Shown here: piece after piece, positions 1-64,000 of the stretch
Layout of the letters: each line of letters begins with the position of its first letter
How positions within the stretch are numbered: the first letter of the stretch is position 1
Assembly: GCA_030295235.1 (NCBI GenBank)
Contig: AP026128.1
Coordinates: forward strand, 62,001 to 126,000
DNA: 64,000 bases
From: Fistulifera solaris
Lineage: Eukaryota
Direction: 5' to 3'
Notes under the pieces: model-generated
Told to the model about the DNA's origin: nothing
Seen by the model: only the letters and a program-made list of their open reading frames with translations
The model's database searches: none
Translations under genes and position numbers: made by a program

Positions 1-2849
1 AGCGGCAGGTGCGAAGTCATTCGACTGTATCCGATCCACCTCTGCATTAATCATCAGCTCCAGGGATTCTCAAGAGATGTTTCCGGTTCACCTCAGCCTT
101 AGACGTGAGCAGCACAAACGGAATGTTTCTCAACATTGCTTCGATCCAAAATCCTTCCTCTAGAGTCGTTTCTTACATGAATTTCGTCATCGTCACTAGT
201 AAGCGATCATTGCATCCGATATCATAAAAAGAAAGTTAATCCCATCCTTTTGTTACCCCAAATGAATTTAGATCTTAAGTGACAAATCTGGCAACCAATA
301 ATGCGAAGGTGTGATAAATATAGATTTCCGTCTGAAAAACTTTCTGAATATGAAGGAGCACAAGAACACATAAATCATTTCCGTCGCTTCATTCAATTCG
401 TTCGTTACACCTGGTTGAAAAATAACTCTCTCTTAGAATGTATTGTCGCATGGACATTTCGGGATCTTGTATTTGGAATGGTTACCGACAACAGAAAGAA
501 ATGATTATTAAAAGATTCGATAAGCTATTGCTTCATAAAGAATATGCAAAACGGAAGGAAGCAGTTATGTTTTTAAGCTAGTGAAATATTCTTTCACGCC
601 GCATAAAGCTAACAAGCAGTGGACAAGCTCGACATCTTGAGTTGAAAATCGCAACGAAGCATAATCACCAATGTATTCAAAGATGCTCTGCCGCCAAAGA
701 GGGCTGATCTCAAAGTATGGTGATTATATTGCAGTTTAAAATCGTCGCCTGTCCGTCTATAGTTTTGATTCGTTCGATTAATTTAATGGATTTATGATGC
801 AACGCGGCAGGCAAGTCTTAAGTAAATAATAGAACGCTAACAAGATATGGGTAGAGCACTATCGATTGATTCAATGGATATCGCAATTTATATTCTTTCA
901 ATGAACATGATACAGACATTAAAACATCTCATCTGTATTGGTATGTGGCCCTCTGCGGCGCCGCATCTATACAATGGCTATACAGTACTACTGCATCGCC
1001 TGGAAAGAATTTATGTGTAAATACCATATGTTTTGAATAACTGGTTTTGACCAACGGCAAAGCGGATAGCTACGAGATACTGAATTGAAGGGTATCAACG
1101 AATCGATTCTTAGCACTCCCGCTACAATTTGATGTGCGTGCATGGTATCCTCACTTGCTAATCAGGCCATAAAGAAATTGACAGGTAAAAGGACATGAAA
1201 ATTGCGACACCATCGTTTGCCTGCTTATCAAGCGTCGTCTTGTGACAATCGGTTGCTTGGGGCAGATTACACGAGACAATAAGGCAGCCATCTCCCCGAC
1301 CGCTTAATCTTGCCTTCGCATAGGCTTTAGGGGCCTTATCATTTTCATGGATTTCGGAGCTGGGATATTTCTTTTGTAAGCCTTTTCATGTTTTTTGTAA
1401 TTAGTCCTGTAAGACTTCGGCGCAGATTTCACCCATTCTCAAATATTTCCCAGGAATAATTTAATCGAAACCTTTGCTTGAAAGCTGCTCGAAATGGTTC
1501 TAGATTACACAGATACCGACCTGGCCACTTAAAGACGACACCTTCGCTTCATCAAGAAATCGCTCTTATACACCACATTTCAGGTTGCCGAAACAGCATG
1601 CTTTTACCAAATCCTATCTGTTATCTCGAGATGGTTCCCGGTCAGCCAATGGGATAATCTTTGGATGCAGCCAGTTTGAATCAGTTTCTAGAGGCTTCTA
1701 TCAAGTGAGCTAAACCTAAAACGTGGATAGGATTTAAAAATCCAAATTTATTTATAAACTTCTTTATGACTGGAGGCTTACAAAGTTTTCAATTTAATTA
1801 ACAAGTGTATGGATACTTTCAATATAAATAACTTTGGATGATTTCCCCATTCTCAATTTTTTCGCAGAAATAATTCAGTCGGAATCTTTGTTTTAAGGCT
1901 GCTCGGATTGAAATGAAAGCATACAAAACCGACTTGAAAAGTAAGGCAACACCTTTGCTTTATCGTTCTATTGCCAATATTTCTCGGTCTTGCTCACCAT
2001 AAAAGTATATTTTCAAGGGAGGCTATCAATAATTTAGCTTTGTCAATTATATCAGCTACAAAGGCTACCGTTAGGAAATTCTTAACTAGCTGGTGACGAT
2101 TCTGAGGTTGAAGGCTCTCAGAACCGAGGTCACAGTGTATTTTAAGTATTGATTTCGGAGAGGGAACGGCCAGCTGCATTTCTAGCATATATCACATGGT
2201 TTCGTGCTTACCGACAGAGCTCGGTGTAATTTGGTGGCGATGCGTCAAGATGCGGAGGCAACAGGTAAAGTGCATTATGGTATTCCTCCCAAGTGACATT
2301 ATATGGCAACCGATAGATTTCTTGTTCGTGGACAGCGTAGGTGTATATAATCCATTATATGATAGCGGGTCCTGTGCAAACATGATCCAACCATTTTTTC
2401 GAAACTTTCGATTTCTTTTTCTTGTAGGTCGACTGCATGGGCTCAGCAGAAAAGATGCCGTGTCGTTTCTTCGGGATGACTGCAGCACGGACACGGGACA
2501 TGATTCTGGTTCTCCCACCGTTTCATCATGCGACTCCACCTCGCTCTGATCTGATAAGAGGAAAACTTGCTCGCTCTGATCTGAAAGAACGCTGGAGGTC
2601 CAAGGCGTTTTGGATGGCATCCCAGTTTTTATAGGAACAGGCTTCCTTGGAGATTCATGGCGTTTCACCATGCGGTCTCATACGGCGTAACGATGGATAT
2701 GCATAAGGAGTGGGTGATGGATGTGTTAGTTGATTTTTTTTTCAAACCTAAATCAATCCTAAAATATTTATTCCTAATTTTCCTGAAATGCGGATTCTTT
2801 TTCGACATTTGACCGAATTTTCCACTGGTTTTTCTCTTTGTCACAAATA

Positions 2850-4089
2850 TCATTTTTTTCTTTCCTTCAGAAACTCCGATTTCTGAATTACTGTACCACA
2901 GTTAGTAGTAAAGCGACAAACCTGCGCCGGTTTCCCAGTGCGGAGGATTGCGCTGTGGCGCGCCATCTCTCGGATTTCGCGAATAGCATGCTCACCGATC
3001 GAACCAACGAGAGACTCAAACGAGAACGGATAAACCCACAAATTTCTGAGTACGGTCTCTTCCATTTCTTTTGCAGCTTTCTTGCAAGCTGGCGTGAGGC
3101 CGCAACAGCTTGTTTACCCATGAGCCCGTCGACAGAAAAACAAGAGGCGTGAAATCACGGCGGCGGTCCATACAGGGCTTACCGTAAATAGTTTCTAATC
3201 GGAGATCTTTATCAATGTATGGAGGAGGAGGCTAAGGGAGTAAAATCCCGTGTTTCATTAACAGGGCAGGCAATCAAGAACCCCTTGCTTTGACAATTCT
3301 CAAGCAGTGTCAGCCTTCTTTGCGAGTAAGTCGTCTTTGCCTGGTTTAGTCGTCTTTGCCTGGTTTGGCGCCGTGCGCTTTCGACCTTGTTTGAAAGGTA
3401 TTTTGGACAAAAGCAAACAAAGCGAACCGAAAGAAGATTGTCGTGATTGAAGAGCGTCGACTAAAGCAGCTCCTCCATCTGGAAACACCAACGGCGCCAC
3501 TTTCTGCTTCTTACATGTACGGAGTAGTAAATTGCATACTTAACGGCTGAGGCCGCGTTGCGATAACGCGACACTGCTCGGCGTTCCAGGTCCCTGTATT
3601 CAATTTAAGGCATCTCGACGGATTCGAGTCGAGGATACGAGCGAGGCGCTCCGCCAAGAAGGCCGCCACGTCGAAGCCCCTTACGCTATCGAATGAGCTC
3701 TCGTGATATCGACGGTGATCACTCTTCAAATGCGAGAGAGACTAGAAAAACGTGGCTGTCTCGGCAATTGCATTATCTGACTTCCCGTACCAGTATATTT
3801 TGCATTGCTGTATTTGCTGCAGGGTGCTGTCGTGTGAAATACGAAAGTAAAGTTGCTTTTCAGGGTAAAATCGCCCTAATGCCTTATCTCCGACACATAT
3901 AAGTGTATTATTATCGCGCCAGATGACACAATTGGGATTGGTTTCCCAGTCAAAGTCGTTAAGATTTTTCGGTTCGCGCAAACATTGATAGAGGGGAAAT
4001 CGGTCCCTGACGATACCGAACGATAGTTGCTCAGGGGAGAGTCGCTCGCGTGGTATTACTTCAAGCAATGGATGCTCTCTTGATGCCAT
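2850..4089 (-). pseudogene. Degraded, truncated paralog of the 4424-6123 hypothetical protein family, arranged head-to-head with it
   Basis: Fragments in ORFs 3742-4230, 3511-3729 and 3300-3500 match the neighbouring gene: PLYQCLREPKNLNDFDWE vs PLYRLTREPASLEDFDWK, DNAIAETATF vs DAAIAETFTF, LARILDSNPSR vs LARVLDSNPNR, DGGAALVDALQSR vs DGGAAFVDALQKR. They are split by stops and frameshifts. The 2850 end is approximate. Confidence 0.75.
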
Positions 4090-4423
4090 GTGTGTTTCTT
4101 TTCTCTTCTTTCCAGTTGTTGCAAGATCAACGACTTCAAGGATTCCTTCATTGATTATTTTGCTGTTTTCTACCTGCGATTTTTTCGACGTATAGTGCAT
4201 GTTCTCGATCGCACAGGTACGCATAGCCATAATATCTGGATACCGGATTGTGTGATGCGTAGAAATATTTTTTCGTCCGCGGTCCGCGGTCCGCGAGCCG
4301 CGAAATCGTCATTAGTCGCACTGCTTTTTGTTCATTGCTTTTACAGTATTGTGTTTGCCGTCGAAAAACTTGAACGATTCTCTCATTAGCCAATACTTTC
4401 TGTAAGTATTTAGGAAGCTAATA

Positions 4424-6123
4424 ATGGAAACAGCGAGTACGCAAGACGATCTGCTAGAACTCATACCGTGGGAGCGTGTTACTCTTCGGCAGAAGCAATT
4501 TCAGGTGGTCAAAAACGAAATCCCCTTTATCGATTGACACGTGAACCTGCGAGTCTCGAAGACTTTGACTGGAAAAAGCGTTTACGTGCTGTTGCTATTT
4601 GGCGAGAGAATGGAACTTTGATTTGGATAAGGAATGATGATGAAGACTTCGAAACGTTCGAAACGAAGAGTCTAACTCATAACCCGGACAAACATATCCG
4701 TTTGTCCTTCCTTTACCTCAAAACAACCACTTCCGTTTCCGCTTTGATATTTGGTGAAAATGATGCGGCGATTGCGGAAACATTCACTTTTCTCTGTTCA
4801 CTCAAGCATGTCACTTCTGGCAGGGTCGCCAATCTAGATCCTAAATTGTCGATTAACAGCATGTTGCACTTCAAAATCGCTGCTCTGCAACCAGAGCAGC
4901 TTGCCCGCGTTCTCGACTCAAATCCGAATCGATTTCTCGAAATACGTGCAGGCTTTTGGACAGCAGATCAGTCTGTTGTCCTTGCTACCAGACCCTATTC
5001 TTTGAAGCTGTGGATGCAATTTTATTTCCAGGTATCTAAACAGGTTGGTTTCCTTGATGGCGGAGCAGCTTTTGTTGATGCACTTCAAAAGCGGAAATCC
5101 CGATTCGGCACGCTCTACTTGGAATTTTATTCGTGTGATTTGCCTTACTGCTTGGTCTTCAGTAATTTCAGTCTGAAACGACTTTTGGAGTTGGAAGACA
5201 AAATCGAACTTCTTAGTATTCGTGACATCAACGACGACATGGCCCTACGGCCACTCTCAGCTAAGGTCGAAACTCTCTATTACAGTTTCGGTGCGGCGCG
5301 TTTACAAATTCGTGATCTGTGCTCCGTTGACATTATGCCCAGAAAACTGCATCTCGACCTTCGTTTGGAAGATACAGAGGAATGGCATGCGCTTCCCATC
5401 GCATTTCTGGATCGGGTGGCTGTCTCGGGCCGTTTAGAACGACTGGTTCTTACGATGCACAGTTATCGAAAACGAAAGTATAAGGACGAGTCGCTTATTG
5501 CAAAAGCTTTGAGCAGAGTTATACGCGCCAATCAACAACTGGAGCATTTGCAAGTGAAAAGTAATGTGAACTGGACGCGCCATGTGAAGGGCATTTTCGA
5601 AGCCATGGAAAACCATCCTAAGCTGCGTACTTTTGCTGCAAACATCATTGCGGGAAAAACCTTGAATTACACTTGTTTGGAGCGCTTGCTTTCCCGAAAC
5701 AGAAACGTTTCCGTTTTCGATGAAGAAGGCCATCGAAGAATTACTAATGGAACCACTATTGACGCGCTGTACTCATTCAACCGCTTTTTTCATGGATCGG
5801 CAGCAGTTGTGAAGGAATCACCCTCTTTTCGACCGCGTCTCATAACAGTGACATTGACTGAGAGCGCGTTGGGGGATTTCAGGCGCACAGCTCTGTTGCT
5901 CTCCGATCACGCTGATGCGCTGTGTGAGTTGCTCGATTGTTCTGGTGCGGTCTCTGCTGTCGCTGCAAAACATGCGACGGAAGAAGTGGCACATGCTCTC
6001 TCTCTTTCAGAGTCTTGTCAGACCGAAACGTTGAAGCGCAAAGCAGTGACTCCATTGTCTCCGGCCGCTACAAAAGCAGGTCGAATTCGGCCTAAAGTAT
6101 GCAACTTCTTCCGTTACCAGTGA
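4424..6123 (+). CDS. Hypothetical protein of a lineage-expanded family (about 565 aa, possibly RNI/LRR-like C-half), with one frameshift near 4525
   Basis: 551-aa ORF. An upstream ATG at 4424 gives METASTQDDLLELIPWERV, which aligns with the paralog N-terminus MASREHPLLEVIPRERL. Confidence 0.75.
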
Positions 6124-6385
6124 AATATTTACGTAATCTTTATTTTGTTTGACTCTGCAATTTGATATCGGCCAAGACATGCGCTTGGTTGTTATACTCA
6201 AGCGTGCCTACTCATTCCTTGATTGATTCAGTTTGGTAGATTATCATTAGATTAGAAGTTAAATCGGTGACTAAAATGTTTCGAACTAAATTAACAGCCC
6301 AGTGGCAGCGTGACGCCCTTGTTCTAATCATCTGGCGGACCCATCGCACGAAACGATAATTGTCTGAAGTTATCTCCAAAACATA

Positions 6386-7965
6386 CTAAAGCTTCTTAGG
6401 TTTCAGGATAGAATAAAGAACAGCATCAATCAATCCCAACGTCGTGAATGTCCCCCCGATAATTGCACACAAAGATGTCAAGTAGTCGTACCACTTTCGT
6501 CCTTCTTTCGAGACAACAACGCTCATCGGGCTAATATCGTAGCTAAATCGAGCCTCCGGGACATCAGTATCAAAGTAGTGCACGACTTGGGATTGCTCAA
6601 GAAACTGATACGTCGTTAACCGATTGTTGGACGATTGACCCATTTCCAGGTGTGTCGAGACAACTTTAATGTAGTGGTGGTGTGCTGCATGAGACATTTC
6701 GGTGACATAAACAGTGTTATCCATCGGAGCAAACTGCTTATGTTTTTCGTCAACTTGTTTCAAGATTCGTTTCGTTTTCCGGCTTGTTTGATCGACAGGC
6801 TCGCCAAATGAAAGGTGGTTCACAATGTGAGATACATTCGTCAGGGCAGCATTGAGATTGAAATTCTTCGATTTTGCTTCAATATGAAAATTTCCCGGAA
6901 CACGGTTCACCATCAAATGCCCCGATACCTGACAACCGGGGTGCTCGGGTCGATTTTGCTGATAAAGACTTCGCTTCCTCGCTCTCTCTTCCTCGTCCGC
7001 CTGCTGGTTCTTTTTGTCCCATTCCTTGAATTTTTCATCCATATCGAGCTTTCGTTTCGCGTAACCGATCAAAGCCGTCACCGTACGATCCATTTTATAG
7101 TCCGGAGAGACAGGCTCACCATCGTGGTACCAGCGGAGAGTAGGAAACGCCATGATCTTTTGCTCCCGACACAAATCAGCTTCAGCCATGCAATCGACCT
7201 TGGCTACACCGACGGGCATCTCGAGCTTTTTCACTTCTTGCGCCAGTGTCTCCCAAGTTGGAGCTAGTCGCTGACACCAGACACACCTGTTTTAACATTT
7301 AAGTAACTTGTATCGTCATGTACGCACTCATCAATCAAGCAACTTACCATGGTGCATACAGATCAATAAACGCCATCGGGTTCTCCTCCAAAAACGGCTT
7401 AAAATTCTCCTTCGTCAACGCGATCGCATGTACACCTTCTTCAGCATGCATCTCCTCCAAAGTCTTATCATGCTCATCATGCTTTAATTCCCGAGCCTCA
7501 CGATTGCGACCCGAGAAAATACGGCGTTTCCCTTCTTCGTCTAATTGCCATTTGTCGACATTCTTCGTAACATTTTGTCGGTTCGTTCCCAGCGCGTCCC
7601 AAACATCCACGCTCACATAATCACAGTGCAAATCCAGCATAGTAATGTTAAAGTTGAGCCGTATTTGTGGTGACGTGTTTTCATCGACCGCAATGGTGGT
7701 GACCGTTTCGGTAGTCGCAAACGCCAGTGTTTCTGAAAAGAAGAGAACTGCCATTACGATCATAGCGCATGCGCTCATGAATGCACCCAATATTGTAGCC
7801 TGTTAAAGGAAGATTTATTGTGTAAGAGAAGAAAGAAAAAGTAATAAGCTCGGTATGCAAAGCCTCTGATTTACATACCTCCGTCAGGTCCTTCGGCACG
7901 CGGCGATAAAAATCGACCGACGACAGAGCTTGCCTCCTTCCGCCTCCTCCGTTGATGTTATTCAT
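6386..7965 (-). CDS. ERGIC/Erv41-Erv46-family protein with an internal thioredoxin domain (PDI-C / PDIL5-4 type); exons 7965-7879, 7799-7348, 7286-6386
   Basis: N-terminal VDFYRRVPKDLTE; spliced active site YAPWCVWC; GCQVSGHLMVNRVPGNFHIEA; C-terminal LCAIIGGTFT...KPKKL; GT-AG introns read in the sequence. Confidence 0.92.
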
Positions 7966-8371
7966 TCTATGCTACGGCTGGGTGTATATTTCGAATATGA
8001 TGTCAAGTATCTATCTCAGCGCAAGTTACAAAAATGAGGATTGCGTTTTTTTTTTAATGATACAAGTACGGTAGGCGCGGCCCTCTCGGCTCTTCGCGGC
8101 GCAGCGCAAAACGACGTGTGTGCGCCATTTTATTCGCCCTTTTCGCGTGTTCAAAAGGAGAAATTATTACTGTAACCGGTACCAAGTACTCATTTATCGA
8201 TAGTAGTACAGTGTTTGATGTGTTCTTTTTAACGGAGAAAGAACCGGTAAGACCTGAGCGAGGAGCCAGCCGATATTAGAGAGACGAGCGAAGGACGAAC
8301 GAGCTTTTATTTTCGCATTTCGCATTTCGCATTTCGCATCATCTTATCCGCGTTTTCGTTCAATTTGTCAA

Positions 8372-9475
8372 ATGGATGCTTATACTTCCACTACAATGGC
8401 AATGACTTTTCAGGACGATCCCATTCCCACCATTTGTCTTCGTGACACAGATGATGCCGAAACCGTCTCACTTCTCCGTTCTGCCTGTACCGATGTTGGC
8501 TTTTTCTATTTAGAGGGACACGGAATTGATGAGAGTCTGATTGCTGACGTGCTCGAACAATCTCGTATCCTTTTCAGTCTCTCCGACGAGTCGAAAACAG
8601 CGTTAAGTGATCCTGTTTTGAGTAGAGGATATACTGCAATGAGTGAAGAAACCCTGGATCCGCAGAAACAGAAATATGGAGACACGAAGGAAGGATTCTA
8701 CATTGGAAGACATGTTCCTGCCGATCATCCAGAATTCAATCCGGCCAAGTTCAAGGGGCCAAATCGGATGCCATCTCCCGAGATAACACCGGATATGCCC
8801 GACTGTAAACAATTTTGCAATGTTATGGAAACGTATCATCAGGAAATGTGTCGACTGGGATTCCGGATAGTGCAACTGTAAGTATTCAATTTTTTACAGA
8901 GACTTTGATTTGCATCGATACTCTGGTTACTGCATCCCGCCGAAACCTTTCACTAATCTACTTATCCAACGCTGCAGATTGGCGTTGTCATTGGGTTTGC
9001 CGAAAACGTATTTCGACAAGGATTTCGAGGATCCTCTGGCTTTGTTGCGACTTCTTCACTACGCAGCGTGAAGAGCAAGCCGGAAGAAGGACTGTTTGCC
9101 GCTGGTGAACACACCGATTACGGGATGATTACTCTATTGCTGACAGACGAAACACCTGGCTTGCAGGTACAGTTGAAGAACGGTCAATGGATCGACGTCG
9201 GGCATCAAAAGGGAGCCTTCGTCGTCAACCTGGGAGATATGCTGGAACGCTGGTCGAATGGCTTATTTCGCTCGACTCCTCACAGAGTTCTAACGCAAGG
9301 AGAATCGGAAAGGTATTCCGTGCCTTTCTTTTATGAACCCAACTTTGATGCTCGGGTCGCTTGCCTCGACGTTTGTTGCTCCAGTGACAATCCTCCGAAG
9401 TTTGAACGTACTACTTCAGGAGAGCATTTGCTGGAAAAGTATCGACAGACTCATGCTGATTTTCGACCCGAATAG
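8372..9475 (+). CDS. 2-oxoglutarate/Fe(II)-dependent dioxygenase (DIOX_N + 2OG-FeII_Oxy, IPNS-like); intron about 8878-8978, frameshift near 9065
   Basis: ACTDVGFFYLEGHGI; HTD...PHRV iron triad; RYS 2OG-binding motif; VVNLGDMLERWSNG. Confidence 0.9.
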
Positions 9476-9685
9476 TAGTACCACCCCGTCAATTTTAAAT
9501 TATTACATTTTTGTTTCGCCGAGAATACTATTTCAAAATTTGTTTATTGACGATTTAGCTATAGAAATGAAGCGCCGCCTTCAGATTTGTCGTCATGGTG
9601 TTCAAATTTCGCTTCCTCCGTTGAAATCGTCGTCAAGTTATGTTCATCATCTTGTTGGGCAGAACTTAGTTCCTTTGGGCTATAT

Positions 9686-11034
9686 TCAAGAGGCTGCTCG
9701 GTAGATCGAGCTGGCTGTGGATGCTTTCTTCTCGTGTGACACACGACCCCAGAAAAACATCCCAATGATTCCAACGACAAGACCCAGCACTGCACCTCCA
9801 AACGTAGCAAGTCCAGTTCGAGCTTCGCATTCAACCTCCTCGTATTGCAGGCAAACATCTACCTGACTGTTACCTCCACAAGTATCACACCACGTCTTTT
9901 CCGACCAGTCTTCGACCAATTGAAGCAAGTTTTCAAAAGGACACGATTCGGCATCACAGTGTCGCCCAAGAAATCTAACCGGGCTCTGTATAGTTGCGTC
10001 CTCCAGTCCTTGACCTCCGTGGTAGTTATACACAACTCGTTTCTCCTTGTTCTCGTCTTCGTAGACTTCAATGACAATAGCCGTAGAGTAATTCGGAATA
10101 CCGTCGTCGCTATACGTATGATCCAGGGCAGCGAATAGAGCCAACAGCAAAGGATAATGACCCGAATAAAGATAGATCTTTGCTGAACCATCTTCGCGAC
10201 TGAACTTGGCATCTTCAAACACAATGCGCGACGTGATGCGGGCGAGCAAATTGTACGCCACAAACCGAGCCGCCGAGTGTGTGCGGTACCGGAGAAACTC
10301 GGATTTGCCCACCAACCGCCGCAACTGCTCAAACTCCGTATCGGATACCACATCCTTTACGAAGGGATCCTCGAGACTTTCACAAACGACTCGGGCATCT
10401 TGTGCATTGCTTTCGCATTCACTCTTGGCCACGTAAATGGCGTCGTACACATTCCATACTTGCGCCAGAGAGACTCGTCCGTTCGCGTCAGCATATTTCT
10501 GAAACGACCGGATTGTAGCTAGTTTTCGGAGTAAGCCGTCATTTTCCTCTTGTATTTGTATCCATTCTGGGCTTTTGTAAAGCGCATTCAAATCTTTGTG
10601 AATTGAGAGCATTTATCGTAGGCTCGAATATAGAGATCATTTTCTAGCTGGAACGTATGTACCGGAACATGAACGGGCACAGTCGAGTTCTCGACGTGAA
10701 ACAATCCACTGGCGAGAGCACTGGCGGAAACTATGGTGCGGTCAAAGTCGGAACTCTCGAAATAAACCAATTGCGGATCGTAGTTCGGTAAGAAATCAAA
10801 ATGATCCGAGTACTTGTCACGCAATTGGATCCCGAGATCGTGCATTTGCTGGATGCCGGTACTGGTTAAGAAGGCTGATGTTCCCTCACCTAAACTGGTG
10901 TGATTCTTCGTGAGCACGTAGCGTGATCCGTGTCGGGTAATGATGTGAATTTGGTGGAGTGTCATCGCATGAGAATAAGAAAATGCGAGCAGCCCCAGAG
11001 CCGTAAGAGCACGAAAGAGAACAGTGTTGAACAT
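9686..11034 (-). CDS. Histidine acid phosphatase with signal peptide and C-terminal transmembrane helix; frameshift near 10600
   Basis: TRHGSR catalytic motif, SSDFDRTIVSA, LYSGHY, hydrophobic N-terminus and GGAVLGLVVGIIGMFFW helix. Confidence 0.88.
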
Positions 11035-12382
11035 TTTCTTTCATCAAACGAAATAAGTGACTTCTTGATGATTAATGAGAGTGTACAGGAATAAAAAAGA
11101 AAACTTCAAGAGGCAACAAAGATCGGCAACAATACTATAATGAAATAGAAATAGAACAAAAAGTTCCGGAGGAAAATTCTGCGGCTATAATGAGTCACGC
11201 CTTCACGTGACTGTTGTATGTTCTTAGTGCGGCGCGACGATGCGACGATCATCAGCGACACACAAAACGATGATCGCAGTTTTATTTCGCAACAAATAAT
11301 ATCGTAAGACCTTTAGAGATAAGTATACGGAGTATGAACGAGGTTCATTCCTTCATGATTCATGTCTATACCCATAACATGACGTTGCAAGGTGCAAAGG
11401 ATCGCGGGGAGTAGCTTTTGAATGAAAGTCTTCATACAAAACAGTCGACAGCAATAATGCCTGGTATACTCGACGCTGCAAGCGAAGGCCAATCGAAACA
11501 ACATGCAAGAAGAGAAGTTAGATTCTTTTCCGTTTTTCGATAGCTATTTTACACAGTTGAAGGAAAACAGCAACGCAATTCGAGGCGTGGCAAGTGGCAA
11601 CTTATTGGGATTCTAGCGTCTCTTCGTCTCCTTATCGCATTTCGCAATAAGTAATCATCAATCATCATGCATCATGCATCATCAATCGTCATTCATCGTG
11701 AATCATGAGTCAGGAAGAGATAGAAAGTTGAAGATTCATTCATCACAAATATCACAAATCACAAACGAAGCATCATGTATGTCATGTATCATGTATCATC
11801 ATTATGACCCATTTCCATGCGTTCCTTACTCCGTATGACGTGAGACTTATGACAACTACCTCATTTCTGACGTATTACTTAGATGTCCATTATTATCTGA
11901 AGATTTGAAAATTTGAATCTGGAATCTGCGGTTTTTCATCGTCCATTATTTGGTATAGTACTGTAATATGTTAGCCACTGAAATCTGAAATGGAACTCGG
12001 AAGCTGATCAAAACCTCCATTTTTGTTGAATGAGCGTTGCAAATTGCAAAGGTTCCTTGATGCCTTCATCGCTACACACATTTAATGTAATCTCATTAGA
12101 AATGTGGAATCTTTAAATCATTTGTTTGTGAAACACAAGAAGTCGAAAGACCGGAATTTGGTCAGAAAACAAGAAAAAAGAGTACTACGAATGAATCATT
12201 GTCATCGTCATCCCGCACCCGCACTACAGTACCCCAGCTTCCAGCTTCCGAATGATGGGCTGGTGATTTTTCGTTTGCTTTGTTGCTCATAAATTGAGCT
12301 GAACCTCGAAATTTAATCGTCGATCGTTGCCCAGCTTGAAACCAGTGTTCTTACCCTTTCCAAAGCTCACCAGCGATTTAGG

Positions 12383-15300
12383 ATGGTGTTGAATGTTGCA
12401 GTCGATAGCCGCGCACCTGCCGCCGGCGTTGACATTGAAAATCGCACCTCGCCGAATGGTGAGGAATTATCGGTTGCGATGAATGAAATTCCAATCGAAC
12501 CGTACATGGAGATCGAAGCCATTGCCCAGATCCATCCTGAGAGTCGCATCAATCTCCAGAACATTGAAAAAAGTGCTGGCCTTTCATCTTCCGAAGCCGC
12601 TAAACGGCTTCTCACCTACGGGAAGAACCGCTTGACTCCTCCTCCTAAAATTCCCGAATGGAAACTGCTATTGAAGCAGTTCCAAAACACCTTTTGATGC
12701 TGCTCATTGCAAGTGCAGTGCTATCAGTGGTAGCTTTTGCTATTGCCGGCGATATTACAAACTTGTACTTGGGCCTTGCTCTCTTGGCTGTCGTCTTTTT
12801 GACAGGCTATGGTCAGTACCACGAGGAGCGAAAGGCTTTCAAGATAGTGGATTCGTTTTCCCTCATGTTGGCAACAACGTGCACCGTACTTCGCGATGGA
12901 CAACAGCAGACAGTACAAGTCGAGGAATTGGTGCCCGGGGATCTCGTTTTAGTCAAGGATGGGGAAAAAGTTCCTGCCGATGCGGTCTTGCTCCTATGCC
13001 GAGGGCTCAAGGCCGAGTGCGCCTCGTTGACTGGTGAGTCTGAGCCCATCCCTTGCTCCGATCAGGTTTCAGCGAAAGGAACAAGATTGCCAGAGTGCAA
13101 AAACATGATATTTAATAGTTCTTTGTGCTTTGACGGAACGGCAATTGGACTTGTACTACGAACGGGGGACAGCACGTCAGTAGGTACAATTGCGAAGCTA
13201 GCATCCAACACACAGTTGGGAGAGTCCACCTTGCAAAAGGAAATTCGTGTGTTTGTCGGTCTGATCGCTATTGTTGCAGTGACTATGGCATTGATTTTCT
13301 TCATCGCCAGTGTGTTCTTGCAAGGAGCCAAAACGTCGACCGATATCATCAAGCTCTTTGTTAACGGTTTCCTGATCATCATTGTTGCGAACGTACCTCA
13401 GGGACTACCATCTACTGTCATTTCTTTGCTTTCGCTGGCCGCTCGTAACATGGCGCAGCGATCGGTGTTGGTAAAGCGCCTGGATTGTGTCGAAACGCTT
13501 GGGTCCACTTCAATTATCTGCTCGGATAAGACTGGAACGCTCACCAAGAACGAAATGACAGTCACTGACATTTGGTACAATCAGAGGCTTGTGAAGCGTC
13601 ATCGTTGGGAAGCAAAGTCCTTGGCTAGCCACGAACCTCAAGCATTGTTGTATCGAGCCGCCATTCTCTGCAATAGGGGACAACCTATTTCTGACGCTGA
13701 TCAGGACATCATCAGCGAAAGTATTCGCGAATCGCAGCGACAACGTATCTCAAACGTTTCACGACTTTCGTGGGGAACGAGTGTCCAGCAGTCTGTCTTG
13801 TCATTAGAAACGCAAGCTCCCAGATTTTCTGGTAATCCCTCGGATTGCGCCTTGTTGACCTACTGCGATAGGATGCACTCGGTAATCAGTGTTCGCCAGG
13901 ACTACCCAATATTGTTTGAAGTACCTTTCAACAGCACAAATAAATGGCACCTCGTTATTGTCAAGTCCCGTGAAAGTCTTCGAGAAGAAGAAGACGAGAA
14001 TGCTGTCTACGAGGTTCTCATGAAAGGCGCCCCGGAAGTCATTTTGGATAGGTGTACCACCTTAGCCTCGAACCGTGCTACAAATGGCGAGAGTGAGATC
14101 ACAGACGCGTTCAGAGAAGAGTTCACTAAGACTTACAAAGATTTCGCACTGAAAGGCCGGCGCGTGTTGGCGTTATGTTCGCGCACTTTCCAAGCTCATA
14201 AGGACGTTGTGTTCACTGAAGACAACGGCATCTACAATCTCCCCTACACGCGATCTCCATTTCATTGGCTTGATTGCAATCATGGACCCACCTCGTGATA
14301 ACGTTCCAGATGCCATATCCAAATGTCATGGAGCAGGAGTGAAAGTCTTCATGGTTACTGGGGACCACCCTTTCACGGCCAAAGCTATTGCCAAGCAAGT
14401 CGGATTACTCAAAAGCGAAAACAACATTCTGCTATTGGAAAATGAAACCTCCGAGGTCGACTGGGAAACGTGCGAAGGAGCAGTAATTCATGGCAGCCGT
14501 CTCGATGGATTATCGGATGATCAGTGGAAATCGATTCTGTCAAAGTCAGGTATCTGCTTTGCCCGTACGACACCGGCGCATAAACTACTCATTGTGAAAA
14601 AGTGCCAGACGCTCTTGGGTGCCATCGTTGCGGTGACTGGCGATGGTGTGAATGATGCGCCTGCATTGAAGCAGGCGGATGTTGGAGTAGCAATGGGCTT
14701 GAACGGTTCTGCGGTAGCCCAGGAATCTGCCGATATCCTGCTCATGGACGACAACTTTGCTTCTATTGTTGATGCCATTGAAGAGGGGCGCAAAATCTTT
14801 GAGAACATCAAGAAGACGATCGCGTATACCTTGGCGCATATTCTGCCAGAGGTTGTGTCAGCTGTCCTGAGTTTGTTAGGTGGCCTCCCTGCTGGTCTGA
14901 CGGCATTGCAAGTCCTGACGATTGACCTCGGAACCGAACTGGGTCCTGCAATTTCCTTGGCCTACGAAAAAGCTGAAGCAAATCTCATGGAGCGGAAGCC
15001 TCGAGATCCTGCAAAAGATAGGCTGGTATCCCCTGCACTCATGATCTACTCTTACGTCATTTCCGGGGTGATCATAACGCTCGGATGTCTTATGGCGTAT
15101 TGGTTCTCTTACAAGCAAAATGACCTCCGCCTTTCTGATTTCCACGCCCCAGGTTACGAGAATGGGGATTTCTTTAGTTTAACGGTCTCGGAACCCGTGA
15201 CAATAGAGCGAACGCAAAGAACGTTCAGTGCGGCGGAGCAAAAACAGATCTTCTCGGAAGGTGTTACGGCGTTCTATATCACTTTGACTGTGGCACAGTT

Positions 15301-15563
15301 CTGTCATATCTGGGTCTGTAAAACTCGGATCAGCTCCTTATTTGTGCACGGCTTCGACAACAAGCTGACTTTTTTACGGAGTGGGGGTTGGGCTGGCGTT
15401 GGTAGTGCTCTTTTGTTACGTCCCTGGAATCCAGGATATCGTTGGAGCGACAATCGTTGGTTGGGTTCCTTGGGCTTGTGCCTTGGTAACTGGAGCTGCC
15501 CTTTTGATCTACAATGAGACCTCCAAATGGTATTTCCGACGCGCGAAATCTGCAGATACCTAG
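12383..15563 (+). CDS. P-type ATPase, type IIC (Na+/K+- or H+/K+-ATPase alpha-like); frameshifts near 12690, 14240 and 15375
   Basis: YGKNRLTPP, LTGES, VETLGSTSIICSDKTGTLT, MKGAPE, MVTGD, TGDGVNDAPALK and IDLGT across four overlapping ORFs. Confidence 0.92.
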
Positions 15564-16196
15564 TCCCTCTTTGTGAATTGTGTTGTGACGGTTGCTTCCG
15601 ATCGATGTTTTCTATCTTGGATAATTCCGGGAAACGAAGCGGCGAAATCGATACTCAGTAAATAACAGAAGTAATACCTTTTGAAGCACCGAAATCCTAG
15701 TAAGACTTTTTGCAGCTACTTGTATGTTTGCATCTTTGATTGTTTCTCAGGATCTTCAGAAAGATGGGATGTTCTATCTCAGCAGCTCTGAGAGGGGTCG
15801 GCAACCTATCGTTTTGTTTCGTGACATATCATTTTTACCGAGACTTTGCCTGGCAAACCATTTATCGTTCCAACGAAACGTAGAAAGGAATAAAGAATTT
15901 TGACCTGCCTCATAGAAGAAAAGGTCACATAGGCTGGCGTTATTGGACGAATGAATAATGAATACGGAGTAATAATTATAAAAAAAATAATAAAAGGTCG
16001 CGCTCGCTGCTCTCTCTTCGCAGCAATCGGGACTGTAAAAATTTTGAGTCGACTCCTCTGCGAGAGGAGATATAGACGCGATGCGATGCGATGAGGACGA
16101 TTTAAAAACAAAATAATCATCAACAATACAAGTCACATCCTTCATTCACTGAAACATGATGAACAGCTTCGTCAAGCAAAAAACATAATCACAAGT

Positions 16197-17717
16197 ATGT
16201 CAATCGTTGAAGGAGAAGCAGCGACGGAATCTGGAGCTATTAATTTCAACGAAATGATGATGTCATCAGAACGCCTCGACCTTTCCGACGAAGTATCATT
16301 TTTTAGTCCATTCTCTCGACCACTTGTTCGGCAACGAATCCATGACTTCTATAAAAACTTGACACTATCAGAAATATCCGGAAGTCTGGGTGATCTGGGA
16401 ACCTTCATTCCTCTATATGTCGCACTGTGTCGACAGGGATTGTTGTACCCGACCGCCGCACTCTTCTTTGCCGGCGTATCCAACGTCTTGACCGGATTCT
16501 TCTGGGATCTTCCCATGCCGGTACAGCCCATGAAAGCGATTGCGGCTGTCGCTTTAGTTGAGGGATTGTCACAAGAACAAGTGACGACGGCGGGTATCTG
16601 GATGGCTTTGTTCCTCTTTCTGTTAGGTTTCACCAACGCCATCGACCTGATCCATCGAGTCGTTCCGCAATCTGTTGTTTGGGGTATGCAACTGGGAGTT
16701 GGAGCCAATTTAGCCATCAAGGGTCTCGTTATGGTCTCTCAACTCACTTGGTTTGACGCGATGGACTGCATAGTGTTGGCGATCGCTTGTGCTCTCATGT
16801 GCGCCATTTTTCTTGCCGAATCCGTCGAAACTTCTGCAAACAATCATCCGGTGGGTGTATATATGTTTCTTTTGGGATCCATTCTAGCTCTTGTTCAGCT
16901 CCTCTCGGAAACAAATGGGGCTCCATCGAGTGCTTTATCACAGACAGGCATAGTCGATTGGGCTCTGCGCGATGTGACGTGGAAGGACTGGAAGGTCGGT
17001 CTCCTACAAGGTGCGCTACCACAACTTCCTTTATCGACTTTGGTGAGTCTGTTTTGTATTAATGAAATCAAACCTGTTGCATCCATCGCTAATGCCACAT
17101 TCTGTGATTAGAACTCTGTTATATCCGTCTGCTGTTTGGCGGATTCGCTATTTCCGGGTCGACGATCCGAGGAGCAAAGTGTACTTTCTCGTCGGCACGT
17201 TTGTGTGTCAGTGGGGCTTATGAATTTGTTGGTTCTGTTCGGCGCGATGCCCAATTGTCATGGAGCTGGAGGTCTGGCCGGACAGTACAAGTTTGGTGCA
17301 CGTCATGGGTCTTCCGTTGTTTTTCTGGGATCCTGTAAAGTTCTCTTGGCAGTCTTGTTCGGCAAGTATATCTTGATTTTTCTGGAGCATATCCCATCCG
17401 CCATTTTGGGTGTAATGCTCGTTGTATCGGGTCAAGAGCTTGCCTCCACTGGACTGCAATCTCTTTTCGCTCCTTTGTTGAGTGTCGGTGATCCAAGTAG
17501 TATGGGTAACGCGTTGCGGTCGCGCATGGAGATCACTTTGATCACTGCGATAATCATCATTGGTCTCAAAAAGACACACGTCGGTGCTTTGGTGGGAATA
17601 GTTCTTGATGTTGTGCAAAGATTTCGACAAACAAGGTTACAAAGTGTCGTTAGTGCATCAGGAAGTGCTCCTGTCTACTACGACCCCGTTCAAACAGGCA
17701 ACGGTGGCTCTAATTGA
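16197..17717 (+). CDS. MOT1: Molybdate transporter, MOT1 family; intron 17043-17111
   Basis: EISGSLGDLGTFIP, PMPVQPMKAIAAVA and MPNCHGAGGLAGQYKFGAR signature motifs. Confidence 0.9.
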
Positions 17718-17830
17718 GTGTCTATAAATTAATCACAATTTTTCTCTTTGGTAATTTTTTTTGACCTAATGGCAGGAAGGAGTTTTATATTTTGTTCGAC
17801 AAGAACATGCTCAATTTGTGAGCAATGCTT

Positions 17831-19562
17831 TTATTGCGATACTAGACTCTTGTTCAAAAGAGCACATTCGAATTTGATTGCCTTCAGCGCCTTATCGACG
17901 GAGATCCGGTTCATGGCATCTCTCGTCCAGTCGGCTACAGTAAAGGCAGCTTGTCCGTCAAGCACTTGCAGCTGTTGTACAGCAAGTTCCAGTTCACCAA
18001 GCTCTACATGCTTCTTTGCTCGAGCCAGTACAAATTCGGGGCTGTCTTTTTCGTCCTCGGGTGCTGGCTCGTCCGGGTCGGGAGCGTAACGGAGAGCGGC
18101 AAAGACCATACCAGCAAGCTGCCCTTCGAGCCCTTGTCGTCCAGCTGGGACTAAAGCGGCCTGGCGAGCTTTCTTAAACACCGTATTGAATCGCATCTGT
18201 AGCTCTGATAAAGTTGGAACGCCTGATTTCACCGAGTCTGGGATTGTGCTGAGAGCGGTCGCAATGACTCCGTCTTTTCCAGCCGCTGCCTTGAGTGCAT
18301 TCAATTCAGACTCCGCATTTTGGCTCGTTTCTAGTTTTTCTGACAAGGCCAACGCCGCTGCACTCAATCGATGAGCTTTATCAGATCCCTCTTTTCGTGA
18401 CTGAGATGCTTCTAAGGCGCTTTCTAACTGAGCCAGCTTTTCGGTCAATACTTTTATGGCATCCGCTTTAGCCTGAAGATCGTTCGTGCTTTGTTCCATA
18501 ACTTCGGCCAATTTGTTACTAAATTCGGCTTCCAAATTCGTCTTGATCTCCATAGCAGTAACCTCTTCAAACGTTTTCATTTCTTCCTCGTGTTCGCCCT
18601 TTTGCGTAGCCAACGCGGAGCTCACAACTCCTTGAATCGTCGCGTCTTTATCCTCCAAAGCTTTGCGCATACGATCAGAGTATTCGAATTCTTTCTCTCG
18701 GATCTTTTTTGCTAACATATCTTCAAACTCGATACGCTGCTTTTGCAAGGCTTCCATGTACCTGAAAATGAAAAACACGTGAGGAACGTGATACGTAGAA
18801 ACGTCAAGAGAATCATTGAACCTACATTGCCTCGGTCTCTTTTTTCTTTCATGGTCAAAAACTCCTTTAAACGCACGGCTTCCCAACGTGTACGGTCCTT
18901 GATTTCCGATGAAAGCTGGACCACGCGCGCTTTGAGCTGCGAGATGGACAAGGAATCCAAATCGTGAAAGTAATTCGCGTCGATCGATGACCACGCCGAT
19001 TGATGCGACTCCAACAGACTCTTGGCCGCTTCTTCTGTGCGAGAGCCTACCAACGATTGAATAGCCTTGTCGGTCATTGTAGAATCGTGGACTTGGCTAG
19101 TTGACTCCTTCGGCTTGTCGAGGCGAACAGCGACGCGGTTTCCTCCTTCGGGGTGTACCATTTTGGGTACGGCTTTCCCCGCCGTATTTTTCATACCCGG
19201 AGGAATTTGTACATCGTGCACTTTGTTGGCAACAGTGCCTTTTTCCTTTGCGCTGGTGATGGGGTTTCCACGGTAGTCGGTGCCGATGGCGAAGAGGATT
19301 CGTTGGTGGAAGATAGGTAGAAATAAGCAGCACCACCAGCTACAGCGCCCAATCCCGCCAAAATCAGCGGCATAGATGATCCAGATGAGCCAGGGGGAGC
19401 TCCAACCGGCGGAGGAGAAGGCGCAACACCATCCGGCTTTTTACCCTCCAACTGATCGGGGTTGAGTGCGCGTTTTTGTCGAGACGTGCCGGCCGCCGCC
19501 GTCATCCACCGCTGTTTCGCCAATTGCGATGTTTGATTCTGTATTAAGACCCGTCGTAACAT
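17831..19562 (-). CDS. MIC60: Mitofilin / MICOS subunit MIC60; intron about 18762-18825, frameshifts near 19262 and 18840
   Basis: Arg-rich mitochondrial presequence, TM segment ILAGLGAVAGGAAYFYL, long coiled coil, mitofilin C-terminus (VLARAKKHVELGELELAV...VADWTRDAMNR). Confidence 0.8.
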
Positions 19563-19663
19563 CTTGATGAAGGTATAACAGAAATATTTTACACAAATAA
19601 TAAGGCCGCAACAATAAATGCGAGCGCCTTCGTCATCATTGCGTCGACAAAAGATCCGCGCAC

Positions 19664-20173
19664 TGTTGAAATTTCTACCGCGGTCTGTAACTGCTCTCGG
19701 CTATCGGGGACTCCACACACCCCAGACAAAAGACTATTGAAACAACGAACTTTTGCTCCAAACACTCGTTTACAGAATTATGACGATTTCCTACGATTAC
19801 TTTCGCTTTCCTCTTTTCACTGGTCTCCGATCTGATCTTGATCTGATCATGATCCGATCTTGCCAAGTCCATTTCTCCAATAACAACTTTAGGATAAAAT
19901 AGCCCTTTCTGCCAATCCACCAGATTCTCCATTATTGCATGTTCCTTAGCAACTAGCAACAGTCATCGTCCATAATTGCATACTGGATTCTTCCGTGATC
20001 CCAAATCCCCAAACATATAGTTCGAAACACTTCCGAGACTCCTTTCACGAGTAGAATGCTTTCCCAATAAACTAGGCGGTCATTTCGAACCATTCCGACA
20101 TCCGATGACGTGTCAACTCATGACTGAATAAATCTTTCAGTCCGACACTCAACCTCGACCTCGCTCTTTGACA
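19664..20173 (-). repeat. 3' LTR of element A (510 bp, TGTCAAAG...TTTCAACA on the minus strand)
   Basis: Direct repeat of 24531-25038; TG...CA termini; preceded on the minus strand by the PPT GACAGGGAGGA (20174-20184). Confidence 0.95.
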
Positions 20174-23100
20174 TCCTCCCTGTCGGCTGCTAAGATTAAC
20201 TGCGTCATGAGTCCTTCTCTAACAACAGGCACCAAAAGATCATGGATTTTCTCTGTCACATTCTTGGTTTCCAGATCTGCAATATTCCTTTCCGATCGAA
20301 TAAACTTCACAACCAGCCTGGCTTCTTCCTTCTCCGTTGCAGCCATCATCTCCCTTATAAAATGCATTCGAATATCAATGTGTTTCGTCCTATTCCCCAC
20401 AACTTGGTTTTCCATCAAGAAGATTGCGCCCGTGTTATCTTCAAACAAGGTAGCCGGTCGAATCTTCACCTTCGGAAACAATTCTTCGAATAACATCTGC
20501 AAAAACTTGATGTCCGTCGCACACGTAGATGCCGCATAATATTCCGCCTCCGTACTTGACAGTGTCACCGCCGGTTGCAACTTGCTTGAAAAGCCACACA
20601 AACAACCTCCAATGGTAACAAAGTAGCCAGTAACACTTTTCCGCGTCTCCTTGTTCGTAGCAAAGTTTGAATCCACCCATGCGTAAACCTTCAAATTAAC
20701 AGGCTCGCGCAACTTCAAATGAACGTCCGTACTCTCGAGATAGCCGACCAATCTCTTCATCGCTCTCCAATGTTCTTCACCTGGCGAATCCATAAACATT
20801 GCAAGCTCCCTAACTGCATTTCCACATTCCGGAGCTACTTTCCGCACCAGCCACATGAGACGTCCGAGAAACTTCCGATACTGATCCTTATTAACTGGAT
20901 CGCCTTCGTTCTTCACAAGCGATTCCCCTGGATAGCCCGGTGTCTTCTCAGCTTTCAACGGTCCAATCAGCTCCTTCCAATCCTTTACTATCTCGTCTTT
21001 GTACTCATCCATTCGCACTTCGTAGAACTCTCCTGCTTCATCCGATTTTCTCTCGTACCAAACTCCCAAGTGTTTCTGAATCGGGCCCATCTCGGTAATG
21101 TTGAAGCGCTTCTTGATCTCTCTCTTGAACCAATTGATTTCTTCTTGGGGACCGGCAAGGATACAATCATCGACATACACCACAATGATTAATACTGTCT
21201 CGCCGTTCACCACTTTAAACCAGACACACGGATCCGCAGCACTCTGAATAAGCCCCAGCTTCCTCAATTGGGCACAGTAGAGCATGAAGTACTCTCGTGG
21301 ACTCTGGACCAAACCGTACATCGCCCTCTCCAATAGGATGATGTAGTCAATTAACTCTTCATGCGTGATGTACCCAAACTCATATAGCCCAAAGGGCCAT
21401 TCAAGATACACCTCCTCTCTCAACTTCGCTTCTAGAAACGCAGCCTCAACGTCAATAACTTCAGTGACCCACATCTTCTTCCACATGTAAAGTACCACTG
21501 CCAAAACCATTCGAACCGACATGTCCGATGCAACAGGTGAATGCGAAAGAGTGAAGTCCACACCAGGGATTTGAACAAACCCCCGCGCACAAGTCCGAGC
21601 TTTGAAACGAATTCCCGTTGCCTCTTTCTTCTTTTTGAAAATCCACTTCGGCGTAACAGGCTTCCGTCCTCTCTCCTTCATCTGCTTTCTAGGAACCATC
21701 TTCCAAGCATCTCTTTTAATGAAATTTTCAATCTCCTTCTTCATTGCCTCTTTCCACTTGTCTGCATCCGGACCAACCAAGGCTTCCTTGTAAGTTTTCG
21801 GCGCACCAGGATCCGACGCCAACTCCGTATTCAAAACGTAGTGAAAATAACCTTCCGACACATCGATTGTATTGATCTCTCCTTTGGCGTTCATTGTTGG
21901 ATTATATGAAGTGTCCAGCCTTGCCATTTCTCTATTCAGTCTTTTCATCGTCGATTGCGTCTCTTTCCGTTGATTCGGTGCTGGAGTATTGTCCGCCGTA
22001 GCCTCGGGTACCAGAGCTTCCGTAGGACCTTCCACAGCCACTTCGACAACTTCCTCTGCCGCTTTCTCTTCCACAACTTTCCTCCCTGCTCCAGCATCGA
22101 CATCTTCGAGCATCACCGGTTTGATTGCGACTTCCTCCCCAATTTGGTCATCCTTTAAGTCGACTTCCATTCCAGCTGCAAACATCCTTAACTCTGATGC
22201 AACTGAAGCACTCGATCCATGCCAGTCTGCCCAAGTGACGTCACGTGAGAGAATGACAATATTTTCATCCGGCTTGTAAACACGATACGTATCGCCCGCA
22301 TGCGAATCCGCGTACCCAACCATCACGCATTTCACTGACTTCTTCTCCAACTTGGGCTGTTTGTTTCGTAAAGTCACATATCCGATCCGCCCCCACTGAA
22401 CCAAGTGTTTCAGTATCTTAGGATGCTCGCCGTACCACGCATAATCAGGGCTCGATTCCACATTCCGATTCGGGACAGCGTTATCCAACTTCGTTGCCGT
22501 GTGAACAGCCTCGGGCCATAACTTTCCTTGATGCTCATCCGACAACTTCGCCGCCAACATCATCGCAAGGGCCTTATCGCGAATTGTCGTGAACTTCCTC
22601 TCAACAACACCGTTCATCTGCGGAGTATGCGGGGCAGTAAACTCCATAGTTATGCCCCTCGCCTCACAGATCTCCTTGAATGTTCCGTTCTCGCCTGCAT
22701 TATCACACCGAATGTACTTTACGATTACGTTCGGATCTCCTTTCAAGCGATCAAGAAATAGCGTCATGACTTTGCCAATCATCGACTTCTTTGTAACGAA
22801 GTAACTCCAAGCTTTGCGCGTGTAATCATCCACCAATAAGATCCAGTAGCAACTCTGTCCCAACGATTTCTTGTAGGGCCCACTCGTGTCCACGTAGAAT
22901 CGTTCTCCTTTCGCCGTTGCTTTGATAGCCGTCGACTTGCACACCGCCTTTGCTTTCGCCTTCGCATACGCGCACGCCTCGCATGTCTCCTTGGTTCCAG
23001 TTAACTCGATTCCCAACTGTTTCATGAGACTCTTCAAAGGAATGTCGCTGGCGTGTCCGTACATATCGTGCGCAGCATTTATGTCCATCTTCACTTTGGT

Positions 23101-24481
23101 CTCCACCGCATGGACATCTGACTTAACAACGCTAGCCTTCAAGTAGTATAACCCATAGTGTGACTGAGGTACCGTCAACACACTCTTTCCGGAGGGGTCA
23201 GTGATCTTCATCGCACAACTGGTTATCTCAATCTTGCACCCTTGCTTCACTAAAGCCCCAGTACTGATGATATTCTTTGCGAACGTTGGCGCCACCTTGA
23301 CTTCACTCAACTTCATAGTACCACCCACAGTAGCGAGCATGAGTGTACCCTTCTTGTGTACTTGGACTTCCTTTCCGTCGCCGACGACCAAATACTCCTT
23401 CGTCGAAATAACATCGCGCAAAATCGTTTCATCCAAAACAACATGGCACGTCGCTCCACTGTCGAGAAGAAACCTTTCCTTGTCGTTGACTCTCGACGTT
23501 TCGACCGCACCAACTTGATGAACGACGCCACAGAACTCTTCGCCGCCTTTGCCGACCTCATAGCACATGCCAACGAACATGTTCAGGTCCTTGTTCTCCG
23601 ACTTCGGATCCTTGCCGTTCGACTTGTCCGGACACTCGCGAGAGAAATGGCCTTCCTTGCCACAGTTGAAGCAGACTTTCTTCTTGTCGCTCTTGCACTC
23701 CGCTGCCTTGTGTTCCTTGTTTGCCGCAGTTGCGGCACTTTCCTTGAACTTCTTCTTAAAACCACCCTTGCCCTTTTCGACGTTTAATGCTAAATTTTTA
23801 TTTTCTTTTTTGTCTTTTTTCTTTTTCTTCGTTTTCTTCATCGTTCTTGGGCTTGAAACAGCGCTTCCACTTGTTCCGGATCTCCTTCTCGAGGTCTTCA
23901 ATCGAGGTCTCGTTGATCTTTCCGCTCAACTTCGTGATCACATCCGAATACTCGTCAGGAAGGTTGGCCAAGTAGTGGGCTTTCAAAACGAAACTTGGCT
24001 TCACATACTGCGATCCGATTGTCTTCAAACGGTTCTGTAACCGATCGCACTCCAGGAAGAACTTGTCAGGGTCATCTTCCTTCGACGCCAACTTGCACCG
24101 TCCGAACTCCGCCAACACCTCCGCCAAATCTTCCTCGCTGTTCCGGGCGTACTTAGCATCCAAAAGCTTGAATGCGTCTCTCGCATCACCATCCGCTCTC
24201 TTGACAAGACCCAAAGGAACGCCTTCGCACGCAATCACCAACAAATCGATGATCTCGAGATTGCTTCGATACAACTCCTTGTCCTTCGCCGTCGCCGTCG
24301 CTCCCATCGCAACTTCCTTCGTGGGGATCTCGGCCTTCAGGTCATCGAACACACTTGTCCAACCTCTCTTCGTGATCAGCGACATCGTCTTGAACTTCCA
24401 GTCATCGTACGACTTCTCAGCGACCTTGTCGTCCAACGGGTAGAAGGTCAAAGCCCTCATCTTCTCTCCCTCGTCGGTCAT
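20149..24481 (-). CDS. Copia Gag-Pol polyprotein, interrupted by one extra A in the A6 run at 23815-23820
   Basis: Gag (ORF 23798-24481); zinc knuckle CFNCGKEGHFSREC; protease LLDSGAT; integrase HHCC and VDTSGP/RCDNAGE/NGVVER; RT YVDD; RNase H VDSNFA/TEAEY/EDN. The stop codon lies inside the 3' LTR. Confidence 0.95.
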
Positions 24482-24513
24482 CTTGTCTTGTCTCGTAAAC
24501 TTTTTTTTCTCAA

Positions 24514-24530
24514 CGCCACGCTTATAAGCG
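24514..24530 (-). other. Primer-binding-site position of element A: 12-nt palindrome CGCTTATAAGCG followed by TGGCG
   Basis: Immediately follows the 5' LTR ...TTCAACA. CA-CGCTTATAAGCG-TG is a perfect 16-bp palindrome. Confidence 0.8.
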
Positions 24531-25038
24531 TGTTGAAATTTCTACCGCGGTCTGTAACTGCTCTCGGCTATCGGGGACTCCACACACCCCAGACAAAAGA
24601 CTATTGAAACAACGAACTTTTGCTCCAAACACTCGTTTACAGAATTATGACGATTTCCTACGATTACTTTCGCTTTCCTCTTTTCACTGGTCTCCGATCT
24701 GATCTTGATCTGATCATGATCCGATCTTGCCAAGTCCATTTCTCCAATAACAACTTTAGGATAAAATAGCCCTTTCTGCCAATCCACCAGATTCTCCATT
24801 ATTGCATGTTCCTTAGCAACTAGCAACAGTCATCGTCCATAATTGCATACTGGATTCTTCCGTGATCCCAAATCCCCAAACATATAGTTCGAAACACTTC
24901 CGAGACTCCTTTCACGAGTAGAATGCTTTCCCAATAAACTAGGCGGTCATTTCGAACCATTCCGACATCCGATGACGTGTCAACTCATGACTGAATAAAT
25001 CTTTCAGTCCGACACTCAACCTCGACCTCGCTCTTTGA
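24531..25038 (-). repeat. 5' LTR of element A (508 bp; lacks the terminal TG)
   Basis: Matches 19664-20171. The identity ends at ...CTCTTTGA (25038), two bases short of the LTR terminus. Confidence 0.95.
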
Positions 25039-25184
25039 ATACGGAGTTGGCGTCGGATCCTGGTGCGCCGAAAACTTACAAGGAAGCCTTGGTTGGTCCG
25101 GATGCAGACAAGTGGAAAGAGGCAATGAAGAAGGAGATTGAAAATTTCATTAAAAGAGATGCTTGGAAGATGGTTCCTAGAAAG
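25034..25184 (+). repeat. 151-bp inverted duplicate of the pol segment 21685-21835
   Basis: Reverse complement of 21685-21835, identical by eye (encodes NTELASDPGAPKTYKEAL...WKMVPRK). TTTGA microhomology with the LTR end at 25034-25038. Confidence 0.95.
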
Positions 25185-25444
25185 GGTTCGAACCCTGGCG
25201 GAGTGAGTTTGTTGCCGACTCCTGTGAAGCCGGGAGGATAAAAGAACAGGGCTTGAAGCGGTCTCAAGCGAGGAGGCTGAAGGGCAAAACAGTACGATCA
25301 TGATAGTATAAGGCCAGGGAGGATGTCAGATTGAGGGTCTGGACGTCAATCAGAGTGGCTTATATATCATGGATCGGGGTAGAAATACGACGTGATTGGG
25401 TTGGCTCTGTGGTTCGATTCCACAGTACGTTAGTATTTTCATCA
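25184..25444 (+). mobile_element. Non-autonomous mini LTR element (TRIM-like, element B) lacking its 5' LTR: palindromic PBS, about 115-bp structured spacer, PPT and 121-bp LTR (25324-25444)
   Basis: GGGTTCGAACCC-TGGCG at 25184-25200; CAGGGAGGA|TGTCA at 25315-25328, identical to the PPT/LTR junction of element A; ends TTTCATCA (element A: TTTCAACA); followed by the target-site duplication. Confidence 0.75.
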
Positions 25445-25450
25445 GCGCAC
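25445..25450. repeat. Target-site duplication GCGCAC (partner copy at 19658-19663)
   Basis: GCGCAC|TGTTGAAA on the left and TTTCATCA|GCGCAC on the right. The reconstructed empty site is a (CGCGCAC)3 tract. Confidence 0.75.
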
Positions 25451-25744
25451 CGCGCACCGCGCACCGCAAAAAAAATCCTGCTATGTGCTATGTGAGGGCG
25501 AAACATCAACTGTCGTACCAGTACTCAAAATTATTCGCCTTTCGCCTTTATCGTCTTCGCGCCGTCTCCCTCCGTCGCCACTTTACAACCCATTCCCGTT
25601 CGTGACTGACGACACCTTTATTGCTTGTTGATCCTCTATTGTATACTACGGAGTAGCATTTTTCTTCGTCTTCTATCTCCTAGTTGTTACTGTATTACTT
25701 TGTCGGGGACAGAGAATTGGCTTAAAGAGAAGGAAGTTCCCAGG

Positions 25745-27655
25745 ATGTTGAAGCTGCGCGTGCTCTTCTTCTACTATTGCATACGAACGGCACGTCCATT
25801 TTCGGGTGTATCGCTGACACGTCGTGTCTCCCAATTGACACCACCCGATGTATCTTTTCCAAAATCAGAAGAACGAATTGAAAGAGCACCGCGGATCATT
25901 ATAGTTGGTGGAGGTGTCGGTGGATTGGCCATTGCTTGTAGGATCGCGTTTCGGCATCCCCAAAGTCAAGTGATTTTGTTGGAAAAGAATGCGGAAGTCG
26001 GAGGACGGATGGGATCCTTTGATGTGCAAGTAGATGGTGTTGGAATCTTTCGACACGAGCGTGGCCCGAGTCTTCTTCTGTTACCGCATGTTTATCGTGC
26101 GCTATTTGATGACCTTCAACAAGGGTCTGCCGAAGACTATGGAATCACAATGAAACGATGTAGCCCCGCCTATCAAGTTGTTTTTGATGATGGTGACAGA
26201 ATCAATGTGGGATTTGATCGATCGGATCCTAAATCGATAGAATTAGAAAAGGAATCGCGGAAAACGATGGATACATTCGAATCAAATGGCTCCACAAAAT
26301 GGGACGAATACATGGATATATGCGAAGCATACCTGGACTGTGGATTGCCCAATTTTATCGAAGAACGCCTTGACCTGCCGAGTTTTCCCAAATTTCTGTC
26401 AGCTGCGCTAGGCGACTTTGGTAAAGCGTGGCCTTTGAAGCCACATTCGGATGTGTTGGATGATATTTTTTCTTCCGAAAAGATGAAAGCACTGGCTTCG
26501 TTTCAGGATCTGTATGTGGGACTGGAGCCTTTTGCTAACCAAAATTTGCCTTTCGGTGGTGTTCTGGATACAACAGCCCCCGCCGTTTTCGGATTACTTT
26601 CCGCTATCGAATTGCATCCTACCAACAACAAATGCGGAGTATTTGCTCCAATCGGAGGATTTCGTGCCGTAACGAATGGGATGGAGTCTCTCGCGCGAGA
26701 CTTGGGGGTAGTGGTAAAAACCGGAACAACCGTTACAAAAGTAATTTCGGAAGGCGTTTATTGTTGTGAAACGTCCAACACTGATAAGAAATGGTTTGAA
26801 GCGGCTGATTATACTGTGGTAAACGCCGATCTTCCGTATGCGAAAAAGACTATATTAGACGACAATCAACAAGTTGACGAAGGACCTACGTATGATTGGG
26901 ACGATTCTTATCGATTTAGTTGCGGAGTTATTGCGTTCCACTGGTCTTTTACAAAAACATTGGACGATTTGAATACTCATAACGTTTTCATGTCAGTTAA
27001 AAGCAGAAACGCAGCAGAGAAAAGCTGGGAGGTGATTCGAGGAAACAACAAAGAGAAGCTTTTTAAGTGGGATATGAATTTGCCATTCAACTTCTACGTT
27101 CACCGCGCCAGTCTAGCAGACCCCTCGGCGGCTCCAAAGGTAAGTATTCGGCTTATTACGTGTAATTGCTATGACTCTATGAGCGACTAAAGGTATATTT
27201 TGAAGGGCGCGGACTCGATTCTTGTCCTCGTTCCTTGCCCTGCGCTTGATCGTTTGACTGACGTGAAGTCGATGAACAGAGAAGAAGTTGTTCAAGCTTA
27301 CAATAACCAATTTGATGACAAGTTGATCACATGCGTACGGCAGTCTGTGTTGCAAAGACTGGCTGTCATTGACTCCCTGAAAGATATTCAACAACATCTG
27401 ATACATGAGGTTGTCGATACACCTGCTTCCTACGCTGATAAATACAATGTCGGAGCTGGAACTCCTTTCGCTTTAAGTCATGGATTTGGTCAATTGAGCA
27501 TTACGCGACCGGGTCCGCTTTCTTCCGGTATTCCGAATGTATGCTTTTGCGGTGCCAGCAGCCGTCCTGGCAATGGGGTGCCCCTAGTTCTCATAGGCGC
27601 CAAGCTTGTTGCCGAGAAGGTCGCCAACACAATTTCATTGACGGCCAATGATTAG
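25745..27655 (+). CDS. CrtI-family phytoene desaturase-like FAD oxidoreductase; intron 27140-27205
   Basis: IIIVGGGVGGL Rossmann motif, LEKNAEVGGR, RHERGPSLLL, C-terminal FCGASSRPGNGVPLVLIGAKLVAE. Confidence 0.85.
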
Positions 27656-28316
27656 ACAACAAAGCACCAGATATGATAAAACTGAAGGATTTCTGTTCGG
27701 GTCTATACAAGGCAAAAAGGTGCTTCAAAGAATAACCCTTGCTATGTTTTTCCCCTGGAAAGTGCAAGTGAATGCATCCAAAATATGACAAGATGAGTCA
27801 TTCAGAAGTTTCAAACACCTGGTAGCCTGTGCATTGCACTCGCCTCTTGAAATCGAAAGGTGCTTTACGGAAAGACTCTATGCTGGGGATCGATCAAAGA
27901 AGAGCAACAAGTTATCGATTGAAATAAACAAGAAACGGAGCCGAATATTTTTCTATGGAATTCTAAGGGCCTTCGTATTTCTTTGAAACATCCAAACGAT
28001 GTCGGTAGGTCATTTTTCAAGCGTCAAATATACCTCTTGGTTTATGCATTAAAGACGATTGCGCCAACTTATCAACTTTTCTCCTTAGTTTTTTTTTACG
28101 GTATCTTTACGTTTCGTACTAGGTTTTCTTATTACCGGTACGTCGACAATTACGTCACTATTTGCGCGCAACGATATTACCCCGGAGTATAGTTTTTGCA
28201 AAAAGAGAACGACAAACCCCTCGCTTTTTTCCCGTTGCTGCTATTACTCATTATAACTATCTGCCTTCGTCTCTTTCACTGTCTCTCCCCAATTCCTTGC
28301 TTTATCGTGTCGAATA

Positions 28317-28946
28317 ATGATTCTCCCTAGCGCTGTACGCGGATCGAGCAAAAGCTCAGTCTTATTGTCGAGACTAACAACGACAGGTCGAAAGCAAGTG
28401 ACCTCATCCAGAAGCATGCTTTCTTTCGTTCGACCAACTTCACTCGCGTCTGCTCGCATCGCCCCATCACAATTCAAATCAGGCACTTTCATTCAAAATA
28501 ACCAAATTCGATTGTTCGAGACCGAAGCAGAATTTCACAATGTGGCAGATGAGGCCTTGGAAACCATTCAAGATACGGTCGACGAGATGCTCGAACCACA
28601 AAGCATTGACTACGAGATTAATCTAGCCAGCGGCGTCCTGACGCTCAAGATGAGACCCCACGGGACATGGGTTTTAAATAAACAGACTCCTAACCGTCAA
28701 ATTTGGGTAAGATGCAGGATGCTCATTTGTCAAAAAAAATGTTCCTTATATTTTGGAAGTTCTAACCGAAATTATGTTCTCCCCATGTAGTGGTCTAGTC
28801 CGTTATCGGGTCCCAAACGGTTTGAGTTTGATCCAAAAGACAAACTATGGTTTTCTACGAAAGATGGACTCAATTTGGGGCGTACCTTGATGCAGGAAAT
28901 CCATCACGTATACCCCGAAGTCACCGATAATGACTTGGAGCTGTAA
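28317..28946 (+). CDS. FXN: Frataxin (mitochondrial); intron 28707-28790
   Basis: GVLTL...GTWVLNKQTPNRQIW|WSSPLSGPKRF after splicing; N-terminal presequence. Confidence 0.93.
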
Positions 28947-29019
28947 GAGATTGACGCTACCTTTTGCGAAAGTGAGATGTAAGAATTTAAAATTATTTCT
29001 CCGTATATTGGAAGCAACT

Positions 29020-31677
29020 TTAGTCGTCTAGCAAGTCATCAAGATCGTCGTCGCCCCAATCATCATTAAAGTCATTAGCGTCTGCCGTCAACTGCGTTGC
29101 ACTCGGTTGCGTCTTCGCTGTCGTCAGTGGACGAGCGGTAGGCTTTCCAAACGAAGGCTTGGCGGCGAGATCAAATTCGGCGAAGAAATCGTCAGCTTTC
29201 GGTTTTGTGGCAATGGGCAGTTTAGTAGCGGTAGGCTTCGGAGCGCCAAGCTTTGTTATCACTGGTGCTGACATCGGAGACGGCGCAAGTGCTCCCTGGG
29301 GTTGATCCAAGTGATTATTGCGATGGTGCAGAGCGGTGTTGTGCGCCGCCCCGCCTTGCCAGGACGGCCCTCCATGACTTGCACCATGTAAATTCAGGCC
29401 GGGTCGAGAAGCCACCGGCTGAGGGGATGAAATGTCCTGTTTGTCTTTTGAACTACTTCTTCTTATTAGTTGTTTTTTCTGTGACGGAGGAGTCTTCGAT
29501 CTAGGCTTTCCAAAGCTTGTCCCGGCCACACGATGGGTATTCTCGGGTTCTTGTGCAAGCTCAACATCGCCTTCACCTTCGTCCCAATCCCAGTCATCGG
29601 CATCGCTTTCTGCCTCATTAGTTGACCTGAAAGTAGTAACGCAATAAAATATCTGAGTACTTGGATTATGAGGACACAGCATGCTTATGTCACCCACTTT
29701 TAACTTACACCCCTTCGTATACAGCAGATTTGTGAAAACGTCTATTCGAAAGATCCCCGATGTGTGAAACCCCCACCCTGGCTTTTCTCTGGTAGTAGCA
29801 ATACGCAGCCATGATGAAGAACAAGACAAAGGAAACGGTCGGCATGAAACCGAAACCGTCATTCTCATCGGTTTCAACGCACATATCATCAGGCCTTTCT
29901 TCTTCGTTTACCTCAAAGCACTTTCCCGTATGCCAAATACATGCTTTGCCAGCTTCGTTCGGATTTCCTAACTTGCAGCTATCACAGGTTGTAAAAGACT
30001 CACAAAGATCTGGTTTGGCGCACATTGCCTTGGGCTTCTCGTCCGCTTCTTTTTTCAAACAAGTAGAGCCATTCCACACACAGGCTTTGTCGTCCTCTCC
30101 GGCGTCCATATCATTACACTCATCGCAATCTTCAGCATCCTTACAAGGATCAGGATTGTCACACATGGCCTGGGGCTTCTCAGACGCGTCTTTTCTCAGA
30201 CAACTGAAGCCATCCCATACACAAGCTTTGCCGGCCTCGTCTGCACTCGTGTCATCGCACTCATCGCAATCATCAGCATCTTTGCAAGGGTCGGGCTTGT
30301 CACACATAGCTTTAGGCTTTTCATCAGCGTCTTTTTTCGAACAACTAGAGCCATCCCACACACACGCTTTGTCAGGCTCCTCCACACTCATGTCATCGCA
30401 TTCAGCGCAATCATCTGCTTCCTTGCAAGGATCAGGCTTGTCGCACATGGCTTTCGGTTTCTCATCCGCGTCTTTTTTCGAACAAGTAGAACCGTCCCAA
30501 ACACAACCTTTGTCAGGCTCGTCGACATGCGTATCATTACACTCGTCACAATCATCAGCGTCCTTGCAAGGATCAGGCATGTCACACATAGCACTGGGTT
30601 TCTCATCCGCGTCTTTCATTTCACATTTGCTTCCATCCCACACACAAGCTTTGTCATCCTGGTCCGCACTCGTATCATTGCACTCATCACAATCATCAGC
30701 TTTGAAGCAGGGATCCGGTTTTTCACACATTGCTTTGGGTTTCTCATCAGCGTCTTTTTTCGAACAACTAGCAACGTCCCAAACACAAGCTTTATCAGGC
30801 TCATCGACATTCGTGTCATTGCACTCGTCACAGTCAGTAGCATCCTGACAAGGATCCGGTTTGTCACACATTGCTTTTGGTTTCTCGGCGGCGTCGCTCT
30901 TCTTGCATTCCGCACCGGACCACACACACGCTTTGCCATCTTCCAGGGCATCCGTGTCATTACAGGCGTCACAATCATCCGCCTTAGTACAAGGATCCTT
31001 TTGTTACACATATCATCCGGCTTTTTGGAAGCTCTTCCCTTTGTACACGCACTGCCATCCCATAAGCACGCCTTTCCCTCTTCTACTTGGGCATCATTGC
31101 ACGTATCGCAGTCTTTTGCTTTCGGACACGGATCCTCTTTGACATTACACATTTCGATTGTCATTTTACTGTCTCCTTGAACACACGTATTATTTTTCCA
31201 TTGACAAAACGGATGATCCCCATCGGACGTTGCGTCCACGCATTCTCCACAAGTCGTGGCATCCGCGCACTGGACCGCTTTGCCCTCCTCGGTGGGGACG
31301 GCCACCGGCTTATCTTTTGGACCTGCCTCGACAGTCGGTTCGATATCCTTGACCGGAGCCGCCACCGGAGCTGCGGTCGACACGGGTGTATCGCATACTG
31401 GTTCTATGTCAGACTTCTCCGCCATCGCGCAAGCCCCGTCGGACCACCGACATGCTTTTCCTTGTATTTGCGGGTCCGTGGCTTGACATTCCTCACACGA
31501 GACCAAAGTGTGACAAGGATCGTCTTGCTGCTGATTGCCCGTGACATTCGCCTCGGGTTCTTTCAAATGCCGTATTTCAGATTTTTTGGTGAAAGATCCG
31601 TCGGATGACACCAGCACAACGAGAATGGAAATAAGAATCAGCGATAACGGACGTCGCCGTGTGATTCGATGTGTCAT
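29020..31677 (-). CDS. Type-I membrane protein with about 11 Cys-rich PSI-like repeats (47-aa unit); frameshift near 31000, intron about 29627-29708
   Basis: Hydrophobic N-terminus; tandem DPC...C..C...KACVWDG..C...MC units with a 141-bp period; TM segment VSFVLFFIMAAYCYY; acidic/Pro-rich cytosolic tail ending DDWGDDDLDDLLDD. Confidence 0.85.
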
Positions 31678-32196
31678 TTTTAAACCGTTTCAACACTTGG
31701 ATGTCGCCTTGCGCGCGATTGCGACAATTTGATTATTATTAATGAGTTATCTCTCGTAATAAGCAATAAGCGCCTATTCTTCCTGTCGTTGGGGGATCGA
31801 CGTTGTAAAAAGTAATTATCTTGATTCATTCATTCATTCATTTGCCATCCCATCTGTTTGTTTCGTGCTTCGTCGATTTTTTGTTCGATCTTTCCGCATC
31901 GGAACGGCACCAATACGGTACCCAGGCATCGTAATGTAAAAGGTAAAAGATCGCAGCAGTACTAGTTTCATGGCTTAGAAACTAAATGTCGTACCAGTAT
32001 CCGTAGCCGCTATTTTGTGTTTGTTATGACGTTTTGTGCTACGATAGTCCCTTGAAAGGGTCATTTTGGGAATGGAAAAACGAACCGCAAAACAAAAACA
32101 CGGCGGACGGCGATGAAATTTGGTGCTGGGTGTTACTTTACAAGAACTACTTGCGTATTCTCTCCCTTATTTTGGCTATCACTCATTATTCATAAA

Positions 32197-33209
32197 ATGG
32201 TTCGACAGAGCAGTGTTGGAGGCAATTCATCCTCGTCGGGAAGGTATGTGTGTGCCTGTTTTCGTCGCTCTGTTTTCTCTAATAGTGCTTGCCTCTGACC
32301 TTTTTTTTAATACAAAGCGGCCGTCGATGTGTACTCATTGCTGTCATTATTATGGTGATTCTCTTTATGCTACCGGGAGGAGGACCGAGTGTCGATGACA
32401 ATATACGATCGGGTCAAGCGCAACATGATTCGACCGTTCATGAGAAACCCAGCAATAACAACTATGCCGACAACACGGACGACAACATGGATGTTACAGA
32501 TATCGAAGCCGAAATGGATGTCGTACGGGAGGATTTAGAACAAGCGCAGCAACAGGAACTCGCCAAAACGAAATCCGCTCTATCGGCCGCCATTGATGTC
32601 ACGAGTTCGTATGTCAAAAGTGCCTTTTCGAAATTATTGGCCAAGACGGATATTTCGGAAGAAGAAATTCAACAAATGGTAGCGGAGGTCGAAAGTAAGC
32701 TCGAACAGGAGACGATTGAGAAACTAGAAGAAGATGCGGAGGAAATGGTCGAGACGTATGAGGACAATATTGAACAGGAGGCGTTTGATGAAAGTGATTC
32801 GGGTGTCGCGGTGGACGAGATCCGCATAGATATCGAAGCCAACGAGGAAACAGCCATTCGTGAAATGAATCAACAATTAGAAAAGGAGGCAGAAGCTATG
32901 AAAAAGATGATGCGGAAGAAAGCGGAAGAATTTGAGATTGAAATTTTGGAAAAGCGATTGGAGGAAAAGCTTCACAAAAAGATTAAGCTTGTCGTATTGG
33001 ATGACGAGATAGCGGATGTGGAGCACATGCTGGATGGTCTATCTGTTTTGAAGGGTGAACGTGACCCTACAAGTAGTTCATACGGAAAAGCTCCGGTAGA
33101 CTCGCCCCCTGACGACGATGGAGTCGCCGGTAGTGATGATACAGTTGGTGGGGAACCGCCGAGCAACGATGACGATAACACGTCAACGAATGATGATGAC
33201 GCAAATTAA
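32197..33209 (+). CDS. Type-II membrane-anchored acidic coiled-coil protein; intron about 32244-32317
   Basis: Exon 1 MVRQSSVGGNSSSSGR, then TM segment VLIAVIIMVILFML and an E/K-rich helical region. Confidence 0.7.
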
Positions 33210-33289
33210 ACCCTTCGAAAATTTCCGTTCTTTTCACTGCTGAATGAAGTAATAGTAGGTAATGCACAATATATGATATAGGGATTCGA

Positions 33290-33933
33290 TTACGAAAATT
33301 TAATTCCGTCTTCTTCGGATGTGTCACCTTTGAAAATGGTACACTTCCCACTCTTTTCCAAGATCGCCAGCGCGCGACGCAGCAGCTCTTCATCCACGCC
33401 TTGAAAGGACAATCCATGAACATCTTCACCGGAATGCAGCTCATATACGGTACAAACGGATCCAATATGACCACTCTGTTCCGCCCAATGATATATATCC
33501 GCCGCCAATTGTTCCGGTTTCCTCCACATAATGCGACACCGTGTTTTGTTCCCATCTTCCCATTCTCCGTGACCGTGCTTTACAAAATCTTCCATGACTT
33601 GCATCACTTCCTCCGGATATCGCAATTGTCGATGAATGGCATCGTTTTTCCAGAGCGGGCAATCGTGTACGACCAGCGTTTTAATTTTATGTTCGGCGTG
33701 ATATCGGAGAATCAGTTCACGCCACAGCGCTAATTGTTTCTCTCGACTGGAAAGAACCGGTTGTATCGTAAAGAATGGTGGGAAACTGTAGAATTCGGGG
33801 TACTTTAGAGCGCAACAAGAAGGGAAATCGATGGCAAAAGGGCGATCGATGCGAGAGTGAGTAACGTTTGCAAGACATCGCTACAGCGAATTTTGACGGT
33901 AATCTCTCTGTCGCTCACCTCAAAATTGGACAT
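33290..33933 (-). CDS. VPS25: ESCRT-II subunit VPS25; short first exon MSNFE
   Basis: YPEFYSFPPFFTIQP, SVCTVYELHSG, LRRALAILEKSGK, C-terminal GIKF. Confidence 0.92.
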
Positions 33934-34470
33934 GCTTTTTATGTGTCTGTGTTCTCGTCTTGTCAAAGTCTTATCTACAATATTGCTCTTTATCGCCGCT
34001 TTTTTCTTGCCTTTGATTTTATTTGTTTCATCGATCGCTCGCGATCTATCATCATTCATCATTCATCATGGCATTTTTGCGTATACGTAGTAAGCTCATT
34101 ACGCATGCCGGTGAGATAGGTACAGATTTTAGGAATAGATCAAAAACGAGATTCGCATCCGTTGCTGAGCTACTATGGTTGAAATTGTACTGGGTGCGCG
34201 GTCTGTCGTCTGACGGATAAAATACGAATGAGGCGCATTATACGATGATGTATTAAAAGAGCATTTTGCATTGCATTGCATTGATTCATAACAAAAGACA
34301 ATAAAAAACCAAAAACGAAGCTTTATACCCAGCGTGCCTTCTTTAGCAGTGGCAACTTTGAATCATTCTTAACAATCAAATACGATCTGCAGCGTACTTG
34401 TACCCAAAAAATGAAAGCATCCTTTCCCCTCTTTTCCCCCGCATCGTCGTCGCTATCACCGTCCGCCCAC

Positions 34471-36326
34471 ATGGAGCTCGAAGTACCGTGGACGCCGCAA
34501 CACGTTCTTGCCGATTTACAAAAGGCCTGTCGTATTCTGACCGAACGTGGTTCAAATTGTTCGCCCGGTGGGCGGCCGAGCAAATGATGGGACTTAACGT
34601 CGATATCGATGAGTCGGTGTCATCGACCATTCCGGATCATTTGTTATTCCATGATACGGATCCGGCGGCTTACTATGCTCGAACACTACTGGAGCTGGGT
34701 GAATATGCTCACGCCGCGGCGGTCTTGAGTGATATCCCCATTGCCAAGGCGGCGTCCGTGGAAACGATGCCTCCTCCGGCACCAGATCTGTCGCCGTTTT
34801 CCTTTTACCTTCGTGCGTTTGCCCTGTACATGGCGGGGGAACGACGAAGAGAAGAAGAAGCGATTGATTCTTCTACAACCAAATCAAAAGCATTGCAGAA
34901 TCCGTACGAGCAACAACTGGTACACGAACTTCAGGACGCGTACGAGGCGGACAAGCTCGATGCGTTTGGCTTGCACGTGTACGGCATGGTCTTAAAGTCG
35001 CACAAAAGGGCAACACTACCGCGTCATTACCCTTCGCCTCAAACAGTCTTACTGCAATCGGTCCTCGAGTTTCCCTACAATTGGAGTGCTTGGCTCGATT
35101 TGGCCGAGGTGTCGTTAGAAAACAGTGAAGTCGAACGTGAAATCGAAGACGCTGTTCAGCCTCTCGCGGAAAACTTTATGTTTCACTTCTTTTGTGCACA
35201 CCTGCAATCCGAACATCAGGCTCATGCGGAGGCATTGCAAATTTACGAACGATGGATGGATCCAGGTCTTTTGGGTGGATCGCCGTATCTGGCGACACAA
35301 ACGGCAGTGGTGCATTACCATTTGCGAAATTATGCGACCGCGAAGCGGTTGCTGGAAGATTTGCACAACGCCATGCCGTATCGCTTGGACTCGATGGATG
35401 TGTTGTCTAATATCTTGTACGTACAAGAAGACTCGGTTGCATTAGGGCAACTGGCCCATTCGGCAGTTATGGTGGACAAATATCGAGCCGAGACGTGTTG
35501 TATCATCGGTAACTTTTATTCGCTCAAACAAAACCGTGCGAAAGCTATTCAGTACTTTCAACGTGCACTGAAGATGGATCGTACGTTTGCTTCGGCATGG
35601 ACTTTAATGGGACACGAGTACGTGGAATGGAAGCAAACCGCCAATGCGATGGAGGCGTATCGACAAGCCGTGCAAGCCAATCCAAGTGATTTTCGTGCCT
35701 GGTATGGTTTGGGGCAAACGTATGAAATGCTGGAAATGAATTTGTATGCTCTGTATTATTACAAGCATGCAGCTCAGCTCCGACCCTTCGACGCCCGCAT
35801 GTGGACCGCAGTTGGCAACTCCTATGCGCATTTGAAACGTCGCGATGACGCTATCCGTGCCTACGAACGAGCCTTGCAACATGATGATCAGGAAGGTATT
35901 GCGACGCAGAAGCTGGCCGCCTTGTACCGTGCAAAGGGAGACACGGAGAAAGCCGCCAAGTGTTATTTGCAGCATTTAAAGAATCGTTTTCACGTTACAA
36001 TCAGCGCAAAGACTTCGCACCGGTCAACCTCCTTTCGTCTGGACGCCTTGACATTGCAGGGCCTCATCGTGGAGCCTCCCGAAGCAGAAGCACTTCTTTA
36101 CTTGTCTACTTACTACCGCAATCACGGTGAATTTGACAAAGCAGCTGTCACAGCGTCACGACTTCTGGAATACCCTGGTCCCGAAAAAGAAGAAGCCAAG
36201 GCATTGCTGCGAGAAATCCGATCGCGCAATGCCAGTCGGTCGGGTGTCAGTACCCGATCTCGTACGAAAATGGAGGAAGAGACTGCACGAGCTAATTCAG
36301 ATGACGACTTTACGTTTGTGCCGTAA
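34471..36326 (+). CDS. CDC23: Anaphase-promoting complex subunit 8 (TPR protein); frameshift near 34550
   Basis: ERG/FKLFARWAAEQ, FPYNWSAW, DKYRAETCCIIGNFYSL, AWTLMGHEYVE, DFRAWYGLGQTYE. Confidence 0.93.
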
Positions 36327-36432
36327 CCAGCAGATTAATGCGATCGATTTTTTCATTAAAATTATTATTGTGGCTTCGTTATGATTGACTGATGTGGTGG
36401 TGTACGCCGTGTGCTTCCTTGCCCAAAAGAGA

Positions 36433-36822
36433 TTAATACATCGACCGTTGTCCTCGCTTCATCATTGCGAGAAACTCTACCATGCTTAGCTCATGTTCCA
36501 GACTGCGCATAACCTGTTGTTCCACCTCGAACGGGATACGATGCTTTCGTGTGGGTCGATAGTAGATGCTGATATCAGGAATTTTCTTCACTAAAGTATC
36601 GAAGAAGATCAAGAGAAGATCAGAGTGCTCGAGAGTCTTCTGATACTCGTCGTTGATATAAATCCGATAATGTACCGGCTGGTTCTTGTCGGGCTGTTCA
36701 AACACAACTTCACACATGTTTCCCGGTTCTCTGCCCCAAAGACGACCGATCATGTTGGAAAAGCGCGGAGGGTATCGGGGGGACAAATACAAGGGTGAAT
36801 CCATGAGATCAAATGCGGACAT
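36433..36822 (-). CDS. Hypothetical protein (129 aa)
   Basis: ATG-initiated ORF with protein-like composition in an otherwise empty slot; no recognised motif. Confidence 0.55.
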   Translation of the reverse strand: MSAFDLMDSPLYLSPRYPPRFSNMIGRLWGREPGNMCEVVFEQPDKNQPVHYRIYINDEYQKTLEHSDLLLIFFDTLVKKIPDISIYYRPTRKHRIPFEVEQQVMRSLEHELSMVEFLAMMKRGQRSMY

Positions 36823-37554
36823 GGTTGTGTTACTTTGCTTTAGAATGGTTGTATTTTTGCTTCAAGCCGATTTTATGAGCTAATCTTTTGGTTTTGTGGT
36901 GCTCGTGTCGAGAATAACACGACTCAGTCAGATAAAAACGTTTCATGAGGAACCGTTTCCGCGAAAACTGGTCTACGAGGTGGTCCAGTTTTCACGTCGC
37001 ATGGAAACGTTTTGACAAGTCGCGTTTCTTGAAAGGTCTCCTTGAAGAAGATAGAATGCTTTTTCTTCAACAAAGGTTTCCTTTTGTCATGATGGTGTTT
37101 TATTGTGTCTTTTGTCTTTTAATTTTTGTTTTCGCCAGTCGAGCTCACATTTGTACGTATAGCTTTTACAGTACTTTCCTTTTCGGTACGACACATGAAA
37201 AGAAACTTGCTTCCGACTTTACCTTGAGGATCAAAATAGTCGAGAATACTTAGATATCGTCATCGTAAAGCAATAACTCATGCTACATGTGCTTTGTTGA
37301 TACCAGGCACAGGCCTCCTTTCTTAATTCGCTCTATCGATTTCAATCTGGTGTTGATTTCGAACGTCTCAGCTCTCAGCTAATATAAATCACTTTTCTCC
37401 TACAGCTTAGGCGTCCGTTGTATCAAATACTGTGTACTACTATTGTTCAATTGTGCGTCTAAACATTAATATAAACACATGAATGACTACACGCCGTAAT
37501 ATAGTGGTTTCGTTGTTTGTTCGTTAACATCTACCGTCTTACATATCAAGCTGT

Positions 37555-37896
37555 TTACGGCCAGGAGGAGACCACCTTAAAGCGCAAAGTCTGGTCATAT
37601 TCAAACAAGCCCTTGCAGAACTGACCCAAGGCTTCCCGTCCTCGCAAGTCAACAAAGTCCGACTTGTCTTGTGTGTAGACGCGGTGCAACATTTCGCCGT
37701 CGGTATCATGCAGAAGCAAGATGGGGCAGACCTGTCCTTGTTTGTAAAAGGCCATCCCCGTCAAGTACGAGGCTTCCTCCTGCTCATCGTGGCAAATAGT
37801 GATTTCGGTGGGGACGCACATGAAGACAGATGATTCGTTCTTCTGCATCATGCTGTCATCGTCATGGTAGGTGCTCGTCATGGTGACTGTCTCCAT
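37555..37896 (-). CDS. Hypothetical protein (113 aa)
   Basis: ATG-initiated ORF with coding-like GC content between AT-rich flanks; no recognised motif. Confidence 0.55.
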   Translation of the reverse strand: METVTMTSTYHDDDSMMQKNESSVFMCVPTEITICHDEQEEASYLTGMAFYKQGQVCPILLLHDTDGEMLHRVYTQDKSDFVDLRGREALGQFCKGLFEYDQTLRFKVVSSWP

Positions 37897-38664
37897 TTGT
37901 ATCTCTGTCTTTTGCTAGATCGTCGTTTACTTTTGCAAGAGCGCGTTTTGTGAAACATGACTCTATCTCTCGTTTGTCGTTTTGAGTGGATGAAGCGGAA
38001 ACGACACGACTCATCAGTTGGACCAGTTTTGGAAGAGTTCCATTGTCGCCGTTTCCTTTTTGGCGTTCTTTTTCGTTTCATTTTTGGCGATCGGAAGTAT
38101 CTCACTCACTGTACATTATACGGTACCGGATAACTAAACGAAGATATTAACAACGGATATAACTCGTACAAAAAAAGTATTACATTGATCCTGATTGATG
38201 CTGGTACGACACTATGCGTTTTCTTACTGTCATAAAACACATCACACAACACGCGACGCGGCGAAAAGGGCCGCGCATCGCATTTTCTTTCGTCGCACAA
38301 ACGCCGAAGCAGCAAAGCAAAATGATAAACGTATTATAGCCGTTCGTTTTCATGGCATATTCATCTGATCCTTTTATTTTACCGCATTGGATGATAACGA
38401 AGGGGAATGCACGTGAAAAAGCGACATGGGTGCATCGCGGACGCAGCTGCACATCGGCGCGCACCTCCTGGGCTGGAAACGTCTAATTCGTGTCGTTACT
38501 TTTTTTTTTCAAAATTAAATTCATGAAACGTCCGAAAACGTCAAGAACAAAAATGATAGCAATCGACTCTTTCATCTCAAAGATGCTCATAATCTTTGCA
38601 ATCATCATAATATTTTACTCGTTTACTTTCGCAACGCAGAGACAACAAGGACTTTAGCAACACG

Positions 38665-39534
38665 ATGAGCACCAGCACCAACTCGACCGAATCCACGCAA
38701 CGCCGTCATCTGTATCTTCCGACGCGCGTCAGCAGTGACTCCTCGACGATGACACCCACGACAAGCAACGTTCATTGGGAATCGCAGCCTGTGGTGACCT
38801 GGATGTCGTCCTTGATGAATCAAGAGATGAACAACTCTCCATCTGCGCCGGCAAATGCCCCTACTCGGCAGGTTGAGCGCTATCAGCGTTTGGTCGAACA
38901 CTGCCGTGCGCGCTCGAGCCATGCCGTATTCTGGAACGAGTATCAGGCCATTCAGTCTTTGCATCAATTTTTGATGAACAAGATCCAATCGCAGTTGCCT
39001 TTTCCTTGCCCTGAGTACCCACTGGCCGTGGAGCGACTCTATCACGAAACCAGTGATCGCTTGGAGGCGCTATTGCTGTCTCCGTCATCGGTCGAATCCC
39101 CTGCTGCGACCAAAGTCGACATGCCCGTGTACATGACGGCTTGGCTCCGCGAGAACTGGATCAACCCTTACCCCGACGATATTATCTTGAACGAAATGGC
39201 TGCCCATTGCGGTACTACACCCACCGTCGTCAGCAACTGGCTCATCAACGCCCGTACGCGCAAGTGGCGCCCGGCGATCGCCAAGGCGATGGAACTAAAT
39301 CGCCCGGCTAAGCACTTGTTAGAGGACTCGTTGTGCTTCTTTGATGGCCGTCCCGTTCGGGCCTTGTCGGCATCTGAACAGAACGCTGCAGCGGCGTCGG
39401 CGCGCAATCAATCACTCATTGCGGACGAAGAATGGAAATTCGACATCCAGGATATCGACAGCGACGATGACTCGTTGGCGTGGATGGATCAAAAAGAACA
39501 GAAACGATCGAATAAGCGTCGTCGCGGTTACTGA
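38665..39534 (+). CDS. TALE-class homeodomain transcription factor
   Basis: MTAWLRENWINPYP...VSNWLINARTRKW, i.e. the PYP loop and helix-3 WxxNxR; basic C-terminal NLS-like stretch. Confidence 0.9.
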   Translation: MSTSTNSTESTQRRHLYLPTRVSSDSSTMTPTTSNVHWESQPVVTWMSSLMNQEMNNSPSAPANAPTRQVERYQRLVEHCRARSSHAVFWNEYQAIQSLHQFLMNKIQSQLPFPCPEYPLAVERLYHETSDRLEALLLSPSSVESPAATKVDMPVYMTAWLRENWINPYPDDIILNEMAAHCGTTPTVVSNWLINARTRKWRPAIAKAMELNRPAKHLLEDSLCFFDGRPVRALSASEQNAAAASARNQSLIADEEWKFDIQDIDSDDDSLAWMDQKEQKRSNKRRRGY

Positions 39535-39640
39535 GTGATGATACGCTCAAGGATGTTATATGTGAATTGAAAAATGTAATGCAACAGAATAAAATCTAAA
39601 CTCCTAAAGTTATATAGTAAACTAGAAGCTACTTTCTAAT

Positions 39641-41011
39641 CTAAGCGTTGGCGACCCACAGTCCCGAATCAACACAGCGTTTCATGTGATACTCGGCATC
39701 TTCCGGTTTCATCTTCGACAAGACTTCTTTCAAAGCTTCGACACTCCTCGACTCGAAAGCTTCCACCATCTCTTGTGGCAAGCTTTCAATCACTTCCAAA
39801 GGATCCAAGCCACCCGGCCCCAATCGTTGCTCCAGCGGAATTTCCGATAAATCGCGAGGACCGTCGTCTTCCTGCTGTCGCTGAGCATCCATTTCCTGCT
39901 TCTTGACAATCGCTCGCTGCACAATCTTTTCTTGAAACGCCGTCACCGCCTGTACAAATTCTTCTAAATGCTCGCGCTGCTGCAATCGCGCAAAGAACGG
40001 CATAATCACATTTCCTGGATGCGTTTTCAGAGTTTTGGCCAGTTCCGCAATGTGCGTTATGATTTGCGATTGCCGGGCCGTCTTTTTCATCTTTTCGTGA
40101 TGCCCATTCATTTCGTCTTCCAACGACGCCAACAAAAGATAATTTGCCGCATTTTCTTGCAACAGAATGTCCCCATACCGCAATAAAAAAGTCTTTCGAC
40201 TGCTCCAAATCCGATAATTTCATGAACAGCTCAATGGTGTCGGCGTACTTTTCGACAAAATCCGGGTACGTGGCCATGACGCCGATGTGTTCTTTGGAGG
40301 TATCAAATTGGGGGGACGTCAAGGCAGGTCCAGCGACTTTGGGTTGAGGTGCCGGTGAGGGTGATGCTTTCGCTGCTTTTGGGGCACTTGTTAATGCAGC
40401 TGTTGACTTTGCGGGGGCCGGGGCTTTCACCGGCACCGCATCTTCTTTCGGTGCAATATAACCATCGGGCGTATAGTTAACTTTACCAGCATTCGGATTC
40501 ACCATCGATCGATCCTCTTTGATCTGAAACATATTATCCACATTCCATTTTTTATTCTTTTCGTATTCATCTAACTTTTTCTGCCGAGCTTGATTTTGTT
40601 GTTGCAATTCCTCAAGTTCGGCTTGTAAGGCTTCTTTGTCATTAATATCATCATCGTCGTCATCATCGCTGTCACTATCAGTCGTCTTTACTTTTTGCAT
40701 CGCAATTTTATTCAATTCGTGCTGCAATATTTGGATTCGTTGTGTCGCTTTTTCCATCTATTATTATTTTAACAACACGTCGTGAGGATGCGTCCTCACG
40801 TGCGTCGGGGGACGAGAACCATAATTACACAGAAACTACTTACTTCTTTACGAATATTTGCTTTATCCTTCTCTTCATTCTCTTCTCGCTCGACGCGACT
40901 GCGATGCTTCATACGAAACCACGATTCACGATCGATGTTGGGATGCAAATCATCCTCATCGTCGGACAATTCAATGTTATCCCATTTAGAGTAATCGAAG
41001 GGCTTGGACAT
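39641..41011 (-). CDS. CDC37: Hsp90 co-chaperone Cdc37; intron about 40758-40843, frameshift near 40185
   Basis: FDYSKWDNIELSDDEDDLHPNID N-terminus; RLGPGGLDPLEVIESLP...HMKRCVDSGLW C-terminus. Confidence 0.95.
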
Positions 41012-41778
41012 TTCGAGTTTGCAAATATAGCTGCTGCTTGATTCAAGGTCGACCGATGACGGGCAAAAGGAATGCGAATTGTTACAGTTGGTATATGATT
41101 GACAACAAAGATGCCGTTCGACTGTTGTCGTTGTCGCTGTGTTTGTGCGCTTGTTCGCGGCGGCGGCGGCGCTCGCTCGCGCGCTGTTTGGCCGCAACGA
41201 CAACAACCATTATTGCGGAACGCGAGGCATGCATCATGCATCATAACCTGAGTCGCCTCTAGCATTAAGTGTAGGAGAACGGCACTGACGTCAGAATACA
41301 TGCATGATCGACAAAAAGATTTCAATCCTGACTGTGGCGTCAGCATATCGCTTCCGCAAAAAAGGAGCGATGAACGATGAAACGATGAAACGATGAAACA
41401 TCTATTTCCCTTATTATGGCAACCACTGGTGGTGCTTAACCCCCAAAGAATGCGAATATAGAAGGATAAACGCGTGAATCGCTTTCCCTGTGCACGAATA
41501 TGAAAAACGGCGGCGGTAATAACAGCGCCCAGCAGCAGCGAACTGATCAATTAACCTTGTTACGGTGTTGTTGTGGGCCCACAAAAGATGAAAACAAATA
41601 TGACTCGTTCGAGCTACAATCTACTTTGATTTGTTTATCTTTTCTGTCTTCCTTCTCTGCATAACTGAAACCAAGAATCGATATCATCGGCTATCACCAT
41701 CACTTCTTGCCTCGACACCATGCATCCTCGATTCGACCGCATTATCAATTCAAAGGAGAGCCTTACCAAGCCGGTACC

Positions 41779-42373
41779 TTAAACCGTGCCTTTTCCCTTG
41801 CCCTTTCCTTTGCCTTTGCCTTTTCCTCCTTTGCCCTTTCCTTTACCGGAGTCGGTTCCTCCTTTTCCTTTGCCAGAGTCCTCGCCTCCTTTGCCCTTTC
41901 CTTTGCCAGAGTCGGTTCCTCCCTTGCCCTTTCCTTTTCCGGAATCGGTTCCTCCTTTGCCCTTGCCTTTACCAGAGTCTTCGCCTCCCTTGCCTTTTCC
42001 TTTACCAGAGTCTTCGCCTCCTTTGCCTTTTCCTTTACCAGAATCGCTGCCTCCTTTGCCCTTTCCTTTGCCAGAGTCGGTTCCTCCCTTGCCTTTTCCT
42101 TTACCAGAGTCACTGCCTCCCTTGCCTTTTCCTTTGCCAGAGTCTCCTTTGCCCTTTCCTTTACCAGAATCACTGCCTCCTTTGCCCTTGCCTTTGCCAT
42201 GGTCAAGGCGACGCAAGTTCTTAAAGAAGAATTAGCGAACCGATTGGAGAACGAGCCTTACGAAAATGCATCCGACCCCTTTTGGCACTCACCATTTGTT
42301 CGCCGTCGTTTTCTGCTGCGATGGCCAATGCGGCCATGACGCCGACAATCAAAAAGTTGAAAAGACCTTTCAT
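41779..42373 (-). CDS. Secreted Gly/Lys-rich repeat protein (173 aa): signal peptide, RRL, (GKGKGKGG[S/T/E]DS)x11; exons 42373-42293 and 42219-41779
   Basis: Exon 1 MKGLFNFLIVGVMAALAIAAENDGEQM, GTGAGT...TAAG intron, exon 2 NLRRLDHGKGKGK...; 33-bp tandem repeat. Confidence 0.85.
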
Positions 42374-43047
42374 GGTGGAATTTGTTAAGAGATGCGATCA
42401 AAGGAAATCGGAAAGCTTTGAGACTTTGAGACTTTGTTTTCAGCGACAACCAAGGATTGTGAGGAAACAAAAATTGTGAGATCTTCAAACTCATCAAGTT
42501 TTATTCAACTCGAATGAAAACGAAGTGCTTCGCAATGAGAGAACAGATTACAATACTCCGCGCGATGCGAACTCACCTTTATACGTGTTGTTGAGAACAC
42601 CGGGGCATAAAAACACCTTAGTTAGACTGTAAGGCTGACGTTCGGCATCCAAAAAGCTAGGCGTCCGATTTCCGCTTCCTATTAGTTCGAAATAAAACAG
42701 TACATTTTGGATCGTCTCGGCGGCATAAACTAAAGTGGAACGCAGCCGACAAAGACGAGTCAATACAATTATGGTAATCTCGATGGCATAAATAAGTACG
42801 GCGTGGTATTTTGTGACGCGCTTGAGACATAGAAGTCGCTCCTTTAGTTGGAAGCTAGTTCGTCATGAGGTCTGAACAATTTGGAATAAGTTATCTCAGT
42901 CGTGATCCGCTCAAACCTCGCGAAATAGGCAGCTAAGCTTCCCTGCTTGCACTTCCATCTTCCATGCTTCTCGCGGGATCCGACAGGACAAGCTACAGTA
43001 AAGGACAAGCGATGAAAGAACTACGGAGTAAGTGATTTTTAAATGGA

Positions 43048-45905
43048 TTATACGTAGATGACGTACATTTGAATATTGCGCCAATCGACATAAAGGGACA
43101 TGGAAAGGACGTTAAAATTCTGCCACTCAGTACAAATTTCTACGTAGAGCCTACGGCGAGACAGAATTTTAACGTCGTTTCCTGATGTTGCTTTAAAATG
43201 GTCCAATTCCCACGAGTCGATATCTTCAATAGGTAGGTCATCACTTGTCACGGCGTTGGTTTCGACACGATAGTGCAAGGGTGCTTTCTCGGACAGTGGT
43301 ACAACACTCGCATCGTCCTCGTCCGACAAGCCGTCGCTGTCCTCCGTACAAACCGCTGCTTCAACATGGACCACGCATCCGGGTGAAATTTCTTCTTGAA
43401 TCAGCATGCGACTCAACGTTGTGACAACCGTCGATTCGATGTAGCGTTCAACGGGACGAGCTCCGTACTTCGGATCGTACGACTCGGCCAATATCATCCG
43501 AGCTCCATCCGGTTCCAAGACAAGAATTATACCCTTGGAAAGAAGACGCTTGTGGACATTTTGTATGGCTTTGTGTACAATTTTTTCGAGCTGATTTGTT
43601 CCAAGGGCATTGAAAATCACCATGCATGAAAGACGATTTAAAAGCTCCGGTGTAAAGGTTTTCTGTGCTTCCAGCATAACTTGAGCACGAGCTTCCTTCT
43701 TCTTTGCATGACTTTTAAGCATATGCTGCGAACCGACGTTCGATGTCAGATTAACAATTGTATTGCGGAAATCAACCTTGCGACCTTTGGAGTCTGTCAG
43801 GTGCCCTTCGTCCATGATTTGAAGCAAGACGGTCAACACACGAGGATGAGCCTTTCCAATCTCGTCGAATAAAACGACGGTGTACGGTTTGCGACGAACG
43901 GATTCGGTCAGTTGTCCGCCCTCGTCGTGTCCGATATACCCAGGGGGTGAACCTATTAAGCGGGCCACCGAATGCGACTCAGAATACTCGCTCATGTCGA
44001 TGCGAACCAAGTGCCGTTCATAGCCGTCATACAATTCGCTAAACAGAGCCTTGGAAAGTTCCGTTTTGCCAGCACCTGTAGGCCCGAGGAACATAAAAGA
44101 ACCGGAAGGTTGTGACTCGCGAGCCAAGCCAGCTTTAGACCGAAGGATGCATTCGGTGACCGCATAAATGGCCTCGTCTTGTCCCACGACCCGTTCACGT
44201 AGCCGTTCGCTCAAATTCAAGAGCCTTGACTTTTCTGTCCGAGACATTTTGGCACAGGTATACCAGTCCAACGTGAAATGACTTCTGTGATATCTTGCTC
44301 CGTAACATCTTTATCATAATTGCAGCTTTCCGCTTTTCGCGCCTTATTTTCTGTTTCGATCTTGTTCAACTGTTTCTGCGTGGCGGGAATGGCTCCATAC
44401 TTTAAATCAGCCGCTTCATTGTAATCTCCGTGTCTTTCGGCTGATGCTGCCTTGAATTCCAACGCCGCAAGCTTTTCCTTGACAGTCTTTAATTCTTCTG
44501 CTCGTCGGCGATCAGCCTTCCATTTCTCGTTCAGAGGTTCCAATTCTTTCATCAACTTTACCATTTGATCTTCTATATGGGAAAGCTTTCTCGCGGGTGG
44601 AGTTTTCTTCTGACGCTCTAGTGCCGTCGCTTCGATTTTCAACTGTAGAATTTGCCGTTCCAGTTGGTCAATTCGTTCTGGTCGACTATCAAGAATTGTC
44701 CTTTTCCTTGCACCGGCTTCATCGATCAAATCAATACTCTTGTCTGGATTAAAGCGATAGTTGATGTAGCGATCCGACAGTTTGGCAGCTGCTATAACGG
44801 CACTGTCGGTGATATGAATAGCATGATGCGTCTCGTACTTATCCACTAAACCACGAAGCATAGAAACGGCGTCCCGAACTGACGGTTCGTCTACTATTAC
44901 CTTTTGGAAGCGTCTCTCAAATGCAGAATCTTTCTCGATGTAATTTCGGTACTCCTGCAGTGTCGTGGCACCAATCATTTTCAATTCACCCTTTGCCAAC
45001 ATGGGCTTGAGCAGATTGGCCGCGTCCATGGAACCGCTGCACCTACCCGCACCGAGTATGAGATGAACTTCATCCACAAATAGAACAATGCGGCCTTCTG
45101 CTTCTTTGACCTCTTCCAATACGAGTCGTAGACGTTCTTCAAAGTCCCCCCGATAAGTGGTACCTGCCACGAGCGCTCCCATATCCAGAGTACGCAAGGC
45201 AATATTCTTGATGGTTTCGGGCACATCACCGTCGACAAGACGGCGAGCAAATCCGTCTACCACCGATGTTTTGCCTGTACCTGGTTCGCCCACCAAGACA
45301 GGGTTGCTCTTCGTGCGTCGTGCAAGAATTTGAATCAATCGTCGAATTTCTTCGTCGCGTCCAATTACGGGATCCAACTTCCCCTCTTCGGCTAGTTTTC
45401 GCATGTCAATACCATACTTTTCGAGCGCTGCAAGCTTGTCTTTAACTACTGGAAAGACGGTTGTGGATGCCTTGCAAATCTGGATCAGCGTTTCTTTCAC
45501 CGTTTTCTCCTTGAGGACTCCCTTCAACGCTACTTTAGCTTCACGATCTTCAAATAATGCAATTAGCAGGAGGTTCGGTGCCAGGAGTACATCATCATTG
45601 GCCTTGCATAGTTTCGCGGCATACTCCAGCCACAAAGAAAAATTGCTTGACAAAGAAGCTTCGCCAGGGATTTCTGGATAAGCGGGCTTCTTCAATAAAG
45701 CTTTCTGAATACTTTGTCGCGCCAAATAAACATCACACGATGCTCGAAGACAAACTTTGGCTCCAATGGAGTCTTCTCTCTGAAACAGTACGTGTGCTAG
45801 ATGAATCGGATCGACCTTTGAATGGCCATGATCACAAGCGGTCACACGTGCTTCGTCGATCGCTTTCTGCGACGCGTCAGAGATGTTATTGTTGTTCTCT
45901 GCCAT
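43048..45905 (-). CDS. clpB: Divergent ClpB/Hsp101 AAA+ disaggregase paralog; frameshift near 44250
   Basis: [63 protein letters not shown]. Confidence 0.88.
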
Positions 45906-46014
45906 GTTGTTGCAAAGTATTTTCGATTGCTTGCATTATTTCACCTTGCTTGAAAAATGAAAAGATGCGGGTTCTCTTTTGAAATTGATGAGCGAATCAA
46001 AATTGAGGAATAAA

Positions 46015-46032
46015 GAAATTTCCAGGATACTC
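46015..46032. promoter_or_regulatory. Possible degenerate heat-shock element, about 110 bp upstream of the ClpB paralog
   Basis: GAAatTTCcaGGAtaCTC: four alternating nGAAn units, two of them mismatched. Confidence 0.3.
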
Positions 46033-46320
46033 CGAGTTCGCGTCCAATTCGGGCGAATGGTCGAGTGGGGAAAAAGATCACTTTAATGTCTGCGTAACAT
46101 TCAAAATGTAACCTATGAGTGATAACCGCGATTCAGCTTTCAGCAATCATGTCAATGCGCTCCAATCCTCTTGTTAGAAGCTCAGTGTCATTCGCGACTT
46201 CGCCTTTCACATGAGCTATTCACCTGAACCTGGTATTCCACACGCATTGGGGGCTTCCATTTGAGTTAGAAATAAGTCAGTAAACGCAACAAGTAACAAG
46301 CCGACGGGCATTCTCGTGCT

Positions 46321-47301
46321 CTATCTTCTACTATAGATTATAGTACGATTGTTGCTGCCGTTTTGATCGTCAGAGCCTGTGACAGCCTCTTGAGCTGTTG
46401 CACCGTTTGGATTACTCCTTCGATTGCCCGGATCTTGGTCACGAGCCTTACGACAAGCTTGAATGACTTGAATCATTTGTTGTTGCATCACCGCCGTCGC
46501 GTGAAACGAATCATCGCACGCCAAGCACACTTCCTCCCACAAAAAGTCATACGTTTGTGTCGATGGCTGTCCTTTGGCAGCATTCTCCTGCCAGTATTCT
46601 TTACCACTCGCCCACTGCTGTTTGGTCATGTGACACGCTTCGCGCATGGCCTTGTCGGAAACCTTGATTGGATCATTCATATCCTCCTCCTCTTCGTCGC
46701 TGGAGTCCGATTGCGGTTCCGTCGGCACCACATCATCCTTCGCCGTCACACCGTTCACTTGTCGTACATGAAAGACGTGTGTGGGAATGCCACTGCCCGT
46801 CGAGAACCTCCATTTGCCGTCGCGAAAAACAAAGCCGAAACGAAAGCGACACCGGTGTTCTTCGATCAACGGAAGACACGTATTCGTGCGGGGTCGTTTC
46901 GCGAGGGGCGTATTGGGATTTTTCGTATTTTTATAGAGCGTATTGCGCTTGCAGCGGAACGCCAAGTAGTTGTATTGCGTTGTATAACCCATGCAATTGA
47001 GTTGACAGCCATCCTGCAAACATTCCGCAATCATATGCTTCGCAATAATGGACATGGATTCTTTTGTATTGTCCGTAATGGCGGGAAAGACGTGTACCTT
47101 CGTTTGTTCCGCAAAGAAAGGATCGTTTTTATTCGTTTCGCGAGCGTACGGAGAGTTCTTTCCCATGTAATCGACCATGTTGATTTCCCTTTGATAGACA
47201 CGCCCCGTAATGGGGTTGGTGAATTGCGCAGGAACTCGGATCGACTGAGCGTTCCACGAGTTCTCTTCCTCAGTGCCTCCTCTGTCAATAACGTTGCTCA
47301 T
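46321..47301 (-). CDS. Protein with a FAR1/WRKY-GCM1-like putative zinc DNA-binding domain (326 aa)
   Basis: YLAFRCKR...RTNT...HRCRFRFGFVFRDGKWRF...THVFH resembles the C..C..W..H.H pattern of the MULE/FAR1 DNA-binding fold. No DDE domain was seen. Confidence 0.6.
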   Translation of the reverse strand: MSNVIDRGGTEEENSWNAQSIRVPAQFTNPITGRVYQREINMVDYMGKNSPYARETNKNDPFFAEQTKVHVFPAITDNTKESMSIIAKHMIAECLQDGCQLNCMGYTTQYNYLAFRCKRNTLYKNTKNPNTPLAKRPRTNTCLPLIEEHRCRFRFGFVFRDGKWRFSTGSGIPTHVFHVRQVNGVTAKDDVVPTEPQSDSSDEEEEDMNDPIKVSDKAMREACHMTKQQWASGKEYWQENAAKGQPSTQTYDFLWEEVCLACDDSFHATAVMQQQMIQVIQACRKARDQDPGNRRSNPNGATAQEAVTGSDDQNGSNNRTIIYSRR

Positions 47302-48532
47302 TGTTTGTACTTATTTGGTTGCTTCAAGTTTTTGCTGCGGCTCCTTACTTCTTTTACTTTCTGCAATGAAAGCGGTGCTGTCGTTGTTGTTGCGGCAAAG
47401 AGGTTGCGGCGACAGCGCGCGGCCGCAAAAGCCGGGCTCACAACGATTCAAAACGGGGGTTTTCGGAGATAAGAGAATGACGCATGGTGAGTGACCCAAA
47501 AGGCGGGACTGAACTAGTGAAAAGACTAATGAACTAAATGCCACTCAATTCAGAAATTTTTATTTATTTTATTCATCAGAGCTGTCATTTTACTGATATT
47601 ACTTGAAGTATCCCGTTAAAGATGCTGAGAAAAGAAATTCGGAGTGTTGGGCGGCTCTTTAATATCAACGTGGATGATCAGAGAAAGTGCATCCTGAAAT
47701 ATTCCTCAAAACAACATAGGATCGTTACAGCTGGGTCTACAATCGCGGTAAGCTTTAGAGTATAACAGATGGTTTCTATCTCACTTAATTTCTGGTGAAA
47801 AGAACCAATCCTTACGACTTTTTAGGGAAGTAAAGCGGTGGTCGGATAATTTTCCCAATGCTCCTTCTACAGAACAGGTGCCGTAACATTATGAATTCCA
47901 TTGAAATTTACTCCAAAATACTGTCACTCTATGTATTAATCATTAGAAACTATGATCCTGTAATACCAAGCTTCGAAACAACTCACAAGGTGTGAAATTT
48001 CGACCGTGTCCCGAGCTTTTTGTGCTTCTGAAGACGGAAGACAAGATTCTTATAGCAATTTCTACACCCAGAAGCCATTTCCGACCCCGCTCTCACGACA
48101 AAGCCGTTCTACTAGAGATGAGGAATCAGTACCTTGTTTTTTATTTCCTTAAATTGCTCGCAACGTAAGATAAATATATTTTCGTAAGCATGATCATGGT
48201 GAATTTTCTTGATGAGGTCGAGACAGGTCGTCTGTCTGTCCGACCGTTTTCTTATCTCCGCGTTGAATCGCCGTGGGCTACGCACAACGCAGTAGCTTTT
48301 CTACGAGCGTCATTTTCTTTGCTGACGTCAAGAGTTAGGGCTCGTGTGTCCGTCCACACGGAATAGGATTTAGTTGCTTTACTTTTGCCATTTCTTAACC
48401 TTGAAAAGGGAATAGACGTACGAGAAGTTCAGAAGAGAAGCTGTGCTCCGCTTCTGTACATAGAAAAGATCCGAAAATAATAAAAAGAAAGAGACTGCAA
48501 GATAAGAGTAAAAATCAATCAGAATAACAAGT

Positions 48533-49990
48533 TTATCGAAAAATTTTCAGTATTCTCCACGCATCGATATCTTTGGCAATTGTATCACAACTTGTCACCG
48601 CATCAAATTCAACACGATACTGCAAGGGTGACTTCTCGGCCAATTGTAAACGACTCGTGTCGTCATCGCTTGAGGACTGCTCCGTGGCTTCCACATGGAC
48701 TACGCACCCGGAAGTGATTTCTTCTTGAAGCAGCATACGGCTCAATGTCGTGACGACGGTACTGGTAGCCTCGATGTATCGCTCCACCGGACGAGCTCCG
48801 TATTTCGGATCAAAAGACTTGGCCAGGATCACGCGAGCTCCACTGGTTTCCAACACAAGACGAATGCCCTTGGACAGGAGAAGTTGGCGAACATCCTGAA
48901 TGGACTTGTGAACAATCTTTTCCAGTTCATTAGGCCCAAGAGAATTGAAGATAACCACGGATGAAAGGCGATTCAAAAACTCTGGGGCGAAAATTCTCTG
49001 AACCTCATTCATAAGTTGAAAATTCGTCTCTTTTCCATCGCCTTCGGTCATATGCTGTGCTCCAATGTTCGATGTCAGAATAACTATGTATTTCGAAAAT
49101 CAACGGTAAAGGCCCTTTAGAGTCCGTCAAACGCCCTTCATCCATGATTTGAAGTAACACTCTCAGCACATGAGGATGTGCCTTTTCAATCTCATCGAAG
49201 AGAACAACCGCGTATGGCTGGCGGAGTACGGCGTCGATCAGTTGTTCACCCTCATCATACCCAATATATCCCGGCGGTGACCTGATCAAGCGGGCTACTG
49301 AATGCTGTACAATATACTCACTCATGTCGACGCGAACCAGGTGCCGTTCATCGCCATTATAATGAGTTCACCTAACAATGCTTTCGCCAACTCCGTTTTA
49401 CCAACCCCTGTAGGGCCGAGAAACAAGAATTTTCTTGTCGGCTGCGAGTCGCGTGCCAAGCCAGCTCTTGATCGAAGAATACATTCGGTGGCCGCATTAA
49501 TGGCCTCGTCTTGACCCACAACCCGCTCCCCTCAAACGCTGGTTCGTCAACAATCCCGCTTTTTCGCTTTGTGTTAGTTTGGTAACAGGGATGCCGGTCC
49601 GACGGGAAATGACTTCTGCAACATCCTGATCCATTACATATCCTTTGGTCGACACCGTTTTCGATCTTTACCAGCAATTCGAACGTTGTCAAACTTTGCT
49701 TTGCTGATATAATGCATTCATCTTCCATGATTGAATCGGCCTTCAACTTTTCTTTTGAGGCTTCTAGCTCGGTTCTCGAACTGATTAAATTCGCTAGCTT
49801 TGCTATATATGGCGATTTCTTCTGACGCTGGATTGCTACCTCTTCGGTATCTGACTTTTAGATTGTCGTTCCAGTTGAGCCATCTGAGCTGGTCGGCTGT
49901 CCAGAATGGATCTTTATGCGTCGCAGCTTCATCAATCAGATCGATACTCTTCTCGAAATTAAATTTGTGATCGATGTAGCGGTCCGATTC
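48533..49990 (-). pseudogene. ClpB/Hsp101 pseudogene (N-domain and most of NBD1 missing; multiple frameshifts)
   Basis: Fragments [64 protein letters not shown] and [12 protein letters not shown] lie in different frames. Confidence 0.88.
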
Positions 49991-49999
49991 TTTGAGATC

Positions 50000-50985
50000 G
50001 ACGCGACCGCTCTATTTCGCAACAGATGCACGAAATCTTTCATTACAACTGATTCGCGACTGCTCGCCGTCGTCTGCGCAGCACCACTCCGTCGATTCGG
50101 GTCTTCGCTGCGGGCCTCACGACATTCTTGTAGCGCCTGCAGTAAATGTTACTGCATAATCGCCGTCGCGTGATACGAATCATCACACGCTTCACATATT
50201 TCATTCCACAGCAACTCGTACGTTTGTGCCGTCGACTGCTGCCGGATCCTGCCACAATTCTTTGCCATTCTGCCATTGCGTTCGCGTCAATTGACACGCC
50301 TTCCGCACCACTCGATCGGCCGCTTGCAACGGATCCTGGCATTCTTCATCACTGCTCTCTGCGTCTCGATCGGCTCGATTGGGGCGATCGGGTCGTCCGT
50401 ATTCGTCATGAGACGATGATTCGCCCGCACCGTGAGATTCTCGACTTTACGAACGTGATGCACGTGACACGGAATCCCACTCCCCGCCGAGAATTTCCAT
50501 TTCCTATCCCGATACACAAAGCCAAAACGAAAATGACACCGATGTTCTTCAATGAGAGCAAATTTCGTGTGCGTCGGTTTCAACCGTTTCTGTCGGGATT
50601 CCGGATTCTTCATACTCTTGTACAAAGTATTGCGTTTACAACGAAACGACAAGTAATTGTATTGCTTCGAATAACCACTATACGCGAGTTCAAAACCATC
50701 TTTCGCACACGCGCGAATGACTTCTTCCGCAATGGCCAAGATGGTCTCACGTTCATCGTCCGTACGATCGGGAAATAGATGAACTTTCGTATGCTCCGCA
50801 AAGAATGGATCATTTTTGTTGTTTTCGTGTGCGTACGTCGAATTCTTTCCCATATATTCGACTAAATTGATTTCCGTTTGATAGACTTGCCCCGTGAGCG
50901 GGTTGGTAAATTGCGCCGGTAACAGGATGCAATCCGAATTCCACGTGTGATCTGCGGTAGTGCCAATATCAATGACGTCGCTCAT
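50000..50985 (-). pseudogene. Second copy of the FAR1/WRKY-like gene, disrupted in its 3' part
   Basis: PAQFTNPLTGQVYQTEINLVEYMGKNS...YLSFRCKR...HRCHFRFGFVYRDRKWKF...CHVHH aligns with 46321-47301. The 3' region has frameshifts and a stop (HATAIMQ*). Confidence 0.75.
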
Positions 50986-51377
50986 TATTGAGTGGAATCG
51001 TAAGTTCAGCTTTTTGTAAGAATGCTGGTGGAATATTGCGGTGTCCTTTTGTGTTATCCTCGAAGAATGAATTGCAATGCTGCGGCGGAGAACGACAAAA
51101 ATGCGAGGCGTATGTGTTTTTATTTCTCGCGTGCGACGTGCGTGCGGTGGAAAAAATGCTGCCAAGGCTCTTGTTTACGGCACACAATTGTCTAGGAGTA
51201 AATCGCCATCGGCGAGCCGGGCTACCAAACCTCGGATGACACGATCCGTGCTCTGCCCACGAATCTGACGTCACCCTCGACGGAAAAAATGCAACGCAAC
51301 AAATAAACGCGAGAAAGAGACAAAAGGTCTTGTTGTTCTTGTTGATCAACGCAGAAAGCGAAACAATCTAACCAACA

Positions 51378-53186
51378 ATGAATTTCTCATTCTATTTTCA
51401 ATATATACTACCGCTCTGCTTAGTTCTCAGCAGAGCGCACGCCTTTTATTCGACGAAAACATCCTTCCGACCGCCTTTATTTCTTGCCGCATCGAACGAT
51501 CTGGATGCTTTCTTCTCGACAAAATCGCGGTTGACAGTCGAATGGCAAGGATGGACTACACTGAGGACAGGAAGTAATCAACGCACCGTTCACGCGGCAG
51601 TTTTGACGGTTCCCGGTGATAATAAGAATACGCCACGCCCCGCTCTGGTGTTACCGCTCGAGGATCGTTCCCAACAACTATTATTGCAAGCCGCTCACGC
51701 ACAGAAACCCTTAACACCGTTACAATTGTTGCGTTTGAATGCGTATGCGATCAATCGCGATAATGGGTTGTTTGATCAATTGCCGTATCAGCTGTGGACG
51801 GTCGATCCCGATAATGTATGGAAAGATGCGGCCGGAAATCCGACCCAATATCATGGTGGAAAGAAGGAAGCCTATCAATGGTTCTTGGGAAAGGACTGGA
51901 AGCTGTATGATTCATCGAACAAACGACAAGAAAAAAGAAGAAGACGAGGACGATTCACTCGACTGGACCGTGTTGCAAAAACGCATGGCGGAATTGCAAC
52001 GACAAGAATGGGAAATGGAATTGGCGGACTTGCAACAACAATTGGCTTTGGCCAATCGACAGGGGACACCGTACGATGACCAGTTGCAAATGCGTCGTAT
52101 TCAGCTTCAGGAACAGTTGCGAGCCACCGACGTCGTTTCTACGTCGTCGTCCATCGAGACGACTCCTCCTTCCATTGACATGTTGTCGTACACCAGTCCG
52201 TATGATATGTTTCGAGATTTGTTGCAACATCAAATGAAGGCGGAAGTCATTGCGACGGTTCTAGAAAACACGAGTTTTCTTGATGGTAATCTGGTACTGG
52301 AGGTGCCATTGTCTTGCGACGGATTGTGGCAACGCAAACGGTCACTCTCTTGGGAGAACGGGTCTCGGTTCCGGACAGGACCGAAACGTACGGAAACCCC
52401 GAACAAGTGGGTGGGACCATCTTGATTGTGGAATGTCATGCCGATGAAGCCATTGGCATGAGTCTCGCGTGTCAGTTGCCGTGTCAAATCGATGCGGCTT
52501 TGTGGGAAAAGGCGAGTGTCATGGTAACACCGACATCCCGACGCGAGTGGACCGTGCAAGACTCGGCATTATCCGTACTGATGGAAGGAGAAGCGTTACA
52601 GAATGCGACGTCGGAACGTGCACTGCCGCTACGGATCCCGCGGAGTACGCTATCGTTGTATGATCGAATCCTCGCGCCGCGTCGTGCCTCGTCGACACCT
52701 TTGTTTCCGACCGACAATCCCATACAGTCATTGGAGCAGTACGATGCATTGACGACACAAGACAAGGTTCGAACACTGTTGGAACTTTCCAACTTTGAGG
52801 GACAGTTGCCTCGTCCGCGGACGGTACGAGAAAATCCAGCGGCACTGGATGAACTGTTACTGCCGTTGATTGATGAATCGGTACGATGGCAGTATCGCAT
52901 GCGAGAAGCTCAACAACGAGGCGACAAAGCAATGGTTGAAACTTTGTTGGAACAAAAGAGTCGGAAACAGGCGGCTTTGGAAAAGGCACAAGAGGAAACG
53001 ATGAATTCCACGTACTGGACCGAAGAAGCAAATTTCTTGGGTAGTCTGCGTGCCGACCCAACCCAAAATGAAGGAAGTTATTCGCGCTTCTTGGATCGAG
53101 ACGAATGGTACGAGCGCCAACGTCAAGAACAATCCAAGCGAGTGAAACGCAGTCAATTTGGGTCTTTACTGGATGGGATTGAGTAA
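51378..53186 (+). CDS. Putative plastid-targeted hypothetical protein (about 600 aa); frameshifts near 51925 and 52300
   Basis: Signal peptide ending AHA-F (diatom ASAF-type cleavage) plus an S/T/R-rich transit-like stretch; three abutting ORFs. LIVECHADEAIGMSL weakly recalls the bifunctional nuclease/DUF151 C-terminal motif. Confidence 0.65.
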
Positions 53187-53302
53187 GAAAAAAGAGGACA
53201 ATTGCATATTTGATGTATTAGCGTGAATGCAAATAACGCCACATTCAAGTTTCTGGATTCCTTTTCAAAGCTTCCTCGATTCTTTCTTTCATGCCAACCA
53301 CC

Positions 53303-53931
53303 TCAGGGGGGCATGTTTGACGTAGCACCTCGCTCAATAATTTCGCGAACTTCCCTCAATTCCGCCTCGATTTCTCCGTCTGTATTTCCTTCAAGAGAAA
53401 TGCCGTGAGCAGTTGTTCTCAGACTGGTTCACAAAGAAAGGTGTTCAGACGAAACTCACCATCTGGGGCATCGACCGCAAATGTTCGATGCTGCGCGTCG
53501 ATTTCTTCCTTGTCTTCATATATTGCCGCCTCATCGATGATATGGGCCGCTTGTTTCATATCTTCTTTCTCCATGGCATCAGAAATGCCGTCCGGCGCCT
53601 CCACAGCGAATATCGTACGAGCATCAATTAGGAAACGCTTCATTTTCTCAAGTTCCGCGGCAATATCATCCTTGTGCTGTTGAGATTGGTCAAACAGTCG
53701 GTCAATCTCGGACGTATCCGTCCACTGAATGGTGGGACGCTGAATTGCGGTCTTTTTGTGCGCATACGTTTCATGGAGTTTTTCCATGGAACGTTCAATA
53801 TTGCGCGTCGATTCCATCAAGCTGTCCAAGTGCTCCAAGTATCCAGCCATGAGCTGCAGCTCAGGATCACTTGCAGCCCGTTTTGCTTGGGAACTCAGCA
53901 ATCGTCGGTAAAGTCGTTGTTGCGAGAACAT
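53303..53931 (-). CDS. Putative mitochondrial hypothetical protein with two FAV[E/D]APDG repeats; intron about 53390-53459
   Basis: MFSQQRLYRRLLSSQAKR presequence-like start; FAVEAPDGISD and spliced FAVDAPDGNTD. Confidence 0.65.
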
Positions 53932-54474
53932 GGTCGAAAATGTGGTGTCGGGTTTGTGTTCAGATGCCGGGGCGGAATGACGAAATGGATATCTTTGAAT
54001 TGGTGGTGACCAAGCTTTGAGATTAGCGAAGCTACAAGAAGCTTGGCGTACGGGCTTGAGTTTGTAAATCGAAGCAATACAAGGTCGTCGCCTTCTTCTA
54101 TTTTTGCGAACCCTCGGAGGTGTCGCGAAAAATGAGAACCTCAACATTTTCGCGCTCGCGCCTGATAGTCCTTTTCGGGTCACGAGACATACGTCATAGT
54201 TCCATTGCTTGATACAGGAGTATGAGCTTACAGTGTAGGCGTGGAGGAAAGATCCCCAATTTTGTTCGATCGAATTCGATTCTTCTTCAGTCGTGTTTGT
54301 TGGTGGTGACACTTCCAGGTGTCACTCCATCATTCATTCGTACTCAAAAGCTCTTCTCTCCTTCGCTCTTCTCATTATTTTTTCGAACAAGACAAAACGA
54401 ACGCACGCATCACATTTTACGAACCTGTTTGATCACTGTTTTTATACCTTTACACAATAAAAGAAACAAATAAC

Positions 54475-57200
54475 ATGACAGATCCAAATCGAGCAGTTAC
54501 CGACGCATCGGTAAAAGCTATCAACGAAGCAATCGCTGCAGCCCGCGACAATGGCAACAGTGTCGCCGATCCTATTCATCTCGCACACGTTCTCTTTCAC
54601 ACCGAAGACTCCATTGGTGCCAGAGTGTGTCTTCGTGTATCCTGCGATGTCAATTTGGTGCGGCGCAGCATTCAAAAAGCTCTTTTGAAGAAGCCCGCAC
54701 AAACGCCGGCTCCACTGGAGGCATCTCCCTCGTCGTCCTTTTCCCTTTTGTTGCAACATGCCACCAAGCTTTCCAAGGCCAACGGAGATGCCTTGGTGGC
54801 GTTGGATCACCTGCTAATGGCGTTGTATGAAGATCGTGAAGCCAAGAGTGCATTGGAAGAGGGCGGCCTTTCCAAACAAAAAGGCAGAAACCGGTGTCAA
54901 GGAAATTCGTGGCGACTCCAAAGTGACTTCGTCGGGCGCGGAAGATCAATACGAAGCACTCGAAAAGTACGGAATTGATTTGCGGAAACTGGCCGAAGAA
55001 GGCAAGCTCGATCCCGTGATTGGCCGTGACGAAGAGATTCGTCGATTGATTCAAATCCTGTCTCGACGAACCAAAAACAATCCTGTTTTGGTGGGCGAAC
55101 CAGGTACTGGTAAAACATCAATTGTCGAAGGTTTGGCACGACGATTGGTGGAAGGCGATGTCCCCGAATCCATCAAAGGAGTTGCTTTGCGTACACTGGA
55201 TATGGGAGCACTCGTTGCCGGTGCCAAGTATCGCGGAGAATTTGAAGAGCGACTTCGGGCCGTATTGGACGAAGTCAAGCGCGCCGAAGGCCGAATGGTT
55301 CTCTTTGTGGATGAAATTCATCTAGTCTTGGGTGCGGGCAAGACGGACGGAGCCATGGATGCGGCAAACTTGCTGAAACCGATGTTGGCTCGTGGTGAAC
55401 TGCGAATGATTGGTGCCACGACTCTGAACGAGTATCGACAACACATTGAAAAGGATTCGGCCTTCGAGAGGCGTTTTCAACCCGTCACTGTCAACGAACC
55501 ATCCGTTACCGATACTATCTCGATGCTGCGTGGTCTAGTGGAACGATACGAAGCACACCACGGTGTTCGTATCACGGATAGTGCCATTGTGGCGGCAGCC
55601 AAACTGTCGGATCGATATATCAATCATCGTTTTAATCCGGACAAGAGTATCGACTTGATTGATGAAGCAGCAGCACGAAAGCGGACCATCCTTGATAGTC
55701 GACCGGAAAGAATTGATCAATTGGAGCGTCAAATCCTACAACTGGAGATTGAAGCGACGGCTTTGGGCCGCGAGAAAGACAAGCAGTCGAAAAGAAGTTG
55801 TCCCAGATTCGCGAGGACATTATCAATTTAAAAGAGGAACTGGCACCTTTAAATGAAAAGTGGCAGGCGGATCGTGGACGAGCCGAAGAACTTAAGGAAG
55901 CCAAGGAGCGGCTTGCGACACTGGAATTTAAAGCTGCCACAGCAGAACGGCAGGGGAGATTATGAGAAAGCGGCCGATCTCAAGTACGGTGCCATTCCAG
56001 ACTTGAAAGCGCATTTGAAGAAGATTGAAGAAGAGGAAAAAGCCCGAAAGGCCGAAAGTGGCGATGAAAGCGAGAACGTCACGGACCAAGATATTGCCGA
56101 AGTTATATCTCGCTGGACCGGTATTCCAGTCAACAAACTGTCGCAAACTGAAAAGTCGAGGTTGTTGAACTTGGACCAGCGTCTGCGAGAACGTGTGATA
56201 GGACAGGATGAAGCTATCCATGTTGTGACCGATTGCATATTGCGATCGAAAGCTGGATTGGCACGCGAGTCACAGCCAACGGGAAGCTTCTTGTTTCTAG
56301 GTCCCACAGGCGTTGGCAAGACGGAATTGTCGAAAGCTTTATTCAGTGAGTTGTACGATGGAGATGAGCGGCACCTGGTTCGTATTGACATGAGCGAGTA
56401 TTCGGAGCAGCACTCCGTTGCTCGTTTGATCGGATCGCCCCCAGGATACGTTGGACACGACGAGGGCGGACAACTTACGGAAGCCGCTCGTCGCAAACCG
56501 CATTAACCGTTGTTCTATTTGACGAGATTGAAAAGGCGCACCCTCGTGTGTTGACGATATTGCTGCAAATCATGGATGAAGGTCGCTTTGACGGACTCTA
56601 AAGGTCGTACCGTCGACTTCCGCAACACGGTTGTAATTTTGACATCGAACGTCGGGCGCCAAATACTTACTGAATCTTACGGAGGACTCGGACGAAACGA
56701 AAGGAAGCGCATGCACGGGTCATGACCGAAGTACAGAATACATTCGCACCCGAACTCTTGAACCGACTCTCTGGTTTGGTCATGTTCAATTCATTGGGTA
56801 CTACGCAGTTGGAGAAGATTGTCCACAAATCCATGCTAACGTCCGTAGCGTCTTCTTGCCAAGGGCATTCGCGATACTTGAACCCAGTGGAGCTCAGTTG
56901 ATTTTACACGAATCTTACGATCCCAACTACGGGGCTCGTCCCGTGGAACGTTACCTGGAATCGACGGTCGTCACGACATTGAGCCGCATGTTGATCCAAG
57001 GTGACATTACGAGTGGATGTGTGGTTCACATTGAAGCTACCGAAGCAGGAGACGATGACTCGTTTGACGATGCCAGCCATCCCTTGTCCAAGAAGGCGCG
57101 TTTGCATTACCGCGTGGAAGCCAATTCGGGAAATAGTGACATGGATGTTGATGATGACATTGATTTCAACCCGAACAATTGGGAGGGCGATGAGTTTTAG
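54475..57200 (+). CDS. clpB: ClpB/Hsp101 (most canonical copy); several single-base frameshifts
   Basis: [30 protein letters not shown] pore loop, AADLKYG M-domain, [29 protein letters not shown]. Confidence 0.92.
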
Positions 57201-57665
57201 AGAGATACATACGCTTGAATCCATATAATTTATAACTTAATAAGAGAATATTAGACGACAATTGATACAGACAAGAATTGGAAGCTGTATTTATTTAGAA
57301 GAGCATTTCATTTTACGAATGTATTAGATTTGAAACACGCGCCCTAACTGGGTAACGGTAAGACTCTATACACTTAGACAAACCGGATCGCTCGTTTTTG
57401 ACGTTATCGGTCGTTTCCGCACTTTTTCTCTTCGCAGACAACGAAAACGGTCGCAAAGAAATAAACCGGTCTCTTCAAGCAAAGAGAAACGACAATGATT
57501 ATCCAAGAATCAAATTCATGAAAACGGCACGTCGGAGAAACGAAACCAGTTTACAAAGGCGATGATGTTGTCAAAGGAGAGAACGATTCAGTCGTTCTCA
57601 CAATTTTGCTGTCCCGTTAAAACGCATTAGCAGATCACCAACAAGCAACACCCAGCAGCCACACC

Positions 57666-58250
57666 ATGACCGCTCAAACCCTCCCATTGTCATTTGAAGT
57701 TCTCCTTCCGCGATCCGAAGACGACGTTCCGTGCGATATGGAATTGTCGCTCGACGACTCTTCGAGCAGCGCTTCTTCGGAGGTTTCGAGCTTGAAAGGC
57801 GACTATTACAACTTCCTCCGCAATGACATTGGTGTGTATCGCGAGCATTCCTGGACGATCCACTTTTACGAACGAAATCGACGTGCGGGTGACTCACTGT
57901 GGTTCCGCGCGTGGAGCAACAATGAAGTGAATGGAGGAGTGTTCCGGGAATTGGAAGGCGACGAAATCCTCCACTTTGTTGCAAGCAAAGTGCAGAGCCA
58001 TCCCGATAGCTGCTTTTATCTCAAGATGACTCGACGAGGTGGCTTTACTTGCTTTTCCTTGTTCGGAACGGACCTCATCCATAGTGCACTGAGTACCATT
58101 TTGAAGCTCGCCACCGAACGCGATCGACTCTTTATTCCGAGCAAAGCCGCGCTGGAAAAAGCCATTTTACGGGAGAATCGCAAGAAGAATGGACTAATCA
58201 AGACTTGGCTTCGTCCGAATGCAATCGCTCAAACCGCGGGAAGCCGGTGA
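57666..58250 (+). CDS. Hypothetical protein (194 aa)
   Basis: ATG-initiated ORF with coding-like composition; no recognised motif. Confidence 0.6.
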   Translation: MTAQTLPLSFEVLLPRSEDDVPCDMELSLDDSSSSASSEVSSLKGDYYNFLRNDIGVYREHSWTIHFYERNRRAGDSLWFRAWSNNEVNGGVFRELEGDEILHFVASKVQSHPDSCFYLKMTRRGGFTCFSLFGTDLIHSALSTILKLATERDRLFIPSKAALEKAILRENRKKNGLIKTWLRPNAIAQTAGSR

Positions 58251-58418
58251 AAGAACAAAGAACAGAACTAATCTATACGAGTAATAGAACGTCATTCTTG
58301 TAGAAAGTAGGTTTTAGTAGGTTTGCGTATTTCTTTCATGAAAAAAGGTCCAAGAACGGTTCATTTACAATATCGCTAGAGAGGGAATTCTCACGTCCCT
58401 AATCTGTTTCATTATTTG

Positions 58419-58584
58419 ACTTTTACTCACTTGTGACTTCCACTCCAATGCTCACTTCTACTTCACTTCAACTTCTACTCTACTTCACTTCACTTCCACT
58501 TCGCTGCTCACTTTCACTCCACTTCCACTTCGCTGCTCACTTCTAGTTCACTTCCAGTTCTGCTTCCACTTTACTTCCACTTCT
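58419..58584. repeat. Degenerate (CACTT/CACTTC)n low-complexity tract
   Basis: Many CACTT-like units; CACTTCCACTTCGCTGCTCACTT occurs twice. Confidence 0.85.
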
Positions 58585-58940
58585 GCAGCTATCATCATCA
58601 CATCATCACTGCGACTTTGTCTCCACGATTGCGTTCATTTTCTTGCCCTGTCTGTCCGGGACCCGTTACTGTAACTGTTGGTTTTACGCGCGCGCGCGCG
58701 TCTATCGAGGTCGTCCGATAGTCGTCCGTCCGACACACTGTATACTGTACAGTCACGTTACCAGGTATAACCCCTAACCTTCCGACAAAATGGGGTCGTA
58801 CGAAAAAGGACGCTGCGTTATTATGCGCGTGCCGACGACCGTTGATCTCGCTTTCATTTTTTTTCTTTTTGGACTGCCAACGACTTGAAAGAGACGAAGA
58901 GCAACAAAACATTTGACCCTGCTTCTCATATCATCTTGCC

Positions 58941-61039
58941 ATGATATATAGTCGCTTTGGGGTTATCCTTTTCCTGATAGCCGGGGCCTTTGCGTCATCA
59001 CGAGCCACAAAATCACCCGCACTTCGAACAAATGCCGAGCGAGGCCACAATTTACCGAAATTTCGGAGACTGGAACAACAAACCCTCATAAAAGACTATC
59101 GCTTGTACGAACCGTACGAAATTCCTTTGATTTTGCAAAACTGGACTGCTTTGTACCCCAACTTGGTGCAGGTCACCACCGCACAAGAAGCGTACGGATT
59201 GCCCCCGGTAGGAACATCGGACGATTGTCCGTTCGACCAGGTTGGATGTTTGATTTATATTGTGACGTTACAAGACTATAGGATTCATCCGATCGGTAGT
59301 GAATCCTCGAAGCAATTACCCGAAGTGTTTCTGAATGGACAAGTGCATGGTGATGAACGGTGGGTATGAACTGCTTTCCTTTCGTTGGAGCTCTATCGCG
59401 TGAACTCATGAATCCACATCTTTTTCTTTGTCACATCAAGAGTCGGTCCGACCGCCGTCTTAGAGGCTGCTCATTTACTGCTCATGGCTGCCGCGTGTGA
59501 AGCGAAAAGCACGCTGCAAACGGATTTTCAGGCATGCCGAAACGAATTACTCGATCGCGGCATCACCGACGACCACCGTCAGTGGCTGACACGATTGCTG
59601 CGGACGCGTCGGATTGTTTTGATTCCCACCGCCAATCCGTGGGGATATTATCATGACATCCGGACCGAATATGAAGTGGATGTGAACCGCGATTTCGCCT
59701 TTGATGCCGAAGATGCGACCACGTGCATGCAAACAATTGCGGCACGGGCCATCAATGAGGTCGTCCGCGCACACATGTTCCAATCCGGTATTGTCTTTCA
59801 CGCAGGCTTCGAAATGATTGGTTACGAGTGGGGTGCCAATGCCTATAACGGTTGGCGATCCCCCGATGATACATCGCAATCGCAAATCGCCGCAGCGCAC
59901 AGTCGGTACGGTGGTGGGTGGGATACCTCACCGCCCTATGTGTATGGTACGATGGATCAAATCATTTATACAGTACACGGATCGTTGGAAGATTGGGGTA
60001 CGCCAGTTCGTGGGATACCGACGTTGTCACACAATGTGCACCTACCACGTACGGTGGTTACGAGGCCGAAAGGACCGTCTATCCGCCGTACACAAATCGC
60101 ATGTTTAGTATGCTTGTAGAGACGAGCATGGATAAGACTCCGACATCTGACTTTGGGACCTCCTTGGATGTGTTGAATCCAGAAAGCTCAGGGAACGGTC
60201 ATGTGCCTCGAAATCTGCGCCTTTCCTTATTGATGATTGATTTGGTGGAACCCTATGTCTGGTTCACGTCCGACATTGGTTCGTCCAGGTACCAGCTGGA
60301 TACGATGGTCCCTTTTCCAGAAAGTACCGGATCGTCCTGTCGAGACCATGTTATGATGCAAGTAGAACAAGAAACGACCATGTTGGAAGTGTCATGGGAA
60401 GTGGGAGGAGCTTTTCAGGTTGACTCGACAGCGTTATGGTATGCCAAGTGGGATGATATACCCGAAACAGTGTTGGACTGCCGCACCCAACCGACCATCG
60501 CAGATGTTCAACAATATATGCAAGCTGGTTTCTTGACCGGACCATTGGGCGGTACGGGTCGCTTTTCGACGACGAGGTCTACCGTTTTTGATGGCACAAT
60601 ATCACTGTCCAATTTCACACATGGCGATACCATTGTCATTCTCGCGTCCGCTCGTGTCGATTCTTCATGGGCCGATTCGTCTTCACCATTACGACCGCAA
60701 GTATCACCGCAAACGCATTTAGCCAATGTCCGAACCAATCCGGAGTATTATTATGAAACAGAAACGAACGTTGTGCGAGGACGATTGGATTGGTTTTCGC
60801 AGCCCTTGACTGTGAAAGTGGTATCGTCATCCGTATCGACCAATGCGCCAACGGCATCACTCAGCATCCCGTCCTCCAGCAGCAGTAGAGTACCCCTATC
60901 GTCGCCCACGGATGTGGATGATAAAACGTCGCTATCACCCACTACTCAACAACGGATTGAGTCACCCACCAGCGCGTCGGATGTTGCCGGTGGCTCACTC
61001 GCTATCCTTTTATTGGGGTTACTGACTTACTGGCTATGA
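58941..61039 (+). CDS. Secreted M14 zinc carboxypeptidase with S/T-rich stalk and hydrophobic C-terminus (possible GPI anchor); one intron about 59360-59440, frameshift near 59997
   Basis: VHGDER|VGP (HxxE), IPTANPWG, DVNRDF, VFHAG, LVETS; signal peptide with an RRL motif. Confidence 0.88.
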
Positions 61040-61118
61040 GCGACAAGAAACGAATTCCATCTTATTTTTATAAATAATAGAATACTAATAATACAATTAT
61101 ATGGCCGAGGAATAAATT

Positions 61119-61787
61119 TTACAATCGCGACGACGTTTGCTGCAAAAGAGCTCGTACTTTTTGATAGGCTGGTCGATGATGACAACGTTGGATGTATTCC
61201 CTCCATTCATCGGAACCATTCCATCCAATGTGTTCCCCCCAATCCCAACAGTGCACCAACAGAATATCCGCCGCGGTAAATTCCTTCCCCAATAAGTACA
61301 AATCATTCGATGGCATTACAGTTGGCAGCAAGTTGGTATAGTGTTGTTGCGCGGCGGCGACGGCTGCGGGGAGAACTCCACCCAAATACTTGCCCATTTC
61401 CGTGCCATGTTTGCGATGCATCCATAACCCTTGGGCATCCAATTCCGATAGGATGGTACAACACATTTGATCGTATTGAGCACGAGCCCGCGTACGGGGT
61501 GGAGGCACCAGAGCCGAGGAGGGATACAAATCTCCCAAATACGTATTGATCGCTACCGATTCGGTCAGTGTGAAGGACGGAACTGTTGGATCGTCGTCAA
61601 AAGCCAGTAAAATAGGCACTTTCCCCGTAGGATTGTGTTCACGAACGTTCCGACTGGCCGGTCGATACGGAAGATGTTCGTAAGGAACAGTTCCCAATTC
61701 TTCCAACATCCACAGACAGCGAAATGTGCGCGTCCAAGCGGGGCCTATGATTTGAAAGCGCGTCGGTGTGGTAGCGGATAGCGTCAT
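61119..61787 (-). CDS. Glutathione S-transferase
   Basis: WMLEELG, HNPTGKVPIL, LTESVAINTYL, YLLGKEFTAADI. Confidence 0.92.
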   Translation of the reverse strand: MTLSATTPTRFQIIGPAWTRTFRCLWMLEELGTVPYEHLPYRPASRNVREHNPTGKVPILLAFDDDPTVPSFTLTESVAINTYLGDLYPSSALVPPPRTRARAQYDQMCCTILSELDAQGLWMHRKHGTEMGKYLGGVLPAAVAAAQQHYTNLLPTVMPSNDLYLLGKEFTAADILLVHCWDWGEHIGWNGSDEWREYIQRCHHRPAYQKVRALLQQTSSRL

Positions 61788-62050
61788 CTTGATCAATACA
61801 AAGAAATAGTGTCGATTGTATATTTGATGTCAACAAAATGGAGTCTTGAATGGAATAGATCTTTTGCCGCCATCACGGATCACGGCAGAACAAAAATGAA
61901 CGCGTTTGCAACTCGTGATTCGACTCGTGATGTGATCGGCATTTCCAGTCCCGCGTCTGGAAAGGTCTCGCAATTCGCAATTCGCAATAGAACACCAAAA
62001 AATGTTATCGCTTCAACTTAGTGCTTATTTCTTTCATCGCTATTTCTTCC

Positions 62051-62898
62051 TCACAGCGTTTTAGGTTTTCTTCGAAAGAGGGAAGGCAAATAAGCTTTCC
62101 CTAATCCTTTCAAAATCAACGCGGCCCAATACAGTTGCAACAAGAGTAACACCACCGAACTACCCCAACAGGCCGACATGAAGACACGATACGGTAGATG
62201 AGGATGTTGTGAATACAACAAAAATGACTGCTCATATAAGAATACAGTCGCGGCATCAACATCCCGATCCGAACGTAGAGAAAGGTCCCACAAAACAGCA
62301 ATCGGACTTTCAGATACAGACCGGGATATCGATCCACCAAGGACGGGAATTCTTTGAAAAAGTTCATGATCGACAAGGGAATTGTACTCAATTCAAAGAT
62401 ACCGAAAAGAATGGGATCCAGTACCGAAATCCATTGCGCAAAAAGCCCGTCATGATCCCCACGGCCACGACCGTGAGATGATGTAAAATCATGATGGGAT
62501 TTTCTTCGACGGCAAAGATACCGACCGGAATGGCCCATAATTGAAATCCCAGTTGAAAACAACTCAGAAATAAAACGTGTTCGTGTCCTTGTATTTTTTC
62601 CACGTCCGTTAACGAAGAATCGAGATGATTTTCGTAATACAGGCCCAAGACCGACAAGACGATGCAAGCACACAAACTGGTGGCTTGGTAACTGATCTTT
62701 TCTCCGTGCGGACGTTGAAACGTCCTTCGCAGCATATAAATCAATGATATACAGCAACACAACATACAGTGCCGTGATTCCACTGGCACATGCGACGGTT
62801 TGCGGCACGACGATTTGTCGCAATACACTCGATTCGAGAAAAATCGGGCCGTCATTCAATGCACCGATGCGTTCCGCGAGTGTCGCGTCTGGAAACAT
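62051..62898 (-). CDS. TLC (TRAM/LAG1/CLN8) domain membrane protein; frameshifted
   Basis: MILHHL, FELSTIPL, FLYVRI and LQLYW motifs distributed over three ORFs. Confidence 0.8.
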
Positions 62899-63605
62899 TC
62901 TCTCTGTTCCGGTTCTTTACCAACAAATGAAAATGACGTTGAATAAGTTTGGAAATGTGTTGTAGCTTTTTAGGGTTCGCAAGCAATAAAAAGGACACCG
63001 ATCGAGCTTTTGCGGAGAAAATGAAGCATTCGCGATCGCAAAACAAAAACGTCGGCTGCGTCTCGTCGTCGTCGCGAGCGCGCCGATCGGGATGCTGACT
63101 ATAATGTCACTGTGTACCAGGAGTTCATTTTTTCTTAAAAATCAGTGCAAGTCGTAAGGTTAAGAGAAGCGCTTGTACAATTACGAGGCTTCATGATTAA
63201 CCTTACTGTATTAGTTGGAGTTAGGAGCTAGGATCATCTCGCTAGGTTTACAGGTAGATAGCTTCCCAGGAGAACTAAAGATACGAAAGTACGCCACTCA
63301 AACATTTAACAATACCTGTAGAAAGATAGCTCATCGTAAACAGCATGAAACAGGCATGTTGCACGCGGAAGTCTCCTATCGCCGGGAATCAGTTTTGCTC
63401 GCATCGTAACTTTCCTCAACTCTGTGGAGTTTATTGCTCAATTCAGCCTTACTTTCTAAGCAGAATCAGCATAGATTTCGAGCGAAGTAGCCTAAGCTTC
63501 TCACGGGGATCAGGACGTTTTGTCGCCATTTTGTACTTAATTTCCTTAAGGAAATTGTTCTACGCAAGGGATGTAAACTTCTCACGAAGAATCGTTCTTT
63601 ATAGT

Positions 63606-63916
63606 TTATTTTGAATCCAGGACTTCCAACATTTCAATGTCAAAAATCAATGCGGCTCCACCGGGAATGAGAGCACCGGCGCCGCGATCACCATACGCCA
63701 ATTCACTGGGGATGTACAATTCCCACTTGGCACCCTCTTTCATCAACATCATGGCTTCCGTCCACCCTTTGATGACCTGATTCGGGGCGAAAGTCAATGG
63801 CTGTCCTCGTTTGTAACTACTATCGAATTCGGTGCCATCAATGAGACGACCGGCGTAATGGCAGTTGGTGGGCTGACTGATGGTGGGTGTCTTGCCGACG
63901 CCGGGGCGAATTTCTA
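63606..63916 (-). CDS. FKBP-type peptidyl-prolyl isomerase, 3' exon (5' part lies beyond the window)
   Basis: HYAGRLIDGTEFDSSYKRG, VIKGWTEAM, LYIPSELAYG, IPGGAALIFDIEML. Confidence 0.92.
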
Positions 63917-64000
63917 TAGCAAGGGAAGCAAGAACGTTAAGAAAATGAGCAAGTCATCAAAAGATCAAGACGAACTAGAAGGAAATTGGCGTACAGAGGC

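Follow-up and report, generated by a model that had tools for sequence, protein, structure and literature searches.

The window (the whole 64-kb stretch of DNA analysed here) carries a mitofilin-like gene and an amine-oxidase-like gene that diverge from a promoter region of about 400 bp, and an insert was mapped within this region. The insert spans 19664–25444. It is a composite of a Ty1/copia element (A, 19664–25038, minus strand), an inverted scrap of pol and a second element (B), with A and B joined head-to-head through the scrap, a 151-nt inverted copy of A pol. From left to right the features are:

19658–19663, no strand: left GCGCAC, possibly one half of a target-site duplication; the final 8 nt of left-flank sequence keep to the phase of the CGCGCAC repeat
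19664–20173, minus strand: A 3' LTR, 510 bp, in sense TGTCAAAG...TTTCAACA; its U5 end is the left end of the insert
20149–23901, minus strand: A pol reading frame, 1250 codons, with zinc knuckle, protease barrel, integrase and RVT_2
20174–20184, minus strand: A polypurine tract, in sense GACAGGGAGGA, adjoining the 3' LTR
21685–21835, minus strand: source of the inverted copy within A pol, from sequence comparison
23798–24481, minus strand: 227-codon gag reading frame of A, out of frame with pol
24519–24530, minus strand: 12-nt palindrome CGCTTATAAGCG, directly after the A 5' LTR and followed in sense by TGGCGTTGAG
24531–25038, minus strand: A 5' LTR, 508 bp, the same as the 3' LTR minus its first two bases (TG in sense)
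25034–25184, plus strand (A-sense, inverted relative to A): exact 151-nt copy of A pol, sharing TTTGA with the LTR and AG with B
25184–25323, plus strand: B internal region, from a palindrome remnant (25184–25195) to the polypurine tract CCAGGGAGGA (25314–25323)
25324–25444, plus strand: B LTR, 121 bp, TGTCAG...TTTTCATCA, with a T-arm-like hairpin at 25408–25424; its U5 end is the right end of the insert
25445–25450, no strand: right GCGCAC copy, from the sequence
25445–25467, no strand: (CGCGCAC)n microsatellite, which leaves the length of the duplication ambiguous

Element A and the insert flanks

Element A is young and mostly complete, with LTRs identical at 508/508 nt (copies of 510 and 508 nt) and domains that follow the Ty1/copia order of gag / zinc knuckle, protease, integrase and then reverse transcriptase. 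Pfam domains in pol were zf-CCHC (residues 56–71), Pol_BBD (124–202), gag_pre-integrs (230–294), rve (317–407), SH3_retrovirus (477–537) and RVT_2 (724–955, E 1.2e-37), with the rve and gag_pre-integrs matches falling below the Pfam cut-offs. Both LTRs are of the TG...CA type, except that the 5' LTR lacks its TG, and a polypurine tract precedes the 3' LTR. On the plus strand the right LTR ends in ...CTCTTTGA, while the left LTR goes on with CA before the complement of the polypurine tract; as A lies on the minus strand, it is the 5' LTR that is missing its first two bases. Next to the 5' LTR, where a primer site complementary to a tRNA would be expected, lies the palindrome; a TGG appears only 12 nt after the LTR, and the window has no tRNA gene for comparison. 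A pol shares 72% identity with a protein of Fistulifera solaris and 45% with proteins of Fragilaria crotonensis. Three single-base frame changes, some of them within base runs, set A apart from a 95–96% identical relative. Exact-pattern or protein scans of viral, metagenome and genome contig collections found no relatives of A or B.

The GCGCAC copies directly abut the insert ends, TGTTGAAA and TTTCATCA. An earlier reading of the sequence without database searches (the sequence-only reading) had placed them around 19664–25444, not around A alone, and had described the ends as the U5 end of A on the left and a U5-like end of B on the right, in opposite orientation. Both observations were borne out: the copies are present at 19658–19663 and 25445–25450, and the two outer ends are exact LTR termini. 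The bases just outside 19664 and 25038 are unlike, leaving A by itself without a target-site duplication. Only the composite as a whole, bounded by 19664 and 25444, has the 6-nt flank match, which restores perfect repeat phase; the chance of a 6-nt match at fixed ends would be about 1 in 4096, in a flank that is itself a 7-nt repeat. As assembled, the flank match proves that the insert lies inside a CGCGCAC repeat, not that 6 bp were duplicated, since in a 7-nt microsatellite a 6-bp duplication is indistinguishable from a 1-nt loss. Most described copia elements have a target-site duplication of 5 bp, and the sequence-only reading had set a 6-bp duplication against this usual length. GCGCAC does stand on both sides, but its length as a duplication is ambiguous in the microsatellite, and 5 bp is not established as the usual length in diatom copia.

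Junctions and the native form of B

Segment 25034–25184 is a 100% reverse complement of 21685–21835, so the 151-bp pol copy reported earlier was recovered in full. Being exact, the copy is of the same age as A. It has TTTGA (25034–25038) in common with the A LTR, a 5-nt overlap that agrees with the microhomology proposed at the truncated 5' LTR (508 vs 510 nt). At the other junction, the match to canonical pol extends through 25184 and that to native B begins at 25183, which makes the overlap AG, 2 nt, in line with the 1–2 nt previously read at the palindrome. The inner junctions thus have microhomologies of 5 and 2 nt, and both coincide with natural ends of replication intermediates.

In the window, B (25184–25444) consists of an internal region and one LTR; no second copy of 25185–25444 is present there. 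Its palindrome, GGGTTCGAACCC at 25184–25195, is not rare, a match with at most one mismatch arising at least once in 12 of 100 shuffles. The 14-mer CAGGGAGGATGTCA at 25315–25328 of B also stands at the polypurine/U3 junction of A. It has two matches in 64 kb where 0.01 is expected, and at least two matches arose in 0 of 100 shuffles. The last 16 nt of B match the A U5 end at 12/16 positions, or 13/16 with the native base, and the terminal bases of native B and A U5 ends are alike at 8/8. Sequence comparison found no similarity between the A and B LTRs beyond the ends. The T-arm-like hairpin of the B LTR contains GGTTCGATTCC, and the RNA fold of B has z = −2.48. ARAGORN found no tRNA in B, no tRNA family matched at E up to 10, and there was a weak match to the tRNA-like end of tmRNA (E 2.1). 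A tRNA gene or SINE was rejected as the identity of B for want of tRNA or Rfam matches.

Seven sequencing runs were considered, all with less than half of the sampled words (best 0.43), and the four examined gave 79, 4, 8 and 8 contigs. The native order of B comes from short metagenome contigs (212–308 nt, none of them a two-LTR copy with both flanks). In X1 and X4 contigs, the B LTR end is followed by 10–12 nt starting with TGG and then by 25183 onward; this stretch is missing before the B internal region in the window. In one X1 contig of depth 116.9 and a variant of depth 16.6, as well as in one X4 contig of depth 8.07, position 25441 leads through ACATGGTAACGTGC into 25183. One X4 contig, 304 nt long, has ends that overlap by 30 nt and so closes on itself, giving a unit of 273–274 nt, as LTR-internal-LTR would; a tandem array or circle would yield the same closed contig. 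Summed depth in X1 rose from 117–134 over 25193–25314 to 1376 and 691 over 25315–25436, the pattern expected of LTR vs internal region. The idea of B as a satellite or small circle, from a joint going back 259, was dropped given the 14-mer and this depth step, although arrays may also fit. Past the equivalent of 25444, contigs depart into unrelated flanks (four in X1, one in X2), which marks 25444 as the true LTR end. The right end, formerly called U5-like, is accordingly a genuine terminus of B, but only 121 bp (25324–25444) are LTR and the rest is internal. B was absent from X3, which matches the flank over 242 nt with 0 differences; at an X3 depth of only 2–6, this says little.

It follows from the native order that the window copy is the whole unit minus the primer-site-like stretch, and it would represent B minus-strand cDNA without only the primer site. 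The palindrome is natively 16 nt long, and the break falls 1–3 nt inside it. It had been taken for part of the primer site; instead it adjoins that site on the 3' side.

Judged by its sequence, B appears to be a miniature, non-coding, TRIM-like LTR element with an A-like polypurine tract and LTR ends. Its likeness to TRIMs lies in the 121-bp LTR, a non-coding internal part of about 150 nt, the TGG-starting primer-site-like stretch, and ends and a polypurine tract in common with an autonomous partner. Of the two-LTR layout of TRIMs, the window has one LTR and the internal part, and the succession of LTR end, TGG stretch and internal part is seen in the X1 and X4 contigs. The LTR of the Helenus / TRIMp3 elements (Kojima 2024) contains a tRNA-derived segment with boxes A and B, a feature that B does not share. 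None of the papers listed by a literature search for TRIMs in diatoms has a diatom TRIM in its title.

Origin of the composite

We interpret 19664–25444 as, probably, one insertion of a chimeric double-stranded cDNA made from replication intermediates of A and B. A template-switching route with two switches would be the simplest. The minus strand of the window would begin with B minus-strand DNA, which starts at the U5 terminus, takes in R, U3, the polypurine tract and the internal region, and stops at the primer site's 3' edge; next would come a 151-nt stretch of A pol, also of minus polarity, and lastly the complete A plus strand, from base 3 of U3. In the first switch, the B minus strand would stall at the still-annealed primer and move to A pol with a 2-nt overlap. 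After 151 nt, the second would lead to the 3' end of a finished A minus strand with a 5-nt overlap (TCAAA in sense). A mirror order, in which the 3' end of the A minus strand folds back onto its own pol before passing to the B minus strand, would give the same product. That product would have two alike ...CA-3' U5 ends, so that an element integrase could insert it, here in the first CGCGCAC unit between the two divergent genes. Position 25442, T in the window copy and A in native copies, is three bases from the end, where a mismatch may matter to integrase.

A chimeric cDNA with two jumps and two outward-facing U5 ends was the core of the sequence-only reading. That core is now backed by the 14-mer, the B LTR terminus and the native B order; the order of the switches, the action of integrase and a shared particle are inferred. 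The sequence-only reading had also held that such a product would directly demonstrate a particle common to A and B; this was overstated, as joining of separate cDNAs may also account for the composite.

Such joining would be the work of host end joining and not of reverse transcriptase: separate cDNAs (a full A, a 151-bp A fragment and an unfinished B) would be ligated by a microhomology-mediated or classical route, and then integrated, or captured at a break inside the CGCGCAC repeat with 1-nt loss. We regard this as unlikely. End joining, too, typically yields overlaps such as the 5 and 2 nt seen here and losses such as the 2 nt missing from the A U3 end, and capture of Ty1 cDNA at breaks is known in yeast. 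The microsatellite hides the difference between a 6-bp duplication and a 1-nt deletion, so the same sequence would result if, with no integrase involved, a four-unit repeat lost 1 nt in a blunt capture. However, capture rarely gives outer ends that are exact LTR termini without nibbling. The B piece is precisely a minus-strand intermediate (all but the primer site), not a finished two-LTR cDNA, and a free 151-bp double-stranded pol fragment is an extra assumption.

An assembly artefact, in which a chimeric read or wrong join set the inverted pol scrap and B beside A, is very unlikely. In its favour, the junctions at 25038, 25184 and 25444 have no spanning piece among the 28 pieces listed from the four independent runs, in which only canonical A contexts occur at 25034, 25038 and 25184; no empty-site contig was seen among them either, and gaps in these listed pieces are not evidence of absence. 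The three single-base frame changes of A could also hint at assembly errors in base runs. But an artefact would not bring the exact B LTR terminus up to a flank whose repeat runs on in phase from the left flank, break B within 1–3 nt of the primer-site edge, or cut A 2 nt from its LTR end with a 5-nt overlap.

We give hardly any credence to B as an older truncated insertion beside which A landed with an aberrant 151-nt tail, or to which a later rearrangement joined it: at least one environmental run contains many B-type LTRs, making old copies near genes plausible, but A would then lack any duplication of its own and would need to have removed exactly the B 5' LTR and primer site, the left flank beside A carries the repeat that resumes after B, and the 151-nt copy and LTRs, all 100% identical, give no sign of differing ages. 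Autointegration was rejected, as an integrase joint would retain the full LTR end and show no microhomology. A central polypurine tract was also considered, on the strength of a 13-nt purine run 5 nt beyond the copied 151 nt; the idea is post hoc and weak, A having 34 purine runs of at least 9 nt and 7 of at least 13 nt in 5375 nt.

Precedents and implications

The template-switch chimera has partial precedents. In Sabot and Schulman 2007 (PMC1950507), complex LTR insertions are ascribed to abnormal template switching: two elements fused during reverse transcription were inserted as one unit with a single duplication. Those cases involve two copies of one family in direct orientation, with a shared middle LTR, normal U3/U5 outer ends and 5-bp duplications, whereas here two different elements lie head-to-head with pol filler and two U5 ends. 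In place of three direct LTRs with alike outer ones, the outer LTRs come from different elements; in place of a plain single duplication, GCGCAC stands on both sides within a 7-nt repeat. Tan et al. 2016 (PMC5131818) offer a precedent for a template-switch chimera with a single duplication: LTR-mediated chimeric retrocopies arise by multiple microsimilarity-dependent switches at short shared sequences, and chimeric cDNA from the particle is then integrated. In those retrocopies, a single element in one orientation holds captured host mRNA between its two LTRs; in the present case, the minus strand of another retroelement is the partner and polarity changes along the strand. Among diatom copia-like (CoDi) elements, Maumus et al. 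2009 (PMC2806351) describe some intact elements without duplication, ascribed to recombination between family members, and a figure legend gives TTCC for Blackbeard. In our case the partner is a different element and the junctions are non-homologous. The literature searched yielded no natural insertion with two U5 ends.

More tentatively, and with confidence falling somewhat short of even, a diatom copia particle may have co-packaged the RNA of a miniature parasite, whose minus strand, stalled at the primer, bridged to copia cDNA; copia integrase would then have joined the U5 ends of two elements, leaving 6 bp, and B would be the first diatom miniature LTR element to be described with a tRNA-gene-like LTR tail.

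The locus is a single event, not a new mechanism. What appears to be new, on sequence grounds, is B as a miniature LTR element, its native order, and the window copy as a minus-strand cDNA. Yeast and cell culture are the usual settings for work on aberrant products of reverse transcription, and a clean genomic example shows what reaches a wild genome. The 5.8-kb insert may affect both the mitofilin-like and the amine-oxidase-like gene. If confirmed, the composite would provide testable statements on the little-studied diatom copia elements: which small element they mobilised, where minus-strand synthesis pauses, and that two U5 ends suffice for insertion.

Anatomy of the composite

The positions that the sequence-only reading gave for A, the filler, B and the GCGCAC copies all hold on re-examination, and the anatomy of the composite is shown by the assembled sequence:

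19658-19663 and 25445-25450: GCGCAC, directly outside both ends of the composite
19664-25038, minus strand: element A, LTR element, 5375 nt
19664-20173 (510 nt) and 24531-25038 (508 nt): LTRs of A, identical at 508/508 common positions
20149-23901, minus strand: pol frame of A, 1250 codons
23798-24481, minus strand: gag frame of A, 227 codons
25034-25184, plus strand (A-sense): filler, a 151-nt exact reverse-complement copy of pol 21685-21835
25184-25444, plus strand: element B
25184-25323, plus strand: internal part of B, ending in a polypurine tract
25324-25444, plus strand: LTR of B, 121 bp, starting TGTCAG and ending TTTTCATCA
25445-25467: (CGCGCAC)n repeat

In sense orientation the LTR of A reads TGTCAAAG...TTTCAACA, and GACAGGGAGGA lies directly ahead of the 3' LTR. 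No TGG is found within 5 nt of the 5' LTR; instead a perfect 12-nt palindrome, CGCTTATAAGCG, is followed by TGGCGTTGAG, with its TGGCG (24499-24530). B likewise has a palindrome and then TGGCG (25184-25200). Might these palindromes serve RNA dimerisation? On the plus strand the left LTR of A has a further CA at the point where the right LTR breaks off (...CTCTTTGA), so A's 5' LTR lacks its first two bases.

In the pol of A the domains follow the Ty1/copia order: zinc knuckle, protease barrel, integrase, RVT_2. The named proteins closest to this pol, among 1077 matches in 8000 scored candidates, are from the diatoms Fistulifera solaris (72%) and Fragilaria crotonensis (45%), so a pennate diatom is the probable host. 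A protein relative, P0003, has 95–97% identity to the same pol. P0003 holds gag-pol in one 1437-residue frame, whereas A in the window has gag and pol in two (23700-23900). In the same interval 11 residues of the first of two zinc knuckles differ (ESAATAANKEH in A, GKCRNCGKQGH in P0003), a pattern expected of two opposite single-base frame changes; the cause could be either genuine damage or base-run errors in the assembly.

A mitofilin-like gene (minus strand) and an amine-oxidase-like gene (plus strand) flank the insert; without it their divergent intergenic region would be ∼400 bp. Elsewhere in the window, 29862-31007 holds at least seven copies of a 141-nt unit (63–78% identity to a reference copy) within long open frames on both strands, and 41762-42223 is an array of 33-nt period in ∼10 overlapping registers. 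Two stretches of ∼1 kb, 43353-44308 and 48682-49639, 5.33 kb apart and 72–80% alike in several blocks, probably represent a tandem pair of paralogous minus-strand genes.

Element B and its native form

No second copy of B was found in the 64-kb window, nor any match of B to tRNA or Rfam families. The 14-mer CAGGGAGGATGTCA occurs twice in the 64 kb, at 20169-20182 in A (minus), where it is the polypurine-tract/U3 junction, and at 25315-25328 in B (plus); 0.01 occurrences were expected, and two matches were seen in 0/100 shuffles. This shared junction divides B into an internal part and an LTR. The last 16 bases of that LTR equal A's U5 end at 12/16 positions. We would describe B as TRIM-like and non-autonomous, with its polypurine tract, the start of its U3 and the end of its U5 in common with A.

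We compared contigs of four public environmental runs with positions 24400-26200; no run contained over 0.43 of the sampled words. Contigs from X1, a wetland run, and X4 continue from the equivalent of 25441 through ACATGGTAACGTGC to 25183. One 304-nt X4 contig has the same 30 nt at both ends, which sets the B unit at 273–274 nt. Native B would therefore comprise an LTR ending ...TTTTCAACA, a primer-site-like stretch of 10–12 nt starting TGG, a 16-nt palindrome, the internal region, the polypurine tract and the LTR again. In a word graph an LTR-internal-LTR element yields such a closed contig, and a tandem array or circle would look identical. Past the equivalent of 25444, contigs (four in X1, one in X2) exit B into unrelated sequence, marking 25444 as a real LTR terminus. 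At 25442 the window has T where native B has A.

Summed depth in X1 rises ∼tenfold at the bin starting at 25315, which fits the division between internal region and LTR. It is ∼288 over A's U5-side LTR (24522-24643) and 691–1376 over B's LTR (25315-25436), far above the 9–20 of single-copy flank, with many variants; the A and B families, or relatives, are abundant in this sample.

The tail of B's LTR (25408-25439) resembles a tRNA gene's 3' end: a T-arm-like hairpin (5 bp, 7 nt) with GGTTCGATTCC, then GTACGTTA, then TTTT. No tRNA model matches. By eye, the complement of GTACGTTA plus CCA equals the native stretch starting TGG at 10/11 positions.

Junctions and a proposed route of assembly

TTTGA is common to the filler and the end of A's LTR, a 5-nt overlap. 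At the other joint the canonical pol match runs to 25184 and the native B match begins at 25183, so the overlap is AG. The A/filler junction lies 2 nt from A's U3 end, at which the finished minus strand of A has its 3' end. The B piece is the whole native unit minus the stretch starting TGG; it begins 1–3 nt into the native palindrome and ends with the LTR's terminal CA. This is the composition of minus-strand cDNA after first strand transfer, in which the 5' end would be the U5/primer boundary and the 3' end the point at which synthesis reaches the primer site. Of 273 positions, ∼5 would put a random break within 2 nt of the primer-site edge. Both inner junctions thus sit where replication intermediates naturally end, and the composite has an exact LTR terminus at each outer end.

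The sequence-only reading proposed a chimeric cDNA made by two template switches and inserted once through two U5 ends. It remains the best available model and is now better supported. The duplication length is ambiguous within the repeat: the left flank's last 8 nt are in phase with the CGCGCAC repeat, and a three-unit repeat with a 6-bp duplication is the same sequence as a four-unit repeat with blunt insertion and 1-nt loss. As read here, the GCGCAC match shows A, filler and B together inside the repeat, whatever their route of entry. For a diatom copia element, one figure legend gives TTCC as the duplication (PMC2806351).

On the minus strand of the window, a single DNA strand passes from B in minus polarity to A in minus polarity for 151 nt, then to A's plus strand. 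B's minus strand may have moved first to A's pol, and from there to A's minus strand at its 3' end; in the mirror order, A's minus-strand 3' end would have primed on its own pol and continued to B's minus strand. We infer that two template switches explain the polarity changes, and both orders fit equally. Such a product would have similar U5 ends on both sides, and the simplest last step would be its insertion by the element's integrase. In vitro integrase assays routinely use two U5 donor ends. An internal plus-strand primer stop at a 13-nt purine run 5 nt beyond the copied stretch was given little weight, such runs being common in A (7 of at least 13 nt, 34 of at least 9 nt).

Host end joining of separate cDNAs, or their capture at a break, would account for the junction microhomologies but leaves the untrimmed outer ends, and B as an unfinished intermediate, hard to explain, and we consider it unlikely. 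Misassembly is more doubtful still, as exact termini and a phase match across 5.8 kb are hard to get from an artefact. Among the pieces listed (28/105), no contig spans 25038, 25184 or 25444, and loose ends at 25034, 25038 and 25184 show canonical A contexts only. That B was already present at the site is the least probable of these, and autointegration was rejected, since the LTR end stays intact in an integrase joint.

Relation to known chimeras

Among miniature elements, Helenus (PMC10886601) and Cassandra (PMC7215508) are known to have small-RNA-like LTRs and tandem forms. B does not pass the tRNA test for Helenus. Our literature search found no paper on a diatom TRIM and no description of a natural insertion with two U5 ends. 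Chimeric retrocopies arising through microsimilarity switches are described for animals (PMC5131818). For grasses, PMC1950507 describes template-switch complexes flanked by a single duplication; unlike the present locus, they combine copies of one family in direct orientation and have normal ends. The finding holds in this assembly as a single locus, a variant of known template-switch chimeras; under this model A and B would have been packaged together.

Follow-up and report, generated by a model that had tools for sequence, protein, structure and literature searches.

A composite insertion of two LTR elements

The window, by which we mean the whole 64,000-nt stretch of DNA analysed, contains a composite insertion built from two LTR elements, A and B (Table 1). 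Element A, a young Ty1/copia element, lies on the minus strand. Its domains run in the Ty1/copia order of gag, protease, integrase and reverse transcriptase/RNase H, and Pfam places zf-CCHC at residues 84-99 of its 1258-aa frame, Pol_BBD at 152-230, gag_pre-integrs at 258-322, rve at 345-435 and RVT_2 at 752-983 (1.3e-37). Homologues of the A pol match at 95%, at 66% (Fistulifera solaris) and at 31% (Nitzschia inconspicua), and one relative with a single ORF, P0001, matches A across its two frames.

Both LTRs of A are present, as is the polypurine tract before the 3' LTR, whose TG (20173-20172) follows that tract directly; the 5' LTR is without its TG. The two copies, 19664-20171 and 24531-25038, are 100% identical over 508 nt, and the identity ends exactly at ...AACA, so the LTR edge is firm. 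No target-site duplication flanks the LTR-to-LTR unit of A (CGCAC versus ATACG). Only the composite A+B unit has the same hexamer, GCGCAC, on both sides, which is weak evidence within a simple repeat. Elsewhere in the window, repeat pairs at 43-49 kb that look LTR-like at first sight are paralogues of a ClpB-type ATPase and not elements.

Table 1. Features of the composite A+B insertion, in window coordinates.
Feature	Position	Strand	Basis
GCGCAC, left flank of the composite insertion	19658..19663	.	weak: inside a (GCGCACC)n repeat
3' LTR of A, begins TGTCAAAGAG..., ends ...TTTCAACA	19664..20173	-	identity to 24531-25038
pol frame of A: zinc knuckle, protease-like barrel, integrase, reverse transcriptase, in copia order	20149..23925	-	Pfam, homologues
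Polypurine tract of A (CAGGGAGGA)	20174..20182	-	read from the sequence
gag frame of A	23798..24481	-	ATG 50 nt past the LTR
TGGCG 3' of the palindrome	24514..24518	-	kept in 0/40 relatives; differs in two A subfamily variants
16-nt perfect palindrome CACGCTTATAAGCGTG; 12-nt core 24519-24530; outer CA = last two LTR bases	24517..24532	-	homologous palindromes at the same place in 40 relatives
5' LTR of A, without its first two bases (TG)	24531..25038	-	identity to the other LTR copy
Inverted duplicate of A's own pol (= 21830-21685)	25039..25184	+	blastn
Internal region of B, 5'-truncated; starts with 14-nt palindrome AGGGTTCGAACCCT, then GGCG	25183..25323	+	X1 and X6 contigs
Polypurine tract of B (CAGGGAGGA), same as that of A	25315..25323	+	14-mer match
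LTR of B, 121 bp, TGTCAG...TTTTCATCA, high copy	25324..25444	+	loose ends in other contigs
GCGCAC, right flank of the composite insertion, after the B LTR	25445..25450	.	same hexamer as 19658..19663

The 5' LTR of A and an inverted piece of A's own pol overlap by 5 nt (TTTGA) where they join: 25034-25184 matches 21835-21685 at 100% over 151 nt (blastn). Element B lies beyond this piece; it belongs to a miniature LTR element (TRIM) present in high copy, and the window copy is truncated at its 5' end. This copy has one LTR only and is fused to the inverted pol piece, and its palindrome, GGGTTCGAACCC at 25184-25195 on the plus strand, followed by TGGCG at 25196-25200, adjoins no LTR here. Among the contigs listed, none crosses the chimeric junctions at 25038/25039 or 25184/25185, which is uninformative because contigs break at repeats.

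The edges of the B LTR are set by loose ends in other contigs, before 25324 and behind 25439/25444, and its summed contig depth is 981 in the public X1 contigs and 1431 in the X6 contigs, with the flank at about 10-20. One X1 contig (record 8) begins only 30 nt inside this LTR. TRIMs are described in PMC6934838 as elements of less than 1 kb with terminal repeats of 100-250 bp, a primer site and a polypurine tract, and with no coding capacity. Element B has a 121-bp LTR, an internal part of ~150 nt, TGGTAACGTGC behind the LTR and CAGGGAGGA in front of it, and a single 212-nt X6 contig covers its LTR end, primer site, internal part and LTR start.

In intact B copies from the X1 and X6 contigs, the LTR end is followed by TGGTAACGTGC, then the base A, then GGGTTCGAACCC; relative to the window copy, the LTR end plus (A)ACATGGTAACGTGC precedes 25183, with joints from 25439/25441 to 25183. 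The stretch between LTR and palindrome in these copies is TGGTAACGTGCA, which by its sequence is a tRNA-type primer site. An earlier note on this DNA had B start with its palindrome and treated it as a second case of the arrangement found beside the A LTR. Neither claim holds, as the sequence up to 25184 is inverted A pol and the intact copies carry a TGG-type site directly past the LTR.

Element B also has tRNA-like features. Its palindrome looks like a tRNA T-arm, and a tRNA-like T-arm plus acceptor strand lies inside its LTR at 25407-25432. An Rfam scan of 24300-25700 with E up to 10 gave a sole, weak match, to the tmRNA model, at 25408-25451 in the same LTR. The two elements have in common a 14-mer made of the polypurine tract plus TGTCA (25315-25328 = 20182-20169).

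A palindrome at the primer position

Read along the minus strand, the last bases of the 5' LTR of A are ...TTTCAACA, up to 24531, and the next ones are CGCTTATAAGCG (24530-24519) and then TGGCG (24518-24514). CGCTTATAAGCG is a perfect 12-nt palindrome, which grows to 16 nt when the CA of the LTR and the next TG are included. In one A subfamily variant (loose end at 24517, X1 contigs) a match to the five final bases of U5 lengthens it to 22 nt. The earlier note had thus read the letters of both palindromes and their TGGCG correctly, and its placement of the A palindrome directly past the 5' LTR is borne out by the two identical LTR copies. A single perfect 12-nt palindrome is not rare by itself, since the window holds 21, compared with 15.9 +/- 4.1 in shuffled sequence. 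It is family evidence, not the window alone, that rules out a chance origin for the palindrome of A.

Among the relatives of A, ...ACA followed by a perfect palindrome is present in 38 of 79 metagenome loci and 2 of 32 genome-contig loci (L086 and L094), or 40 relatives in all. Together with A, these 41 elements carry 17 perfect palindrome sequence types, with a core of 8 to 14 nt and a total length of 10 to 22 nt. In the metagenome loci, the palindrome lies 25-290 nt from the gag ATG. In A and L003, two LTR copies establish where the LTR stops, and the palindrome begins at the next base in both; this confirmation comes from 2 elements only, and the remaining contigs are assemblies that are collapsed or circularly permuted. 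An A-T pair joins the final LTR base to the base behind the core in 15 of 28 distinct rows.

Among the 41 metagenome loci lacking the motif, only three retain the 5' end of gag with usable upstream DNA. Two of these, L035 (A.C) and L053 (U.G), are decayed copies with one broken pair each and are the only elements that break the symmetry; the third, L019, has a TGG-type sequence and no palindrome motif. More distant copias recovered in the same search have tRNA-type sites, TGGTATCAGAGC in L093 and AGGGTTATGAGC in L092, the latter presumably of the half-tRNA type. A scan with the A pol found no relatives in viral contigs. The named homologues are from diatoms, and the hosts of the relatives appear to be diatoms as well. 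On the sequences compared, a palindrome at the primer position is a trait of the whole lineage and not of A alone.

The flanking TGGCG does not share this conservation. It follows the palindrome in none of the 38 metagenome relatives, is absent in L086 and L094, and is not kept in two A subfamily variants (loose ends at 24517 in X1 and 24512 in X6). The first TGG in A lies 12 nt past the LTR, so that, judged from sequence pattern, A does not have the site of a tRNA-primed element. One could suppose that the true primer site lies 3' of the palindrome (in A, TGGCGTTGAG, as a short tRNA 3'-end site) and that integrase trims the palindrome off once it has been copied into the end of the cDNA, hence its absence from the 3' LTR. 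The TGG in A would suit this, as would the TGG found within 1-3 nt of the palindrome in L023, L045, L057 and L078, but TGG is inconsistent among the relatives: most of the 40, and one A subfamily variant, have none immediately behind the palindrome. In addition, a tRNA ending ...TTTTTCTCAACGCCA would need an all-U T-stem, which is not tRNA-like, and trimming of 12-16 nt would be unusual. We therefore regard a primer site beyond the palindrome as quite unlikely.

Symmetric change in the palindrome

Over the 12-nt core of 30 aligned rows, 99.4% of pairs are intact, although the rows were collected by a search requiring perfect Watson-Crick palindromes, so that this figure is partly given by construction and the check on this bias rests on few loci. 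Five of the six pairs have changed on both sides, with no one-sided change and no G-U pair, and all differences among palindrome types are symmetric and Watson-Crick. The covariation score is 0.357, compared with 0.103 in shuffles (0 of 500 reach 0.357) and 0.03-0.12 in slid controls. In a quick IN-RT tree, sister rows differ in palindrome type in both major clades. In all 17 types the central tetramer, of which there are seven different ones, is self-complementary, which points to a duplex more than to a hairpin.

These results bear on the central idea of the earlier note, that symmetry at the primer position is kept while the sequence changes. This is upheld for A and its lineage by 17 types in 41 elements and by the two-sided change of five pairs. 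The note had named loss of the palindrome with retention of the primary sequence as an outcome that would speak against it; the related families do the reverse, changing the sequence and keeping the palindrome. The survey it proposed, for a conserved palindrome plus TGGCG with covariation, bears out the palindrome and the covariation, whereas TGGCG drops out as part of the motif.

Symmetric change also limits what the palindromes could be pairing with. They might be complementary to fragments of host tRNAs, such as anticodon or T arms, as in half-tRNA-primed copias. The T-arm-like palindrome of B, the TTATAA centre of A, which can be read as an anticodon loop, and the site of the distant relative L092 would all be in keeping with this. 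However, 17 perfect even-length palindromes would need 17 host RNAs, each of them palindromic, and a tRNA arm is odd in length (5+7+5) and so never a perfect even palindrome. As the changes are, moreover, always symmetric, we consider pairing with tRNA fragments very improbable.

Another possibility is that the palindrome works at the DNA level: a dimeric DNA-binding protein might recognise it, for example, or it might form a cruciform in the provirus or cDNA. In favour are the strictly Watson-Crick symmetry, free of G-U, and an outer CG...CG kept in 37 of the 41 elements. On the other hand, the variation in core and total length is a poor fit to a fixed half-site spacing, and the centre of the palindrome is free to change. 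A role in DNA recognition thus seems improbable to us.

Folding calculations weakly favour a duplex over a hairpin: the core folded alone gives a median of -0.1 kcal/mol and paired with a second copy -12.4. A caveat is that folding programs would show this preference for any palindrome, which makes the folding result weak.

A model for self-priming and its relation to known systems

Few steps in the replication of LTR retroelements and retroviruses are as conserved as the priming of reverse transcription. To our knowledge, Tf1-type self-priming is the only well-studied exception to the use of tRNA. We assign a probability of roughly 0.5 to the reading that, in A and its lineage, the palindrome is a self-complementary primer site for tRNA-independent self-priming, and we hold in equal measure that a perfect palindrome starting at the first base past the 5' LTR may have taken the place of the tRNA primer-binding site. 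Reverse transcription sets the LTR edge with the first DNA base it makes, so the primer must have its 3' end paired with the start of the palindrome. The only RNA that would always match, whatever the sequence of the palindrome, is the element's own transcript.

We infer a cycle that would start with pairing between the palindromes of two genomic RNAs or, with lower probability, with one RNA folding back onto itself. A cut in one strand at the palindrome's 3' edge, probably made by the element's own RNase H as in Tf1, would then leave a new 3'-OH to prime minus-strand synthesis into U5. Plus-strand synthesis would later copy the primer back, so that the right arm rewrites the left arm in each cycle. 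Under such rewriting, drift in the sequence of the site would leave its strict Watson-Crick symmetry intact. One observation is awkward for this model: B shares the polypurine tract and LTR ends of A and yet has a tRNA-type site, which is hard to reconcile with A particles that use no tRNA.

The self-complementarity could instead serve only as a dimerisation or packaging signal, with something else as primer. The retroviral dimer initiation site is a 6-nt palindrome in a hairpin loop, located downstream of the tRNA site and additional to it, according to PMC5445492. Like this site, the palindrome of A is self-complementary RNA in the 5' leader, able to pair two genomes; its perfect self-complementarity through the centre, the strong predicted homoduplex and a second palindrome adjoining or overlapping the first in L026, L029, L039, L047 and L049 all fit a dimer signal. 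In contrast to the retroviral site, however, the palindrome of the A lineage abuts U5 and accompanies no tRNA site. It begins, in A and L003, at the first base past the LTR, where the primer 3' end must sit, with no other candidate site between LTR and palindrome and no consistent TGG-type site after it. Selection on RNA pairing alone should also allow G-U, which is not seen in intact copies. A dimer signal without a priming role is, in our judgement, unlikely.

Self-priming from a paired palindrome would differ from the known modes of priming. Tf1-type elements, which fall within Ty3/gypsy, are proposed to use their own RNA as primer after an RNase H cut, with the primer site rewritten from the primer (PMC5445492 and PMC6934838). 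The model for A is alike in having no tRNA primer, in priming by the element's own RNA and in rewriting of the site. However, Tf1 is from a different superfamily and the first bases of its transcript pair with a non-palindromic site. A has no LTR complement of this kind, in which the site would match the first ~11 transcript bases; the best complement of the site in the A LTR is 8 nt with G-U pairs counted, and up to 500 nt upstream of the palindrome in 39 elements there is no repeat of it beyond scattered 7-8-mers. Compared with tRNA-primed copias, including the half-tRNA types, A has the same element architecture. L093, L092 and the TRIM B have a TGG-type or tRNA-internal-type site directly past ...ACA, whereas A and its 40 relatives have the palindrome in that place. 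ARAGORN found no tRNA genes in the window or in loci L001-L079.

The many independent symmetric changes reveal a broad copia lineage with a self-complementary site at the primer position. In practical terms, LTR finders that require a tRNA-complementary site would mis-score or reject such diatom elements. More tentatively, and at somewhat less than even odds on the sequence evidence, a large and old copia lineage, apparently of diatoms, may have abandoned host tRNA primers altogether, with the cut in one of two paired RNAs priming on the other and the palindrome renewing itself as it drifts. If so, this would be a third priming mode for LTR retroelements, beside tRNA priming and Tf1-type self-priming from the 5' end, and each family would acquire a private pairing code. 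The model has three testable parts: dimer-mediated self-priming, arm rewriting and family-specific pairing.

A search of the openly available literature found no description of the primer site in diatom copia elements. A term search of Maumus 2009 (PMC2806351) matched none of tRNA, palindrom and PPT; 'PBS' occurs there once, for the wash buffer. The closest precedent already in print comes from fungal GalEa copias and is named the 'Conserved Hairpin Site' (2017, BMC Genomics 18:410, PMC5445492). What remains of the earlier note's idea, once B and TGGCG are set aside, is the conserved symmetry in the A lineage, to which GalEa is a close precedent.

According to that paper, GalEa elements have no tRNA primer site and carry a conserved short palindrome directly past the 5' LTR, which includes the last LTR base. 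They belong to copia 'branch 1', which also holds the diatom CoDi clades. The A lineage is alike in its post-LTR palindrome, which likewise includes the last LTR base, and in the lack of a tRNA site, a likeness in site features. The LTRs of GalEa are TGT...CA, as here, and GalEa CTAATTAGT and CTGATCAGT look like the central parts of CGCTAATTAGCG and CGTTTGATCAAACG in the present set.

There are also differences. The GalEa palindrome is given as 10 nt and nearly invariant, whereas the sites here span 10-22 nt and 17 types with free symmetric drift, and the GalEa hosts are fungi, while the hosts here are apparently diatoms. Only GalEa has a further 9-mer, which lies 12-41 bp downstream and is complementary to the first site apart from a fixed A/A mismatch. 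Among the relatives of A there is in general no second sequence of this type, only partial repeats in L010 and L011 (7-8 nt, +19), L020 (7 nt, +38) and L040 (8 nt, +40).

The authors of the GalEa study propose that the palindrome replaces the primer site, by a mechanism they describe as not known. The data on the A lineage connect to this unexplained observation and, if the model is correct, dimer-mediated self-priming would account for the fungal site too.

Element A and its palindrome

Element A is a full-length Ty1/copia retrotransposon on the minus strand. Among the named homologues, the closest are diatom proteins (Fistulifera solaris, 66% identity; Nitzschia inconspicua, 31%), and the highest identity, 95%, is to an unnamed protein. 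Read in its own direction, its 5' LTR, which lacks its first two bases, ends in ...GAAATTTCAACA, behind which come CGCTTATAAGCG TGGCG TTGAGAAAAAAAAG, so that a palindrome plus TGGCG does stand directly behind the LTR as the earlier note described. Counting the LTR's CA and the TG after the core, the perfect palindrome spans 16 nt (24517-24532).

The single-ORF relative P0001 (1437 aa, 95% identity) matches A in two frames, over residues 1-253 and 222-1437, which places a gag/pol frame change in this copy at 23700-23800 despite the identical LTRs. Possible causes are mutation, sequencing error and programmed frameshifting. Elsewhere in the window, two DNA repeats resembling an LTR pair (74-77% identical, 5.3 kb apart) were rejected as such, because they are two ClpB/Hsp104-type paralogues.

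Features of the window around and beyond elements A and B
Feature	Position	Strand	Remarks
LTRs of A	19664-20171 and 24531-25038	-	508 nt, mutually 100% identical
pol frame of A	23925-20149	-	zinc knuckle, protease-like barrel, integrase, RVT_2; copia order
gag of A	start at 24481	-	
B in the window	begins only at 25183	+	first AGGGTTCGAACCCT GGCG...
Polypurine tract and LTR start of B	25315-25328	+	CAGGGAGGA TGTCA; identical to A's 14-mer
LTR of B	25324-25444	+	121 bp
Host amine-oxidase gene	downstream of B		
Tandem repeats	29862-31007		141 bp, 7 copies, inside overlapping open frames
Tandem repeats	41762-42223		33 bp, 10 copies
ClpB/Hsp104-type AAA ATPase paralogues (several)	43048-45935, 48533-49857, 54818-55831		

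Element B and the composite insertion

The miniature LTR element B does not provide a second case of a palindrome replacing the primer site, as had been proposed. Its LTR has a summed contig depth of 981 and 1431 in the public data sets X1 and X6, versus about 10-20 in unique flank, and B is a real, high-copy family. Loose contig ends set both LTR edges, before 25324 and behind 25439/25444. In contigs from both sets, AACATGGTAACGTGC or ACATGGTAACGTGC stands between the LTR end (25439 or 25441) and 25183, to which it is joined, and one X6 contig (record 19) covers the whole unit. Intact copies read ...TTTT(CA)ACA, then TGGTAACGTGC, then A GGGTTCGAACCC TGGCGG. These joints identify B as a TRIM whose LTR is immediately followed by a TGG-type site, with the palindrome further downstream. 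Taken together with its flanks (CAGGG TTCGAA CCCTG), the palindrome resembles a tRNA T-arm short of one loop base, and LTR positions 25407-25432 contain a tRNA-like T-arm, apparently well formed, and an acceptor strand. The final bases of this acceptor strand are almost complementary to B's own TGG-type site.

The stretch at 25034-25184 is an inverted duplicate of A's own pol (21685-21835; 100% identical); at its junction with A's 5' LTR, 5 nt overlap with the beginning of that LTR. On the plus strand, the unit 19664-25444 thus consists of antisense A, whose last part is its 5' LTR minus two bases, 146 nt of sense A pol, and B from just past its TGG-type site to its LTR end. The unit has a U5 end on either side (...CAACA and ...CATCA). 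GCGCAC flanks it at both ends (19658-19663 and 25445-25450), but this hexamer belongs to a (GCGCACC)n repeat, which makes the duplication weak evidence. For the two internal junctions, independent contigs give evidence in neither direction.

This composite (19658-25450) looks like an integrated chimeric cDNA produced by two template switches. Minus-strand synthesis on B RNA would have halted on reaching the primer-bound site, switched to A RNA at a 2-nt overlap, copied 146 nt, and switched again onto A's minus-strand DNA at the 5-nt overlap, after which the product would have integrated via its two U5 ends. The B breakpoint lies exactly at the 3' edge of the 11-mer TGGTAACGTGC, a position that fits this sequence being held in an RNA-RNA duplex with its primer.

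Conservation of the palindrome among relatives of A

The window contains 21 perfect palindromes of at least 12 nt, compared with 15.9 ± 4.1 in shuffles. On the window alone, A's palindrome would not be set apart from chance, and it is comparison between sequences that is decisive. We aligned A's pol with 33 homologues and retrieved 79 related metagenome-contig loci (27-53% identity), 38 of which have ...ACA followed immediately by a perfect palindrome, 25-290 nt upstream of the gag ATG. In searches with the gag N-terminus, a gag 5' end with usable upstream DNA was found among the other 41 loci only in L019, L035 and L053; L066 and L065 retain 56 and 15 nt, respectively, and the rest are truncated or have no gag match. 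In L035 and L053, whose reading frames are broken, the motif is present except for a single disrupted pair, A.C in the former and U.G in the latter; L019 has ...AACTCA TGGAGAATCCGC, a TGG-type sequence at a putative LTR edge.

A scan of genome_contigs yielded 32 loci, mostly on eukaryotic contigs binned as bacterial MAGs, and the motif is also present in two of them (L086 and L094). Two others, both distant copias, have tRNA-type sites after an ...ACA end: G TGGTATCAGAGC in L093 (27% identity, 7318-7335) and AGGGTTATGAGC in L092 (25% identity, 3471-3485), which has a true LTR pair and whose site we take to be of the half-tRNA type. Their contigs, filed as bacterial MAGs, are probably mis-binned eukaryotic DNA. 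The recovery of both sites indicates that our search detects tRNA-type sites where they are present.

TGGCG, in contrast to the palindrome, is not part of the motif: it follows the palindrome in 0 of 40 relatives. Two A subfamily variants (X1 and X6; loose ends at 24517 and 24512) likewise keep the palindrome and differ in the sequence after it, and in one of them the palindrome extends into the last five bases of U5, for a length of 22 nt. A second perfect palindrome abuts or overlaps the first in L026 (4199-4220), L029 (1679-1700), L049 (5037-5058), L039 (1823-1850) and L047 (244-270), as in CGCTAATTAGCG with CGCTAGCTAGCG or CGTTTATAAACG then CTAGATCTAG.

The 41 elements, A included, have 17 palindrome types: CGTTTTAAAACG (n = 11), CGTTTATAAACG (n = 8), CGCTTTAAAGCG, CGCTAATTAGCG and CGTTTCGAAACG (n = 3 each), CGTTTGATCAAACG (n = 2) and, once each, CGCTTGCAAGCG, CGTTTGCAAACG, CGTTTTTAAAAACG, CGCTATTAATAGCG, CGCTATAGCG, CGCTAGCG, TACTTTAAAGTA, TAATTTTAAAATTA, TAATAATTATTA, CGATTATAATCG and A's own CGCTTATAAGCG. 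We counted pairs in 30 rows, made up of A, the decayed L035 and 28 loci whose cores are 12 nt long; outside this count are seven loci with 8-, 10- or 14-nt cores, three duplicates (from the near-duplicate pairs L003/L025, L005/L006 and L063/L064), L053, L086 and L094. The six core pairs are 99.4% paired, which is partly by construction because the rows were found through a perfect-palindrome search. As a safeguard, a one-mismatch scan of all 111 loci gave only the two decayed copies, L035 and L053, as further plausible members. Five of the six pairs show two-sided change, none shows one-sided change, and G-U is absent from these rows. The covariation score is 0.357 versus 0.103 ± 0.017 in shuffles (reached in 0 of 500); sliding the partner column gives 0.03-0.12. 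In a quick maximum-likelihood tree of the integrase-RT region, sister rows differ in type in both major clades (A vs L009; L040 vs L041; L015 vs L042; L020 vs L026 vs L018). The proposal that symmetry is kept while sequence changes, pointing to structure, is thus strongly supported at the scale of the lineage.

Proposed priming through the palindrome and known systems

In LTR reverse transcription, the 3' LTR end of the integrated element marks the start of minus-strand DNA, so the 3' end of the primer must pair with the first bases after the 5' LTR. In A and its relative L003, these bases are the start of the palindrome. Since a palindrome is its own complement, a primer whose end pairs there carries the palindrome at that end. 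That 17 host RNAs have such ends is implausible; the element's own RNA always has one. The central four bases are self-complementary in 17 of 17 types, with seven different tetramers, which a hairpin loop would not need and which favors a duplex of two copies over a hairpin. Predicted folding energies (median -0.1 kcal/mol for the core alone as a hairpin, -12.4 kcal/mol with a second copy) lend the duplex weak support, as they would for any palindrome.

Priming by element RNA through the palindrome appears to be the best-fitting explanation, to which we assign a probability of roughly one half. The right arm would act as primer on the left arm and then be copied by plus-strand synthesis, so that the left arm is rewritten in each cycle. 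Such re-copying between the arms would be expected to leave intact copies with no G-U pair at all, as is observed. The logic is that of the tRNA rewriting the retroviral primer site and of the Tf1 primer rewriting Tf1's site. The Tf1 arrangement itself, a site complementary to the transcript 5' end, is absent (A's LTR offers no match better than 8 nt, G-U counted), and in relatives the palindrome is not repeated within 500 nt upstream.

We found no description of a diatom copia primer site in the literature searched, supplements and subscription journals being outside its scope, and the main text of the founding CoDi paper (Maumus 2009, PMC2806351) gave no match to the terms tRNA, palindrom or PPT. 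According to PMC5445492, one copia branch holds GalEa, Ty and the diatom CoDi clades; the L093 site is one base off the GalEa site given there, and B's primer-type site opens with TGGTA, as does the initiator-tRNA site TGGTAGCAGAGC of animal GalEa. Fungal GalEa copias provide the closest precedent, the Conserved Hairpin Site: they have no tRNA site, and the 9 bp that adjoin their 5' LTR form a palindrome together with the last LTR base. The authors propose this site as a replacement of the primer site that fits no known model (PMC5445492), and a bivalve TRIM paper cites it, adding no mechanism in the passages on this site (PMC6934838). The A lineage differs from fungal GalEa in having no second complementary sequence downstream, in its longer palindromes of variable length, and in the free but symmetric drift of their sequence.
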